Shown: positions 1 to 64,000, counted from the first letter of the stretch. The stretch: DNA of 64,000 bases from Bdellovibrionales bacterium (GCA_027317865.1 DAHVQG010000004.1:32001-96000), one strand, 5' to 3'. Notes: generated from the sequence alone by a model not told the origin. Made by a program: numbers and translations.

Positions 1-1050
1 TTGCGAGATTTGCATATTGGCGCGCATACGCTCTTTATCCACGTAAAGACCGCTGAGCAAACTATCAAGTCGCGCCAATGCATAGTCGCAAACAATAAAC
101 GCGTCTGGGAGTATCACGCGCTCAACGCTTGAGTGGCTAATGTCACGCTCATGCCATAACGCCATATTTTCAAGGCCGGCCATTAGGTACCCGCGCAAAA
201 GCCGCGATAGACCCGTAATATTTTCAGCGCTAACCGGATTTTTTTTGTGGGGCATGGCACTCGATCCTTTTTGCCCTGGTGTAAAATCTTCGATGGCTTC
301 GCCGACCTCAGTCCGTTGCAAATGCCGCAATTCAACCGACACACGCTCCAAAAAGCCGCCGATGAGTGATAGAGCACATAAAACTTGAGCCACGCGATCA
401 CGCGGCACTACCTGAGTGGCGACAGTTTCAGGGGTGAGCCCCAATTCGCGGCAAACATCCGCTTCTAATTCTGCCGGCAAAGTCGTGTACGTACCTACCG
501 CCCCACTCAATTTGCCAATCGCCATTTGCTTAATTGCGTCTTCGAATCGCTCGCGATCGCGATTGAGCTCGGCTAAAAACCCAGCCAATTTTACGCCAAA
601 ACTTGTTATTTCAGCATGCATACCGTGCGTACGCCCGGCCATTAAGGTTGTGACATGTTTTTTTGCAAGTCTCGCAAGTGTTGCCGCCAAATGCTCCATT
701 GTCGCAGTCAATTCTTGACCCGCTTCTTGAATCGACAAACTTAAAGCTGTGTCGAGTACGTCGCTTGAGGTAAGCCCAAAGTGTACGTAAGCGCCACTGG
801 ATTCGCCGACACCTTCGGCTACCGATTGCACAAATGCGATCACGTCGTGTTTTGTCGTTTGCTCGATTTCGTTAATTCGATCAACGCGAAAACGGCCTTT
901 CGCCAAAATATCTCGCGCCGCTTTTCGCGGAATTATCCCTCTTCTTGCTTCAGCCCGCGCCACCGCTTTTTCAACTTCGAGCATGTGACGAAATTTGTTT
1001 TCAACAGACCATATACGGCTCATGTTTTTTCTGGAGTAACGCTCGATCAC
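1..1050 (-). CDS. purB: Adenylosuccinate lyase (3' end runs off the window)
   Basis: Not in the ORF track. Read by hand from GTG at 1050: MIERYSRKNMSRIWSVENKF...; fumarase-superfamily signature GSSAMPHKKNP near 235-270; GTGA overlap with the upstream stop. Confidence 0.93.
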   Translation of the reverse strand, partial: MIERYSRKNMSRIWSVENKFRHMLEVEKAVARAEARRGIIPRKAARDILAKGRFRVDRINEIEQTTKHDVIAFVQSVAEGVGESSGAYVHFGLTSSDVLDTALSLSIQEAGQELTATMEHLAATLARLAKKHVTTLMAGRTHGMHAEITSFGVKLAGFLAELNRDRERFEDAIKQMAIGKLSGAVGTYTTLPAELEADVCRELGLTPETVATQVVPRDRVAQVLCALSLIGGFLERVSVELRHLQRTEVGEAIEDFTPGQKGSSAMPHKKNPVSAENITGLSRLLRGYLMAGLENMALWHERDISHSSVERVILPDAFIVCDYALARLDSLLSGLYVDKERMRANMQISQ

Positions 1051-2378
1051 AGCGATCCCCCCCCCGGATGAATCCGGTTTGTTTTCGCCGCCATCTTTGC
1101 ATCTAGAAGTTCCCGCTCTTTCTTCCAGCGAACGATATTTTCAACCAGCGCTTTTTGCGACTCCATTCGCGCCGACCAATCGAGCGCGCCCCAAACTTCC
1201 GGACCGTCAAATTGCAAATTCCGAAGCGCACAGCGATTGAATTTATTTAAGACAGACGGCTCGAAAGACTGAAACAAGGCCGGGCCTAATTCATTCGGCT
1301 CATAGGTAAATTCTTGCGGAGGTTCGGCGACGTTCACATTCACGCCCGGCAAGCGCTCTTCTAGTGTTCCAACTATTTCGCGGCCCATCGCTTCGAGATA
1401 AGGTTTTTGAAACCGATGCACCGCCGGAATACGCACCCAACCGTCAAAAATTTCAGACGAAGTTGTTCGTTGGAGCCAAATGAGGTTGGCATGGCTCCAA
1501 GGCAACCCTAGGTCTTCGAGCACAAGAACTTTTAATGGCAGCGATTCCGTCACGTGTGACTTTGATAAGCCGATTCGATACCGAATCCATACCCACTCTG
1601 GCGTCAATTCACCGTGCGGGAACAATTCGTTAAATATGGGCGACGCAAGTCTTTTTGTTTCGCCGCTCGTTAAGCACCAAACGAACTGCTCGCCGTTTAA
1701 ACGACGGCCGTCTTCAAAAATAAATCCGTGCAGATAGTGACCGTGAAGGTCCAAAGTTTTCAATACCGCTTTCGATCGCGTGTTGACCCCTAAAGCTTCA
1801 ACCCATTGCAATGACTTCTCGAAACCGCGGCGGCTCACCCGGCGAATCGCATACGGTGCCGTAAGAGGTAGAGGGCGCCCAAACTGCAACGCCTCATGGT
1901 TCCGGTTCGAAAAGGGGCTCGCCAGCGAATGTGCCAAATTCACAAACCAATTTGCTGAAAACGGTTGGTGCCTCCAACCCTTTACTAATTCGTCACGCCG
2001 TTTTGGCGCGAGACCGTCGTAGTTGCCGACATATTCGAGCATGTCATTTGTAATCCCCGCTTTTTTAAGAGCGTAAACGGAATGCATGCTGCGCATATCG
2101 ATCGGGCCATTTTTTAACCAAAGAACAAAACCGTCGTCGAGCTGCTCTGAATAATCTTCTTCGTCGAGCCGCGCTTTTTGCGACAAAGTCAGGTTTGATG
2201 CATGAAAATAACCAAAAGGCCCTTCGACATCTTCAGGCGACCAACGGCCCATTTGATTCGAAAGCTCAACTAATGCCACCGAAACACCGTGGCCAGCAAG
2301 TTCCGCCGCCATCCAGTGCCCCCGACCAAAAACCGAAACAATGACAAGATCCGCACCCGTGTCACCAGGATTAACCAT
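1047..2378 (-). CDS. Hypothetical protein, degenerate FAD/Rossmann oxidoreductase-like
   Basis: 443 aa. N-terminal DLVIVSVFGRGHWMAAELA...VALVE resembles a beta-alpha-beta dinucleotide fold without the canonical GxGxxG; overlaps purM and purB. Confidence 0.5.
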   Translation of the reverse strand: MVNPGDTGADLVIVSVFGRGHWMAAELAGHGVSVALVELSNQMGRWSPEDVEGPFGYFHASNLTLSQKARLDEEDYSEQLDDGFVLWLKNGPIDMRSMHSVYALKKAGITNDMLEYVGNYDGLAPKRRDELVKGWRHQPFSANWFVNLAHSLASPFSNRNHEALQFGRPLPLTAPYAIRRVSRRGFEKSLQWVEALGVNTRSKAVLKTLDLHGHYLHGFIFEDGRRLNGEQFVWCLTSGETKRLASPIFNELFPHGELTPEWVWIRYRIGLSKSHVTESLPLKVLVLEDLGLPWSHANLIWLQRTTSSEIFDGWVRIPAVHRFQKPYLEAMGREIVGTLEERLPGVNVNVAEPPQEFTYEPNELGPALFQSFEPSVLNKFNRCALRNLQFDGPEVWGALDWSARMESQKALVENIVRWKKERELLDAKMAAKTNRIHPGGGSL

Positions 2379-3396
2379 TGAGCATCCCCCCTCTCAAATG
2401 CCATGCCTTCTTACGCGCATTTACCACTTCACCGAGATCAAAAGTGCGAAAACCTTTCGCTTCGACTTGCATTTGCATGCCCTCAAATTTCGATTTGCTA
2501 ACAAATAAAACAAGACCCACCCCACAGTTCAGAACACGCAAAATTTCAGGCCAATTCATTTTCGCCCGCTTTTTCGCTATCAAAAATTCTTCTGGCACAG
2601 GCCAACCGTTTAGCTCTAACGCTGTTCCATCGGGAATCACGCGCAGCAAATTATCGAGCCCACCGCCCGTCACGTGCGCCACCGCATGCAAATTCGATGG
2701 CGTTTGTTTCTTTAGGTGGTTAATGAGCGGGGAATACAAAAACGTCGGCCGCAATAAAACATCCGCCCATTTTTTCAAATCGCGCGCAAATATTTTTCGC
2801 AACAGCGAATACCCATTGCTGTGAAATCCGGAACTTGCGACGCCGATAAGGCGGTCACCGGCTTGTACCCGATGAGCGCCGAGAATCTGCGATTCATCGA
2901 CGACACCCACGGCGAATCCGGCGCAGTCAAAATCGCCCTTTTTGTAAATGCCGGGCATTTCGGCAGTTTCACCGCCGATGAGAACGCAACCCACCTCGTC
3001 GCACGCTTTGCGGACACTCAATAAAAAAGATTTTGCCGATTTTAAGTCGAGGCGCCCGCATGCGTAATAATCGAGAAAAAACAGCGGCTCGCCGCCGACA
3101 CAAGCAAGGTCGTTCACGCACATGGCAACAAGATCTTGCCCTATTCCGTCAAAGCGCTTGAAATCAGAAGCAAGCTTGACTTTAGTCCCAACTCCATCTG
3201 TCGAACTGACCAAGACAGGTGACTGCATATGAGCAAACCGCGCGCGAAAAAGCGCGGCAAATCCGCCGACACCGGCAATGACCGATGAGGACCCGACGTC
3301 TTTCGATTTTGCACTCTTTTTTAGCCAATCCACCAAATCGTCACCGGCGGCTATGTTGACACCGGCCTTCTGATAGGTCGTTGAAATTGCGGCCAA
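2371..3396 (-). CDS. purM: Phosphoribosylformylglycinamidine cyclo-ligase (AIR synthetase)
   Basis: YQKAGVNI, STDGVGTK, DLVAMCVNDL, GGETAEMPG, SSGFHSNGYSL, HVTGGG motifs. Confidence 0.96.
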   Translation of the reverse strand: MAAISTTYQKAGVNIAAGDDLVDWLKKSAKSKDVGSSSVIAGVGGFAALFRARFAHMQSPVLVSSTDGVGTKVKLASDFKRFDGIGQDLVAMCVNDLACVGGEPLFFLDYYACGRLDLKSAKSFLLSVRKACDEVGCVLIGGETAEMPGIYKKGDFDCAGFAVGVVDESQILGAHRVQAGDRLIGVASSGFHSNGYSLLRKIFARDLKKWADVLLRPTFLYSPLINHLKKQTPSNLHAVAHVTGGGLDNLLRVIPDGTALELNGWPVPEEFLIAKKRAKMNWPEILRVLNCGVGLVLFVSKSKFEGMQMQVEAKGFRTFDLGEVVNARKKAWHLRGGMLNG

Positions 3397-3704
3397 GAGT
3401 CGGCTCCTTTAGTGTTGCGATTGACGAGATGTATTCCAATTTTTAGCAAGTGATACCGTCTTTAGCAATGTACTCGACGAGCGGCCAGGTCCATCCTACA
3501 GCAGCGAGTCAACCGTTTGAACAATTGACTAAAGTTTGGACGCGTCTTCGCATAAAATGAAGGTCTAGCTAGGCTCTAATCCGCTGAAATTGACATTTGA
3601 GCAAAACTCAATTGGCGCCGATTTTGTAGTAGTAGATTAGACAGGCGGTTGACCGCCAAGAGTGTTTTCGTCGACTTGCGAGCTGCTATTTTCAGGGGGA
3701 GACT

Positions 3705-4541
3705 TTGCGCCGCTTATTATTTCGCCAATTTGTTATTACGCTTTTTATTTTAGCGAGTGCGGCGGTTTGTCTCATTTCGAGACGCGTTTATGCCCAGTCC
3801 GATAACTCCCAATCGGCGGCGAGCAGCAATTCGCAAAATCAATCTGGCGGTTCTCAAACGCAATCGGACAGTAGCGGCTCAGGCGGCAATGGGCTCAATA
3901 ATGCCTACGATCCATTCATCGATTACAACGAATATAATACAAGCGGCCAAGAAGAAGCGGATATTAACTTTTTTGAAAACGGCCGACTGCTGAGCGCCCA
4001 AATCGAAATTGGTGATCGCACCTTCACCGACGGCTTTCATAAACTTTACAGTGACGGAATGACTTATGGAGGGGCGTTTACCTACTTTTTTGATTTAAAT
4101 ATCGGCTTACAGTTTTCATTTACAACCAGTTCGCACAACATCTCGATTAGCGGCGGCGGAGTCAGCAAAACCGGCAATGTGACGTTTAACGAGTTTGGAC
4201 TCGATCTAAAATATTATTTCAACATGGCCGACGTCACGAAAGGACTCGCGAGTTTCAATCCGTATATCCTCATCGGGTTTTCGCCAATTACGCGAATTTC
4301 AACTGTTGACGGTGAATCCGAATTTTCGCGCGACAGTGCGGTCGCCTTTGACGGCGGCCTTGGGTTTGAAGTCCCGTTCAATCGCCATCAAATGTTTCTT
4401 GGCGCACAGGCGGAATACCAGGTTGTGAATTTTCCGGATCAAAATACCCAGATCACCCTGAACAGCGGCACGATCAATACCGGCATTTACCCCAACGGCG
4501 GCATCATTACGCTTCTTGGCTTCATTGGGATGAGTTTTTAA
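3705..4541 (+). CDS. Outer-membrane beta-barrel protein with Ser/Gln/Gly-rich linker
   Basis: Signal peptide, low-complexity linker, amphipathic beta strands (NPYILIG, FDGGLGFEVP), C-terminal Phe. Confidence 0.7.
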   Translation: MRRLLFRQFVITLFILASAAVCLISRRVYAQSDNSQSAASSNSQNQSGGSQTQSDSSGSGGNGLNNAYDPFIDYNEYNTSGQEEADINFFENGRLLSAQIEIGDRTFTDGFHKLYSDGMTYGGAFTYFFDLNIGLQFSFTTSSHNISISGGGVSKTGNVTFNEFGLDLKYYFNMADVTKGLASFNPYILIGFSPITRISTVDGESEFSRDSAVAFDGGLGFEVPFNRHQMFLGAQAEYQVVNFPDQNTQITLNSGTINTGIYPNGGIITLLGFIGMSF

Positions 4542-4551
4542 ATTGTTCAAA

Positions 4552-5976
4552 TCATCGGTGAAAAAACGCGACCGCTTGAAGCACAAGTGCGAGCATAATG
4601 AGCGGCGGTACAACCCACTTCATTAAAAATCTCCAGTGGGTGTACAAAATTTGTGACGAGACGCTGCCCATCGCGAAAAATTCGTCGCGCTTCGCTTTTT
4701 CGTTAACTTCGTGATTGACCACCCAACAGAGCAACAACGCCACAACCGGAACGCATCCATTTACAACCGTTAAGTCGATCAGCGAAAATAGACTGTGCCC
4801 GGCTATTCGAATTACAGAAAGAACCGACGAAGAGAACGCCGGCGCGACGGCCGCTAACACACCAACCATAACAGCAAAAAAACTGGCTTTACCGCGAGTC
4901 AAACGGGAGTTTTCACAAACGTTGGCGACGACGGTTTCGAGAATCGCGATCGTGGCCCCCAGTGCGGCCAGATACAGACACAGAAAAAAGAAAATTCCGA
5001 AGATGCCGCCACCCTTTATGTGCATTAGAAATTGCGGGACGGTTACAAATAAAAGTTCCGGGCCTTGAGCATGGCTCGCTCCTGAAAAAACAAGCGGAAA
5101 AATCAAAAGCCCGGCAATGACGGCGGTTAAAGCGTCGAACACCGCCACGCGAAAACCGGTTTCAGGCACAAGCGCATCGTCGCGTAAATAGCTGCCGAAG
5201 GTAATCATCGGTCCGAACCCGATGCTCAACGTAAAACACAGTTGCCCAACGGCGTAACCAAGCGAAGTAATCGTCAGCTTCGAAAAATCCGGATACATAA
5301 AATACCGTAGAGCCGCAATACTCGAATTCATTGAGAGAGATTTTAAAACCAAAACCGATAAAATGCCGACAAACACCGGCATGATCAGCCCCACCCAACG
5401 TTCGATACCTTCTTCGACTCCCTTGGCAACGATGACACCGGCAAGAACAATATGTGCAACAGCCAATGTCATTTGCAGCGAACCCGACGCTTTAATCTCG
5501 GCCATATTGTTGGCCATAAAATGATGCGGGAACTTGCCGAATGGCGCTTCAAGAAATTTCGCAAGAAAGAAGAGCACCCAACCGCATACGACCGAATAAT
5601 ATCCGAGAATCACGACGCAACAGAATAGACCCAAAACCGCAATCACCGGCATCAAGCGCATGAACGGTCGCATATTGCTTTGAGACTCGCCCACGCTATC
5701 GGTTTTAGACTCTATCATGCTGTCGCTTTGCGACTGGGCCACGAGTTGCTTTTGCGCGGCCAAAAGGCTTCGCCGCGTGAATTTGCCTATAAAAAGTTCG
5801 CCAATCAAAAGTGGCACGCCAAGAATTAACATGAGAAAAAAATAGAGAATGACAAAAGCGCCGCCGCCGTTTGCCGAAACAATGTACGGAAATCGCCACA
5901 AACTGCCGAGACCAAAAGCCGAACCGATGGCTGCGAAGTAGATTCCAAAACGTGTGGCCCATGCTCCCCGACGCAC
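4552..5976 (-). CDS. Sodium-dependent transporter, NSS/SNF family
   Basis: AAIGSAFGLGSLWRFPY...NGGGAF signature, FTLSIGFG, GPELLF; many transmembrane helices. Confidence 0.92.
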   Translation of the reverse strand: MRRGAWATRFGIYFAAIGSAFGLGSLWRFPYIVSANGGGAFVILYFFLMLILGVPLLIGELFIGKFTRRSLLAAQKQLVAQSQSDSMIESKTDSVGESQSNMRPFMRLMPVIAVLGLFCCVVILGYYSVVCGWVLFFLAKFLEAPFGKFPHHFMANNMAEIKASGSLQMTLAVAHIVLAGVIVAKGVEEGIERWVGLIMPVFVGILSVLVLKSLSMNSSIAALRYFMYPDFSKLTITSLGYAVGQLCFTLSIGFGPMITFGSYLRDDALVPETGFRVAVFDALTAVIAGLLIFPLVFSGASHAQGPELLFVTVPQFLMHIKGGGIFGIFFFLCLYLAALGATIAILETVVANVCENSRLTRGKASFFAVMVGVLAAVAPAFSSSVLSVIRIAGHSLFSLIDLTVVNGCVPVVALLLCWVVNHEVNEKAKRDEFFAMGSVSSQILYTHWRFLMKWVVPPLIMLALVLQAVAFFHR

Positions 5977-5990
5977 CCCAACTCCTTTCG

Positions 5991-7370
5991 CTACTTACTT
6001 TTCATCACAAAAACGCGAACGGGAACACCTTCAAGCCCCCATTGTTTTTGAATTCTGTTGATTAGAAACTTTCGATACGCCGGAGTGACTCCTTCAGGAT
6101 GATTGGCAAAGGCTATAAAACTCGGCGGCCGTTGTTCGGTCTGGGTCAAATAATAAAATTTCACATTCGTCGTTCGATAGACTGGAGCTGGCGCCTGCCG
6201 AATGACTTCGTAAAAAAAGTCATTCAATTCACGCGTCGAGACTTTAAACTCAAGCTTATGCGCCACCCTTACGACTTCATCCAGCAAATCGCGCACGTTC
6301 TGAGGGCCCACCGCCGTTGTAAATACAACAGGCACGTCGGGCGCGAAATGAAAAACAAAATCAAGACGCTCGCGAAACCATTTTTTCGGCTGGTCGTGCT
6401 CGGCCTTTAGCAAATCGAATTTGTTGGCAACGACTATGACCGCCTTGGCTTTTTCATAACTGTATTCGACAATGTGGGCGTCTTGCTCCGCCGGCCCTAA
6501 TACTGAATCGACCACAAGTAGAACGAGATCCGCCCGGTCAATTGCGTCAAATGATTTGTAAGCCGACAGAATTTCGACTTCGTCACGACCGCCCAATCGC
6601 TTACCCTGCCGCCGTAAACCAGCCGTATCAATGAACGTGAGTGCTTGCTTCACACTGCCGTTCGGCCCGCGATATTCGTATTCAAATTTTTCTTCAATGG
6701 CATCTACGGTTGTCCCGGGCGTTGCGGATACAAGCACTCGCTTTTCGCCTAATATGGCATTGACGATCGAACTCTTGCCGGCATTTGGTTTGCCAATGAC
6801 TGCAATGCGAATGGAGTTATCGTCAACTACTTCGCCTTCGGGGATCGCAGCGATGATTTTTTCAACAATGGCGTCAGTATGATCTCGCCTTTCAACCGAC
6901 GCATGCAAAACATCGACGCCCAATTCATAAAATTCGGATTTGAGCAGCTCGGCATCTTTCTCTCGATCGACTTTGTTGAGCACGACGAAAAACGGTTTGC
7001 CGCTTTCGTTGGCAATGCGCACCACATCGCGGTCTTCCGGGACCAAACCCGTTTTCGCATCCATCATTACGATAAGAAGGTCGACGTACTTAAGAACAGA
7101 CATTACTTGTTCATAAATAAGCGCCGAAAATTGCGAAGCCTTGCGTTCGTCAGTAGGGCGGCCGCGAGTTAACCCACCGGTATCTAGTACCTCAAACGAT
7201 TTACCCCACCAATCGGCGGTGCCGGTGATTATATCGCGTGTGACACCCGGTTCATTTTTAACGAGTGCCCGTCGCGATCGTGTCAGAAAATTAAATAATG
7301 ATGATTTACCGACGTTCGGGCGCCCGATAAGCGCGACGCGAAATCGCGATCGACTGGAATTCACGGTCAC
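5991..7370 (-). CDS. der: Ribosome biogenesis GTPase Der
   Basis: Two GTPase domains (GRPNVGKS/DTGG/NKVD and GKPNAGKS/DTAG/NKFD) plus a KH-like C-terminus. Confidence 0.96.
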   Translation of the reverse strand: MTVNSSRSRFRVALIGRPNVGKSSLFNFLTRSRRALVKNEPGVTRDIITGTADWWGKSFEVLDTGGLTRGRPTDERKASQFSALIYEQVMSVLKYVDLLIVMMDAKTGLVPEDRDVVRIANESGKPFFVVLNKVDREKDAELLKSEFYELGVDVLHASVERRDHTDAIVEKIIAAIPEGEVVDDNSIRIAVIGKPNAGKSSIVNAILGEKRVLVSATPGTTVDAIEEKFEYEYRGPNGSVKQALTFIDTAGLRRQGKRLGGRDEVEILSAYKSFDAIDRADLVLLVVDSVLGPAEQDAHIVEYSYEKAKAVIVVANKFDLLKAEHDQPKKWFRERLDFVFHFAPDVPVVFTTAVGPQNVRDLLDEVVRVAHKLEFKVSTRELNDFFYEVIRQAPAPVYRTTNVKFYYLTQTEQRPPSFIAFANHPEGVTPAYRKFLINRIQKQWGLEGVPVRVFVMKSK

Positions 7371-8074
7371 CTCAATGTCTCAAGTGCCATTCGCGCAGCT
7401 TCTTGTTCGGCTTGTTTTTTGCTGCGTCCCCGACCGCGCGCTATAATCTCGGTACCGACTCGTAGAATCACATGAAAAACTTTTTCGTGATCGGGGCCCT
7501 CTTCTCGCTCAACTTCGTATCGAGGTACGTGTCGTGCCTCAGCACTTCGTGCAGCTTGTATTTTTTCTTGGAGTCTCGTTTTGTAATCGTCATGATATTG
7601 CGATTCGAGATCCAATTTTTCGAGTCGAGCTTGAAACATTTGGCGGATTACCCGATTCGCGGTCGCATAGTCACTATCCACAAAAATCGCTCCCAAAACC
7701 GCCTCTAACGCACAGGCAAGAAGTCGCGGCTTTGAAGCCCCGCCGCTATTTCTTTCACCCTTGCCTAAGCGTAAAACTTGATCGATATGCAACTCTTTCG
7801 ATACCTCAGCCAACGCCGATTCGTTAACAAGACTGGCCCGCATTTTTGAAAGCGACCCCTCGTCGTGGCGTGGAAAGCGCTCCATCAGATCCGCAGATAG
7901 TACCAAATCTAAAACAGCATCGCCTAAAAATTCGAGCCGCTCATTGTCGCCACCTGTACTGTCCCCCATTTCGTTCTTATAGCTCTTGTGGGTCAAAGCC
8001 TGTGAAAGAAGATCGGGGTTTTGAAAAGTGTAACTGTACTGCAATAAGAGGGCGTCAACCAAATCCTTGGACAT
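7367..8074 (-). CDS. rnc: Ribonuclease III
   Basis: NERLEFLGDAVL signature and a C-terminal dsRBD (DYKTRLQE...SKKQAEQEAA). Confidence 0.97.
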   Translation of the reverse strand: MSKDLVDALLLQYSYTFQNPDLLSQALTHKSYKNEMGDSTGGDNERLEFLGDAVLDLVLSADLMERFPRHDEGSLSKMRASLVNESALAEVSKELHIDQVLRLGKGERNSGGASKPRLLACALEAVLGAIFVDSDYATANRVIRQMFQARLEKLDLESQYHDDYKTRLQEKIQAARSAEARHVPRYEVEREEGPDHEKVFHVILRVGTEIIARGRGRSKKQAEQEAARMALETLR

Positions 8075-8096
8075 ACCGCTATGTCCTTAGCACATT

Positions 8097-9446
8097 TCAT
8101 GTAGCGGCGGAAGGGTACTGTATAATTTCTCCGGTCAACAACGGCTCGATTTCGCTCGGTTTTGAAGAAAATGCCGTCACTTTTACGGGTACTTCACGGC
8201 CACCTAACCGATCAGCGGCGCCGTTTAAATCGATAGTCCAATAATCACGCGCTAAGCCCCTCTCGTTCTTCAAAATTAATGCTTTTTTGACGGCGCCAAT
8301 CTGTTCCCGCGCTTTGGCCAAAAATCGCTCTTGGCTGAGTTCACGAAGCTTTTGCGCGCGGCGAACAATCACCGGTTGAGCAAGCTTTCTGTCGAGCCGA
8401 GTTGCGTATGTGCCAGGGCGCTCGCTGTACGGAAAAACATGAATGCGCGTCCATGGGGCTTCGTTGAGGTGTTGATAAGTTTCAGAAAATTCTTCTTCGC
8501 CTTCACCCGGAAAGCCCACGATCACATCCATGCCAACGAATGCCTCAGGAACACGCCTTGAAATATTATGTAACGCCTTGACCACGTCATCTTTGGTGTA
8601 TTTTCGTTTCATGCGTGCGAGCACGGGAGTTGATGCGCTTTGAATACTCATGTGAAAATGGGGGCATAATCGCGGATCGGCAAAAAGTTCGAAAAGCCGA
8701 TCGCTTAACTCAACTGGCTCCAGACTGGTAAGACGCAATCGGGGCACTCGTGTACGAAGAAGCAAATCTTCAACGAGATTTTCAAGCCCAAACTCGTAGT
8801 CGCCAATGTGCACGCCCGTCAGGACCACTTCGCGCACGCCGTCAGCCAAAAGCTCGTTCACCCGCCGGCGCAAATCTTCTATCGGGAGCGAGCGACTCTT
8901 ACCGCGCGCAAACGGGATCACGCAAAATGTGCAAAAGCTATTGCAACCGTCCTGGATTTTTAAAAAAGCCCGCGTGTGACCGGATTCAAGCCCGCCACCC
9001 GCACCCAATTCGGCCTGTTTAAATATATTCGATTTAAAAACCCGCGACAAATTATTGCCGCCGCCCGATTGCGGGCCAAGCTTGCCCTTATTGAGCATTC
9101 GTTCGCGCAATATTTGTGAAAGACGTGATTTATGGGAATTCGCCACGATCAAATCGACGCTCGCGCAAGACTCAAGCTTTTCGGTGTCGACTTGAGCCGA
9201 ACATCCCGTGACAACGACAAAGCTTTCCGGATCGTCACGTTTAATCCGCCGAGCTTGGCGGATCACTTCGCGCGTCGCCTCCGCTGTCACGGCACAACTA
9301 TTGAGTATATGTACGCGTGGCACTCCATCCGGCGTAAACCCGTTTTCTTGGAGGTACTTTTCAAGCAATCCCGAATCGTAGGTATTCACCTTGCAACCGA
9401 AGGTTGTAAGCCGATAGTTCAGGCTGATGTCGTCTGAACCGCTCAC
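8097..9446 (-). CDS. mtaB: tRNA t6A37 methylthiotransferase MtaB
   Basis: TFGCKVNTYD, NSCAVT, KIQDGCNSFCTFC radical SAM motif, HVFPYSERPGT. Confidence 0.9.
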   Translation of the reverse strand: MSGSDDISLNYRLTTFGCKVNTYDSGLLEKYLQENGFTPDGVPRVHILNSCAVTAEATREVIRQARRIKRDDPESFVVVTGCSAQVDTEKLESCASVDLIVANSHKSRLSQILRERMLNKGKLGPQSGGGNNLSRVFKSNIFKQAELGAGGGLESGHTRAFLKIQDGCNSFCTFCVIPFARGKSRSLPIEDLRRRVNELLADGVREVVLTGVHIGDYEFGLENLVEDLLLRTRVPRLRLTSLEPVELSDRLFELFADPRLCPHFHMSIQSASTPVLARMKRKYTKDDVVKALHNISRRVPEAFVGMDVIVGFPGEGEEEFSETYQHLNEAPWTRIHVFPYSERPGTYATRLDRKLAQPVIVRRAQKLRELSQERFLAKAREQIGAVKKALILKNERGLARDYWTIDLNGAADRLGGREVPVKVTAFSSKPSEIEPLLTGEIIQYPSAAT

Positions 9447-10546
9447 TTCATATCTCCGGAATATATCCAGCCGCCGCCAAGAAGTTCCCGCCCACGGTAA
9501 AGTACTGCGGCTTGGCCGCGCGTCACCGCTCGTTGCGGCTCTAAAAATTGCAATTCGATACGCTCCCCATTAGCGTTTTTGCGCACAATCGCGTCGGCGC
9601 CTTTGTGGGCGTATCGAATTTTGGCCCTAACCGTTTCGCCGTCTGCGACGCCGGCAAGCCAATTCACGTCGCGCACCATAACCTGTGAAGAATATAAAAA
9701 ACTTTCGTCGCCCATCCACACGGTCGCGGCTTGCGCGTCAATTTTAACGACATAAATTGGCGAGCCAATAGCAATACCGAACCCTTTACGCTGCCCAATG
9801 GTAAAATTATGAATACCGCTGTGCTCGCCCAATACCTCGCCTGACGGATATTTTCGAATGACGCCCGGACGTAACTGCGACGGCGAGACTTGCGATTCTA
9901 TAAAACCAGCGTATCCGGTTTTGCCTATAAAACAAATTCCTGTGGAGTCTTTTTTGCGCGCAACAGGCAAACCGATTTTTTCGGCATAAGCGCGAACGTC
10001 AGGTTTTTGCCAGCTCCCGACCGGGAACAACAAACGCGTTAAAATTTCGCGATTCAAAGTAAATAAAAAATACGTTTGATCTTTCCACGAATCTTCACTG
10101 GTTACGATCGTCGCGAGCCCGTCTGTTCCGCGCTCGACACGGGCATAGTGGCCAGTTGCCAAATAATCGCACTGCAATTCGCGCATCTTGGTGAACAGAT
10201 GATCGAATTTTAAAAATGTATTACAATTCACGCACGGTATGGGGGTTTCGCCTTTCAAATATTCGCTGACAAAATCGTCGATGACGCTGGTTTTGAATTT
10301 TTCTTCGCAATTAATAACATAAAAAGGAATATTCAAATGATCAGCGACCGCACGAGCATCATCTACATCAAGGCTTGAGCAGCATGTTCCGTGGCCCTCC
10401 TCAATTGCGCAATGGTTAGCCGAGTAGTCCCAAACTTGCATTGTGACACCGACGACGTCATATCCCTGCTCGACAAGAACCGCCGCCGCGACCGAACTAT
10501 CGACTCCACCGGACATGGCAACTAGAACGCGCGGCTTATTAGACAT
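9443..10546 (-). CDS. mnmA: tRNA 2-thiouridylase MnmA
   Basis: AMSGGVDSS, PCVNCN, ATGHYA, KDQTYFL, DSTGICF, TIGQRKG. Confidence 0.96.
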   Translation of the reverse strand: MSNKPRVLVAMSGGVDSSVAAAVLVEQGYDVVGVTMQVWDYSANHCAIEEGHGTCCSSLDVDDARAVADHLNIPFYVINCEEKFKTSVIDDFVSEYLKGETPIPCVNCNTFLKFDHLFTKMRELQCDYLATGHYARVERGTDGLATIVTSEDSWKDQTYFLFTLNREILTRLLFPVGSWQKPDVRAYAEKIGLPVARKKDSTGICFIGKTGYAGFIESQVSPSQLRPGVIRKYPSGEVLGEHSGIHNFTIGQRKGFGIAIGSPIYVVKIDAQAATVWMGDESFLYSSQVMVRDVNWLAGVADGETVRAKIRYAHKGADAIVRKNANGERIELQFLEPQRAVTRGQAAVLYRGRELLGGGWIYSGDMK

Positions 10547-11846
10547 TTCTAACCTCGGTGTCTTTTTGAGCCAATTGCGACCGCGACGGAGATGGCGCCC
10601 AGCCGGAAATTAAACGTAACCGCGCGATCACCTTCTCTAGAGTTTCTGTGAATTTGGCAATTTCGTCGTCAGTGGTTCCCCAGCCGAGACTCACACGAAG
10701 ACTGCCTTGCGCTTCACGCCGGCTCAAGCCCATGGCGACTAATACCGGACTCGGCTCCGGATTGCCGCTAGAGCAAGCCGCACCCGTGCTCACAGAAATC
10801 CCCTCAAGATCGAGATTCATCAATAAGCTTTCACCATCGACGCCTTCAATAACGAGACTTGAGGTATTCGGCAGCCTCACGACTGTCGTCTTCGGCAGCC
10901 TCACGACTGTCGTCTTCGGCAAACGCTTAGCTGCTGTGCTTGGATTGTTTACATAACCAGTCACCGAAATTCCTGGTACGCGCGATAAAAGATCTTGCTC
11001 AAACCGATCGCGTAACCCCTGCATGCGGTTCGCGTGGTCGGAAATACTATTTTTGTGCTCATGAGCTGCCCACCCAAAAGCGGTTATCGCCAATACATTT
11101 TCTGTTCCCGCACGACGTCCTCGCTCTTGGCCTCCGCCTAAAACAAGACCCGTTAACCGCTCGCCTTTTTTTGCAAAAATGAGCCCCACACCTTTGAGAG
11201 CATACATTTTGTGGGAGGCAAAAGTGGCGAAATCCACTCCCCACTCTGAAACATTCACGGGGATTTTTCCGAGCGTTTGAACCGCATCGGTGTGAAATCT
11301 TGCACCCACCGCATGCGCTTTCTGCGCCATTTCGGTAACCGGAAACAGCGTGCCCGTTTCGTTATTGGCGGCCATAACTGAGACTAATGCCGTTCGCTCT
11401 GACAAAACACGATTGTAAAATTCAAGGTCGATTCGACCATCGCGGGCGACGGGAATTTCGTGAACAATCCCACCACGATCACGAATCCATTTAAAACATT
11501 CCGCCACGCTCGGATGTTCAACCGTCGAGGTAATATACTCATTTCGGCCGGTGGAATCAGACTGCGCAAATACACCTTTAATGACGGCATTATTGCTTTC
11601 GCTCCCGCCGCTCGTAAATACCAGTTCAAGCGGGTGGCAACCGATTAAATCGGCAAGCCTCTTTCGCGCTTCTCGAATCAAATTTTTCGGGCCTCGACCC
11701 GACCAATGGATACTGGACGGATTTCCCCATCGTGATGCCCAATCCGGCAATTGTTCAACAATTGAACTCAGCAGCGGAGTTGTGGCGTTGTGATCAAGGT
11801 AAATCCGACCTTTATCTTTAAGGGATAAGCTCGGAGTGTCTTTCAT
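10539..11846 (-). CDS. iscS: Cysteine desulfurase (IscS/NifS class V aminotransferase)
   Basis: YLDHNATTP, GNPSS, TSGGSESNN, HTDAVQ, SHK, STGAACSSG; likely ATG start at 11846; adjacent to mnmA. Confidence 0.9.
   Translation of the reverse strand: MKDTPSLSLKDKGRIYLDHNATTPLLSSIVEQLPDWASRWGNPSSIHWSGRGPKNLIREARKRLADLIGCHPLELVFTSGGSESNNAVIKGVFAQSDSTGRNEYITSTVEHPSVAECFKWIRDRGGIVHEIPVARDGRIDLEFYNRVLSERTALVSVMAANNETGTLFPVTEMAQKAHAVGARFHTDAVQTLGKIPVNVSEWGVDFATFASHKMYALKGVGLIFAKKGERLTGLVLGGGQERGRRAGTENVLAITAFGWAAHEHKNSISDHANRMQGLRDRFEQDLLSRVPGISVTGYVNNPSTAAKRLPKTTVVRLPKTTVVRLPNTSSLVIEGVDGESLLMNLDLEGISVSTGAACSSGNPEPSPVLVAMGLSRREAQGSLRVSLGWGTTDDEIAKFTETLEKVIARLRLISGWAPSPSRSQLAQKDTEVRNV
10867..10921. repeat. 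24-bp tandem repeat (2.3 copies) inside iscS
   Basis: ttcggcagcctcacgactgtcgtc twice plus ttcggca; translates as RLPKTTVV RLPKTTVV RLPN. Confidence 0.95.
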
Positions 11847-11922
11847 ATTGAGCGACAACCTAGCACATTCGCGCCCTGGATGAAAGTACAGGTCAAGCTT
11901 AAGGGGCCACATTCCGATGTAA

Positions 11923-13116
11923 ATGTGGATGAAGACTGTTAAAGACTGGGTTTCGGGCCTAAAAATCTCAAGCGAAAAATACGAGTCCTGGCTGCGAGAA
12001 GCTCCAGCCGGTGAGTCTTTTACGTACTGGTGTTTGCAAACCGGCCGCTTAGACGAAGACGCCTATATAGAATGGGCGCGAGAATTTTACCATTTGCCGT
12101 CACTCAATTCCGAGTTCTTTGCAAGACCTCCCCGGCATGACTTGTGGCAATCTATTCAAAGCGTCGCCAATTGGTCGGCTTCTCTCATACCGATTGCCGA
12201 ATGGGATGGCGTTATTTACATCGTTTGCGTCGAGCCGTCACCGGAAACACGATGGAGCTTTCCGGTACAATATCTGCTCGCTCGTGCACACGACTTAAAA
12301 AATTTTTGGCAGGCCCTTGTGGTAATGGATGAACCAGTTTTCGCAGCCATTCCGCCGACACCGGACAAACAAACAACCGGAGCGCCGCCCATTGAACCGC
12401 CACCGCTCGGCGCCGACAACCCTGCCGGTTTAAATTTGGGAGCGATTAAAATTCAATCCGCGTCAAACGAGCGCGATTTTATGTCAGAACTTGAAACGGC
12501 GGTGAGCCCGAAGGCAGATAATTTAAAAACCGCGTCCCCGGAAGGTGAAAAAGAAGCTACCGCCGATGACGACGCCACAGTTGCCCCCGAAGGTTTTGTT
12601 TTAAATACCGTCGCGCCGCCAAAAATCGAATTTTCTTCGGCTCCAGCTGAAGGTGCGAAAGCTGAAGGAACGGCATCCGAAGTCACGCAAATTCACACGC
12701 AATTTCTTTCGAAAATGGTTACAAAATTTAGCGGAGCGATGATTATCGAGGTGTCAGGTGATCATTTTGTTCCTTCGATTTGGAATGAAAGCTTTCGCGC
12801 GGTCAACGATCGCGCCCGACAACCCTGGGATTTAAATACGGCAAGTGCTTTTCGCATCGCCTTTCGGACCGGCCAACCCTATCTCGGTCATGTCGTACCG
12901 ACTGAGTTGAATTCGGAATTTTTTAAAGCATGGGGCTTTGAAGACGCCCCGAAATCCATACTCGTGCAGCCCGTAAAAAATGCCGGCGATAAAGTTAGCC
13001 ATCTTTTGCTATTTCTTGCCGACGATCAAAAGCATTTTCATCAATTGCTGACTGATGCCGAAAAGTTAGCGGCTGAATTTTCAGAATCACCAACTATTCA
13101 AAAAAGTGCCGCTTAG
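11923..13116 (+). CDS. Hypothetical protein with Pro/Ala-rich linker and possible GAF-like C-terminus
   Basis: 397-aa ORF filling the gap between iscS and tsaE; the domain call is tentative. Confidence 0.6.
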   Translation: MWMKTVKDWVSGLKISSEKYESWLREAPAGESFTYWCLQTGRLDEDAYIEWAREFYHLPSLNSEFFARPPRHDLWQSIQSVANWSASLIPIAEWDGVIYIVCVEPSPETRWSFPVQYLLARAHDLKNFWQALVVMDEPVFAAIPPTPDKQTTGAPPIEPPPLGADNPAGLNLGAIKIQSASNERDFMSELETAVSPKADNLKTASPEGEKEATADDDATVAPEGFVLNTVAPPKIEFSSAPAEGAKAEGTASEVTQIHTQFLSKMVTKFSGAMIIEVSGDHFVPSIWNESFRAVNDRARQPWDLNTASAFRIAFRTGQPYLGHVVPTELNSEFFKAWGFEDAPKSILVQPVKNAGDKVSHLLLFLADDQKHFHQLLTDAEKLAAEFSESPTIQKSAA

Positions 13117-13607
13117 CAACTCGAACTTACCGAAATTTCACGCGCCCCCGATTTTAATTGCAATAAACGCACGTCAATGATGTGCCATCCTGGGACACAA
13201 AACTTTGAATTGTTTGACATCCTCCCCGAAGGTTGCAATTTTTCCGGCCATTCGATGAATACAAGCCCATTACTTGCCGTCAGAACATCCCATAAACCAA
13301 CCGTTTCTAACTCATCCTCGCTATTGACCCGGTAAAGATCAAAATGATCAATTCGCCGGTTTGTCCCCAAGTTATAAACCTGATGAATCGCAAACGTGGG
13401 GCTAGCCACTTCCGCTTCGTGACTGGACGTTTCGCGTGACATCTCCCGCGCTACGGTTTCAACAAGCTTTGTCTTACCGACACCGAGCTCCCCCGTTAAT
13501 AACACAACCGTGCGATTGCCAAAGCGCTCAATTAATGCGCGCGCCACGGGAATTAAGTCTTCTAAGGTGGAAACAATAAATTTATTCGAGCGCTCCGAAT
13601 CGTTCAT
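13113..13607 (-). CDS. tsaE: tRNA t6A biosynthesis ATPase TsaE
   Basis: GELGVGKT, SPTF, HFDLYR, FIEWP. Confidence 0.95.
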   Translation of the reverse strand: MNDSERSNKFIVSTLEDLIPVARALIERFGNRTVVLLTGELGVGKTKLVETVAREMSRETSSHEAEVASPTFAIHQVYNLGTNRRIDHFDLYRVNSEDELETVGLWDVLTASNGLVFIEWPEKLQPSGRMSNNSKFCVPGWHIIDVRLLQLKSGAREISVSSSC

Positions 13608-13700
13608 TTAGTTCATTGTAAGACTCTCCTAACAAAACCGCAATGCGGAGCATCCGTCTTCTTGATTGACGAAAGAATTGAGATAGTTACAAATTGATTT

Positions 13701-14708
13701 ATTAAAACAAGAAGATTCACTTTTCTTTTTAAAATCGTACTGGCAGGCGGAATCCTTTTCTGGCTTGCACGCTCGCATTATTTGAATATCGCGGATCTCA
13801 AAAGAGCGCTCAACCCTATTTTTTTGCCTTTGGCGATCTTCGGTGAGTTCGCGATGTTTTTGTGTGCTGCCGAACGCTTTCGCAATCTTTTAAAGGCGCA
13901 AGGGGTCCTGCTCACTTTTCGTCATAATTTCGAGATTTTTTTTATCGGCCAATTTTTTAATTTTGTTCTGCCGGGCGGCGTTGGGGGCGACGCGGTCAAA
14001 GCGTTCTACATTCACAAAGACGTCGGTGAGCTGGCCGAAACATCTCCGTACACTGTATTGTTTGATCGCCTAATTGGATTTTTCGTGCTTTCATCAATGG
14101 CGGTGCTCGTCGTGATTTTTCATTGGTCACAGTTTCAAATGCGCCCCCAATTGCGTGCGCTTTCGTATATTGTGATTTGCGAGTTTTCACTACTCACTTC
14201 GATAATGGCCACTGGTTACTTCCGCCGCTCACGGGAGATGTTATTGCACCTTGCACCTAAAAAATTTAATCACCTACATAAATTTACTTCTAAGATAGTG
14301 AAGTCATTTGAATTTTACGCGGCTAATCCGAAATATGTTTTGCGTGGGCTTGCGTGGGGTATTTGCATGCAAACTTTTTCGGTTTTGGCGCTTGCTGCAG
14401 TCGGAGCCGCCGTACACATTGAAACGGTTCCGCTCAGTGCTTATTTTTTCATCGGACCTCTCGGATTTATGTTGGCATCTCTACCGATTTCTCCGGGCGG
14501 TATAGGCGTTGGACAGGCCGGATTTTATTTCTTTTTCAACGCTTATTTGGGCCATCGCTCTTCGCTCGGACCGATTGCCATAACCGTGGTTCAAATAATT
14601 ACTCTCGCTTGGTCAATGATTGGTTTATACTTTTATTTTGCCCGACGCGGCGGCATAGCAAAACCGCTTACAGCGTCGCCGCAATCGCCAAAAAATCTTT
14701 CGGTTTGA
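13701..14708 (+). CDS. Lysylphosphatidylglycerol synthase TM / UPF0104 flippase-like membrane protein
   Basis: FFNFVLPGGVGGDAVKA, DRLIG, LPISPGGIGVGQ. Start uncertain (TTG 13782 or ATT 13701). Confidence 0.85.
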   Translation: MKTRRFTFLFKIVLAGGILFWLARSHYLNIADLKRALNPIFLPLAIFGEFAMFLCAAERFRNLLKAQGVLLTFRHNFEIFFIGQFFNFVLPGGVGGDAVKAFYIHKDVGELAETSPYTVLFDRLIGFFVLSSMAVLVVIFHWSQFQMRPQLRALSYIVICEFSLLTSIMATGYFRRSREMLLHLAPKKFNHLHKFTSKIVKSFEFYAANPKYVLRGLAWGICMQTFSVLALAAVGAAVHIETVPLSAYFFIGPLGFMLASLPISPGGIGVGQAGFYFFFNAYLGHRSSLGPIAITVVQIITLAWSMIGLYFYFARRGGIAKPLTASPQSPKNLSV

Positions 14709-15459
14709 GGCTCGCTCCCCCGACTAGAAAGCCGTCGATGTTGGCTTGTGATGCGAGTTCTCGGGCGTTTTCGGGCTTAACACTACCACCGTAAAGGATC
14801 GGAATTTCATGAGCTCGCTTCTTACCAAGCAACGTTTCGAGTTCGGTACGAATTTCGGCGTGCATATCACTCGCCTGAGCTGGAGTCGCTACTTTGCCCG
14901 TTCCAATTGCCCATACGGGTTCGTAAGCGATTGTAAATCGACGGGATTGAGCAAAGTCACCAATTATGAGTTCAAGTCCGCCGCGCAGTTGACGTCCAAC
15001 AATGTCTTTTGTTTGGTTTGATTCTCGTTCAGCTAAAGATTCCCCCACGCATAGTATCGGCATTAAATCGGCCGACATCGACGCCTTTACTTTTTTAGCG
15101 ATTGCCTCGTCGGTTTCACCGAACAACGTCCGTCGCTCGCTGTGGCCAATAAGCGCTACCTCTGCCCCGAGCGCACGCACCGCCTGTGGAGAAATTTCGC
15201 CCGTAAATGCGCCGCTATTAACAAAATAGATATTCTGTGGGCCAATTTGAAATCCATTTTTAACGGCAAACTCTACTGCCACCGGTAAATCATAGGCCGG
15301 CGTAAAAAATACGACATCGCAGTTAAGAGGTGCGGTTTGCTCCGGTGTTTGTCTCGCCTGTTGTATCGTCCCGACCAATTCGCTCCACTCGACAAAATAG
15401 CGGCGGGCTTCGTCAGGTGAAAAATTTAATTTCCAGTTCGCCGCACAGATCTTTCTCAT
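14668..15459 (-). CDS. tpiA: Triosephosphate isomerase
   Basis: ANWKLN, GAFTGEIS, IGHSERR, AYEPVWAIGTG, LYGGSVK, LVGGASL. Confidence 0.98.
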   Translation of the reverse strand: MRKICAANWKLNFSPDEARRYFVEWSELVGTIQQARQTPEQTAPLNCDVVFFTPAYDLPVAVEFAVKNGFQIGPQNIYFVNSGAFTGEISPQAVRALGAEVALIGHSERRTLFGETDEAIAKKVKASMSADLMPILCVGESLAERESNQTKDIVGRQLRGGLELIIGDFAQSRRFTIAYEPVWAIGTGKVATPAQASDMHAEIRTELETLLGKKRAHEIPILYGGSVKPENARELASQANIDGFLVGGASLKPKDFLAIAATL

Positions 15460-15475
15460 AGAAATGGTCAACCTA

Positions 15476-15530
15476 CTATTTTCTCAAAGCTTCTATTTTC
15501 TCAAAGCCTCTATTTTCTCAAAGCCTCTAT
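15476..15530. repeat. 17-bp tandem repeat (3 copies) spanning the pgk stop codon
   Basis: ctattttctcaaagc(t/c)t three times, then ctat. Confidence 0.95.
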
Positions 15531-16739
15531 GCCGGGGAGTTTATCGCCTTGCAAAAATTCAAGGCTCGCACCGCCGCCCGTAGAAATGTGGGTGACTTGA
15601 TCCGCATATCCCGATGCTTTTATGGCTGCAGCCGAATCGCCGCCCCCGACAACGGTCGTGGCGTGTGGAATTTCAGTCAGCGCTTTGGCTACGGCAAATG
15701 TTCCGTCGGCAAACGCGCGCGTTTCAAAGACACCCATGGGGCCGTTCCAAAAAACTGTTTTCGCATTTTGAAGTTCGCGCCGAAACAATTCAACCGTTTT
15801 AGGACCGATATCGACTCCCAGCCAACCGCTAGGAATCGCCGGCGTGGCTGTTGTTTTTAAATCAGACGCCGAATCGATTTTTGTCACAATCTTGTGATCG
15901 ACCGGCAACACAATTTTCTTATCGCGGGCTTTTACGCGCTCGAAAAGATCGCCCGCGTATTTGACTTTGTCCTTTTCAACAAGCGATGACCCAACCGCAA
16001 CCTTTTGTGCCGCTAAAAACGTGTAAGCCATGGCACCGCCGATGAGAAACACGTCCACCTTGTCGATCAAATTTTCGATAACGCCAATCTTGTCGCTGAC
16101 TTTCGCGCCGCCGAGAATCGTAATAAACGGCGACTCGGGCGCAACCATGATTTTATCGAGCATCTCGATTTCTTTCTTCATTAAAAATCCGATGCCCTTT
16201 TGTTTTACTTTGGTCGGCATACCAACGATCGTCGCGTGTGCGCGGTGACTCGCGCCAAACGCATCGTTGATGTAGATATCGGTATAGGTGCAAATCGCAT
16301 CTGCCAATTCTTCGCCGTTTTTCGTTTCGTCTTTGTTAAAACGCAAATTTTCAAGCAAAATCATCTGATTCTTTTTCAAGGATCGAAGCAGCGCACTCGG
16401 TGCCTCACTTTCAGGTTCTTCAACGAGAATGACCTCGATATTCAAAAGCTCCTGAAGTTTTTTGGCTACCGGCTCAAGCGAATACTTAGCCAAACTTTCG
16501 TCAGTTGGCGTGCCTTCAGAATTCAGCTCGGGCCTGCCTAAATGCGAAGCAACGACGAGTTTTGCACCGTGTTCGAGAGCATAGCGAATGGTCGGTAACG
16601 CCGCATCGATACGAGTGGTGTCGGTGATCGTGCCGTTTTTAATCGGTACATTCAGATCGAGGCGCAAAAATACGCGTTGATCTTTAAGATCGAAATCTTC
16701 AATAGATCGTATTCCCGCCAGTGTGCTTTTTGCGCTCAT
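15510..16739 (-). CDS. pgk: Phosphoglycerate kinase
   Basis: [57 protein letters not shown]. Confidence 0.98.
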
Positions 16740-16751
16740 TTTGACCTCCAA

Positions 16752-17756
16752 CTACACGCCGCGACTTTGCAGATAAAGCGCAAGGTCCACCATGCGAAGC
16801 GAAAAACCAAATTCGTTGTCATACCACGAATAAACTTTTACAAGACGCGGGCCCATCGTCATGGTGCTTTCAATGTCGACGATGGAGCTATACGGATTAC
16901 CAATAAAATCGCAGCTCACAAGCGGAGCCTCTTCATAACTCAATATGCCTTTGAGCGAGCCGTGTGCTGCTTCTTTCAAAGCCGAGTTAACCGCCTCAAC
17001 TGTCACATCTTTTTTAGTTTGTGCAACAAGGTCAATCAAACTCACATCGGGTGTCGGCACGCGCACCGATATTCCATTGAGCTTACCGTTGAGTTCGGGG
17101 AGCACAAGGCCAACCGCTTTTGCGGCCCCTGTTGTTGTCGGTATCATTGACACGGCAGCCGCTCGCGCGCGTCTTAAATCTTTGTGAGGAGCATCGAGGG
17201 TGTGTTGATCGTTCGTGTAAGAATGAACCGTTGTCATGAGCCCGTATTCAATTCCAAACGCATCGTGAATGACTTTGGCCACAGGAGCCAAACAATTTGT
17301 TGTACAGGAAGCGTTACTCAGTACTGTATGCTTTTTCGGATCGTATTGTTCATGGTTTACGCCGTAAACAACCGTCAGATCCGCACCTTTTGCGGGAGCC
17401 GATACAATCACACGCTTAGCACCGGCCTGAACGTGCTTCATGGCATCTTCTTTGCCTGTGAATTTACCCGTGCACTCGAGAACGACGTCGACGCCCAATT
17501 CTTTCCACGGCAGTTCGGTCGGATCTTTAATTTTCGTGTACCGAATTTTTTTACCGGCGACGATCAAGTTCGATTCTTCGGCCTTCACATCAGCCGGAAA
17601 AATGCCGTGCGTGCTATCGTATTTCAAAAGATGGGCAGAAGTTTTTGCTTCTCCGAGATCGTTAATCGCGACGATGTCGAGTTTTTCAAATCCCGCTCGA
17701 AAAAGTATGCGGCCAATGCGGCCGAATCCGTTAATTGCCACTTTGAGTTTTGCCAC
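16752..17756 (-). CDS. gap: Glyceraldehyde-3-phosphate dehydrogenase type I
   Basis: INGFGRIGR, ASCTTNCL, PTTTGAAKA, WYDNE. Confidence 0.98.
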   Translation of the reverse strand: MAKLKVAINGFGRIGRILFRAGFEKLDIVAINDLGEAKTSAHLLKYDSTHGIFPADVKAEESNLIVAGKKIRYTKIKDPTELPWKELGVDVVLECTGKFTGKEDAMKHVQAGAKRVIVSAPAKGADLTVVYGVNHEQYDPKKHTVLSNASCTTNCLAPVAKVIHDAFGIEYGLMTTVHSYTNDQHTLDAPHKDLRRARAAAVSMIPTTTGAAKAVGLVLPELNGKLNGISVRVPTPDVSLIDLVAQTKKDVTVEAVNSALKEAAHGSLKGILSYEEAPLVSCDFIGNPYSSIVDIESTMTMGPRLVKVYSWYDNEFGFSLRMVDLALYLQSRGV

Positions 17757-17812
17757 TGATAGCTCCTTTCAGTCGCCATTAAATGACTTTTTGAAATCGC
17801 GCCAACAATACA

Positions 17813-18577
17813 TCAATTTAACTTAGCAAACAACCGGTGCGCGTTTTCATTTGTCGCGCGCGCGAGATCGTCAATCGTCACGGTTTTTAATTCGGCCACT
17901 ACTTGCGCTGTATGTACGAGAAATGCCGGTTCATTTTTCTTACCCCGATGCGGCACAGGAGCTAAAAATGGAGCATCTGTTTCAAGGTGTAAACGATCTA
18001 AGGGGATCGACTTCACGACGGTGCGCAAGGCATCGGCATTTTTAAACGTCACGACACCACTGATCGAAATGTTATAACCGTGCGCCAGACCTTGGTCCGC
18101 CAGCCACTGCGATCCTGTAAAACAGTGGAGCAGGCCGCGCACACGACCGTCGAACTCCTTTATAATTTCAACCGTATCGGTTTCGGCGTCGCGGGTGTGA
18201 ATTTCGACCGGCAAACCGAATTCAGCGGCGAGCGCCATTTGTTTTCGAAACACGGTCTTTTGTACATCGTGCTCCGAATGTGAGTAATAATAATCAAGAC
18301 CGATTTCACCCACCCCCACAATCCGGTCGTCGCGCAAATGTTGGCGCATATACACTTCATCTTGTTCCGTCCAGTCTTTGGCTTCGTGTGGATGAACGCC
18401 GAGGGTACCAAAGACCCACGGTTTAAGGCGCTCGGCCATATCGACAACTCGGGGATGGTCGTCGCGGCCTGTGCCGATTGTTATCATGCGCTCAATTCCG
18501 GCTTCGCGCGCCGCCGCCAAAACGGATTGCTCATCACGCTCCAGCATGTTGATGTGAGTGTGAACGTCGATCCACAT
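17813..18577 (-). CDS. tatD: TatD-family hydrolase/DNase
   Basis: IDVHTH, GVHPH, GEIGLDY, IHTRDA, HCFTG, LETDAPFL; start at MWIDVH. Confidence 0.92.
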   Translation of the reverse strand: MWIDVHTHINMLERDEQSVLAAAREAGIERMITIGTGRDDHPRVVDMAERLKPWVFGTLGVHPHEAKDWTEQDEVYMRQHLRDDRIVGVGEIGLDYYYSHSEHDVQKTVFRKQMALAAEFGLPVEIHTRDAETDTVEIIKEFDGRVRGLLHCFTGSQWLADQGLAHGYNISISGVVTFKNADALRTVVKSIPLDRLHLETDAPFLAPVPHRGKKNEPAFLVHTAQVVAELKTVTIDDLARATNENAHRLFAKLN

Positions 18578-18584
18578 TGCTTTG

Positions 18585-19496
18585 TTAACTCCCGGCGTTT
18601 TGATAAACCAAATTCTCAAGGGTTAAATTGACATCACAGTTTGATTGCAAATCGCGCTCCGCTTGCAGAATCGCGCGGCTTGCAAGCCCCAGCTTTTCAA
18701 AAGGGTACGCGCTCAAAACCTGCAACTGTTCGAGCAAATCGGAATTTAGCGACTCATTTTGCGTCGCCGCCGGCGCCTTCGTAACCCCAGCGGCCGATTT
18801 CAAAACCCAACTGTCGCGAATAAATTCCAGCCAAAGTTTAATATACAATAACGCCGTTTCGCGGTCGCCCGCCTGTTCACGAAGTTGCGCAACGGCATCA
18901 ACACGCCCTGAACCCAACATTTCAACCAAGACCTGAACGGCGCGGGTACGTATTTCGACATCTACGTCTTCGCCGCCAATAGCCGAGCGCTCCTCTCGAG
19001 TGAGCGAACCGAATCGCACAATCTGACTGCGGGAGCGAAGGGTGCCCAAAACTGAATCGCGGCTAGGAGCAATGAAGATGAAGTGCGTTCGCGGCGGAGG
19101 CTCTTCAACGGATTTAAGAAGTGCATTGGCCGCCTGTGCGGTCAATTTTTCTGCGTCATCGATTAGGACGACACGGCCGCGGCCAAGCGCCGTCAAACTT
19201 AAATCATTTACAATTTGCCGTGCCGACTCGATTTTAATCGTCGGCCCCTGTGGCTCCAATAAAATCAAACCTTCGCTTTGACGCCGGGCCACACGTTGAC
19301 ATGAAGGGCAATTCCCACAGGCCGCTCGCGAGCGTTCGCACAAAAAAGCTTGAGCGACCCCTAGAGCCACAAGTTTTTTACCTTGCTTTTGGGGGCCAAC
19401 AAATAACCAACTTGGCGGAAGCCGTTCCTGTTCAACAGTTCGCAAAAGTTTTTCGATGGCGACACGATGGCCAACGACCTGATCTAAAATTCTCAC
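18585..19496 (-). CDS. holB: DNA polymerase III subunit delta'
   Basis: C...ACGNCPSC zinc motif, AANALLKSVEEPP, TLRSR; tmk-holB-tatD synteny. Confidence 0.88.
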   Translation of the reverse strand: MRILDQVVGHRVAIEKLLRTVEQERLPPSWLFVGPQKQGKKLVALGVAQAFLCERSRAACGNCPSCQRVARRQSEGLILLEPQGPTIKIESARQIVNDLSLTALGRGRVVLIDDAEKLTAQAANALLKSVEEPPPRTHFIFIAPSRDSVLGTLRSRSQIVRFGSLTREERSAIGGEDVDVEIRTRAVQVLVEMLGSGRVDAVAQLREQAGDRETALLYIKLWLEFIRDSWVLKSAAGVTKAPAATQNESLNSDLLEQLQVLSAYPFEKLGLASRAILQAERDLQSNCDVNLTLENLVYQNAGS

Positions 19497-20110
19497 GACC
19501 ACCACCCGCGTTTTTGGAGCTCCTCAATTAACCGGTCGCGAATCTGCGGCATCGGCAGGCCGGCATTTAGCACGAGCCAATCGTCCGCATTTTCGCGCGC
19601 CAACGCGAGGTACCCGGCACGCACTCGTTCGTGAAAATCACGAGCTTCACGTTCAAAACGATCGAGTTCGCGGTTGGCGATTCGCTCTTGCGCTTCTACT
19701 GTGCTCAAATCAAGGAGTACCCATAAATCGGGCTTCACGTGGGCCGTTGCAAAATCATTCAACCAATCAATATCATGCCGAGCGAGGGTGCGACCTCCAG
19801 CTTGAAAGGCAATTGACGACGCTGTAAAGCGGTCACACAACACCCAGGATTTATTGGCGATCGCCGGCCGAATGACACGCTCAACGTGCTGTGCCCGCGC
19901 GGCTTCGTACAAAAGAAGTTCGGCGCGCGGCACGGGAGCATCACCACTCGTGCGCAAAAGCAAATGACGAATCTCGTCGCCTAACGGCGTCCCGCCAGGT
20001 TCGCGCGTCACGACAACCGTCTGGCCCTTGGTCGTTAACTGCGATTTGAGCTCTTGTATGAGCGTTGATTTGCCGGAACCATCCAGCCCCTCAAAAGCTA
20101 AAAACTTCAT
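19493..20110 (-). CDS. tmk: Thymidylate kinase
   Basis: FEGLDGSGKST, TREPGGT, LCDRF. Confidence 0.97.
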   Translation of the reverse strand: MKFLAFEGLDGSGKSTLIQELKSQLTTKGQTVVVTREPGGTPLGDEIRHLLLRTSGDAPVPRAELLLYEAARAQHVERVIRPAIANKSWVLCDRFTASSIAFQAGGRTLARHDIDWLNDFATAHVKPDLWVLLDLSTVEAQERIANRELDRFEREARDFHERVRAGYLALARENADDWLVLNAGLPMPQIRDRLIEELQKRGWWS

Positions 20111-20159
20111 AAACTTGTTCTACTCAAACCACGGCTCATTTCAACCGATAATAGGCTGT

Positions 20160-21116
20160 ATGACTGCGGCAAAAAAGGTCAAAGTTCGAAGCAGCGAAAA
20201 AATTCGAGTGCTGATTGCAGATAACGACGGGCTTTCAGCGCGCCGGATGTTTGAATTTCTTGTTCAAAATGGCTTTGAATGCCGCCTGACCTCCACCGGT
20301 ACGGAAACGAAAAAGCTTTTGACGGCGTGGCGCCCACGCATTCTGCTGATCGATTTGCTGCTCCCCGAGGCCAATGCGTTTGAAATACTCAAATTTGTCG
20401 GCGGTGAACCCTCATTGCGCGAACATCACGTCGCGGTCATGGTGATGTCGGGCCATAATACGCCACAAAACGTTCACGAAGCTTACGAGCGTGGCGCGCG
20501 AGACTATTTAGTCCGCCCCATAATGTTCAAAGATCTACTTGCTCGCATTGTGTTTCATTGCCGCAAACCACGCGAAGTTGACGGTCATGGTCACGAAAAA
20601 GACGCTATGCACCTGGCAAACCTCGTGGCTGCGCAGGCCCTTCAGTCGCTCCCGCTGGCCGAAAATTTATTTACCCTGACCAAAATGGCCGCAATGAAAG
20701 TAGGTGGACTTCGTTGCTCCATTGTTCAACAGCTCACACACGAAAAAGGAATCGTGCTCGCCTCAAACGACAAAAAAGACATTGCCGGGTTGCCGCTTGA
20801 CCTCAATAAATATCCTGAAATTCAGCTTGTCGTGAATACAGCCAAAACTGTCGTCATCGATAATTTGTCAGAAAGCCGCGCCCTAAGCAGTATTCGTGCG
20901 CATTTTAAAGAAATTGATTTCAATTCAATGGTGGTTTGCCCATTGTATTACCGGCAAAAGCCATTTGGGGTTCTCTCAACCCGAATGCCGTCAAATTGCA
21001 CAAAAATACTCGACCCGGACGTCATTTTTCTCGAATTTGTCGCTAAAGTTTTAAGCTTGTATTTGACGTCGCAGGAGCCCAAAATCCTCGGCCAATACGG
21101 CCTTGTGACAGCTTAA
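20160..21116 (+). CDS. Response regulator with REC and GAF domains
   Basis: RVLIADND...LLIDLLLP...MSG...GARDYLVRP receiver domain; C-terminal GAF (SMVVCPLY...FGVL); ATG at 20160. Confidence 0.8.
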   Translation: MTAAKKVKVRSSEKIRVLIADNDGLSARRMFEFLVQNGFECRLTSTGTETKKLLTAWRPRILLIDLLLPEANAFEILKFVGGEPSLREHHVAVMVMSGHNTPQNVHEAYERGARDYLVRPIMFKDLLARIVFHCRKPREVDGHGHEKDAMHLANLVAAQALQSLPLAENLFTLTKMAAMKVGGLRCSIVQQLTHEKGIVLASNDKKDIAGLPLDLNKYPEIQLVVNTAKTVVIDNLSESRALSSIRAHFKEIDFNSMVVCPLYYRQKPFGVLSTRMPSNCTKILDPDVIFLEFVAKVLSLYLTSQEPKILGQYGLVTA

Positions 21117-21215
21117 CCCATACGATAATATTTGCCCGAATTTTTTTCTGGACGACATGCGTAAACTCCCATATAAAATCTGGACTTATACCCGCGCAAA
21201 TTTTACGAGGACGCA

Positions 21216-21563
21216 ATGCTTTTATTTCTCTCAGTTATCCAAATTTTAGTCGCGATTTTTTTGGTCGCTATTGTTTTGCTTCAAGATGCTAAAGGCGGTG
21301 GAGCTTTCGGCATGGGTGGCGGCGGCGGTTCCAATCAAATCTTAAGCTCTACAGGAACGGCCAGTTTTCTCACTAATTTGACCTGGGGATTGGCCATTGT
21401 GTTTGCAGCAACTTCGATCGGTTTGACTTACTTGACCACGTCACATTCAGGCAGCGTAACGGACAACTACGTTGCGCCTTCGTCGGCATCTCATTCTGTG
21501 GGACCTACGAAATCCAGCGCGGCTCAACCAAGTGCACCGAAACCGAAGGGGCCCAAAAAATAA
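21216..21563 (+). CDS. secG: Preprotein translocase subunit SecG
   Basis: Two TMs with IVLLQDAKGGGAFG...FLTNLTWGLAIVF pattern. Confidence 0.9.
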   Translation: MLLFLSVIQILVAIFLVAIVLLQDAKGGGAFGMGGGGGSNQILSSTGTASFLTNLTWGLAIVFAATSIGLTYLTTSHSGSVTDNYVAPSSASHSVGPTKSSAAQPSAPKPKGPKK

Positions 21564-22489
21564 TGGGGTTGGAGCGGACGTCAGCTGCCATCACATTGAT
21601 TTCAGCAACTCTCGCCGGAATTTTCATTTATTATTCACACCCCATTTCCCAACAGCTAGTCCAATGGATGAACCATTCGGCCGCGGCCGACTCAAATCGC
21701 ATTGTTCTTGCTACAGTTGAAGGCACAACCGGTGTCGTAAATTTGCAGCGTTTAGGTGAAGAATCTGGCGAAACCCAACCGGTTTTCAAAAATGAACGCC
21801 TCTACAATCTTGACCAGCTGATCGTTGGGCCCGGTGGTGACGCTATTTTAGCGTTTTCATCCGGTTATCGATTAAATCTTATTTCAAACACCGACGCGAT
21901 CATTCAATCTTATCGGCCCAAAGAAGCCACCGCACCTGTATTATTGACCCTTGTTAGCGGCAATTATCAGATGAGTTCTACTTCAATTGGACAAAAAGGT
22001 GATCTTTATATCGCGATGAACGGCCAAATTTTTGCACCCGAAAACCGACCAGCTGCCGTCGACAATCAAATTCAACTTAATCAAACCCAGCACGTCGATG
22101 CCGTTTTGGCGACCCTCAAAGAAACATCGGCGAAATTTGCGCCGAAACCGCAGCATTTAAACAACCAACCCATCGCTGCCGACACGGTCGACATCAACGG
22201 TCAAGAAACACTGACCGATAGCTATATTTCGCGCACCATGCAGGAGCAATCTTCGGCCTTCAGAGACTGCCAGCTTAACAGTTTGCGCGACGATCTCACT
22301 GCTGACGGCTCCCTTCTTTTTTCTATTACAATCAATCCGCTGGGCACCATCGACCATATCGGGGTCTTAGAAGACGATATCCACAATAAAGAACTTTTAG
22401 ATTGCACACGCTCGGTGATTGAACGCATTCAGTTTAGACATTTCGATGGCAAATCCATGACGATCAATTACCCAATTGATTATCGATAA
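21563..22489 (+). CDS. Membrane-anchored protein with FecR-like N-domain and AgmX/PglI (TonB-C-like) C-domain
   Basis: N-terminal TM; C-terminus FRDC...G.L.FSITINPLG...LLDCT..VI.RI.F...INYPI. Confidence 0.65.
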   Translation: MGLERTSAAITLISATLAGIFIYYSHPISQQLVQWMNHSAAADSNRIVLATVEGTTGVVNLQRLGEESGETQPVFKNERLYNLDQLIVGPGGDAILAFSSGYRLNLISNTDAIIQSYRPKEATAPVLLTLVSGNYQMSSTSIGQKGDLYIAMNGQIFAPENRPAAVDNQIQLNQTQHVDAVLATLKETSAKFAPKPQHLNNQPIAADTVDINGQETLTDSYISRTMQEQSSAFRDCQLNSLRDDLTADGSLLFSITINPLGTIDHIGVLEDDIHNKELLDCTRSVIERIQFRHFDGKSMTINYPIDYR

Positions 22490-22503
22490 ATCCGACCGCC
22501 GAA

Positions 22504-23694
22504 TTAATTTCGAATTTGGGCGTTAAATTTGCGCGTCAGACTATGGTTAAATAGTGGTGCCACGAGTTCGTTGCTCTTTGGCAGGCTGTTCATGGCATTG
22601 AGCCAAACTTCGGGTGTCTCCATACAAAGAAAAATCGGCCATTCACGCGAATTTTGACGAAATTCATTCACGACAAAATGAAGCATCTCTTCGCGTAGCC
22701 GCTGATCATAACGAAGTTTGCCGTCCGAGCTCGAAAACATTTCGGCCCCCACAACCCATGACGTCGGTTGACGTTCTTGCTGATGTTCTGGACCCCACTC
22801 TTGCCCATCGCCGCGCGATTTCCCAAACCGCTCGCGCATCATGTGCCGCTGTTCAGGTTGAAAGCGAAGGGCTCCGACCGAAATGACATTGATATCTTGC
22901 GGGGCAAATGTCGTGCAGACTTGGCGCACCAAGCTGCGATACGAATCTTGCCAACCCATATGCCAAATCATTGGATCGATATGAAAGGCCACTTGAAACT
23001 TTTTATCTCGGGCTATTCGCGCAGCTCTTAGCCGACTTTCAAGTGAAGCCGTTCCGTATTCTTCATGTTCTATGACATTTTGAGGATTGATTGAAAAACT
23101 CACGACGACGTTGCCGGCATGCTCAACGTTTAAAAACTGCTCAACTTGACTCGACTTGGTTTTGAACTCAAGCCGCCAATTCGGATAGTTTCGAAAATAT
23201 TCAATGAGGCGTCGCGAGTACAACGTAAGAGGATCGAAACTGAGCGAATCTGTTGTTTCACCCGTACCGACGCGAAGAGATTCGTTACCAAGGTCTTTGC
23301 CCAATGCCGAAAGCTCATCTAGCGCCGTTTCGATATTGGCATAGATTTTCATCACCGGAGAATTGACGAAACTTTGCAAATAACAGTAGGAGCAATTCAT
23401 GTTACACTGCGAACCCAAATTCAACACAAAATAATTGCAACACGTAAGCCCCGGTCGAGCCCCCGGGCAACGTTTAAAAAAACGACCTTTAAATTCAGTG
23501 ATAAAAAGTAACCTTTTACTCGCCTCAAAATCGGGCGCAGAGAGTTCACCTTTTTTCTCTGTCAGCGGCTCATCGTCAACCCACGTGATTCGCTTGCGCG
23601 AAAAGAGTTCACGAGCCCGCATGGCAATTTGAGATTGCTCCAACTTGCGATCAATAAAAACCCGTTCAATCCGGTCTAGCCCCCATTCAGACAT
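22504..23694 (-). CDS. Spore photoproduct lyase-like radical SAM protein
   Basis: CPGA...CCNY, CNMNCSYCYLQ, GTGETTDSL, EFKTKS, FHIDPM, FLCME. Confidence 0.85.
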   Translation of the reverse strand: MSEWGLDRIERVFIDRKLEQSQIAMRARELFSRKRITWVDDEPLTEKKGELSAPDFEASKRLLFITEFKGRFFKRCPGARPGLTCCNYFVLNLGSQCNMNCSYCYLQSFVNSPVMKIYANIETALDELSALGKDLGNESLRVGTGETTDSLSFDPLTLYSRRLIEYFRNYPNWRLEFKTKSSQVEQFLNVEHAGNVVVSFSINPQNVIEHEEYGTASLESRLRAARIARDKKFQVAFHIDPMIWHMGWQDSYRSLVRQVCTTFAPQDINVISVGALRFQPEQRHMMRERFGKSRGDGQEWGPEHQQERQPTSWVVGAEMFSSSDGKLRYDQRLREEMLHFVVNEFRQNSREWPIFLCMETPEVWLNAMNSLPKSNELVAPLFNHSLTRKFNAQIRN

Positions 23695-24550
23695 CGGATT
23701 TTCTCTGAAGCTCGTTTGATCGCTGATGCCACTGTGTTGCGACGTTTTCAAGCGCCGCAATTTGTTTAGTCAAATCGTCGGCCGAATGCGCAAATAATTT
23801 AATTTCGACTCCGTCGGCATCACCGCGCCGAACCCAGTTGGCTTTCGTCTTTGTCGGCCAAGGCAATTTGGCTACTTGAAGTTCGTTTGACTCTTCTCGC
23901 TCAATAGTCTGTTGAAATCTCACTTGGCGAATATGTTCGCGAAATTGTACAAAGTTAGGAGCTTTTAAGATTTCGGGCCAGCGAAGGGCCATACTTTCTC
24001 GCCTAACATCATCGAGCATTATATCTACGAGCCACTCCAATGCCAGTATGCCGTCCGATCTTGACGGCTCAAACGCGACTGCTTTGAGCGCCAATTCGAA
24101 ATAACGGACCAGAAGATTTTCAGGCAACGCTTTTAAAGGGGCAAGATCGCGTGGCGAAACATCGCGAAGTTGCCACCACTCTTGCAGCTTGTCTGGTGCC
24201 TGAGACATTATTTGAAATAAACGCGGCCAATCGGAATTTGCATGATACCCCAAACGCGAACAAAAAATTTTCCACTCGATCACCAAATGCAATTTCTCGA
24301 TCTCATTAGATAACCGCGACAGTTCAACAAATGTCAGCTTCGGATATAAACTTGATAGCGCTTCTTCAAGCGAGAATTCATTTGGCGAAATAAAAATACA
24401 TGGCGCTTCACTGCTTAGCTCGACCTCGGCGCGATTAAAACCAGCTATTAAAATTTCATTCCATGCAACGGCTGGCAATACGGACGGCCAAATTGCGCTC
24501 GGCCTAAAATTTAAGTACCTTGTGCATTGCGAAACGGCGCCGATTTTCAT
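23687..24550 (-). CDS. Hypothetical protein, possibly degenerate ParB-like
   Basis: Real start likely ATG 24550 (the longer ORF overlaps the divergent gene); LPAV...LIAGFNR resembles ParB-N box; overlaps the SplB-like gene start. Confidence 0.5.
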   Translation of the reverse strand: MKIGAVSQCTRYLNFRPSAIWPSVLPAVAWNEILIAGFNRAEVELSSEAPCIFISPNEFSLEEALSSLYPKLTFVELSRLSNEIEKLHLVIEWKIFCSRLGYHANSDWPRLFQIMSQAPDKLQEWWQLRDVSPRDLAPLKALPENLLVRYFELALKAVAFEPSRSDGILALEWLVDIMLDDVRRESMALRWPEILKAPNFVQFREHIRQVRFQQTIEREESNELQVAKLPWPTKTKANWVRRGDADGVEIKLFAHSADDLTKQIAALENVATQWHQRSNELQRKSDV

Positions 24551-24595
24551 GACAGGACGGATACACGACCGGCATTCTAAAGTCGAGGAGTTGAT

Positions 24596-25672
24596 ATGGC
24601 CGAATGGAAAAAACACGCGAAAATCAACGATGACGTGGTTTATTTTCCGTTCGTTACCGATGATGCCACCGCACTCGCCCGCGAAGTATACGTCTGGGAC
24701 GTCGACAAAACTTATCTCGATACAAAACTCGAAACAGTTAAAGGGCTCATTCGTACGGCAACCGAAAAGCCGGCTCAGAAAAAAAATATTCCCGGTTCTG
24801 CCGAATTGGTGCGATGTCTGAACGATGCATGGACAAAACGTAGCGGCAGCCCGTCGTTTCCGATTTATTTTATCACGGCTTCGCCGCCGCAGATGGAACG
24901 TCGAATTCGCGGCAAGCTCGAACTCGACGGCGTCAAGCCATACGGTATTTTTTGTAAGGACAATTTGCCGAATTTGCGTCCGCGACGATTTTGGCGGCTC
25001 AACAAACAAGTGGGCTATAAACTTCAATCGCTTATGCAAATGCGGTCTCAACTTCACAAGGATGTTCGCCTTGTGATGTTCGGTGATGACGGCGAATACG
25101 ACGCGGTCATTTATTCCATTTTTTCAGATATTTGCGCTCGTCGCCTCGATACTTCGGAACTTCGACAAATTCTCAACGCGCTTTATGTTCTCGACGCCCA
25201 AGTCGACACTATTTTCCATTTACAAGATAAAGTTCCGACACAAGATCCGGTCGATAAAATATATATTAATCTCGCCGACGACACCGATTCGGATTACTAT
25301 TTGAAATTTGGACGGCGTACACTGCCGACAAGCAACACCTTTCAGTCGGCACTTGATTTGTTTCAGGATGACCGCATTGACGCCGATCACGTCGCCCGCA
25401 TCGCCGAAAATTTGATAAATGAATTCGATTTTACAGTGGACGAACTTGACCGCAGCCTTGACGAACTCATTCGCCGCGAAAAGTTAGGCGAACCTGCAGT
25501 TGCGGCAATTGTCCCGGTCTTGATGGAGCGTCACCTGCTCTCGCCTGATTTTCAACCTTCAGTTAAGCCAAGGCCTATTGAAGAAACACGTGGTGGGGTC
25601 GTCGTCAAACTCGGCGGCAATTTTGATCCGTGGATTCCCGACCGTATCGATTATTTGCACGACTACCGCTAA
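24596..25672 (+). CDS. HAD-superfamily phosphatase (App1/LNS2-like)
   Basis: WDVDKT (DxDxT), FITASP, YK, FGDDGEYD motifs. Confidence 0.75.
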   Translation: MAEWKKHAKINDDVVYFPFVTDDATALAREVYVWDVDKTYLDTKLETVKGLIRTATEKPAQKKNIPGSAELVRCLNDAWTKRSGSPSFPIYFITASPPQMERRIRGKLELDGVKPYGIFCKDNLPNLRPRRFWRLNKQVGYKLQSLMQMRSQLHKDVRLVMFGDDGEYDAVIYSIFSDICARRLDTSELRQILNALYVLDAQVDTIFHLQDKVPTQDPVDKIYINLADDTDSDYYLKFGRRTLPTSNTFQSALDLFQDDRIDADHVARIAENLINEFDFTVDELDRSLDELIRREKLGEPAVAAIVPVLMERHLLSPDFQPSVKPRPIEETRGGVVVKLGGNFDPWIPDRIDYLHDYR

Positions 25673-25696
25673 CCTGCACGGGACGACATTGCGTGC

Positions 25697-26689
25697 CTAA
25701 AACGCAATCAACAACACAAAGGCGAGGTTACCGATAAATGCCAATGACGTAATGAGCGGCTGACGCCGCTTTTGCGCTTCTGTCGGCTCGTTGTCATTGA
25801 GTTGATAAAGTTCAACCGCCAAATTTTTCGTAAGATCAGGTTGCAGCCCGTACGCCTTTTGCAACCGTTCAAATTCCGCCGGCACACGCACCAGCGCTCC
25901 TTCTTTGATTTTCGCCCCGGTTTGGCGCCGGTCGATTTGAATCGTAATGACCTGCTTGTCGACTTTTGTGACGACACCCTCGGCGTATACTTGAATGTTA
26001 AGTCCGGATTGAAAAACCGGCTTTAAACCAATCGCTCCCACGCGAATGAGTTGCACGTCGTCACCTTTAGAGATTTGCGAGTTTGCGCCAATCCGCGCCT
26101 TTGCCATGAGGTTGTCGTTTTCAACGTACGTGGCATGGCCGATAAGCGGGTCAACAATGACGTAGCCCTGATACGGTATCGACGCGATAAATTGATATAA
26201 CAATTTATCGGCCGCTGACCCGAATTGCCGGGACATCGGCAATGCGGGCGATAGCGCAATTTTGCCACTCCACAAAGTCAGTCCATTCGTTGTTTCATAA
26301 ACCCGCATGTTGAGGACATGTTCTTTGAGAAAAACGGTAACCAGCGCATCCGCCTCAAGCAGCCGTCCCAGAATGATCGCGTCCGCCGGCAGCAACTTGC
26401 CGCGCGGCTGAAACACTTCTTTGGCCTTCATAAAATCACGGCTTGCAACCAAAAAACGTTTCGTCTCGGTCAGTTTCTCGCGTACCGACCACCACGAATT
26501 AACAGCCGCATTCTGCAAATCCTTATCTTTACTTTCAGTTTCGGCCTCAAAGGGGAAAACAACAATCCGACTAATGTGTTCGTGTTCAAAAGTGGCAAAA
26601 GCGCTCGTCGACGAAAACAAAAATAGGGGCAAAATGAAAAATGCGGCAAAGACAAAGCTTTTGAGCCGGTTTGAAAGAGCGATAGCCAT
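25697..26689 (-). CDS. Exported hypothetical protein with C-terminal TM (TolB-N/CsgG-like N-domain)
   Basis: Signal peptide ...SAFA, IVVFPF, GRLLEADAL, C-terminal hydrophobic anchor. Confidence 0.55.
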   Translation of the reverse strand: MAIALSNRLKSFVFAAFFILPLFLFSSTSAFATFEHEHISRIVVFPFEAETESKDKDLQNAAVNSWWSVREKLTETKRFLVASRDFMKAKEVFQPRGKLLPADAIILGRLLEADALVTVFLKEHVLNMRVYETTNGLTLWSGKIALSPALPMSRQFGSAADKLLYQFIASIPYQGYVIVDPLIGHATYVENDNLMAKARIGANSQISKGDDVQLIRVGAIGLKPVFQSGLNIQVYAEGVVTKVDKQVITIQIDRRQTGAKIKEGALVRVPAEFERLQKAYGLQPDLTKNLAVELYQLNDNEPTEAQKRRQPLITSLAFIGNLAFVLLIAF

Positions 26690-26700
26690 CTTACTTGACG

Positions 26701-27603
26701 TTACCAGACGATATTTTCTTTGGGAATCTCTATCCAGCCCGCTCCAGACGGAAAGTCACGTGGCCGCTTCTCGCATTGGCCCCTAAATTTCAACACACCC
26801 GTTAACGCGCAAATAAAAGCGTCAAACGCATTTGGATTTTCGACCATTAGACGTACGTCTTGCTCATACAAAAATGCGATTTCACGGCGAACCATTTCTT
26901 TGAGAATCGCCATTCTCGCGTCGCTTCCGCCGATTTGATGTTTATGAAAACGTAGATAAGATTTTTGAATGTGCAACGCGTGTCCAATTCTCCACAAGCT
27001 GAGCTGCGGCTGCACTTCGATCGCTTTGAGCTTGAGCCGGCGGCGAATGAAAAATGCGCGAGCCAAAAGCGGGGCCATATTCGCGCCGAAGCTGTGCTGA
27101 ATTTGAAAATCGGCATTACGAAGATCCTCAAATTGATCGGAAACAAACCGCTCCACACAACGTTCGGTGTAAGGAGTAAATAGTTTATGTTTGCGATTTT
27201 TCGCTTCGTGTTTACGGTAATGTTGCCAAAGCCAAAGTATTTCGTCTTCTTGGCAAGCTTCGTATCCCGGGCATTTCAACCGGCAACGCAAGCATTTCGG
27301 GAGTGTTAATGGCACGTTAAACCCGATCACTTCGGTTTTCACACGGCTACGTGAAATCATTTCGTGCAAAACTAAATCAGCCGATAAGTCGCCCTCGCTC
27401 TTAATGCGATCGGCGATATCGCTTAAAAAAATCTTTTTGTGCTCCGGGTAATATTCGACATGCGCCAGACACGTACGATCGGATTTGCCTCCCGAAAGCG
27501 AAACGCCGATAAAACCGTGACGCTTAAGAGATCGCTCTAACCAAGCGCCGGTTGTGGGTTTGCTGGCCGGATGTTTATCGGTTGAAATCCGTTTTTTCGA
27601 CAT
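26701..27603 (-). CDS. DUF429-like RNase H-fold protein with Cys cluster
   Basis: FIGVSLSGG, NVPL, CLRCRLKCPGYEAC, IEVQP, FDAFICAL, GWIEIP. Confidence 0.65.
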   Translation of the reverse strand: MSKKRISTDKHPASKPTTGAWLERSLKRHGFIGVSLSGGKSDRTCLAHVEYYPEHKKIFLSDIADRIKSEGDLSADLVLHEMISRSRVKTEVIGFNVPLTLPKCLRCRLKCPGYEACQEDEILWLWQHYRKHEAKNRKHKLFTPYTERCVERFVSDQFEDLRNADFQIQHSFGANMAPLLARAFFIRRRLKLKAIEVQPQLSLWRIGHALHIQKSYLRFHKHQIGGSDARMAILKEMVRREIAFLYEQDVRLMVENPNAFDAFICALTGVLKFRGQCEKRPRDFPSGAGWIEIPKENIVW

Positions 27604-28610
27604 TCTTGGCGGATCCTCTCATGTTGCGACCGCTCCGCCCAAACTAACACGCATCCCCCACCGCCGGCGCCACAAATCTTAATGGCTTGCGCGCCGTGTT
27701 CAACCGTCAGCCTTTTTAACTGTTCAATCTCAGGACTGGTAAACGAAGCCGTGAGTCGAATTCGAGCTTCGAGCTCCTGCTGAAATAAATCCGGCATTAG
27801 ATTCCACTTTTGCTCGCGACAGGCATTGGCGACACGGTCCGAAACCTTCGCTATGTCTTTAAGCGCTGCAAGCGTTTTCGCATCACCGTCAATTACCGAT
27901 TTGATGACTTCCCAATTGTTGATTCCCGAATGATGGGCTCTCCCCGTATAAACAAGTATAAGATGGTCAAAAATTGGTTCAACCGGTATTGGTAGCTGTT
28001 CAAGGCGTACCCCGGCGGCACTGTAGTGAATTAAATTAAACCCCGATTGTATAGCCGGAAAGTAATCTTGTGTTCCGGTCGGCGTTCGAATAACTTTTGC
28101 CTCAAGATTAGACGCGAGGGTCACCATTTCATAAAGCGAAAGTTTAATGTCAAGCCATGAACAAAAAGCTTTTATCAAGCTAATACACAAACTGCTGGAC
28201 CCACCAAGCCCGCCGCCTACCGGACTCTGCGAATACGTTTTTATACGAAAACCGCTCGTGCTCTTGCTGTTCGAATAAAAATATTCGGAAATGGTCTGAA
28301 CGAGCTTTAATTCCGGGTCGTTCGCTGAAAAAAGCGCTCTTGCGTTTTCAAACGATCGACGAAAATTTAAATCGGTCATTTCGATTTCAACCGTGGGTTT
28401 GGCCAATGGTTCAAGTTCGCAGCCGGTGGTGACATCGATGGCTAGGTTGACCGTCACGCAGTCGCCAACAAAAAGATACAATGGCCAACAATCGAGCGTA
28501 CCGCCGGCAAGATCCACGCGCGTCGGCGATTGAATAGCCAAAATACGGCGCTGATCTGCCACTCGCTTTTGACCGGGCTTCTGCAATTGCGCGGGAGCGC
28601 CGGGTTTCAT
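27537..28610 (-). CDS. GHMP kinase (HddA/sugar kinase-like)
   Basis: PTRVDLAGGTLD, PVGGGLGGSS, GTQD, KICGAGGGG. Confidence 0.88.
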   Translation of the reverse strand: MKPGAPAQLQKPGQKRVADQRRILAIQSPTRVDLAGGTLDCWPLYLFVGDCVTVNLAIDVTTGCELEPLAKPTVEIEMTDLNFRRSFENARALFSANDPELKLVQTISEYFYSNSKSTSGFRIKTYSQSPVGGGLGGSSSLCISLIKAFCSWLDIKLSLYEMVTLASNLEAKVIRTPTGTQDYFPAIQSGFNLIHYSAAGVRLEQLPIPVEPIFDHLILVYTGRAHHSGINNWEVIKSVIDGDAKTLAALKDIAKVSDRVANACREQKWNLMPDLFQQELEARIRLTASFTSPEIEQLKRLTVEHGAQAIKICGAGGGGCVLVWAERSQHERIRQECRKNGFQPINIRPANPQPALG

Positions 28611-30121
28611 TTTCTGCCTTTGACGATTTTGGTCTCGTGTACAACTCCAATTGCGGTTTTCGAACCTGCCGGCGAAGATGCCGGCTTTTTTGGAGTTAAG
28701 AAATTCGGAACATTTTCAACCATATTTTTGTTTACCAAATCGTCCAATGTCGCTTGTGTTACAGCAAAATATTCATTCGAAGCGCTACTCTTACACGCAT
28801 AGTACTCAATTTTTGCGGTTTTGTTCAACTTATCGGTCACACTCCCGCCGAATTGCAGTCGATAAATCACCTTTCCGCTTTTATTTTTTATCACAACTTC
28901 GTTTTCTTTGAGCGCCTCCGGAACATTATATTTCAAAAATTTCGCCGCTCTCAATCCTCGTAGATAAGCTAAAAAGTCGCGCACCCCGACCTGGTTGACT
29001 TCCTTTTTAGGATTAGGCGTGTGAAGTTGCCAATTGCCGTTTACCTTATCCAGCGCGATGTATACCGGTTTAACCGGTTTTGCGCCTTTATGCCCGGTCG
29101 CCGCATCCGTAACGCGTTTGTATATCAAATGTGCCGCTTGAGTTTCATTAAATGCAAAAACATATTTCAGGTCCCGCAAATCATCGATGCTTTTAAGTAG
29201 CGGTTTCGCCTTACTTGAATCCATTTCGTAAATGGCCGGATTATCCGAAGCGTACCAATGAAGTTCGCTGTTCTTTGGTCCGCTGATTTCAATTTTGTGA
29301 AACGATTTGGGAGGGTTATTGTATGCCACCTCGAGCTCGATCTCCGGACTTATTAAACCATATTTTTGCAAATCGGACCGCGTCTTTGTATCAGACGCAA
29401 CTGTATCGGCCACGATATCGCGAATGGCGTTTATCCAAACATTGACCTTGTTTTTCGAAAGTCGAACTTCAGGTAACGCTGGGTCCACCCACTCACCCTT
29501 TTTTTCAACTATTGTAAAGTCGAGCCGTTTGCCTTTGAAAAAAGAACGAATTTTTACGAAGTGTAAATTGGCTCCTGACAATTCCGGTTTCATAAAACGA
29601 AAATCGTCGGCTCTTTTTTGAAGAATCGTATCCCAACCGCGATACCCCACCAAAAGTGCCGGTTCGTCGTCGCGGCGCAAGTAATAGCCATCGTCGTAAG
29701 TTCGCACGCGTCCGATTTTTAACGATTGCGTCTTACCGTCCGCAAAATGAAATTTAAACGTATATTCTGGAGTGACTAAACCAAATTTCGACCAATCCAC
29801 CGGCGTTTTACCTTTTTCGGCTATCGCAAACGGCTGGCTAAAAATACTTGAAAGAGTGGATTGCACGGCACTCTCATTGGCAAGATCCGAGAAAGGCGCG
29901 ACGACGTGCCATTTTGCACCCACCTTTTTTAATTTATACGAGTCTTTTGAACTCCGCATGTCGAATTCAACGACGTTATTCGACGCGAGGGAGTGAAAAA
30001 GCTTTGCGTTAGCCGTTTTTTCTTTCGCTTCGTGTTTACTGTGTTTATATTGCCACAGAGCCAGTCCCACAACGGCAGCGACAAAAACCGCAAAAATTAA
30101 GGTGCCGCGAAAGCCCTTCAT
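28607..30121 (-). CDS. DUF4340 domain protein
   Basis: N-terminal TM, repeated W....P and (F/Y)GL..P units; follows the GldG-like gene. Confidence 0.75.
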   Translation of the reverse strand: MKGFRGTLIFAVFVAAVVGLALWQYKHSKHEAKEKTANAKLFHSLASNNVVEFDMRSSKDSYKLKKVGAKWHVVAPFSDLANESAVQSTLSSIFSQPFAIAEKGKTPVDWSKFGLVTPEYTFKFHFADGKTQSLKIGRVRTYDDGYYLRRDDEPALLVGYRGWDTILQKRADDFRFMKPELSGANLHFVKIRSFFKGKRLDFTIVEKKGEWVDPALPEVRLSKNKVNVWINAIRDIVADTVASDTKTRSDLQKYGLISPEIELEVAYNNPPKSFHKIEISGPKNSELHWYASDNPAIYEMDSSKAKPLLKSIDDLRDLKYVFAFNETQAAHLIYKRVTDAATGHKGAKPVKPVYIALDKVNGNWQLHTPNPKKEVNQVGVRDFLAYLRGLRAAKFLKYNVPEALKENEVVIKNKSGKVIYRLQFGGSVTDKLNKTAKIEYYACKSSASNEYFAVTQATLDDLVNKNMVENVPNFLTPKKPASSPAGSKTAIGVVHETKIVKGRK

Positions 30122-31662
30122 AAGCTACGTCTCCGATACCAGAAAAAGCCGCTTAAGATGATAAAGAAAAGCGGCAATCCGAGACCCGACAATAAAAATA
30201 TAATTTGGTTGGTAGACGTCAGTTCAAGCGGCGTGGCCGTGGGTGTTCGAGGTCGAATCGAAATATTGGTCAAATCGTCGGCAAGCCACGCGACCGAGTT
30301 CATCGCTAAATCTTGATTCGCGCCAAAGCGAAAAAATGAATTATCGGTAAAATCGCTATCGCCAAACACCACCGCCTCAAAATTCTTTTGATATGTTGTG
30401 GGTGTTTTTGCACCCGAATCCAACTGGCCATGCGCTGCAACGGCTAGTGTAACAACTCTGTGCTGTGGGTTTGCCATAGGTTTCGGATTATTGCTCACGT
30501 AGGCTTCGGGTGATGTTTTCACAATAGGCGTGAGCGTCAACCCCGACGGCGCATTGTGCATGGGCGTCACTTCGCTCGCAACTAAGAATATTGAACCCAT
30601 AACTCGCCCGCCAATATAAAACTTCTTGGTGATTGGGTTGTTGCGGTCGTATTCAGCGCCAAGTGCGGCAAGCGGCCCTAATTCGTTGAGTTGTTCAAAT
30701 TCGTTAATCACGTAGTTATTGTGAAATTCGATTCCAAAAGCGTTCGTCAATTGTGCGAGATTATCTTGCGTACCCGGGTCAATACAAATCATGAGCCGGC
30801 CACCGGCCATTGCAAACTTGCGTAATTCACCGATTTCAGCGGGGAGATAAGGACTGGTCGGGCCATCAATCACCACGACGCCTGGTGGAGTGGGCAATTT
30901 ATCGCCTTTCATCAGATCAATTTGCGCTACTTTATAACCTTCGTTACGAAGCTCTTTGGCAAACCCACTGATATTACCACTTTGATTGCCGTCGATACTG
31001 CGCTCACCGTGACCCGTTAAGAAGTAAATCGTTTTTTGTTGTTTTGCTTCAACACGCAAAATTGCCGAAGTCGTTTGTTGCTCGCCATAGGGAGCATTAA
31101 TTTCAACACGCCGGCCTTCGTAATCGGCAATAACCGCAAACTGCTGATGTTCAAGATATTGTCGAGCTAAACTCGGGTGAGTGAGCGCGTTAACAAATTT
31201 CAATTTAACTTTACCGCTTGCGTCCAAATACTTTTCGAAATTCGCCCGTAGCTGAACGCGCAGCTGCTGATTTTCTCCGCTACGATAAAATACCAAAAGA
31301 TTTAAATCGTGTTTGAGGTGCGCCAATGCCGTAAGCGATTGGTCTGAAAGCGTGTTGATTTTGTTCCGGGTCATATCGAAGGTGTGATCAAATTGCACAC
31401 CCAAAAAATTGACCGCAACGATCAGAATAAACGCGAGGAGAATTATCACTCCCATATTCATCCCGTGCTTCGTCGTTTTCATCGTGAAAAATTCAAGATA
31501 GAATTTATAATCGACGATCAGAGCAAGGACGATGGCCGCAAGGCCCAAAAAAAATGGAATGTACAAATAATCGATCCACCCTTGCAGAATAAGCCGGGCC
31601 ACCAACATAATAAGAAGCGAAAGCCCGCCGACGAGATAACTGATTTTGCCCCACTTGCTCAT
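30118..31662 (-). CDS. GldG-like ABC transporter auxiliary protein
   Basis: DMTRNKINTLS, IYFLTGHGE, GGRLMICIDP, VVFGDSDF, NQDLAMNSVAWL, C-terminal TM followed by RRR. Confidence 0.85.
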   Translation of the reverse strand: MSKWGKISYLVGGLSLLIMLVARLILQGWIDYLYIPFFLGLAAIVLALIVDYKFYLEFFTMKTTKHGMNMGVIILLAFILIVAVNFLGVQFDHTFDMTRNKINTLSDQSLTALAHLKHDLNLLVFYRSGENQQLRVQLRANFEKYLDASGKVKLKFVNALTHPSLARQYLEHQQFAVIADYEGRRVEINAPYGEQQTTSAILRVEAKQQKTIYFLTGHGERSIDGNQSGNISGFAKELRNEGYKVAQIDLMKGDKLPTPPGVVVIDGPTSPYLPAEIGELRKFAMAGGRLMICIDPGTQDNLAQLTNAFGIEFHNNYVINEFEQLNELGPLAALGAEYDRNNPITKKFYIGGRVMGSIFLVASEVTPMHNAPSGLTLTPIVKTSPEAYVSNNPKPMANPQHRVVTLAVAAHGQLDSGAKTPTTYQKNFEAVVFGDSDFTDNSFFRFGANQDLAMNSVAWLADDLTNISIRPRTPTATPLELTSTNQIIFLLSGLGLPLFFIILSGFFWYRRRSL

Positions 31663-31665
31663 GAA

Positions 31666-32436
31666 TTACCTCCAACGAGACGATTCAACGACACGTTGAC
31701 TTAAAAACACAAAGAACGCTGTTGATGAAATGAAAAATACGCAGGAACTGACTTTGATCATTCCTTTTAAGAAATTCACTAGATGTTGACCGACTGAAAT
31801 ATACGTCGCAAACGACGACCACCACTGTATGCTCGAACCCGCACCCGTTTGGCCGATAAACCAAATCAAAAGGTTAAAAACAACGCCCATAAACACCGCG
31901 AGCATAGCCGACTCCGTTAGAGACGACGCAAATAAACCGGCCGCCGAATAAAGACCAGTTAAAAGCCAAATCCCTAAGTACAATACCAAAAGAGTTACCC
32001 AATCGAATTTTGCAAAAAGCCGTGTAAAGGCCGGATATAAAAATGAAATAAACAGCAAAACTGTTGCAATCCCAAATCCGGCTAAAAATTTGCCAATCGC
32101 AATTTCAGTCGAGCTCACGGGAGACGTTAGAAGCAAATCGTACGTGTGAACTTTCTTCTCTTCGGACAAAAGACGCATGGTCAACGCCGGGAGCGTAAAA
32201 ATCAATACCAGGTTCACAACCGAAATATGTTGAACAAATACTGTTGTCATGAGGCTTTGCCCGTGCCCCCCTTGCATCATCGACATCATTCCTTGCTCGG
32301 CAAACTGTTGAAGAAATGTGCGATACATGATCGTCCAAACCAGAGTACAAAGGAAGGCAATCAAAAAGAATAGTGGGCTTGTGACCACCTGCTTAAAGTC
32401 TTTGCGGGCGATAAGATAAATCTTTCGCATGTCCAA
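31666..32436 (-). CDS. ABC-2 permease, GldF-like
   Basis: PALTMRLLSEEKK...LLLTSP...GKF; six TMs; ends ESSRWR. Confidence 0.88.
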   Translation of the reverse strand: MDMRKIYLIARKDFKQVVTSPLFFLIAFLCTLVWTIMYRTFLQQFAEQGMMSMMQGGHGQSLMTTVFVQHISVVNLVLIFTLPALTMRLLSEEKKVHTYDLLLTSPVSSTEIAIGKFLAGFGIATVLLFISFLYPAFTRLFAKFDWVTLLVLYLGIWLLTGLYSAAGLFASSLTESAMLAVFMGVVFNLLIWFIGQTGAGSSIQWWSSFATYISVGQHLVNFLKGMIKVSSCVFFISSTAFFVFLSQRVVESSRWR

Positions 32437-32462
32437 CGCTCCTTATTCCTAAAGGGTGTCCC

Positions 32463-33398
32463 CTAATGTTGCGATGTAAGCTCAATAAAAATATTTTCGA
32501 GACCGGCATCGGGTTGGGTCAGTTCGACAAGCCCCGCACGCTGGTTAACCGCCGCTTCAGCAATGGCTTCAAGGCTATCCTCGCTCATGTTCCCTTGAAC
32601 GCGAATTTGCGTGCCGGACATATTCACATCCGTGACACCGGATACGCTTCGCAATGCTTCGGCCAGATTCGAAACATTTCTCCGTACGCGGATATAAACT
32701 TGGCTGTTGCCACGCAAACGCTGAGTCAACCCACTTAAAGTATCTTCAGCCACAATTTTACCGCTATTGATGATAATGGCGCGATCGCACGTCGCCTGAA
32801 CTTCAGATAGAATATGCGTCGACAATATAATGGTGTGACTGCCACGCAATTCCTGCAAAAGATTTCGTATCTCCGCTACTTGCCGCGGATCAAGGCCCAC
32901 TGTCGGCTCGTCGAGGATCAAAATCTCAGGATCACTCACGATCGCTTGCGCCAACCCCACGCGTTGTCGATATCCTTTTGATAAATTTTGAATCAAACGC
33001 TTTCGGACATCGGTGAGCTGAGTTCGCTCCAAAGCCCGGGTTACCAAACCCGCTACGCGAGAGTTGTCTACACCCTTAAGGCGCGCGACGAAATCGAGAT
33101 AATCGCTCACGATCATGTCGCCATACAGAGGCGGCGTCTCGGGCAAATAGCCGATCCGCTTTTTAACCTCAAAGGGATCTTCAAATACATCGTATCCTGC
33201 GATTTCGACCTTTCCGGATGTCGGCGCCATGAAACCGGTGATGATTTTCATCGTCGTAGTTTTACCGGCGCCGTTTGGGCCGAGAAAACCAACCACTTCG
33301 CCTTTTTTAACAGAAAAATTGAGGCGATCGATGGCTCGACGTTCACCGTAGTTTTTGGTCAAATCGTGAATTTCGATCATGCTCGTTGTACCACTCAT
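32463..33398 (-). CDS. ABC ATP-binding protein, GldA-like
   Basis: GPNGAGKTT, LSKGYRQRVG, LILDEPT, STH. Confidence 0.92.
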   Translation of the reverse strand: MSGTTSMIEIHDLTKNYGERRAIDRLNFSVKKGEVVGFLGPNGAGKTTTMKIITGFMAPTSGKVEIAGYDVFEDPFEVKKRIGYLPETPPLYGDMIVSDYLDFVARLKGVDNSRVAGLVTRALERTQLTDVRKRLIQNLSKGYRQRVGLAQAIVSDPEILILDEPTVGLDPRQVAEIRNLLQELRGSHTIILSTHILSEVQATCDRAIIINSGKIVAEDTLSGLTQRLRGNSQVYIRVRRNVSNLAEALRSVSGVTDVNMSGTQIRVQGNMSEDSLEAIAEAAVNQRAGLVELTQPDAGLENIFIELTSQH

Positions 33399-33435
33399 GT
33401 TGTACCTCGTCGGGTATGATCATTAAAAACTCTAA

Positions 33436-34710
33436 CTATAAGCCGCTATCGTCAACTCTTTTGTAACCGCGCAAAACAAATTGGTGGATGAACGTGCGCG
33501 CATTTGAATAGTTGACTCGCCCGACACGATCGCCTTTGATAGGCCGCACATATCGACACTCTGCTACTAAAATGTCGAATTTGTCGCCTGAATGCCGTGA
33601 CGCCTTATCGCCAAATTGGGTTCTTAATAAGCACTGTGCGCACTCATGTAAATCTGAATCAGTCACGTGGTCGCCCTTGTTTATTTGAAGAATTCCGTGA
33701 CTCCCCGGATAGTCTTTTAAATGCAGCCATAAATGCCAAGGCCGGGCTGCTCGCAAAAGCCTTAGGTTGTCAGCGGCCGATTTGCCAACAAAAAACTGAA
33801 ATGAACGAATCGTAAACGTCCGCCCGCGAGATTGCGCTTGTGCTAACAACGTTTTACGCTCACGATTTGAATTTGAATCGCGGCGCTTTGATTCGAATTC
33901 GATTGCGGCGGAAGGTAACACCGCAGTTGAATCGATCCGGGCCATCTCTGATTTCAGTTCGCGAATTTGTGTTTCAATTTCGTCACGTCTTTTTTTTGTC
34001 CCGATTATTTTGGAGCGAAGTTGTTTGGCCTTTTCAAAACAATGGTTCAAATTCCACGAAAATGACTGTTTTATGTCGAGGCAACCGGCGACTTCTACGG
34101 GAGCGCCTTGCAATGTCTGCGCACTTAAAAGCCACTGGCCGGCTTGCGTCCATAGTTCATCGCGCTTACGCGAAAGCTCTTCGCTCACCTTCTCGAGTGT
34201 TCGCTCGAGTTTTAATAGACGCCTTTTCAGATCGTCTTGCACGCTTGACGCTTTAGCGGTCTTTAGCCGCACAAGTTTTAGCGAGACCGCTTTGGCCTCA
34301 GCGAACGCCGTTATCTGTGGCCCATCTGACCGAATGCGAATTTCAATCACCCGTTCTTGCGAAAAATATAGCCGGGCAGCTGCGGTCGCGTCTACATCGA
34401 CGTATTCGACATCAACAACCGAACCGCCCATGAAATGCGAACGCAAAAATAAAATAAGCGGCTTCGTTACTGAACGAACGTTTGAGTTTGGTTTTTCATC
34501 AAGCAACTTAAGTTGAGACGCAAAATCGGTTCGCGCATTTTTTGCGGGTGCGGCCTCGATTTCGAGCCATAATTTCCGGCCGCGCTCTAAACGGGGCGAA
34601 TTTTCGCCCGACTGATCAAATCCATAAAATTCGAAAAGAAGGCGGTTTGAACCGTAGAGCTCAACTCCTTGCAGACGAGCTGATCGCAAATTTTCAAGTG
34701 CCTTAAGCAT
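33436..34710 (-). CDS. NFACT (RqcH/FbpA-like) protein with NFACT-R domain
   Basis: Coiled coil followed by VGKSAADN...WLHLKDYPGSH; start uncertain (34710-34773). Confidence 0.75.
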   Translation of the reverse strand: MLKALENLRSARLQGVELYGSNRLLFEFYGFDQSGENSPRLERGRKLWLEIEAAPAKNARTDFASQLKLLDEKPNSNVRSVTKPLILFLRSHFMGGSVVDVEYVDVDATAAARLYFSQERVIEIRIRSDGPQITAFAEAKAVSLKLVRLKTAKASSVQDDLKRRLLKLERTLEKVSEELSRKRDELWTQAGQWLLSAQTLQGAPVEVAGCLDIKQSFSWNLNHCFEKAKQLRSKIIGTKKRRDEIETQIRELKSEMARIDSTAVLPSAAIEFESKRRDSNSNRERKTLLAQAQSRGRTFTIRSFQFFVGKSAADNLRLLRAARPWHLWLHLKDYPGSHGILQINKGDHVTDSDLHECAQCLLRTQFGDKASRHSGDKFDILVAECRYVRPIKGDRVGRVNYSNARTFIHQFVLRGYKRVDDSGL

Positions 34711-34757
34711 AGGTTCAATTGTATGCTGAAATGCGTACAGCTCCAACAAGAGCCTAT

Positions 34758-36233
34758 TTACTCCAGCACGCAACCTTTTTCAGACGAAACATATTTCGCG
34801 TCAGCGTGTAAGAATAGTGACAACCACGGGATCACCGCGCGCGTTCGCTTTTGCGCCCAATCGATTTCAAGCTTCGCCATCGGAACCTGTGGAACATAAG
34901 AGAAATTGCGGCAGCGGGCCGCCGAACTTTTCGAAACAAAAAGGCAACTGCAAGCCATTTTTGACATGTACCCAAGAGCCAAAGGAGCCGCCTTCAACCG
35001 CCAAAGCAAGCTCGATGGCTGCAACTTTGAAGGTTTCGCGACGCGTGGAACGTACTTTTTTACGATAACCGGTTCGCCTCGTACAAGACGAACGGTCTGT
35101 TTAATATAATTGCCAATCGGAAACGAATCATCGCGCGTGTCGCCGATTCGAACCGCGATCAAATGCAGGGACGGAATAACGACCAAATATTGACCCCAGT
35201 GGCCAATTGTCGCAACCGTATCCGGCGGCGCAAACGGCCATGGCGCCGGTACATTCAATGCGCTCGACTCTTTGCCAATAGCGGGCTTGTTTATCCAAAG
35301 CGTCGCACCCGAAACATCATGTATATGCGGATCGGCCGGCCGGCGCATGGTAAATGCCGGCGGAATAGTTTCCATAAAATCAATAAAATGTGGGTCAACC
35401 AACCGCTTGCCGTTAATCTTGCCGTGATCCAAAAAAATCTGCCCAAGGCGAGCCAAATCGCGCGCCGAACTATAAAAATAAAACGCTCCGCCGATCGTTC
35501 CCGAAAGATCCGACTCCCAAATCCAATGCTTCATCCCGAGCGGGGCGAACAATTTTTGGCGAAAAACCGAGCGTATATTTTGACCGGCATAGACTTTTTG
35601 TAAAATATTAGCCGCAAGTAACGAGTCGCCGCTTGAATAGCGCCATGACGTACCGGGTTTAATGCCCGGCTCTAGCGGATGACCTAAAACGTATGCCGCC
35701 ATGTCGCGATGTCCGACCCCGTACAACATGGCAATTACCGACGAAGCCAATATGTTGCCTTTTTCGTAAATTTCGTTCCATTTGAGTCCGCTTGACCACT
35801 GCAACAGATCCCCGACCGTGATGCCGCACTGGCCGGGTTGTATCGCCGTGACGTATTTGCAAATCGAATCGCTCAAATTCACCCGATGCTCTTTAAGCGC
35901 GACGCCATACAGTAGAGCCATAACGGTCTTCGACGTTGACCACATGATGTGCTTTTTGTCTTTGTTATAGCCGCGTGCGTACTGTTCAAATACGGTGCGA
36001 CCGTTTACAATAACAATCGCGCCATCGGTACGTTTACCCTGCCGCCGCGAGGGGTTTAGCGATGTCGGGGCGATCGAATTTTGGGCAAATAAAAACCGTT
36101 GGTATGCAGTCAAATTTTGAGCTGAAATTTTCTCCGCTCGAGCTTTCGATACAAAACCAAAGGTGGCCGCGCTCACAATGACGCAAAATAGTAATGCGAC
36201 GCTTTTTTGATACAAGTTTGGCCCCCCATTCAC
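34758..36233 (-). CDS. Exported serine hydrolase (beta-lactamase/AmpC-like)
   Basis: Signal peptide, WSTSKT (SxxK), YSSG, LARLGQ, GHWGQ. Confidence 0.88.
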   Translation of the reverse strand: MNGGPNLYQKSVALLFCVIVSAATFGFVSKARAEKISAQNLTAYQRFLFAQNSIAPTSLNPSRRQGKRTDGAIVIVNGRTVFEQYARGYNKDKKHIMWSTSKTVMALLYGVALKEHRVNLSDSICKYVTAIQPGQCGITVGDLLQWSSGLKWNEIYEKGNILASSVIAMLYGVGHRDMAAYVLGHPLEPGIKPGTSWRYSSGDSLLAANILQKVYAGQNIRSVFRQKLFAPLGMKHWIWESDLSGTIGGAFYFYSSARDLARLGQIFLDHGKINGKRLVDPHFIDFMETIPPAFTMRRPADPHIHDVSGATLWINKPAIGKESSALNVPAPWPFAPPDTVATIGHWGQYLVVIPSLHLIAVRIGDTRDDSFPIGNYIKQTVRLVRGEPVIVKKYVPRVAKPSKLQPSSLLWRLKAAPLALGYMSKMACSCLFVSKSSAARCRNFSYVPQVPMAKLEIDWAQKRTRAVIPWLSLFLHADAKYVSSEKGCVLE

Positions 36234-36245
36234 GACAAACAGCCT

Positions 36246-36743
36246 TTATTTGTACTGAATATTCACTATTTCAACAACCGATTCGCCGGCCGGCCGCTTG
36301 ATTACAACTTCATCACCTTCTCGCTTGCCCAAAAGAGCTCTGGCCAAAGGTGATTGCCATGAAATTTGGCCCGCTTCGGGAGCGATTTCGTCTAAACCCA
36401 CGATCGTATAAGTTTTTTTACCGCCTTCTTCATTTTCAACAGTAACAGTTGCGCCAAATAGGACGCGATCACCCGATTGATTTTTGGGATCGACAACCTG
36501 CGCGTCTTCGATTTTTTTCGTTAGCTGCCCAATTCGCCGGTCAATTTCGCGCAAACGACGCTTGCCGTAAATGTAATCCGCATTTTCGCTCCGGTCACCG
36601 TTACTCGCCGCCCAGGCAACAGTTGCCACAACGGATGGACGTTCATTGTTAATTAAACCGCGCAGCTCATCTTTGAGCTTCTGTAACCCTCTCGGAGTAA
36701 TATAGTTGGGCGATAACGGTTTTACAGATGGCGATTGCTTCAT
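36246..36743 (-). CDS. greB: Transcription elongation factor GreB
   Basis: NYITPRG, WAASNGDRSENADYIYGKRRLREIDRR, ISWQSPLARAL. Confidence 0.96.
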   Translation of the reverse strand: MKQSPSVKPLSPNYITPRGLQKLKDELRGLINNERPSVVATVAWAASNGDRSENADYIYGKRRLREIDRRIGQLTKKIEDAQVVDPKNQSGDRVLFGATVTVENEEGGKKTYTIVGLDEIAPEAGQISWQSPLARALLGKREGDEVVIKRPAGESVVEIVNIQYK

Positions 36744-36805
36744 TGAACTCCATTACATAATCGTCGATTGACAGATTTTATGCCAAATTTTTAATTGCCT
36801 AGATA

Positions 36806-37879
36806 GTGAAAATCAACACTCTTTCCAACCATTTTCAATCTGATCATTTTGACGGCCGTCATTTTCATAACCCTGACGGCAGCTGCTGCCAAAAAGCGAG
36901 CGAATGGCTCCGTTGGATGCTCACAGAACCAAAAGCACAGTGGCCGCCCCAAGTGCCCAATTTAATTAAGCCGCAAATTTTTGATCGTGCGCCTGGCCAT
37001 AAGCCGCTCGTCACTTTTGTTTTGCACGCCTGCTTTTTGATACAATGGCACGGACTCAATATTCTGATCGACCCCATTTATTCTCGACGATGCAGCCCCG
37101 TTCCGTTTTGTGGGCCCGCGCGCGTACGTGAACCTGCTGTTGAATTCGATAAACTCCCGCCGATCGATTTTGTTCTCATCAGTCACAATCACTACGACCA
37201 TTTAGACGGCAACACCGTTCGCCGTTTGGAAGCCGCCCACGCTCCACAATTTATTTGCGGATTAGGCGACAGATCGCTGCTTAAAAAATTCGGAGCAAAA
37301 CAAATCACGGAACTCGATTGGTGGCAATCAGCCCCACTATTCGGCGCGCTCAAAGTTACATTCACTCAAGCGCAGCACTGGTCCGGACGCGGTTGGTTTG
37401 ATCATATGAAGTCGCTGTGGGGCGGATTTTTTATTGAAAATTCGGACTGCCGCATTTATTTCGCCGGCGACACGGGATATGGACCGCACTTTAGGACTAT
37501 CCGCGAGCGCCTAGGGATTCCCGACTTGTCGCTTTTACCGGTCGGGGCGTATAAACCTCGCTGGTTTATGCGGGAGCATCACATGGACCCCGAAGATGCC
37601 GTTCATGCCCATCTCGATTTGCAATCTCGCCTTTCTGTCGGAATGCATTTCGGTTCATTTCAACTATCAAACGAAGGTGTCGATGCTCCCCGCGAAGATT
37701 TGGCCCGCGCACGTACATTAATGGGAATTCCCGAAAACAAATTTCGGATAATTGAATTTGGCCAAACCATCACGGTTGAACCGGTTCGTATGCCCATGGT
37801 CAAGACCGCTGATACGCCGGCAATTAAACCTACCGTCAAAATTGATAGAGAAACTCAACCGATTTATCAATCGCTTTAG
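36806..37879 (+). CDS. Metallo-beta-lactamase-fold hydrolase (NAPE-PLD/RomA-like)
   Basis: LIDP, SHNHYDHLD, QHWSGR, YFAGDTGY, HMDPE, MHFGSF. Confidence 0.88.
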   Translation: MKINTLSNHFQSDHFDGRHFHNPDGSCCQKASEWLRWMLTEPKAQWPPQVPNLIKPQIFDRAPGHKPLVTFVLHACFLIQWHGLNILIDPIYSRRCSPVPFCGPARVREPAVEFDKLPPIDFVLISHNHYDHLDGNTVRRLEAAHAPQFICGLGDRSLLKKFGAKQITELDWWQSAPLFGALKVTFTQAQHWSGRGWFDHMKSLWGGFFIENSDCRIYFAGDTGYGPHFRTIRERLGIPDLSLLPVGAYKPRWFMREHHMDPEDAVHAHLDLQSRLSVGMHFGSFQLSNEGVDAPREDLARARTLMGIPENKFRIIEFGQTITVEPVRMPMVKTADTPAIKPTVKIDRETQPIYQSL

Positions 37880-38498
37880 GCCGCTGATTCTTATCTGCCA
37901 TTAGGTTAGAAAATTCCGAGTTGCCGAAGTAAATCTTCTTATTGTCTTTAACCATAACATCGTAAGTACGCTGACCACGCGAAATAGATTGCCCCCGACA
38001 CGGATGCCCGGTGACCTCTTTTTTTTCGCCAATTTGCCAATCGTCCCGATTACAATAGTGCGTCTCATTAAATTTTAGCGCTGTCGCTTGCGCGACTGGG
38101 GTTTCAAAAAAGCGGTTAATTATAAAATCAATTTTATATAGGTCGTGATTCGCAACCCGCTCAAGGCCCGTAATTTCGTAATTCCCCGAAAACGACCGGA
38201 TCTCTTCGAGCCCATCCATTAGACAATCTCTGTCAGAAAAAATATGTTGATCGCGTGTCCACGCATTATTTCTTGAGAAAAGAAGTGTATCTTCTACGTA
38301 GGTTCCATCTCCGATCTTATGACATTCGGCAAACCATTTACCTTTAAGTTTTATTTCGGGGTAAATCCTCTTTTGGGTGGTCTCGCTCAGTAATGCCCAT
38401 TTTTGTTGCTTATAGCCCGCGATCGCATTGGCCGCAACAATGAGCAAAAAGGCGCACAGTATTCTCCAACTGAACTTGTCGTCTAAATTCGCGTACAC
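37836..38498 (-). CDS. Exported hypothetical protein (beta-rich, paired Cys)
   Basis: Hydrophobic segment ILCAFLLIVAANAIAG, then GKWFAEC...; upstream extension overlaps dksA and is likely spurious; start approximate. Confidence 0.55.
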   Translation of the reverse strand: MYANLDDKFSWRILCAFLLIVAANAIAGYKQQKWALLSETTQKRIYPEIKLKGKWFAECHKIGDGTYVEDTLLFSRNNAWTRDQHIFSDRDCLMDGLEEIRSFSGNYEITGLERVANHDLYKIDFIINRFFETPVAQATALKFNETHYCNRDDWQIGEKKEVTGHPCRGQSISRGQRTYDVMVKDNKKIYFGNSEFSNLMADKNQRPKAIDKSVEFLYQF

Positions 38499-38666
38499 GT
38501 TTTGCCTCCCACTTGTGTGCAACGCTTTTGAATTGCAAATGCCGCTCCATGAGCCTTTGAACCGAAATTGGGGTGGGGGCGCGGAATTAATCCTCGCTCG
38601 CGGCGGGTTTTGTACGTTTAAAATAAGCTCACGCTGGTACAACCATTGCACTGTCTCGGAGCAACT

Positions 38667-39053
38667 ATGATTGATCTGGATGAGCAAAGGCGATTTCTTG
38701 AAAAACGCCGAAATGACATTTTGTCGCAAGAAAAATCCATCCGCACACAAGCGCTCGGGGAGCTTTCTCCTGAACAAACCGGCGAGATATCGGGCGCCCG
38801 TCTGCACCCCGCCGATTTGGGTTCCGACACACAAGAAATCGAAACTCTCGAAACGCTTTCAGAACGAAATATTCAAACATTACGCGATATTGACGACGCG
38901 TTTGAACGAATCGAAAGCGGCACATACGGCATTTGCGCGTCTTGCGGTAATACCATTGCCGCTGCCCGTCTTAAAATCTTACCCGAAACCCGTTTGTGCC
39001 AACAGTGTGAAATTCGATTGGAACAGTTGCCTTCGAAATCCCCGTTGGGGTAA
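38667..39053 (+). CDS. DksA/TraR C4 zinc-finger protein
   Basis: HPADLGSD, IDDAFERIESGTYGICASCG..I..ARL..LP..RLC..C. Confidence 0.9.
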   Translation: MIDLDEQRRFLEKRRNDILSQEKSIRTQALGELSPEQTGEISGARLHPADLGSDTQEIETLETLSERNIQTLRDIDDAFERIESGTYGICASCGNTIAAARLKILPETRLCQQCEIRLEQLPSKSPLG

Positions 39054-39080
39054 GAAATGCCAAACCGAAAAGGGGGGATT

Positions 39081-39779
39081 ATGAAAACATTAGTACTCGG
39101 GCTTTTACTCGCGTTAGCTTATCAGCCCTGCGCTCAAGCGCTACAGTTTCAATTAGCACCGCCGTGCGGACGACACGCGTCTGTTGGCGAAGTTTGTTCA
39201 CTGCCAATTCTTGCATTGCATCCGACGCAATTTACACTTGGGATGATCGAAGTCCGAGCCCGCGCAGCGCAATTCGAAAGAAAAAAACCGGCGAAATTCG
39301 CGAAATACATGAAAAAGCATAACGTACCGGTCGTCATCGGTCCGGACGGCGTCTTTTATATGACCGATCACCACCACTTGTCCCGCGCGCTATATGAAGA
39401 CGGCGTCCGAACAGTCAATGCGCAAGTGACACACGACTGGTCGAATTTGAACAGGGCGCAGTTTTGGTCCCGGATGGAGTCAACAAAGCAAGTTTATCTC
39501 TATGAAGATGGCCGCGGACCGCTTTCACCGAGCGAACTTCCGAATAACATCTTACAGTTAAAAAATGACTACTACCGCAGTTTAGCTTGGGCCGTGTGTT
39601 CCCAAACGAAAGCATTCAAAAAAGAAAAGGTCCTCTTTTTTAGTTTTTATTGGGCCAATTTTTTCAGAGCGCGCATACCGGATTCACTCGTTCGCAATCA
39701 TTTTGAACAGGCGGTACAGTTAGGCGCTCAATTAGCACGTTCACCAGCGGCAAAAGGAATGCCCGGCTATCGCGGCTAA
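39081..39779 (+). CDS. ParB/Srx-like (ParBc_2-type) protein with signal peptide
   Basis: MKTLVLGLLLALAYQPCAQA; LHPTQ, VPVVIGP, YMTDHHHLSRA, LKNDYYRSLAW, FYWANFFR. Confidence 0.78.
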   Translation: MKTLVLGLLLALAYQPCAQALQFQLAPPCGRHASVGEVCSLPILALHPTQFTLGMIEVRARAAQFERKKPAKFAKYMKKHNVPVVIGPDGVFYMTDHHHLSRALYEDGVRTVNAQVTHDWSNLNRAQFWSRMESTKQVYLYEDGRGPLSPSELPNNILQLKNDYYRSLAWAVCSQTKAFKKEKVLFFSFYWANFFRARIPDSLVRNHFEQAVQLGAQLARSPAAKGMPGYRG

Positions 39780-39792
39780 GATTTTCAAGCCA

Positions 39793-40878
39793 TCAGGGTT
39801 CAAAGCAAAACCAGCCACCGACGGGGAAATGGTCGGTGGCACCACTTCCGGTTACCGGGTCAAAAGCAAGCGGTTTGCCACTTGGCGAAATAAACTCGTG
39901 GTGCCGAAGCGGCCCAAAGCTCCCTTGCTGCAAATATTTTAAAAAGTTTTGCGAAACAATGATCTGATCAAAGACTTCCCAACGCTTGCCGGCTTCAAAA
40001 AAACAGGTGGCCCGCTCTTTGAGTAAGCTTTCGGCATAATCATCTATTGTTTGCTTGTTTGCGCCTGGGTGTGCGGCCTTAAAATCGGCCATCCGTTTTT
40101 TCAAATTGAATGACTCTTCCTCTAAGTTACGCAATTTCTCAGTCATGCTTAATCCAAGACCGGCTTTCATTTCCGGGCTGTCGGGTTCCGCATTGAAATC
40201 ACCCATAATGATAATATTCGCAATCGGATTTCGTGACAAAATTTGATCGGTGACTTTTTTTAAAAACCGCGCCGCTTGAAACCGCTGCAACGCCGACCAG
40301 TCACCCAGTTTTTTACTTGGCCAATGGTTTACAAAGACAATCAGCTCTTCATCGTTTGGTAACCTTAAATGATATTCGACGATGGGTCTGGTCAAAAGAC
40401 CGCCTGAAAATTCTTTGCGCCCAAACCGCTTACGTTGCCGCCATAACGGATCGTCTTCGCTCCAATAGATATGCGCAACGGGCCCCTTAAGCATTGGAAA
40501 CCGTGAAATTAGCCCCAAGTTATTGCCGCGATCGTCCGCCTGAGGAGCAACGCCGTGACTGGCAAGACCCGATTTTTTCATCAAAGGATGCCGTACAAGT
40601 TGTGTCAAAAAATCACCGTCAACTTCGACGACTGCCAATAAATCGGGCCCTTTGTTGTCGTTCATTGAAGAAACCAATTTGGCTACCGCTTCAACTTTTT
40701 TTATTTCACTCTGTTTGTTCGGAAGAAATTTCTTATCGTGAATCAATTTAAACGCGTTCATCGTCGCTAGAAGATGCCCGCAAGAATAATTTGCGGATTT
40801 CTGCCGAGTCACCCCAATCGCATATGCGGGAACAAAAAAAATCGCACCCGCAAGCAGCAGGCGTTTCAACTTAGTCAT
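39793..40878 (-). CDS. Exported endonuclease/exonuclease/phosphatase (EEP) family protein
   Basis: Signal peptide; LAVVEV, VNHWPSK, MGDFN, FDQIIVS, TDHFPV catalytic motifs; ATG 40878 overlaps the upstream stop. Confidence 0.88.
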   Translation of the reverse strand: MTKLKRLLLAGAIFFVPAYAIGVTRQKSANYSCGHLLATMNAFKLIHDKKFLPNKQSEIKKVEAVAKLVSSMNDNKGPDLLAVVEVDGDFLTQLVRHPLMKKSGLASHGVAPQADDRGNNLGLISRFPMLKGPVAHIYWSEDDPLWRQRKRFGRKEFSGGLLTRPIVEYHLRLPNDEELIVFVNHWPSKKLGDWSALQRFQAARFLKKVTDQILSRNPIANIIIMGDFNAEPDSPEMKAGLGLSMTEKLRNLEEESFNLKKRMADFKAAHPGANKQTIDDYAESLLKERATCFFEAGKRWEVFDQIIVSQNFLKYLQQGSFGPLRHHEFISPSGKPLAFDPVTGSGATDHFPVGGWFCFEP

Positions 40879-42379
40879 CGTAACCCGAAAGCAAATCATC
40901 GCAATTCAGCTCCAACTGAGCCGACATTTTTTCAAATAATTTACGCTCACCGCTATTTAACGAATTAAAAAGATATCGCCGCCCCAACGGGCTGGAGTCA
41001 ACCGCCCGCAAAAGGTTTTTAAAAAAATCACGATTATTCAGTAGCGATTGACCCTTAAATTTTTCACCTCGAAATATTCCGATCAATCGCTTGAAATTAT
41101 ATTCAGTGGCGGTGCCCCTTTCGGCCATCCCCAATAGATCCTTAAATAAATCAAGCGCTGTCATCGGGGGATAAAGGCTTTTTGAAATTCGTTTTTTCGC
41201 GACCTGCATATATATCGCCATCGAATCAGTTGAATAATCTTTACTTGAAGATGACGTTTCGTCCTTATTACGCCAGTGCGGCACTTCGCCCCAACCATCC
41301 GAAAAAGAGGAAAATAGTGTTCGCCTTTCTTTAAACAGATCGGGAGCGGGAACTTGATCTTTAGGTATAAAAGTCAACGATTCGGTTCGTTTAAGTGGAA
41401 ATTCATACCCAAGTTCCAGCGCCGCTTTCTTAACTAAATCGATAAAGGTTGGGTCTCTCACAATTTTCATCACGTCGAACATTTCGCCGAGAATAGTTTC
41501 ATGCGCGGATGGCACATCTGCCCCCGGCGTTGTGCTTACTCGGCCATCCGCCGTGCGATGAAACGGACCAAACATTTCATGCCATCCGGTGGTATATGTG
41601 AGCGATGACGTTACCTTAGGCAAATAAAACGGATGAACCGGGCCTTCGGTCGTTATGTGACTGCGCTCCGATTCTTTCAATTGTTCAATATTAAGCGATG
41701 GCCTAATCACGTTGCTTTCAGTGCCGCCGCTCATGCCTATGCCAACGAAATTAACGCGATCGTAAAGCTTCTTTAAATCGCCTCCTTGAAGCGAATAACT
41801 TTGGTAAGCGGCGCGAATCAACTGACGCGATTGACTCGTTGAACGCCAACTCGTTACATCAAAGACGACAAACGGATAATCGTCGTTCATCTTTTCGAAA
41901 CTCAGCCCATTGCTACGTAAAAAATCAAACAAAAGCTCTCTGTCGTTTTGTGACGACTCTGTTGTCGCATTATAATAGTGTGGAAAACTCGGCCCGCTGG
42001 CATCCAGGCGCCTCACGCGGTTCTGTTGACCGATTGATTGATAGAAACCATCAAGCAAATCGGTCAGAAGCGCAACGTCGCGCCCAAGTCCAAGATATGT
42101 CGCACCCGGAAAAGCTCTTTCCATTGACGCAATGATGATTGCCGCATTTTGCGGTGAAAGCGAAACACCGTTATAAAACGGATTTATTGACGGCCATGTA
42201 TTGATTCCATATTTTGCGTCCATCGCAGATACAAACTCGTTTACAGTCGGACGGTTTCTTTGCTCTAAAAGCATTTGAATTGAATCGGCCGACCTCACGT
42301 TCATGCCGGCGGCCCGGCGGCCGTTGAAAACGCCAACTGTAAAAACGCAAATAAACGCCAAGCTTATCCAATACTTCAT
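40871..42379 (-). CDS. Exported PRTase-like 'GRD' family protein, paralog 3
   Basis: Signal-like N-terminus; FPGATYLGLGRD, SIGQQNRVRRL, PFVVFD, LGYEFPLKR shared with 48785 and 53594; C-terminal NCDDLL. Confidence 0.6.
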   Translation of the reverse strand: MKYWISLAFICVFTVGVFNGRRAAGMNVRSADSIQMLLEQRNRPTVNEFVSAMDAKYGINTWPSINPFYNGVSLSPQNAAIIIASMERAFPGATYLGLGRDVALLTDLLDGFYQSIGQQNRVRRLDASGPSFPHYYNATTESSQNDRELLFDFLRSNGLSFEKMNDDYPFVVFDVTSWRSTSQSRQLIRAAYQSYSLQGGDLKKLYDRVNFVGIGMSGGTESNVIRPSLNIEQLKESERSHITTEGPVHPFYLPKVTSSLTYTTGWHEMFGPFHRTADGRVSTTPGADVPSAHETILGEMFDVMKIVRDPTFIDLVKKAALELGYEFPLKRTESLTFIPKDQVPAPDLFKERRTLFSSFSDGWGEVPHWRNKDETSSSSKDYSTDSMAIYMQVAKKRISKSLYPPMTALDLFKDLLGMAERGTATEYNFKRLIGIFRGEKFKGQSLLNNRDFFKNLLRAVDSSPLGRRYLFNSLNSGERKLFEKMSAQLELNCDDLLSGYDD

Positions 42380-44442
42380 ATACCTTCCAAATTCTCGTGA
42401 TCAATAAGCAAATCAGCGCAACTGTGATTTTCAAAAATATTTTTGTATTGTTTGTATAGCGTCTTCCGCGCATCGGGCTGCAATCGTTCGATAGCTTGCC
42501 GGAGTTGCTCGCGGTTAGGATGCAATTCCAAAAACTTTGCAAATGAAACTGCCACAAAATCCGACATACGCCGTTCATACTTCGGCGTCGGATCTTCTTG
42601 GTCGAACTGTATAAGCCTTACATATTCGCTTGGAGTACGGACATAAGCCCTCATGACCTTTTTCATGTATTCAATAAACGGGGGACCGTGGCGCACCAGC
42701 GTTTTCAGTTCGTTCAATTGGTCAAAGCCGGGATGGCTCGCCATGATTAAATCCAAATTGTCTACCACAATTTGGGCAATCTGAGGTTTATTGAGCGTTC
42801 GGACAACCATCATATTTTTCACATATGAAATAAATGTCTCAGGTGAAGTAAGCGCTTGGCTCCATTCGTAATTTGCCACAAGAGGTATCAGAAGCGCCGA
42901 ATACTTTTCTTTTCGTAAATCATTTTCATCATTGTCGAGATAGTCCTTAATATTCAAATATTCGCTTTCGTTTAACGTAGTGAAAAGATTGTACCGGCGA
43001 ATTACGTAGTCGATAAAATCCGGATCTGCATTCCGAGCAATCAGCGCCGTTAAATTTTCTCGCGAAATATTCAAAGTTTCTGGAATGAGACTTAAACTAT
43101 TCCGGTTATACACGCTGATGATTCCCGGCATAAGCACGCTAAAATCTTTATTTTGAACCGAACGGGGATTAACCTCAAAACCAACCCAAATTTCGCCCGG
43201 TTTTCGAACAGGCGTCTCAGATAAAATAATACCGGGAGGACCCCGCATTGGATTCGTTTTTTGGTCGGGCAGCAACAAGTTAGGAGCGTTGAGTTTACCC
43301 ATACGAAGACGCTCGAATGTTTCAAAGTCATAAATTTTCATATAGGCCGTTTTTATTCCAAGTTCGCCCGCTGTCGCACCCTGTACGCCGCCCAAAGAAA
43401 ACGCCGGCAATGGCTTTTGCTCCATTAACCATGCAAGCGAATCCGTATCACTGCGCGACCCAAACGTAGAAAGGTCTTTGCGCACACCCATTCTGTTTAA
43501 ATCAGCCCATGCGGCGTTTACGTCTAAGGCGTTGTTGATAAGCTTATTTGCGTTTTTTTCGATCCAGCGCAAAGCTCCGTGATATTGCGGATCTGTCTTA
43601 ATTTTTGAAAATGGTGCCGTTCGCAAGATCCTTTCAACAACTTTGAGGCTATTGCGATCGGGTTTAAGGCCATACTCAAATACTTTTATTAAAAACCTCA
43701 ATGCACTGATGACAACAGGATTGCCGGACGAAGATCGCGAAGTGGAATGATGAAGGCCGGTATTAAAATAGGTGATTTCTCCACGGGCGACGTCGTGAAA
43801 AAACAATCCTTCATCGCGGCGGAATTTTCTCAAATCTTGAATTCGTGATCGCTCACCCGTTGGGTCAGTAATCTCAATAAGGCCTGTGGATCCCGAGTCT
43901 GTATTTTGATTCTTAAAATCTTCATTGTTTAAAATGTCCGCCTTGAAACCGATGGAATACTGGAGCGGGCGCACTTCCCAAACCGAAATAGTTTTACCAC
44001 CCGTTGTCTTTTTGTAGGGGAATTTCATCTCAAGGTCATGCTGAAGTTCTTCCGCATATTGAGGTTTCGCGTCAACCACAATATCGATGTCCTGATTAAA
44101 ATGAAATATATTGACGATGCTAAAATCCAGCCGATCAGCGGAGAAGTCCCGCGAACCGAGTTCATATTGTTCCGCCCAACGGCAATAAACGGCAAAGGCC
44201 TCCGCCGCTCCACCAAAAAGATAAGCCCGTATGCCTCTTTTTTCCGCCCATTCCTTTATAAATTGAAACTCTTTTACACGGTCCAAATCAGTCTGGATTA
44301 GCTTTTCAAACTCGAGATACGATCCGTTTTGCCTCGAAATGGAAAGCATTTCGGGGGGATTTTCGTTCGCCGACGCGAACGAAGGCCCGCATATAAGTAC
44401 AAGTGCGAAAACTGGCAAAAGAAATAGATTTAAAACCTTCAT
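42376..44442 (-). CDS. Exported nucleotidyltransferase-like protein (CCA/poly(A) polymerase-like head)
   Basis: Signal peptide ...FASA; AYLFGGAA, QDIDIVVD, DFKNQNTDS, SALRFL; C-terminal SCADLL. Confidence 0.6.
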   Translation of the reverse strand: MKVLNLFLLPVFALVLICGPSFASANENPPEMLSISRQNGSYLEFEKLIQTDLDRVKEFQFIKEWAEKRGIRAYLFGGAAEAFAVYCRWAEQYELGSRDFSADRLDFSIVNIFHFNQDIDIVVDAKPQYAEELQHDLEMKFPYKKTTGGKTISVWEVRPLQYSIGFKADILNNEDFKNQNTDSGSTGLIEITDPTGERSRIQDLRKFRRDEGLFFHDVARGEITYFNTGLHHSTSRSSSGNPVVISALRFLIKVFEYGLKPDRNSLKVVERILRTAPFSKIKTDPQYHGALRWIEKNANKLINNALDVNAAWADLNRMGVRKDLSTFGSRSDTDSLAWLMEQKPLPAFSLGGVQGATAGELGIKTAYMKIYDFETFERLRMGKLNAPNLLLPDQKTNPMRGPPGIILSETPVRKPGEIWVGFEVNPRSVQNKDFSVLMPGIISVYNRNSLSLIPETLNISRENLTALIARNADPDFIDYVIRRYNLFTTLNESEYLNIKDYLDNDENDLRKEKYSALLIPLVANYEWSQALTSPETFISYVKNMMVVRTLNKPQIAQIVVDNLDLIMASHPGFDQLNELKTLVRHGPPFIEYMKKVMRAYVRTPSEYVRLIQFDQEDPTPKYERRMSDFVAVSFAKFLELHPNREQLRQAIERLQPDARKTLYKQYKNIFENHSCADLLIDHENLEGI

Positions 44443-44459
44443 CCTTTAATTCGCAACCT

Positions 44460-47400
44460 TCATTCCTCTTTTGTGTTTGCGCTAACGGGTTGACGTATCA
44501 TTTTCGATAATAGAGTTGCGCACGAAACCGGCTTTGCGTTTTTTGCGCGCGCCTGCCAATCTTCGTACGTCCGAACCGGCTGTTGTGCGCTCTTTAATTT
44601 TTCTTCAATTTTGTGTTCAAGATCCTGAGCTCGCGATTCGCTTATGTCCCCTTTACGCATCAGCTCGGCGACTATCGCGCGAACAAGCGGCCATTTTTCT
44701 TTAAGAACGGCGATCGCAATTTCATGAGCGCGCGAAATCATTTGGCTTTGCTTTTGTTCAAACAATTGCCTTTGTCGCGAAGTTGCAAGAATTGGATTGC
44801 CTTTTTTATCGACTTGAACTCCTACAAGGTCGGTATCCATTCCCCATGTGGTGAGATATTCGGTTGTTACATATCTCATCGATTTCAAATCGTTTTGCCA
44901 TCCAATGTCGGCAGGTAAGCCCGCAAGCTCTTGAGCCACTCGACCGCCCCAAGCTTTAACAAGAAATGCCATCGTCTTATCGTAGTTGAAATTCGTATCC
45001 GCCCCGGGGATCGGCTTGTAATGCGCGTAGCCTTTTGCCGTTATCATTTTGCCGGTGAAATCTTTGAGGCGAGAATAGCGGATCGTAATATAATTCAAGA
45101 TCTCATTGGTTAATTCGGGATCATTTAAAACCGCGTGGCCAGCTTCATGGTAAGCCACTGTCTCAGCGTGTTTACCTAGCGGAATTTCGACTTCGGGCGC
45201 GAATTCCGTAAAGTCTTTTTGTATATAATCGAGTTTTTTACCATCCTTGTACACTTCAACGCCGACTAGAACCTTACGCGGCTCCGATTTTTTCTGGCGG
45301 TACGGTTTATTCGTCAAATTATCTTGAACATCGAGTTTGAATACATACGAAGACAAATCGTGCCCGATGTCGCCAGTCTTCATCAGTGCGGCTCCAAGAA
45401 GCGCACCCAGCCGGTTATCAAGCGCATTTCGAACCGATCGGCCACCTGTATCCGGGGTAAAAAATGCTCGGGTAAAATTCTCAACAAATTTAGGGCCGTA
45501 TTCAACAATCAGGCCCACGTGCTGTTCTTGCAGTCTGCGAATTTGATTTTTAAGTTCCTTTTCTGTGACACCTTTCATTTCGGTGGAAAGAAGCGGTTTC
45601 GCCAGTATGACGTCGGCTAGGCGCCCGAGAAACGCTTCGGGAATCCCATTTTTCACAAGATTCGCGCGAATGATCTCTTTCTTATTATTTTCGTTGTACG
45701 CATCCATTCTCAATTTATCGGTACTGAGACTCGTGAAGAATTCCTGCAAATCGTTGCCGGTGAATTCAAAAATATGATTTCGAAGATCGTATGTTCGGCC
45801 TGTTGCTGTCGACGTCCATTTGCCTTCGTCTAAAATTTCGTAGAAGTATTGCTTAAGCAGCTCTTCTTTGCGTTTGATGTCACCCCCGCCCATGTTAGAA
45901 AATTCATCGAAAACAATCACCCCGCCGTTTGGAGTGTTCATGAGCGCTCGCTCGAATTTTCCGATTTTGTGAGAGTCGACGTACCCGGCCGGTGAATTGA
46001 ATACGTCGTTCAAACGGCCCTCGAAATTAACATTGCCGAGTGGAATGACTTCAACTCGATCGGGTGAACCAAAAAGCGCCTCCGCAATTGCGCGGCCCAA
46101 TTCCGTCTTACCGACGCCCGTTGGGCCCACAATGGCAAACGATACGGCGGTTTTTCGACCCACGTCCGCATATTTCGACAATACGGCATCCGCTGCGCTT
46201 CGAACCGCTTCGTCTTGCCCGATAATCCGCGTCTTCATTCGTTCGGGCATCGATTGGATTTTTTCTAAAATTTCTTTGTCTTGAAGAGGATTAAAAAATT
46301 TCTGCTCGGGAGCGGCAACATCCAGGCTCTCGCTGTTGGTCCCATTTGTTACGCTCAATTTCACATCGGATGAGTTTTCGTTTTTGACTAAACCGATTTT
46401 AACTGTCCCATCCCGAGGGATATCCCAGTGGGCGCGTGCCTCGCGAATGGCAACTTTAAGATACGAATCGACCTGTTTGGCAACTTGCCGGTAGCCGTCC
46501 GTAACCGAAAATCCGGTCAGCGCTAAATGTTCAACCACAGCCGGCGAGACGTCGAGATGGAGATGATATTCAAACTCCATTTCGTTTTGCAATTTTTCAG
46601 TTTCACGGCGGGCAACCTCAATCGCGCCTTCTCGTGAACCCGGGTTGGCAATCGCCCACTCGTCGATTCGGCCCAAAACTTCCGGAGGTAATTGAAATTT
46701 GTCTTCGCCATCCGTCTTTTCGCGAAACAGTGCCGCGACGTCTTTTGATTTAAAACCTGCAAGTCGGCGATCGATTTCAGCCTGACTCCACATCGTAATA
46801 TTGTCCGGAAAAACGAGCTTCGCTCCCCGATTACTCGTGAGGATAACGATGTGACGGTTTGCCCGGCGAACTTTGCCATCGCCGCATGTAATTTCACCTT
46901 TATCAAAAAACTCCATTAACCGCTTCCACACATCAGGATGCATTTTTTCGGCTTCATTAATTACGATCACGCCGCCCATCTTGCCGCGAGAGGGGTCATC
47001 AAGGTATTCGCACAAAATACCGGACCTCTTATCTGAAGTTACCGTGCCGTTCGGTGAACCCACCAAAGTATTCACCGACAAGTCGCCGGTCTGATAGGTA
47101 TTGCCGTCTATAATGAGCGCTCTTCTTTTTGAACCGAATACTTTTTCAGCCAACGTTTCGGCAATTAAAGTCTTGCCGGTACCGGTAGTCCCGATAATCG
47201 CCATGACTTGCGGGCGCCTCGGGGTTCCGATTAATAAATTACCGACGCGTTCGACAAGCTTGTGAACCAAAGATTTCTGTTCAACAACAACGGAATCGAT
47301 CTCTTTTTCTTTCTCAGCTAAATATTCTTGAAAAGCCTTACCGTCGTGAGGGTTCGCCGGCAGCCCCGTGATCTCTTTTGCGTAATCGTAGATTTCGCTA

Positions 47401-48812
47401 TCGGTAATTTTGGCTGGTGCCCCGTCGTTCAGTCTGTGTACGTGAATGGCGAGACCTTGCAAAACTTTAAACGGACCGTCCGGGCGTGCCGTATCCGGTT
47501 GCAACAGCGGCGCGACTTTAACCGCAGCTTCGATCGCGTCGTCAGTGAATTCCACATTATACTTCTTTTCGATAACGGGAACCCAACTTGCCTTCAAAAT
47601 CCTAATCGTCGTTGCTTCATCGAACTCAGTAAGACCGATTTGTTCCACACGGCGAAGAAGCGCTTCATTATCTTTGAATTTATTCTGAAACTTATCCGAA
47701 TTACTTGCGCCCAAAATGGTAATGCCGCGATCTCTGGCATCCATGTAAGGCAATAACGCTTCAATCTGCGCCTCGTTAAACGTGTGAAATTCATCCACGA
47801 ATACGATGATTGGCTTACGTTCGCCGTTGTGATCCTGAGCATATGATTGCTCATAAAAAAGAACCGCGTCAAAAAATTGTTCTACCGCTTCGGCCATCGA
47901 ATTCGGATCATTCGATTTTGCAAGCCGCGAGATCCTTGCGGGCGTAACTTGAATCATCTCCGCATTATCAAATGCCTCATTAAAAACTTCGGTATCCGGG
48001 TATAAATGTTCCACCAAGATTTGGGCTACGCGTTCGGCGGCCGCAGTTTTACCCACTCCGGGTATACCGATAAAAACCGGATTTTTGCCTTTTATCCGCA
48101 CAAGAGTGTCAAGCGCTCGCTCAGCTTCTTTGTCACGCCCCAGTGTTTCGACGAACGAGCCGTTTTCAATGCTCTTTTTCACTTCGTCGGTCATAAAATT
48201 AGTAGTCGCGGTCAGTATGATCTTCGCCGCGGCCATTTTTTCTTCACCTTCCGCTCCGGTGGAATCGCGCAAAAGTTGATCTTTAAACGACTGACCGTCT
48301 TGCGCACTTGCCGTTTGTTCCACCGGTAACGGTGTCGGATTCGAGCGAATGCGCTCTCGAATTTCTAAAAACAAGTCGTCCAATTTATTTTTAGTTTGAG
48401 CGTTGAACGCCGTAGACGCGCGAAATTTTTCGTAAATCTTGTTGAATTGTTCAACTTCAGCGACACTCCCCATCGATCCGATACCGTTAAGATACTCTGA
48501 AATGTGAAAAGAGTTCGGTTTAGGTTTCGCTACCTCGATCTTTAGTTTCGCCATTAGAAAATTTAAAACCATGCGATACGGAAAATCTTTCAGCGACGAA
48601 ATTAATTTGGATGTTTCGACGGGATCACGGCTCGTATCGACGGCTTTCATTTTGCCGATCATGAGATTATATTCTTTTTCAGACGGCGTTCGGCCCGACT
48701 TATTTAAAGACTGTGCAAATCCGCAAGCGCCGAAAAAAATTCCGGCCACAAGCGCGAAAGCGACTAAAATCTCACTTTTTGAATCTAAGATTCGTTTATA
48801 ACTTCGGCGCAT
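44460..48812 (-). CDS. Exported triple-AAA+ (ClpA/B-like) ATPase fused to FtsH-type M41 peptidase
   Basis: Walker A GIPGVGKT, GTTGTGKT, GPTGVGKT; Walker B VFVDE, VINE, VFDE; IIGQDEAV; AYHEAGH...GGRVAQEL...NDL; RBS AAGGGG upstream of the ATG. Confidence 0.85.
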   Translation of the reverse strand: MRRSYKRILDSKSEILVAFALVAGIFFGACGFAQSLNKSGRTPSEKEYNLMIGKMKAVDTSRDPVETSKLISSLKDFPYRMVLNFLMAKLKIEVAKPKPNSFHISEYLNGIGSMGSVAEVEQFNKIYEKFRASTAFNAQTKNKLDDLFLEIRERIRSNPTPLPVEQTASAQDGQSFKDQLLRDSTGAEGEEKMAAAKIILTATTNFMTDEVKKSIENGSFVETLGRDKEAERALDTLVRIKGKNPVFIGIPGVGKTAAAERVAQILVEHLYPDTEVFNEAFDNAEMIQVTPARISRLAKSNDPNSMAEAVEQFFDAVLFYEQSYAQDHNGERKPIIVFVDEFHTFNEAQIEALLPYMDARDRGITILGASNSDKFQNKFKDNEALLRRVEQIGLTEFDEATTIRILKASWVPVIEKKYNVEFTDDAIEAAVKVAPLLQPDTARPDGPFKVLQGLAIHVHRLNDGAPAKITDSEIYDYAKEITGLPANPHDGKAFQEYLAEKEKEIDSVVVEQKSLVHKLVERVGNLLIGTPRRPQVMAIIGTTGTGKTLIAETLAEKVFGSKRRALIIDGNTYQTGDLSVNTLVGSPNGTVTSDKRSGILCEYLDDPSRGKMGGVIVINEAEKMHPDVWKRLMEFFDKGEITCGDGKVRRANRHIVILTSNRGAKLVFPDNITMWSQAEIDRRLAGFKSKDVAALFREKTDGEDKFQLPPEVLGRIDEWAIANPGSREGAIEVARRETEKLQNEMEFEYHLHLDVSPAVVEHLALTGFSVTDGYRQVAKQVDSYLKVAIREARAHWDIPRDGTVKIGLVKNENSSDVKLSVTNGTNSESLDVAAPEQKFFNPLQDKEILEKIQSMPERMKTRIIGQDEAVRSAADAVLSKYADVGRKTAVSFAIVGPTGVGKTELGRAIAEALFGSPDRVEVIPLGNVNFEGRLNDVFNSPAGYVDSHKIGKFERALMNTPNGGVIVFDEFSNMGGGDIKRKEELLKQYFYEILDEGKWTSTATGRTYDLRNHIFEFTGNDLQEFFTSLSTDKLRMDAYNENNKKEIIRANLVKNGIPEAFLGRLADVILAKPLLSTEMKGVTEKELKNQIRRLQEQHVGLIVEYGPKFVENFTRAFFTPDTGGRSVRNALDNRLGALLGAALMKTGDIGHDLSSYVFKLDVQDNLTNKPYRQKKSEPRKVLVGVEVYKDGKKLDYIQKDFTEFAPEVEIPLGKHAETVAYHEAGHAVLNDPELTNEILNYITIRYSRLKDFTGKMITAKGYAHYKPIPGADTNFNYDKTMAFLVKAWGGRVAQELAGLPADIGWQNDLKSMRYVTTEYLTTWGMDTDLVGVQVDKKGNPILATSRQRQLFEQKQSQMISRAHEIAIAVLKEKWPLVRAIVAELMRKGDISESRAQDLEHKIEEKLKSAQQPVRTYEDWQARAKNAKPVSCATLLSKMIRQPVSANTKEE

Positions 48813-50401
48813 GATTCCCCTTTTAGGTTTTGCTTAACCCTTTCAAATAACCTTATTTTTTTCAGCGTCCAGTAGAGCGTCTTTTTCTGGTCGATCTCGT
48901 AAATTTTTTTCTTCAAGTTCGGAACCGTTCTAAAAAGTTTTGCGTATGCTTCGAGAAACGACGACGTAATTTTAAAGTCGCTACTAAGGGCGGCAATCAC
49001 CATGTCGGCCACATCGGCTTGAGTGGCCCACGCGCTCGAATAAGCATTGGATAGGTAATTTAAAAAGCGCGGCATTATTGCGCTAAGCTTGCTCACTGAA
49101 CTGTGTCGTGCCCGTATATGTTGCCAGGTACTCTGAAGGTAATTGAAATTGACGCCGTTTTGTCCCGCCCCATTGCTTTGTGCAACTTGCATAGCGGTTT
49201 CGTTCACAGCTCGCGCTTTAGGCGTGAAATTTGAAAAATCAAACCCGGGAGCGTTCGCCTTTTTCACCATATCGTCATTGTGTTGCAAATCCTGCCTGAT
49301 GATATCGGTGAGGTTCGTCGCGGCAGATGACGGCTCACTCGCCTCAGGTGACGGTCTTTTAAGTGGGAATTCATAACCAAGCTTTTTAGCAGCCTCGTAA
49401 ACTTGATGGTGAAATGTCTCAGAGTTGACTGCGTTCCAAATTTCTTTTTGCATCCATAATATATTTTCGTGCGTTCTCAGATCCGTAATATTTCCGGGAG
49501 TTGCCTTTAACTTTCCGTCTATTGAAACAATCGGCCCGAATGACTCTGTCCACGCCCCGGAAAAATGCTCGTATCCAGCCTCGTTCGATTTGTCTTGGTT
49601 TTCTGAAAAGCCCGTAAGTTTGAACTCGTCCCCGAAATTATGGGGCCGATCTCCGGTCAGGCTAAACTGGATTTCAAGATCACGCGATACGCTCTTGATC
49701 GCTGAAGACGGTACTGGAGCTGATCTAAACGTGCTCACAAACAACGCAAACATGTTTAGCTTTTTAATTAGATCCGCCGGTTTGCCTTTAAGATCATTGG
49801 CGTAATGGGAATACAAGGCGTTCAAAAACATTCGCCCTTGCTGTCCGCCTCCGGTTGAAACGGTATCGACAAACACGTACGGTTCGCGACGTTTGATATC
49901 CTTGAAACTAAAACCGTGTTCCAAAACAAAATGAACCAATGTTTGCGGAGTAACGCCGTTGAAACTGGCCTTGCTTACCATCAACCGCACAACCCGGTTT
50001 TGTTGCCCAATCGAGAGGTAAAATCCTTCGAGCATGTCCGCAATTGCCTGCGAATCGCGGCCGATAAATGCCCATGTCGCACCCGGAAATGTTTTTTCCA
50101 TCGCCGCGATCAGAGTTGGCCCATGCTTAAGCATCACTTTAACCCAATGCTCAGGCTGGTAAACGTGCGCATTTTTGACCTGAATAACGCTCGGTACATC
50201 TTCAAATTCAGGCAACTGGTTTAAAAAAGGTACTGATTCAGCCATCGTCGGGCGCGACGGCATTTCAAGCAGTCGAACAATATCCGGAGGAATATTCACG
50301 GCCCAACTGTTGTCTTGTTGCTGTCCTCGCGAAGTCGCGGACACCGAAACCGTCAGCAAAAAAGTAAAACTATAAATTAAAACTTGTGACGCAATTCTCA
50401 T
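48785..50401 (-). CDS. Exported PRTase-like 'GRD' family protein, paralog 2
   Basis: Signal peptide ...SVSA; FPGATWAFIGRDS, YVFVDTVSTGGG (PRPP-loop-like), LGYEFPLKR; C-terminal SCAEVI. Confidence 0.62.
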   Translation of the reverse strand: MRIASQVLIYSFTFLLTVSVSATSRGQQQDNSWAVNIPPDIVRLLEMPSRPTMAESVPFLNQLPEFEDVPSVIQVKNAHVYQPEHWVKVMLKHGPTLIAAMEKTFPGATWAFIGRDSQAIADMLEGFYLSIGQQNRVVRLMVSKASFNGVTPQTLVHFVLEHGFSFKDIKRREPYVFVDTVSTGGGQQGRMFLNALYSHYANDLKGKPADLIKKLNMFALFVSTFRSAPVPSSAIKSVSRDLEIQFSLTGDRPHNFGDEFKLTGFSENQDKSNEAGYEHFSGAWTESFGPIVSIDGKLKATPGNITDLRTHENILWMQKEIWNAVNSETFHHQVYEAAKKLGYEFPLKRPSPEASEPSSAATNLTDIIRQDLQHNDDMVKKANAPGFDFSNFTPKARAVNETAMQVAQSNGAGQNGVNFNYLQSTWQHIRARHSSVSKLSAIMPRFLNYLSNAYSSAWATQADVADMVIAALSSDFKITSSFLEAYAKLFRTVPNLKKKIYEIDQKKTLYWTLKKIRLFERVKQNLKGESCAEVINES

Positions 50402-52158
50402 TCTTCAGCATCCATCGGTTCAAATTCATCTTTGGGGAATTCATGTCTGTCAGACCTTGGGTTCACCAATGATCTTTCAATCTCAACCTTCTTTTGGCTT
50501 TCTAGCTCTTCAACAACGGACGCGACCTTCTCGGCGCTATCGGCAACCAGTATGTGGCTCTTGATTTCTGGCGAAAGCGAACTGTTCGCTATAAATTTAA
50601 GTAAATACGAGTAGTACTTTGAATTTTGAATCACGACGTACGGGGGCCGCTTCGAGTATTGAATCGCCACGAGCGTCGCCGCGAGCTCGCGCATGGTTCC
50701 GTTACCGCCGGGCTCAATAATTACTAAATCACGATTGTTTACTAGCAACGGTATCCGTGAATGGTAATCAAGCGTCGGAATCGTGTGCGATTGAACTTCG
50801 CTTCTTGTATCCGTCTCGTAAGGCAGCGCTCCACGACCGACGCGGGGTATTCCAATTGAAGGTCCACCCGCATCGTAGGCCCCCATGTTTGCCGCGTACA
50901 TAACTCCACCAGCACCTCCGGTAACCACCGGAATGCCGCGGCTCCCGAACCAATATGCCGTTTGATACGTGTCGGGGGCGACTTCTTCGTCTAAACGGCT
51001 CGACCCGAAAACAGCGGCACCGCGAACGCCAGAAAGAACTCTTACACCTGAACGAGTAACGTCCACGTGCTCAAGAAGAGCAATGATTTCACCAAGACTC
51101 ATATTATTTGGCGAAATGCTAAATGCTTTTAGATTAACTGGATCTTTTACGGCCGGGAAAACCGAATACCGTACTGATTCCAAAACGCGAGTGGCGTTGA
51201 CGATTGCAGATATCGAGTTTGTGATGCCAAGCCGCCGGTAGGATATTCCAAAACCCCTTTTTTCAGATTCCAGTAGACTCGACCAATCGTGAAGGCGATT
51301 TTTTGTATTACCGTCGAGGTCGAGAACAAATCCCGCATCATTATTGAGGAGTGCGGCCATCCCTAACGTCGAGTCCGGGCTTACAATTGCCGGCAAGGCA
51401 TGTGAAACGACTTCAAGAAATGAATACGAATTATTGAAATGTAAAACAATGCCAGGACGGCCTCTTTCATTTCTTGCCCCGGCTTCGGGTAACATTGAAA
51501 TTCCGATGCCGCAGGGACCCGCCGCTCGAGCAATTATTTCCGCCGCTTTGTTGTCGGCATCGTAGATAATTGTATAGTTTTTTGCCACGAGCTGAGCGAC
51601 AAGCCGTTCGTACTTCGTGGCTTCGGTGTCTGTTGGCGCACGATCGGACGAACCAACGAGAACCGAAACCAGTTTCGAGCGCGGCAACCTGTACACTTCT
51701 AATATTTGTTTGTAGTCTTCAAAAAATCCTCTATCTTCGGGTACAGCCAACCGCTCTTTTAGAACCGGGATCAACGACAACCGGTTTTTTTCTTTTAATT
51801 CTTCGATCAACCCCTCGAGTTTTTTTATTTTAAATTTGAGGTCAGCTATCTTCTTTTTGACTTCCGCGCGTTTTTCCGGTGAACGGGCTGCTGGTGATTT
51901 TTCGGCGTATTCGAGGTAAAAACCCCAAAAATCGCTTGCATCACTTGACTCAAGTTTGTTTTTTAATGACCTAATCTCGCGTTCCATTTCGCGAAGTTTT
52001 TCTATTGCTTCGACGAGTTGCGGGCTGCGGTATTCGGCAAGTTTAAAGGCCTGGGCTTTTTCACCTTTTAAGACACGGTCGCAAGGCTGCCCGTAGGCGC
52101 TAGAAATCGCGAAGGTTGAAACCACAAAAGCGCATAAAAACAAGCGGCGCGAAATCAT
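50398..52158 (-). CDS. Exported tandem LOG/SLOG nucleotide phosphoribohydrolase
   Basis: AAVFGSS, VTGGAGGVM, SIGI, SRIPLL, PGGNGTMREL; preceding degenerate LOG copy; N-terminus SRRLFL...AYG. Confidence 0.82.
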   Translation of the reverse strand: MISRRLFLCAFVVSTFAISSAYGQPCDRVLKGEKAQAFKLAEYRSPQLVEAIEKLREMEREIRSLKNKLESSDASDFWGFYLEYAEKSPAARSPEKRAEVKKKIADLKFKIKKLEGLIEELKEKNRLSLIPVLKERLAVPEDRGFFEDYKQILEVYRLPRSKLVSVLVGSSDRAPTDTEATKYERLVAQLVAKNYTIIYDADNKAAEIIARAAGPCGIGISMLPEAGARNERGRPGIVLHFNNSYSFLEVVSHALPAIVSPDSTLGMAALLNNDAGFVLDLDGNTKNRLHDWSSLLESEKRGFGISYRRLGITNSISAIVNATRVLESVRYSVFPAVKDPVNLKAFSISPNNMSLGEIIALLEHVDVTRSGVRVLSGVRGAAVFGSSRLDEEVAPDTYQTAYWFGSRGIPVVTGGAGGVMYAANMGAYDAGGPSIGIPRVGRGALPYETDTRSEVQSHTIPTLDYHSRIPLLVNNRDLVIIEPGGNGTMRELAATLVAIQYSKRPPYVVIQNSKYYSYLLKFIANSSLSPEIKSHILVADSAEKVASVVEELESQKKVEIERSLVNPRSDRHEFPKDEFEPMDAEE

Positions 52159-53597
52159 TGAGAACCTTTCAGTATCGCCTGACAGTCGCCAGCGGATTTA
52201 TCATGTGGTTTAACAATAAGATCTTCGACAGCACGGCCGAGTTCCTCACCGATCGGGACAATGACGAGTTTGGAATTCTGTTTTACGACCGCATTTGATA
52301 CGGGATACGAATCCGTCACAACCAGTTGATCAATAGATGCACTATTGAGCGCTTTACCGCCGTCGCCCGCGAGGTGTGTAACGACCGCAATAACTTTAGT
52401 CGCCCCTGCTTTCTTCAAATAATCAGCCACGTCCGCTAATGTGCCCCCGGTTGACGTTTCATCGTCTACAATAGCGACAACTTTGCCCGCCGGGCTCGGT
52501 CCGCTGAATCCGTAAAATTTTGTTTGAGCAGTGAGTGGATCGCGCTGTTTATTGGCGACAGCAACAGGCAACTTCAGCATGTCCGCATAAAGCGTGGCAT
52601 CTTTTTGAAATCCCGTATCCGGTGAAACAATCATTTCAACATCGGCATTTCGCAAGTACGCGCACAATGTATTAAGGCCCAAAACATTAAAGCTCGGAAT
52701 ATCAAAAAAGCCCTGTGATTGCGGAGCGTGTGCCCGAGCAAATTCGATAGCCTCTGTGCCAACACTTTCAATTAAGTCGGCAATCAGACGGCCAATCACC
52801 GTTACACCTTTTTGATCCGCCTTATCCGATCGCGCCCACGGCAACGGCGTTACCCACGTTACGGCGGCTCCATCTCTTGTCATCTGCGCAACTCGCGCCA
52901 AGGCGGCAAAAAAGGTTTCACTTTTGGGGATTACGACTGGCCTCACAAAAATTATTTGCGCGCCCTTTACCGCTCCTCTCGGGAGAGAACCTGGATTATA
53001 AACCGGCAAATTCAGAACACGCCCCATATCGCGAGCAATCGAATCGTGGGAGTCTTGAAGAATAAAACTGTGTGTCAGATGATGCCTGCCGGGCCAAACA
53101 CGACGGATTCTAATGGTTCGCGGATGGTTCCCGTTTTCAACAAACTTGGTCGCACCCGCTATGCCGATAAGCGATTCCACCGGTAAGGCAAGCGAACCGT
53201 TTGCGGTCGTGACCCGTATTTTTGAAATCGAAGTATTAAGAAAAGCAACAATCTCTCGTGCACCGAGCGTTCTTGCCGTTCGAATCTTAATCAAAGCCTC
53301 CATAAACATTTGGGGCGTCATTTCATCTGGAATCAAAATCCCGACTCGTTTGCCAGTAAGATTGGTCTGCACGCGCACGAAAGTGTCGCCGTTAGAAAAC
53401 TCTTGAGTTTTTTCTTCAATCATCCGGCAGCCAGGGTGTGACGTGCAGAATCGATTAGCAGCTTCTGAAAAATTACGTACAGAGAATAGTAATACGCTTC
53501 GATTGCGGGCGCTGGCGTAACCCGAGCCGACGAGCATAAGGGTCGTCATGCTCAAAAATGCAATTTTATTTAAACCCAACCCTTTCATCGTCCTCAC
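52155..53597 (-). CDS. Exported ribose-phosphate pyrophosphokinase (PRPP synthetase)-like protein with duplicated N-domain
   Basis: FSNGD, PWARSDK, HAPQSQGFFDIP, VSPDTG, KQR, IVDDETSTGGTL; signal peptide ...YASA; C-terminal DCQAIL. Confidence 0.88.
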   Translation of the reverse strand: MRTMKGLGLNKIAFLSMTTLMLVGSGYASARNRSVLLFSVRNFSEAANRFCTSHPGCRMIEEKTQEFSNGDTFVRVQTNLTGKRVGILIPDEMTPQMFMEALIKIRTARTLGAREIVAFLNTSISKIRVTTANGSLALPVESLIGIAGATKFVENGNHPRTIRIRRVWPGRHHLTHSFILQDSHDSIARDMGRVLNLPVYNPGSLPRGAVKGAQIIFVRPVVIPKSETFFAALARVAQMTRDGAAVTWVTPLPWARSDKADQKGVTVIGRLIADLIESVGTEAIEFARAHAPQSQGFFDIPSFNVLGLNTLCAYLRNADVEMIVSPDTGFQKDATLYADMLKLPVAVANKQRDPLTAQTKFYGFSGPSPAGKVVAIVDDETSTGGTLADVADYLKKAGATKVIAVVTHLAGDGGKALNSASIDQLVVTDSYPVSNAVVKQNSKLVIVPIGEELGRAVEDLIVKPHDKSAGDCQAILKGSQ

Positions 53598-55198
53598 CCT
53601 GCAGGTTTCAAAACGTCACTACACGTGGCTTCTAACATTTTACTTAACCGCTCATATGCCTTCGATCCGAGCGGACCGGATTTATGTTCGTTATTTAAAA
53701 AATATTCCCTCTTTGAGTTCCAAACTTCTTCGAAGGTGCGGCTGTTATGGTAGAGATGCGCCAAGCCGCTTTCAAATTTCTCACGCTCGCTCACGGCCGC
53801 GCCATTAACCGTGTCTTCACTTGCAATTGGATAGTTCGCAAGTAAACGCTTGATTAGGCGGCGAAGATCGCGCGCGCTAATTTTGCCATTTTCAAATGCA
53901 TGTACCGAACCCGCTAAAAACATGAGCGCAATTTGACCCGAATTTTTGTCAGTGCGGCCGTAAACATCCGATTTCATAAGAGACAAAATCTTCATTCCGT
54001 TTTCAGTCATCGGTTCGGCATCTTCACCAACAGGGCCAAGCTCTGAAATTATATCTTTGAACGATCTCTGCGCTTCAGCTATACGCTGTTCGGCAATTTC
54101 GTCGGCCGTTAGCATTCGAATGTCCGTTCGTTCGCGCGCGCGCCCCTCTGGGAACTCATACCCCAGTTCTCTAGCCGCTTTTTGCACTTCACTATAAAAC
54201 TCTTTTGTCGAAACAATTCCTATGATGTCGTACAGACCACCTAAAATTGTTTGGCGTATTTCAACGCTGGACAGACCTCCAGGTGGAGCGAAAACGCGCC
54301 CGTCTTGCATGCGCTGAAGTTGAAGGAATGGGCCGTGCCACTCTGAGCTGTAAGCAAGTTGGGCGCCATCGATTTTCAAAATTCGATCAGGACCGGTTGG
54401 CTGAGCATTCGATGTTTTAATGTACTTTTCGATTTTTTTTACAGTTTCATAATTTTGCGATCCAATTATCGGGTAGTTCGAATTTTTTATGTCAATGACA
54501 TTGACCTTCATCAAAAGGTTCGTGAGCGGCTTTTGTGTGCCTTGGTACACACTATAAAACGCACCAATATATTGGCGGCTTTGGCTCGTAGGGCTGTAAC
54601 TGGTCGCATCGATAATAATAAACGGCGGGTCTTGATCCACAGACTGCAGATGAAGTCCGTTAGTCGCCAAAAAATCGACCAAAATATCGGGCGTGCTGCC
54701 AACCAAAGATTGCCCGCTTGCATTGAGCCGCACGACGCGATGGTTTTGCCCGTGAGCTCGGTAAAAAGCGTCGACCATATCGGCAATCAATGCGGAGTCG
54801 CGACCCAAAAACGCATACGTTCCGCCCGGGTAGGCCGCTTCAAGACTAGCAATAATTTTTGGCCCGTCAGCCTTGGTTACAGCCACGGCTTGCGAACGTT
54901 CACCGGCATTTCTAAAGGGATTTTTTCTTGGCCACGGCGTTAACGCATTTTCGATTTCGGCAATGGTCGGGCGAGATTGCATGTTAAGCAATTCATTGAT
55001 TTTTTCATCACGAGCCTTTTTAGCTAATTGCTCCTGAACTTGCGGTTCGCCCCCATCGCTCAAATTAGTTGTCGTTATAGTCCCAAAGGCTCCGTGCCAG
55101 GACGTCCGGCTATTCGCCGCACGAACCTTCGCCGACACCGAAGCTGCTACAATTAAACCGGCGATCAACATTGATAACGCCTTACCCATTTTCCCCAC
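53594..55198 (-). CDS. Exported PRTase-like 'GRD' family protein, paralog 1
   Basis: Signal peptide ...SVSA; YPGGTYAFLGRDS, RVVRLNAS, PFIIID, LGYEFP; C-terminal TCSDVL. Confidence 0.6.
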   Translation of the reverse strand: MGKMGKALSMLIAGLIVAASVSAKVRAANSRTSWHGAFGTITTTNLSDGGEPQVQEQLAKKARDEKINELLNMQSRPTIAEIENALTPWPRKNPFRNAGERSQAVAVTKADGPKIIASLEAAYPGGTYAFLGRDSALIADMVDAFYRAHGQNHRVVRLNASGQSLVGSTPDILVDFLATNGLHLQSVDQDPPFIIIDATSYSPTSQSRQYIGAFYSVYQGTQKPLTNLLMKVNVIDIKNSNYPIIGSQNYETVKKIEKYIKTSNAQPTGPDRILKIDGAQLAYSSEWHGPFLQLQRMQDGRVFAPPGGLSSVEIRQTILGGLYDIIGIVSTKEFYSEVQKAARELGYEFPEGRARERTDIRMLTADEIAEQRIAEAQRSFKDIISELGPVGEDAEPMTENGMKILSLMKSDVYGRTDKNSGQIALMFLAGSVHAFENGKISARDLRRLIKRLLANYPIASEDTVNGAAVSEREKFESGLAHLYHNSRTFEEVWNSKREYFLNNEHKSGPLGSKAYERLSKMLEATCSDVLKPAG

Positions 55199-55201
55199 TG
55201 G

Positions 55202-57613
55202 TTATTCCCTCAACCTTTCAGTTTTAACGCTTTTCGCGCCGTTATCTAAATATTTCGTATTTATATCACTTAACGCATTTCGAATGTCGTCCGCCGAATT
55301 CACCAAATATATCCTCGACAAAACCGATGCTGGTAACTTCGATTCTTTAAGATAGTTGGCAAGCGATCCGTAGAAATCGTTGGCCACAAAAATGATGCTT
55401 TGGCTCTTATTGAGGCCCGATGCGAAATTGACAAAAGCTGTCGCCAGTTCTTGAAGCGTCCCCTTACCGCCCGGCATGACCACGACAACGTTGTTCATAT
55501 AGAGCAACAACGGGATACGCGTTCGATAGTCAGTCGTTGATAAGGTCAGATTATGGACATCTGTCGCTGCCGATTTTTCACGCCATAGACTGCCACTCTC
55601 AAGCGGAATACCGATCGAAATGCCACCCGAGTTTATGGCGGCATCGTTGGCAATTCTCATAAACCCGTCCGCTCCACCAGTCGCAATGGCCAAACCGCTT
55701 TGCGCGATGGTTTTCGAGATGCTGTAAACCATCGAATCATATTTTGACTCTCGGGTACTTGAACCGAAAACGACCGCGCCCCCGGGAGTTTTTTGGCGTA
55801 ACGCCTGAACGGCTTCGGTCATTTCACGCTGATAATTCGAAATTTGTGAAAGTTGGTGGCGATCTAATTTCGCGATAAATTGGCCGTCATTTAATCGAAC
55901 CGGTTCCGTTTCTGCGAAGACAATTCCCGGCGTATCGCTATATTTTTCATAATCACTATATTTGCTATATTTTGATTTTTTACCGCGAAGACTTTCAATC
56001 GCTTCGTTGTTTGTTTTAAATTTTTGGATGCTAAGAAAGTGGTAATTGTCTCGAATCCCAAACGAGTAACCGTCAATGTTGTCAGTCCATTTGCGTAAGC
56101 CACCTAAGATGGGAAAATCAGAATTGTTGATAGTGCCGTCAATGTCCTTTTGAAGAAGCAATCCAAACCCGGTGACCGAGTCAGCCGTCATGATTCGATT
56201 GTTCGAATATGCAAACGCCTTCATTCTTAGGTACGGATTGGGTATCGATAAAATCTGGCTATTGTGGAGCATTGTTTCCGAACCGGCGGTCACTTCGCTC
56301 GTAATACCGACTCCACGGTCACCGACGGCTTCTGCGATAAGCGGCGCTGTCGGCACGTCGGCATCAAAAAAAACTATATAACCGTTCTTCGCCGCCGATC
56401 GAGCCAGCTCCACCGCTTCATTGGCATCGGCGTTGTTTGCGGCGCCCGTCAGAAGTGTCAGAGTTTTTGAAGTTCCGTCGCAGATAGCTTGCACCCAACG
56501 ATAATTCAGCATTTCACGGAGGTAGCCGCTATTTGCGTTTTCTTGTTTCAGTGCCGATATAAAATTGGCTTGAAGTTCGGCCGTCTGCTTTAACTCTCGT
56601 TCACGTTCCGCAATAAGCCGTTTTCGCTCGTTTTCTCTTTGTTTGGCGGCTATCTCTTCGTAATTTTCTTGAAGTTCGCTCAATGCGACTCCCTTCGGAT
56701 AATCGCTCTCTTTTAGAAATTTGAAATTCCAGTCAGCGGTACGCACGAGACGCGGCTTACCGTCATCGTCGAAAAATGAAACCACGTAGTCAGAGTTAAT
56801 TAATGAATCCCTTGCCCGGCCATAAACCAATGCGATCCGTTTCGACTTCGTCTTTATGCCTGAAACGGATGAGCCCGTAACCGGATCACGAAAGAACGAA
56901 TTTGAACTCAATACAGCAGCAGCCACTGCATGTTCCGGCTTTAATCCCTCGGTTTTGCGAATCACGGTGTTGATTGCCAACAACTCCTTCGTCGGAGATT
57001 CAACTTTTGTCGACGGAATCGGCACTTCCGCGGCAGCTAGCGATTCTGTTTTATTTTCTAAAGCATTGAGTTTCGGCGATTCTCGTCGTAACAATACCGA
57101 CGCCGCGACCAACGTCGAGTGGCCTTTGATTCGTGAAAATTCCGTTCCGTGTCTTTTAAAAGCAGAATCGTTGTAAAACTCTAATTCTTCTGGTTCAACC
57201 CAAGCGATTCGACGGCCATGAGTTGTCCATCCAGAAATTGCGACGGATGTTCCGCCTAACTTAAAATCATTGTTTTTAACCCCATAGACATAAATATCGT
57301 TCAACGGCGAAAGCACGACGTTACCGCTTAAGGCAATTGGCGAGGTCAATTTGGCGAGAGCGATCGGTTTCGTTTCGGCACTAACCTCAGCTATGTCCGT
57401 TGTGAGTGCTTTGATCGCTTTTTTAAAAGTCGGCTCTGTGGTATTTGTCCCACGCAGAATCAATTCGCAAACTGTAGACTTCTTTTCACTTTTCCCATTT
57501 TTCTTTGTGGCCGCGTGGGCCGAATTAAAGCTGAACAATATCAACAATGAAACAAGCAAAAGGGCTTGAGAATTACAGTCGTGAGACTTGAGCTTTAATG
57601 GCGCCCCCTTCAT
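55202..57613 (-). CDS. Exported tandem LOG/SLOG protein with extra N-terminal region
   Basis: Signal peptide ...SAHA; AVVFGSS, ATGGADGFM, SIGI, TRIPLL, PGGKGTLQEL; degenerate first LOG copy; RBS-like AAGGTGAGGGG upstream. Confidence 0.82.
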   Translation of the reverse strand: MKGAPLKLKSHDCNSQALLLVSLLILFSFNSAHAATKKNGKSEKKSTVCELILRGTNTTEPTFKKAIKALTTDIAEVSAETKPIALAKLTSPIALSGNVVLSPLNDIYVYGVKNNDFKLGGTSVAISGWTTHGRRIAWVEPEELEFYNDSAFKRHGTEFSRIKGHSTLVAASVLLRRESPKLNALENKTESLAAAEVPIPSTKVESPTKELLAINTVIRKTEGLKPEHAVAAAVLSSNSFFRDPVTGSSVSGIKTKSKRIALVYGRARDSLINSDYVVSFFDDDGKPRLVRTADWNFKFLKESDYPKGVALSELQENYEEIAAKQRENERKRLIAERERELKQTAELQANFISALKQENANSGYLREMLNYRWVQAICDGTSKTLTLLTGAANNADANEAVELARSAAKNGYIVFFDADVPTAPLIAEAVGDRGVGITSEVTAGSETMLHNSQILSIPNPYLRMKAFAYSNNRIMTADSVTGFGLLLQKDIDGTINNSDFPILGGLRKWTDNIDGYSFGIRDNYHFLSIQKFKTNNEAIESLRGKKSKYSKYSDYEKYSDTPGIVFAETEPVRLNDGQFIAKLDRHQLSQISNYQREMTEAVQALRQKTPGGAVVFGSSTRESKYDSMVYSISKTIAQSGLAIATGGADGFMRIANDAAINSGGISIGIPLESGSLWREKSAATDVHNLTLSTTDYRTRIPLLLYMNNVVVVMPGGKGTLQELATAFVNFASGLNKSQSIIFVANDFYGSLANYLKESKLPASVLSRIYLVNSADDIRNALSDINTKYLDNGAKSVKTERLRE

Positions 57614-57986
57614 TGCCGACCCCTCACCTTCTTTGGAAGCTGTCGACTTACACGAAATGTCAAAATTTGGTCAAGAATTCAAAACATGAAGCGGTAATAC
57701 CGTAAAAAACTTTCTCAAATTTATGAAATTAATACGGTGATGTTGAACTTTAATCGGAATTGTTCTAGCTGCGGCGAACTTGACTGGATTTTGATATTTT
57801 TGCGCAAAATGAAAAACTGCTTTTAATATCTCATCTGCAACTGCTATGTCTGTTTGACAGTGGTAAGACATCGTCGCCGCCGCGGATTAACAGATTGATT
57901 GCAACCCGGCGGCGATTTTTTCGCAAATTCGCGCCCTACCCCAAAAAATAACAAGCCAGAAAAGACCCAATAGGGGTTTGTTGGTT
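57614..57986 (-). promoter_or_regulatory. AT-rich intergenic region, probable promoter of the nine-gene operon
   Basis: Non-coding and AT-rich; 12-bp palindrome ttttgcgcaaaa at 57798-57809; inverted repeat tcgccgccg/cggcggcga at 57874-57915. Confidence 0.45.
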
Positions 57987-58063
57987 TGGCGTCCCCGGCA
58001 AGAATTGAACTTGCGGCCTGCAGTTTAGGAAACTGCTGCTCTATCCGGCTGAGCTACGGGGAC
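57987..58063 (-). tRNA. tRNA-Arg (anticodon CCT)
   Basis: GTCCCCGTAGCTCAGCCGGATAGAGCAGCAGTTTCCTAAACTGCAGGCCGCAAGTTCAATTCTTGCCGGGGACGCCA folds as a cloverleaf, anticodon CCT, encoded CCA. Confidence 0.96.
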
Positions 58064-58088
58064 AAACTCATAGACTCGTCAATGCCGT

Positions 58089-64000: not shown

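Follow-up and report, generated by a model that had tools for sequence, protein, structure and literature searches.

A signal-bearing protein of a Bdellovibrionales bacterium that joins three Hsp100-type AAA+ modules to an FtsH-type M41 protease domain

Can one polypeptide chain combine three AAA+ modules of the Clp kind, a zinc protease of the FtsH kind, and an export signal, and where would such a protein work? The question was raised by an ORF within 64,000 nucleotides of a Bdellovibrionales genome (GCA_027317865.1, DAHVQG010000004.1:32001-96000; hereafter, the window), which a sequence-only reading had described as a self-contained Clp–FtsH chimera. Features are listed in Table 1, with positions counted from the first letter of the window.

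The ORF was open throughout and encoded P0001, a 160-kDa protomer. Its ATG at 48812 overlapped the 3' end of the next gene upstream, with a Shine–Dalgarno-like AAAGGGGA a few bases 5' of it. The order of the parts was confirmed as a signal-peptide-like N-terminus, an N-domain, a ClpA/B D1-like AAA+ module followed by two of D2-like type, and an FtsH-type M41 domain joined to these by a small beta linker. Every motif quoted in the sequence-only reading was present in the translation, with HEAGH at nt 45135-45149 where it had been placed, and the assignment of one D1-like and two D2-like modules plus M41 held by Pfam, NCBIfam, PDB profiles, and structure alignment. Pfam matched AAA (246-376), AAA_2 (537-718 and a second stretch), ClpB_D2-small (1077-1141), and Peptidase_M41 (1215-1396). 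With NCBIfam, residues 193-792 aligned to ClpA positions 158-718 of 734, residues 847-1145 to the ClpV/ClpB D2 region, and residues 1215-1392 to FtsH positions 417-595 of 598. The Pfam search gave no family for the N-domain at E<=0.05. The beta linker was modelled by AlphaFold2 with strands at 7-15, 32-40, and 43-51 (pLDDT 86-97), and no clear match was found by structure comparison.

Table 1. Features of the P0001 locus and its operon
Feature	Coordinates	Strand	Remarks
Whole ORF P0001	44460..48812	-	1450 aa; coordinates include stop codon
Signal-peptide-like N-terminus, residues 1-34	48711..48812	-	MRRSYKRILDSKSE, then 19-residue uncharged hydrophobic stretch to GFA
N-domain, residues 35-205	48198..48710	-	weakly conserved in alignments A1, A3; missing from shorter (about 1250-1280 aa) members
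AAA+ module 1, residues 206-500, ClpA/B/C D1-like	47313..48197	-	Pfam, NCBIfam; PDB profile match ClpC/MecB 169-397
AAA+ module 2, residues 501-845, D2-like	46278..47312	-	Pfam; ClpB 530-822 match; alignment of 25
AAA+ module 3, residues 846-1149, canonical D2-like with D2-small domain	45366..46277	-	Pfam; NCBIfam ClpV/ClpB 552-837
Beta linker, residues 1150-1207, three-stranded, module 3 to protease	45192..45365	-	AlphaFold2 model
FtsH-type M41 zinc protease domain, residues 1208-1405	44598..45191	-	Pfam, PDB profile, Foldseek, VIA-align
HEAGH zinc-binding and catalytic motif, residues 1222-1226	45135..45149	-	aligns to FtsH TAYHEAGHA
Candidate third zinc ligand D1308, in NDL 1307-1309	44889-44891	-	aligns to Asp of FtsH ENDF
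C-terminal tag CATLL, C1431-L1435	44508..44522	-	in tail 1406-1450, beyond FtsH fold
n688, predicted exported CCA-adding-enzyme/poly(A)-polymerase-like nucleotidyltransferase	42376..44442	-	C-tag CADLL
n502, family Y of unknown kind	40871-42379	-	C-terminal tag CDDLL
n368, endonuclease/exonuclease/phosphatase (EEP) family nuclease	39793-40899	-	N-terminal tag CGHLL; Pfam
Upstream operon genes n538, n586, n480, n534, n803	48785..57613	-	all with signal-peptide-like N-termini
n538	upstream, within 48785..57613	-	family Y; C-tag CAEVI
n586	upstream, within 48785..57613	-	C-terminal SLOG/LOG-like domain; N-tag CDRVL
n480	upstream, within 48785..57613	-	ribose-phosphate diphosphokinase (PRPP-synthetase)-like; C-tag CQAIL
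n534	upstream, within 48785..57613	-	family Y; C-tag CSDVL
n803	upstream, within 48785..57613	-	SLOG/LOG-like; N-tag CELIL
tRNA-Arg(CCT)	57987..58063	-	directly upstream of operon

The sequence-only reading depended on the fusion not being an assembly chimera absent in relatives; the relatives share the fusion, and its junctions are bridged. Thirty further proteins (P0002-P0031, 27-64% identity to P0001) with AAA, AAA_2, and/or M41 families are, by sequence comparison, all of P0001-like architecture; their source names, where given, were Bdellovibrionales, Pseudobdellovibrionaceae, Bdellovibrionaceae, Oligoflexia, and "Deltaproteobacteria". P0001 matched at E<=1e-40 in 42 of the 401 genomes of the phylum, the match reaching the M41 part in 39 and spanning from the D1 module to M41 in 25. 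Contigs of three further runs covered the gene and bridged the junctions (X2 record 4 bridges 44600-45787). An assembly chimera is thus ruled out by the architecture conserved in 30 relatives, the 39/401 genomes, and the junction-bridging contigs. The family was present in about a tenth of the genomes sampled (1/100 in the best-sampled family) and is not a core tool of predation.

In module 1, LGRDKE (223-229), Walker A GIPGVGKT (249-256), Walker B VFVDEFH (337-343), and an Arg pair (RR, 387-388) were found; its pore loop, AKSND, has no aromatic residue. Module 2 contained Walker A GTTGTGKT (541-548), Walker B VIVINEAEK (615-623; VIVINE, Asp to Asn), sensor-1 TSN, R715, and sensor-2 R775, and an aromatic residue was absent from its pore loop, SPNGTVTS. 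Module 3 contained IIGQDEAV (862-869), GPTGVGKT (896-903), VFDE (967-970), a GYV pore loop, TGND, R1064, and R1125. All Hsp100 D2 features (Walker A, Walker B DE, GYVG pore loop, sensor-1 Asn, Arg finger, and sensor-2 GAR) were found in module 3; module 2 lacked just two of them, the Walker B Asp (here Asn619) and the aromatic pore loop. The pore-loop residue of module 3 was Tyr in 13, His in 7, and Phe in 2 of 25 family sequences; an aromatic pore loop occurred in none of the 25 for module 1 and in one for module 2.

It had been proposed that the middle ring may be catalytically dead, but the Walker B Asp alone is replaced (Asn in 16 and Asp in 9 of 25 sequences), and Lys547 (Walker A), Glu620, Asn661 (sensor-1), Arg715, and Arg775 (sensor-2) are invariant (25/25). 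Judged by this conservation, module 2 is not simply dead; what modules 1 and 2 do lack is an aromatic pore loop. Across the same 25 sequences, the Walker A Lys of the three modules, the Walker B-1/-3 Asp/Glu, Glu620, and the sensor and arginine residues were invariant or at least 90% conserved. The ClpP-docking IGF/IGL, sought as a tripeptide regardless of loop position, gave IGL 392, IGL 806, and VGL 1099.

The C-terminal domain, which might have proved not to be M41-like, matched Pfam PF01434 Peptidase M41 with 49.3 bits (cut-off 29.9) at profile positions 7-189 of 191 and aligned to E. coli FtsH 399-597 by VIA-align with Z 22.0 (rmsd 2.3, 179 residues). The protease profile matched PDB FtsH 2dhr (E 2.3e-29), and Foldseek matched the domain to AFG3L2/FtsH (E 6.6e-10). 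The GGRVAQE motif lies at 1288-1294. HEXXH was intact in 23 of 25 family sequences, and D1308 was nearly invariant. In the two exceptions, P0008 and P0014, pore loop 3 and the D1 Arg pair are missing as well; therefore, translocation and proteolysis decay together.

This pattern bears on the idea of an ATP-independent periplasmic chaperone or protease that would keep its nucleotide sites as structural relics. It is generally accepted that the periplasm lacks ATP, and the missing aromatic pore loops of modules 1 and 2 would agree with this explanation; however, catalytic residues stay invariant or nearly invariant in all three modules across 27-64% identity, and the motor decays wherever the protease site does, making it highly improbable.

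Like FtsH, Yme1, and AFG3L2, P0001 has an AAA+ motor and M41 in one chain, with the protease C-terminal, HEXXH plus an Asp ligand, and the common protease fold. FtsH, in contrast, begins with two membrane helices and contains a single classic-clade AAA module, whereas P0001 has one signal-like segment, three Hsp100-type modules, and an extra tail with an invariant Cys motif; a pair of N-terminal transmembrane helices with a periplasmic domain between them was not found in P0001 by the hydropathy scan. FtsH TIGR01241 scored 47 bits against a cut-off of 600, with only positions 417-595 matched. Modules 1 and 2 are colinear with ClpA D1-D2, and module 3 aligns to the ClpB/ClpV D2, D2-small domain and GYVG-type pore loop included. 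Unlike ClpA, ClpB, ClpC, and ClpV, P0001 has three modules rather than two, a fused protease rather than a separate ClpP, an export signal, and no aromatic pore loop in D1 and the first D2. Its scores were far below the equivalog cut-offs of ClpB TIGR03346 (248.7 vs 1232), ClpA TIGR02639 (225.8 vs 993), and ClpV TIGR03345 (255.8 vs 885). Clp_N (PF02861) and the D1 lid/M-domain AAA_lid_9 (PF17871) were absent from the precomputed Pfam lists of P0001-P0031, while both are carried by the ordinary Clp proteins P0032-P0120; neither was among the matches listed in the Pfam search of P0001 (25 of 44 families). P0001 is most likely, as far as its domains predict, a self-contained ATP-dependent protease of new architecture. 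CLPB (Skd3, a D2-type Hsp100) and the M41 protease YME1L reportedly act in one non-cytosolic compartment, the mitochondrial intermembrane space (PMC10818064); these are separate proteins, whereas P0001 is fused and has two more AAA+ modules.

Regarding location, signal-peptide features (positive n-region, uncharged h-region, small-x-small site, and less positive mature start) were scored by our own scripts. The proposed export signal is present at the sequence level: P0001 starts with a positively charged n-region, followed by an uncharged hydrophobic stretch of 19 residues that ends in ...GFA/QS, and a similar hydrophobic N-terminus was found in all 24 family members tabulated. The only hydrophobic segment of P0001 above the threshold of the hydropathy scan was 8-36. 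The stretch ends in FFGAC30, which we take to be a possible lipobox and which is not common to relatives. We infer that the family is probably exported via a Sec-type signal peptide. Because the whole family carries this signal, the machine most likely acts outside the producer's cytoplasm.

A stretch of 19 residues is also of membrane-anchor length, which counts against export. FtsH-type proteases are membrane-bound, and with an uncleaved anchor P0001 could be an FtsH-like quality-control protease of the producer, its catalytic domains facing the ATP-containing cytoplasm. However, the N-flank carried a net positive charge, exceeding that of the C-flank, in 22 of the 24 members (two ties; the reverse in none), predicting N-in, C-out; the hydrophobic stretches of relatives are as short as 10-13 residues, followed by small-x-small sites; the genome already contains two ordinary FtsH genes; and N-termini of this type are shared by every operon neighbour (9/9 operon proteins). 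A membrane-anchored protease is therefore unlikely.

The exported-type operon neighbours encode enzymes needing ATP, nucleotides, RNA, or DNA. The nucleotidyltransferase n688 contains LFGGAA...DIDIVVDA and matched CCA-adding enzymes (Foldseek, E 8e-6). Its family (c1) was the only neighbour family recurring beside the fusion gene, within about 10 kb in 6 of 21 loci and mostly directly adjacent; the neighbourhood was otherwise poorly conserved. The Prs-like n480 scored 152 bits (NCBIfam, cut-off 113), and two sets of paralogues were found (n534~n538~n502 and n803~n586). Two ordinary FtsH genes, ClpB- and ClpA-like frames, and a housekeeping Prs are encoded elsewhere in the genome; therefore, the operon copies are extras.

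SLOG, phosphoribosyltransferase-fold, and nucleotidyltransferase domains are common in conflict systems, and the operon might be a nucleotide-centred (e.g., anti-phage) system, in which the protease would be the effector, acting inside the producer alongside the SLOG/LOG, phosphoribosyltransferase-fold, and nucleotidyltransferase proteins. In line with such a system, a tRNA gene lies at the cluster border and PADLOC gave weak matches, of PDC-M37B and DolB with the AAA part and of PsyrA with the SLOG part, but these matches are limited to generic AAA or SLOG parts. Moreover, every operon protein has an export-type N-terminus, neither an integrase nor a compositional break was found, and conservation of the fusion gene does not extend to its neighbourhood, leaving this explanation very unlikely.

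The fusion protein and its neighbours also have a terminal tag, Cys-x-x-hydrophobic-hydrophobic. It was found within the last 45 residues of all 31 family members, and in 9/9 operon proteins at the C-terminus or after the signal peptide; in P0001, it lies in a tail (1406-1450) outside the FtsH-aligned range of VIA-align. At the termini of signal-bearing proteins it was enriched (22 and 24 of 590, compared with 37 of 4625 internal windows; binomial p 5e-9 and 2e-10, respectively). In other genomes, its spelling co-varied between the fusion protein and neighbours: all five genes of locus L117 have CxxLF, and both genes of L118 have NRCADLLSG. The tag of a bleomycin-hydrolase-like enzyme was kept in Bdellovibrionota-type homologues (36-59% identity). 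No tag was found among 51 signal-bearing proteins in a 400-kb sample of G168, another fusion-bearing genome; therefore, the tagged set is not uniformly large. A functional link between the machine and its neighbours is likely because the motif is common to both, and the tag may be a common sorting or recognition signal of the exported operon set.

The tag could direct the machine to co-encoded cargo, with the AAA+ stack recognising it and unfolding, maturing, translocating, or finally removing the tagged proteins. It is placed at mature-protein termini, the usual engagement point of AAA+ unfoldases; its spelling co-varies with the fusion protein, which is itself tagged; and the N-domain could be a receptor. 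Such a machine would resemble a timer protease or the exported Hsp100 of the Plasmodium PTEX translocon, and Plasmodium HSP101 (6e10, 6e11) was among the PDB relatives of P0001. In PTEX, the Hsp100-type HSP101 carries a signal peptide and is exported to the space around the intracellular invader, outside its maker's cytoplasm; the cargo carries a short PEXEL motif soon after the signal peptide, and PTEX translocates without a protease. A signal-bearing Hsp100-type AAA+ protein, exported in PTEX and predicted to be exported here, and a short motif on the cargo or putative cargo are common to both. The P0001 set differs in its Cys motif at either end of the protein and in the presence of a protease. 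A protease chamber at the stack exit fits degradation, not delivery, and no pore-forming partner was identified; cargo handling directed by the tag is therefore rather doubtful.

Taken together, the export signal, three motors, zinc protease, and shared tag suggest a protein shredder built for work outside its maker's cytoplasm. Our tentative reading, to which we give nearly but not quite even weight, is that P0001 is a Sec-exported, ATP-driven unfoldase-protease acting where it has access to prey ATP. By analogy with ClpA/B and FtsH, it would form a hexamer of four stacked tiers. A substrate entering through the N-terminal tier would be gripped and drawn along chiefly by module 3, the sole module with an aromatic pore loop, and then threaded into the C-terminal zinc-protease chamber; the domain order along the chain fits this path. 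The working site would be a compartment outside the producer's cytoplasm that still holds ATP, and for the predatory phylum Bdellovibrionota the obvious one would be a killed or permeabilised prey cell; the predatory lifestyle of the host organism is taken solely from the names on its relatives' records. There, prey proteins would be unfolded and digested beside the co-encoded nucleotide- and nucleic-acid-degrading enzymes. It counts against export that a 160-kDa protomer would have to pass the outer membrane, arrive in a space that contains ATP, and assemble there. The proposed action on target-cell proteins is plausible from context: the nine operon proteins all appear to be exported, and several of them depend on ATP, nucleotides, or nucleic acids.

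The tagged signal-bearing set of the genome includes enzymes needing ATP, SAM, nucleotides, or nucleic acids. A wider and quite unlikely idea is that the Cys tag is a trafficking or recognition code for predator effectors (about 46/590 signal-bearing proteins), read by the exported triple-AAA+ M41 engine. If true, it would be a bacterial counterpart of Plasmodium PTEX/PEXEL with a protease coupled to it, and would offer a first entry point to the way in which Bdellovibrio-like predators deliver proteins into prey.

The fusion gene was a single long open frame at 44460–48812 of the minus strand in the window, encoding a protein of 1450 residues (P0001), with a Shine–Dalgarno-like AAAGGGGA a few bases 5' of its ATG. 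The start of the gene overlapped the stop of its upstream neighbour, an arrangement shared by most members of a minus-strand run of nine genes (57613 to 39793). Every motif quoted for the protein in the sequence-only reading was located in the translation at the place claimed, including HEAGH at 45135–45149. Besides the Pfam domains (see the table), NCBIfam models covered residues 193–792, colinear with ClpA D1–D2, residues 847–1145, aligned to ClpV/ClpB D2, and residues 1215–1392, aligned to the FtsH protease end; every one of these scores fell far short of its full-length cut-off. Sequence matches in the PDB agreed: ClpC D1 at 210–453, ClpB D2 at 468–782, and ClpC/ClpB D2 at 849–1141. P0001 contains a D1-like AAA+ module and two D2-like ones (modules 1, 2, and 3), followed by an FtsH-type M41 protease. 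No Pfam family was found for the N-domain, the alignment of which (A3) included only 10 sequences with 12–26% identity.

Coordinates of features of P0001 (residue numbers), of its operon (window positions), and of the genome bearing the window (contig and positions)
Feature	Location	Strand	Remarks
AAA	P0001 246–376		Pfam
AAA_2	P0001 537–718 and a second stretch		Pfam
ClpB_D2-small	P0001 1077–1141		Pfam
Small beta unit	P0001 1150–1207		Directly N-terminal of protease domain
Peptidase_M41	P0001 1215–1396		Pfam, 49.3 bits, cut-off 29.9
n803	55202–57613	-	C-terminal SLOG/LOG-like domain; CELIL after signal peptide
n480	52155–53597	-	Ribose-phosphate diphosphokinase-like, 152 bits, cut-off 113; CQAIL near C-terminus
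n586	50398–52158	-	C-terminal SLOG/LOG-like domain; CDRVL after signal peptide
n688	42376–44442	-	hG[GS]...DxD signature; class II CCA-adding enzyme/poly(A) polymerase fold; CADLL near C-terminus
n534			CSDVL near C-terminus
n538			CAEVI near C-terminus
n502			CDDLL near C-terminus
n368			Endonuclease/exonuclease/phosphatase family; CGHLL after signal peptide
tRNA-Arg(CCT)	57987–58063	-	Directly upstream of operon
Paralogue	C22:92359–95850	-	1163 aa; two AAA modules and M41; 37% identity to P0001 504–1416
Divergent paralogue	C38:191229–194516	+	1095 aa; M41 match 25.9 bits, under cut-off
Tag carrier	C11:119054–121589		
Tag carrier	C33:113761–115785		
Tag carrier	C42:106424–107668		
Tag carrier	C2:95442–97067	+	Bleomycin-hydrolase-like peptidase
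Tag carrier	C11:250929–251543	-	MafB19-like nucleotide/nucleic-acid deaminase
Tag carrier	C42:24376–25110	+	SAM-dependent methyltransferase

The claim that the C-terminal domain is M41-like was borne out by the Pfam score and by profile and structure comparisons. A profile (A2) of the C-terminal 301 residues of P0001 and 26 relatives matched Thermus FtsH with an E value of 2.3e-29, and the alignment took in TAYHEAGHA, LAGRAAEE, and the ENDF Asp. The AlphaFold2 model of the C-terminal part had a mean pLDDT of 90.9, and its top Foldseek matches were AFG3L2 and FtsH (E 6.6e-10); VIA-align superposed model residues 59–254 on residues 399–597 of E. coli FtsH (Z 22.0, rmsd 2.3, 179 residues). A 45-residue tail C-terminal of the protease domain was without counterpart in FtsH.

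A search of 5.8 billion proteins recovered family relatives P0002–P0031 at 27–64% identity, built of the same families as P0001, originating from many separate contigs and named in database records as 'AAA family ATPase' or hypothetical. Beyond P0031, the next matches were ordinary ClpB/C/V proteins with a coverage of 19–43%. The fusion protein was matched at E ≤ 1e-40 in 42 of the 401 genomes of the phylum searched; the match extended to the M41 part in 39 genomes and ran from the D1 module to M41 in 25. These matches spanned 31 of 203 genera, yet the best-sampled family had a match in only 1 of its 100 genomes. A separate search of genome contigs for related loci returned no family member among the 80 loci listed, the best having 28% identity over part of the query; these loci fell to ordinary FtsH and Clp genes. 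Among public sequencing runs, X1, which may be the source sample, contained one contig spanning the whole gene, and record 4 of X2 spanned 44600–45787, the motor–protease junction. A 95–99% variant of the gene was present in X4 as two long pieces, and short pieces of it in X5, from a second study. The shared families, the genome matches, and the junction-bridging contigs indicate that the fusion is genuine and not an assembly chimera; thus, with the M41 fold and the conserved architecture, neither of the objections foreseen in the sequence-only reading (a C-terminal domain not M41-like, or a chimera) holds.

Motor residues were counted in 25 aligned family members (A1). In module 1, Walker A (GxxGxGKT) was present in 24/25 (its first Gly is Ala in two rows), with G252, G254, K255, and T256 invariant; the Walker B Asp was invariant, its Glu was conserved in at least 90%, and the RR pair was found in 23/25. 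None of the 25 had an aromatic residue at the position of the ClpB pore-loop Tyr. The sequence-only reading had regarded the middle ring as possibly dead, which proved overstated: Walker A, Glu620, TSN, R715, and R775 of module 2 were all invariant, and only the Walker B Asp was replaced with Asn, in 16 members (NE 16/25, DE 9/25). The pore loop of module 2 was aromatic in 1/25. In module 3, Walker A and DE were invariant. Its pore-loop position was occupied by Tyr (13 members), His (7), Phe (2), or Asn (1); in the other two members it was deleted. Judging from these residues, ATP is bound by all three rings and probably hydrolysed, and we concluded that module 3 is the predicted main translocating ring. 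That P0001 is instead a periplasmic protein working independently of ATP appears highly improbable. Modules 2 and 3 shared 27% identity (E 1e-13), and each scored nearer to ordinary Clp D2 (E 1e-27 to 1e-30) than to the other, so their duplication is old.

HEXXH was intact in 23/25 members. The two exceptions, P0008 and P0014, also lacked pore loop 3 and the Arg pair of module 1; motor and protease thus decay together. The place of HEXXH in these two, which may be pseudo-enzymes, reads YREVGQ and FHHIGH, and the C-terminal Cys motif is retained.

The export signal ascribed to P0001 was confirmed as a sequence feature of the family. An uncharged hydrophobic N-terminal stretch of 10–25 residues occurred in all 24 members tabulated, preceded by a flank with a net charge of +1 to +4; the N-flank was more positive than the C-flank in 22, with two ties and no reversals. 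These charges predict an N-in/C-out orientation, as a signal peptide or a type II anchor, unlike that of FtsH. A membrane-anchored protease with its catalytic part facing the producer's cytoplasm is an unlikely reading of P0001. The hydrophobic stretch of P0001 is long (19 residues). By the general rule for lipoproteins, its FFGAC30 is a possible lipobox; the relatives lack it. In B. bacteriovorus, Sec signal peptides are reported to suffice for extracellular release of a reporter (PMC12622784).

Ordinary FtsH was encoded twice in the genome bearing the window (G000; 663 and 606 aa), alongside frames resembling ClpB and ClpA, so the fusion protein is an extra one. In both paralogues that this genome has of the fusion protein, the N-terminus was signal-like and the Cys motif stood at the C-terminus.

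This motif, Cys-x-x-hydrophobic-hydrophobic, contains C1431, the sole Cys that is invariant across the family, and lies within the last 45 residues in 31/31 members. It was also present on every operon protein, near either terminus, and signal-like N-termini were found on 9/9. A cysteine switch, with the C-terminal Cys capping the catalytic zinc, was considered and weakened by the retention of the Cys in P0008 and P0014 despite degenerate HEXXH, as well as by the same motif on non-protease neighbours.

For the genome-wide count, the motif was taken as Cys-x-x-[LIVM]-[LIVMF] placed shortly behind the signal peptide or in the 30 C-terminal residues. Among 590 signal-bearing ORFs of G000, picked by a crude home-made signal-peptide rule, it followed the signal in 22 and lay within the last 30 residues in 24, against 37 of 4625 internal windows of the same proteins (binomial p = 5e-9 and 2e-10; 4e-7 and 1e-7 with operon members left out). 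Terminal tags (46/590) were about fivefold enriched over internal windows; signal-less ORFs had rates of 2.1%, 2.0%, and 1.4%. The operon at 39793–57613 (minus strand) was the densest tag cluster in the genome. We read the motif, on this sequence evidence, as a putative terminal sorting or recognition signal. A machine that reads the tag and serves co-encoded cargo is a somewhat unlikely role for P0001.

In other genomes, the tag of the fusion protein and the tags of its neighbours changed spelling in step: CxxLF in all five genes of locus L117, NRCADLLSG in both genes of L118, and CKKLF and CEKLF in L123. In the n688 family, it occurred at either end. Whether tags keep to genomes with the fusion gene was probed in 400-kb samples: two weak tags were found among 61 signal-bearing proteins of G232, where no fusion gene was found, and none among 51 of G168, where it is present. 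Homologues of the bleomycin-hydrolase-like enzyme (P0123, P0124, P0126, P0141, and P0145) keep the N-terminal tag at 36–59% identity. Some other homologues of this enzyme lack a signal altogether. Elusimicrobia-named homologues (P0125, P0127–P0140) have signal-like N-termini followed by long Ala/Pro-rich stretches in place of the tag. No Pfam family was assigned to 34 of 40 further carriers scanned; the others include Peptidase_C1_2, Peptidase_S41, Peptidase_S51, SAM methyltransferase, MafB19-like deaminase, and DUF7790, and weak RelA_SpoT and P-loop matches also occurred among carriers. Three carriers with a signal-like N-terminus (the last rows of the table) are enzymes of usually cytoplasmic type.

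Among the operon neighbours, n534, n538, and n502 were paralogues of one another without a known family. The n688 model (pLDDT 66 overall, 80–90 across most of residues 40–460) matched CCA-adding enzymes with an E value of 8e-6; of the neighbour families, only this one recurred in the vicinity of the fusion gene, at 6 of the 21 loci compared, and one genome, G120, contained the complete operon set. A housekeeping Prs (389 bits) was encoded elsewhere in G000. The PRPP-synthetase-like n480 stands beside the two LOG-like proteins n586 and n803, all of them signal-bearing. Prs converts ATP and ribose-5-phosphate to PRPP and AMP, and LOG-type enzymes free the base and ribose-5-phosphate from nucleoside monophosphates; by this chemistry, the three proteins could jointly make adenine and PRPP out of the ATP of a victim. 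PADLOC yielded only generic AAA or SLOG matches at the locus, and a conflict-system effector acting within the producer seems distinctly improbable.

Adjoining the operon on the opposite strand is a gene for a ParB-like nuclease, likewise with a signal-like N-terminus. Upstream of tRNA-Arg, at 58089–63999 (minus strand) and on to about 97250 of contig C37, a 573-aa frame, T2SSE (355 aa), T2SSF, a histidine kinase, and a sigma-54 response regulator were encoded; we take this cluster to be pilus-type from its gene order and domain content. We failed to find a sigma-54 promoter at ≤2 mismatches in the gap 57614–58088, and the pattern had 75 matches window-wide vs 64 expected. A genomic island, considered for the adjacent tRNA-Arg, was rejected, with no integrase and no GC break.

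The activities of the operon proteins depend on ATP, nucleotides, RNA, or DNA and so speak for a site of action resembling a cytoplasm. The reading we tentatively favour, at a little under even chances, is that P0001 belongs to a tagged exported set and is a Sec-exported unfoldase–protease that uses the ATP of the victim cell to digest victim proteins. By established knowledge of ClpA/B and FtsH, the chain would assemble into a hexamer with four tiers and an axial path; we infer its export, where it acts, and its substrates.

AAA+ proteases are cytoplasmic or organellar machines. We know of no Hsp100-type three-ring stack fused to an FtsH-type protease, nor of any AAA+ protease from bacteria that bears an export signal as a conserved feature; a full-text literature search found no description of the P0001 architecture or the Cys motif. 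For AAA+ mechanics, P0001 offers a natural test of the contribution made by additional rings that lack an aromatic pore loop. If the tag is a sorting signal, the effector sets of uncultured Bdellovibrionota would be readable from sequence, with an opening on how predator proteins get to the prey interior. If P0001 works outside its producer, predators can run their own degradation machines on the ATP of their victims.
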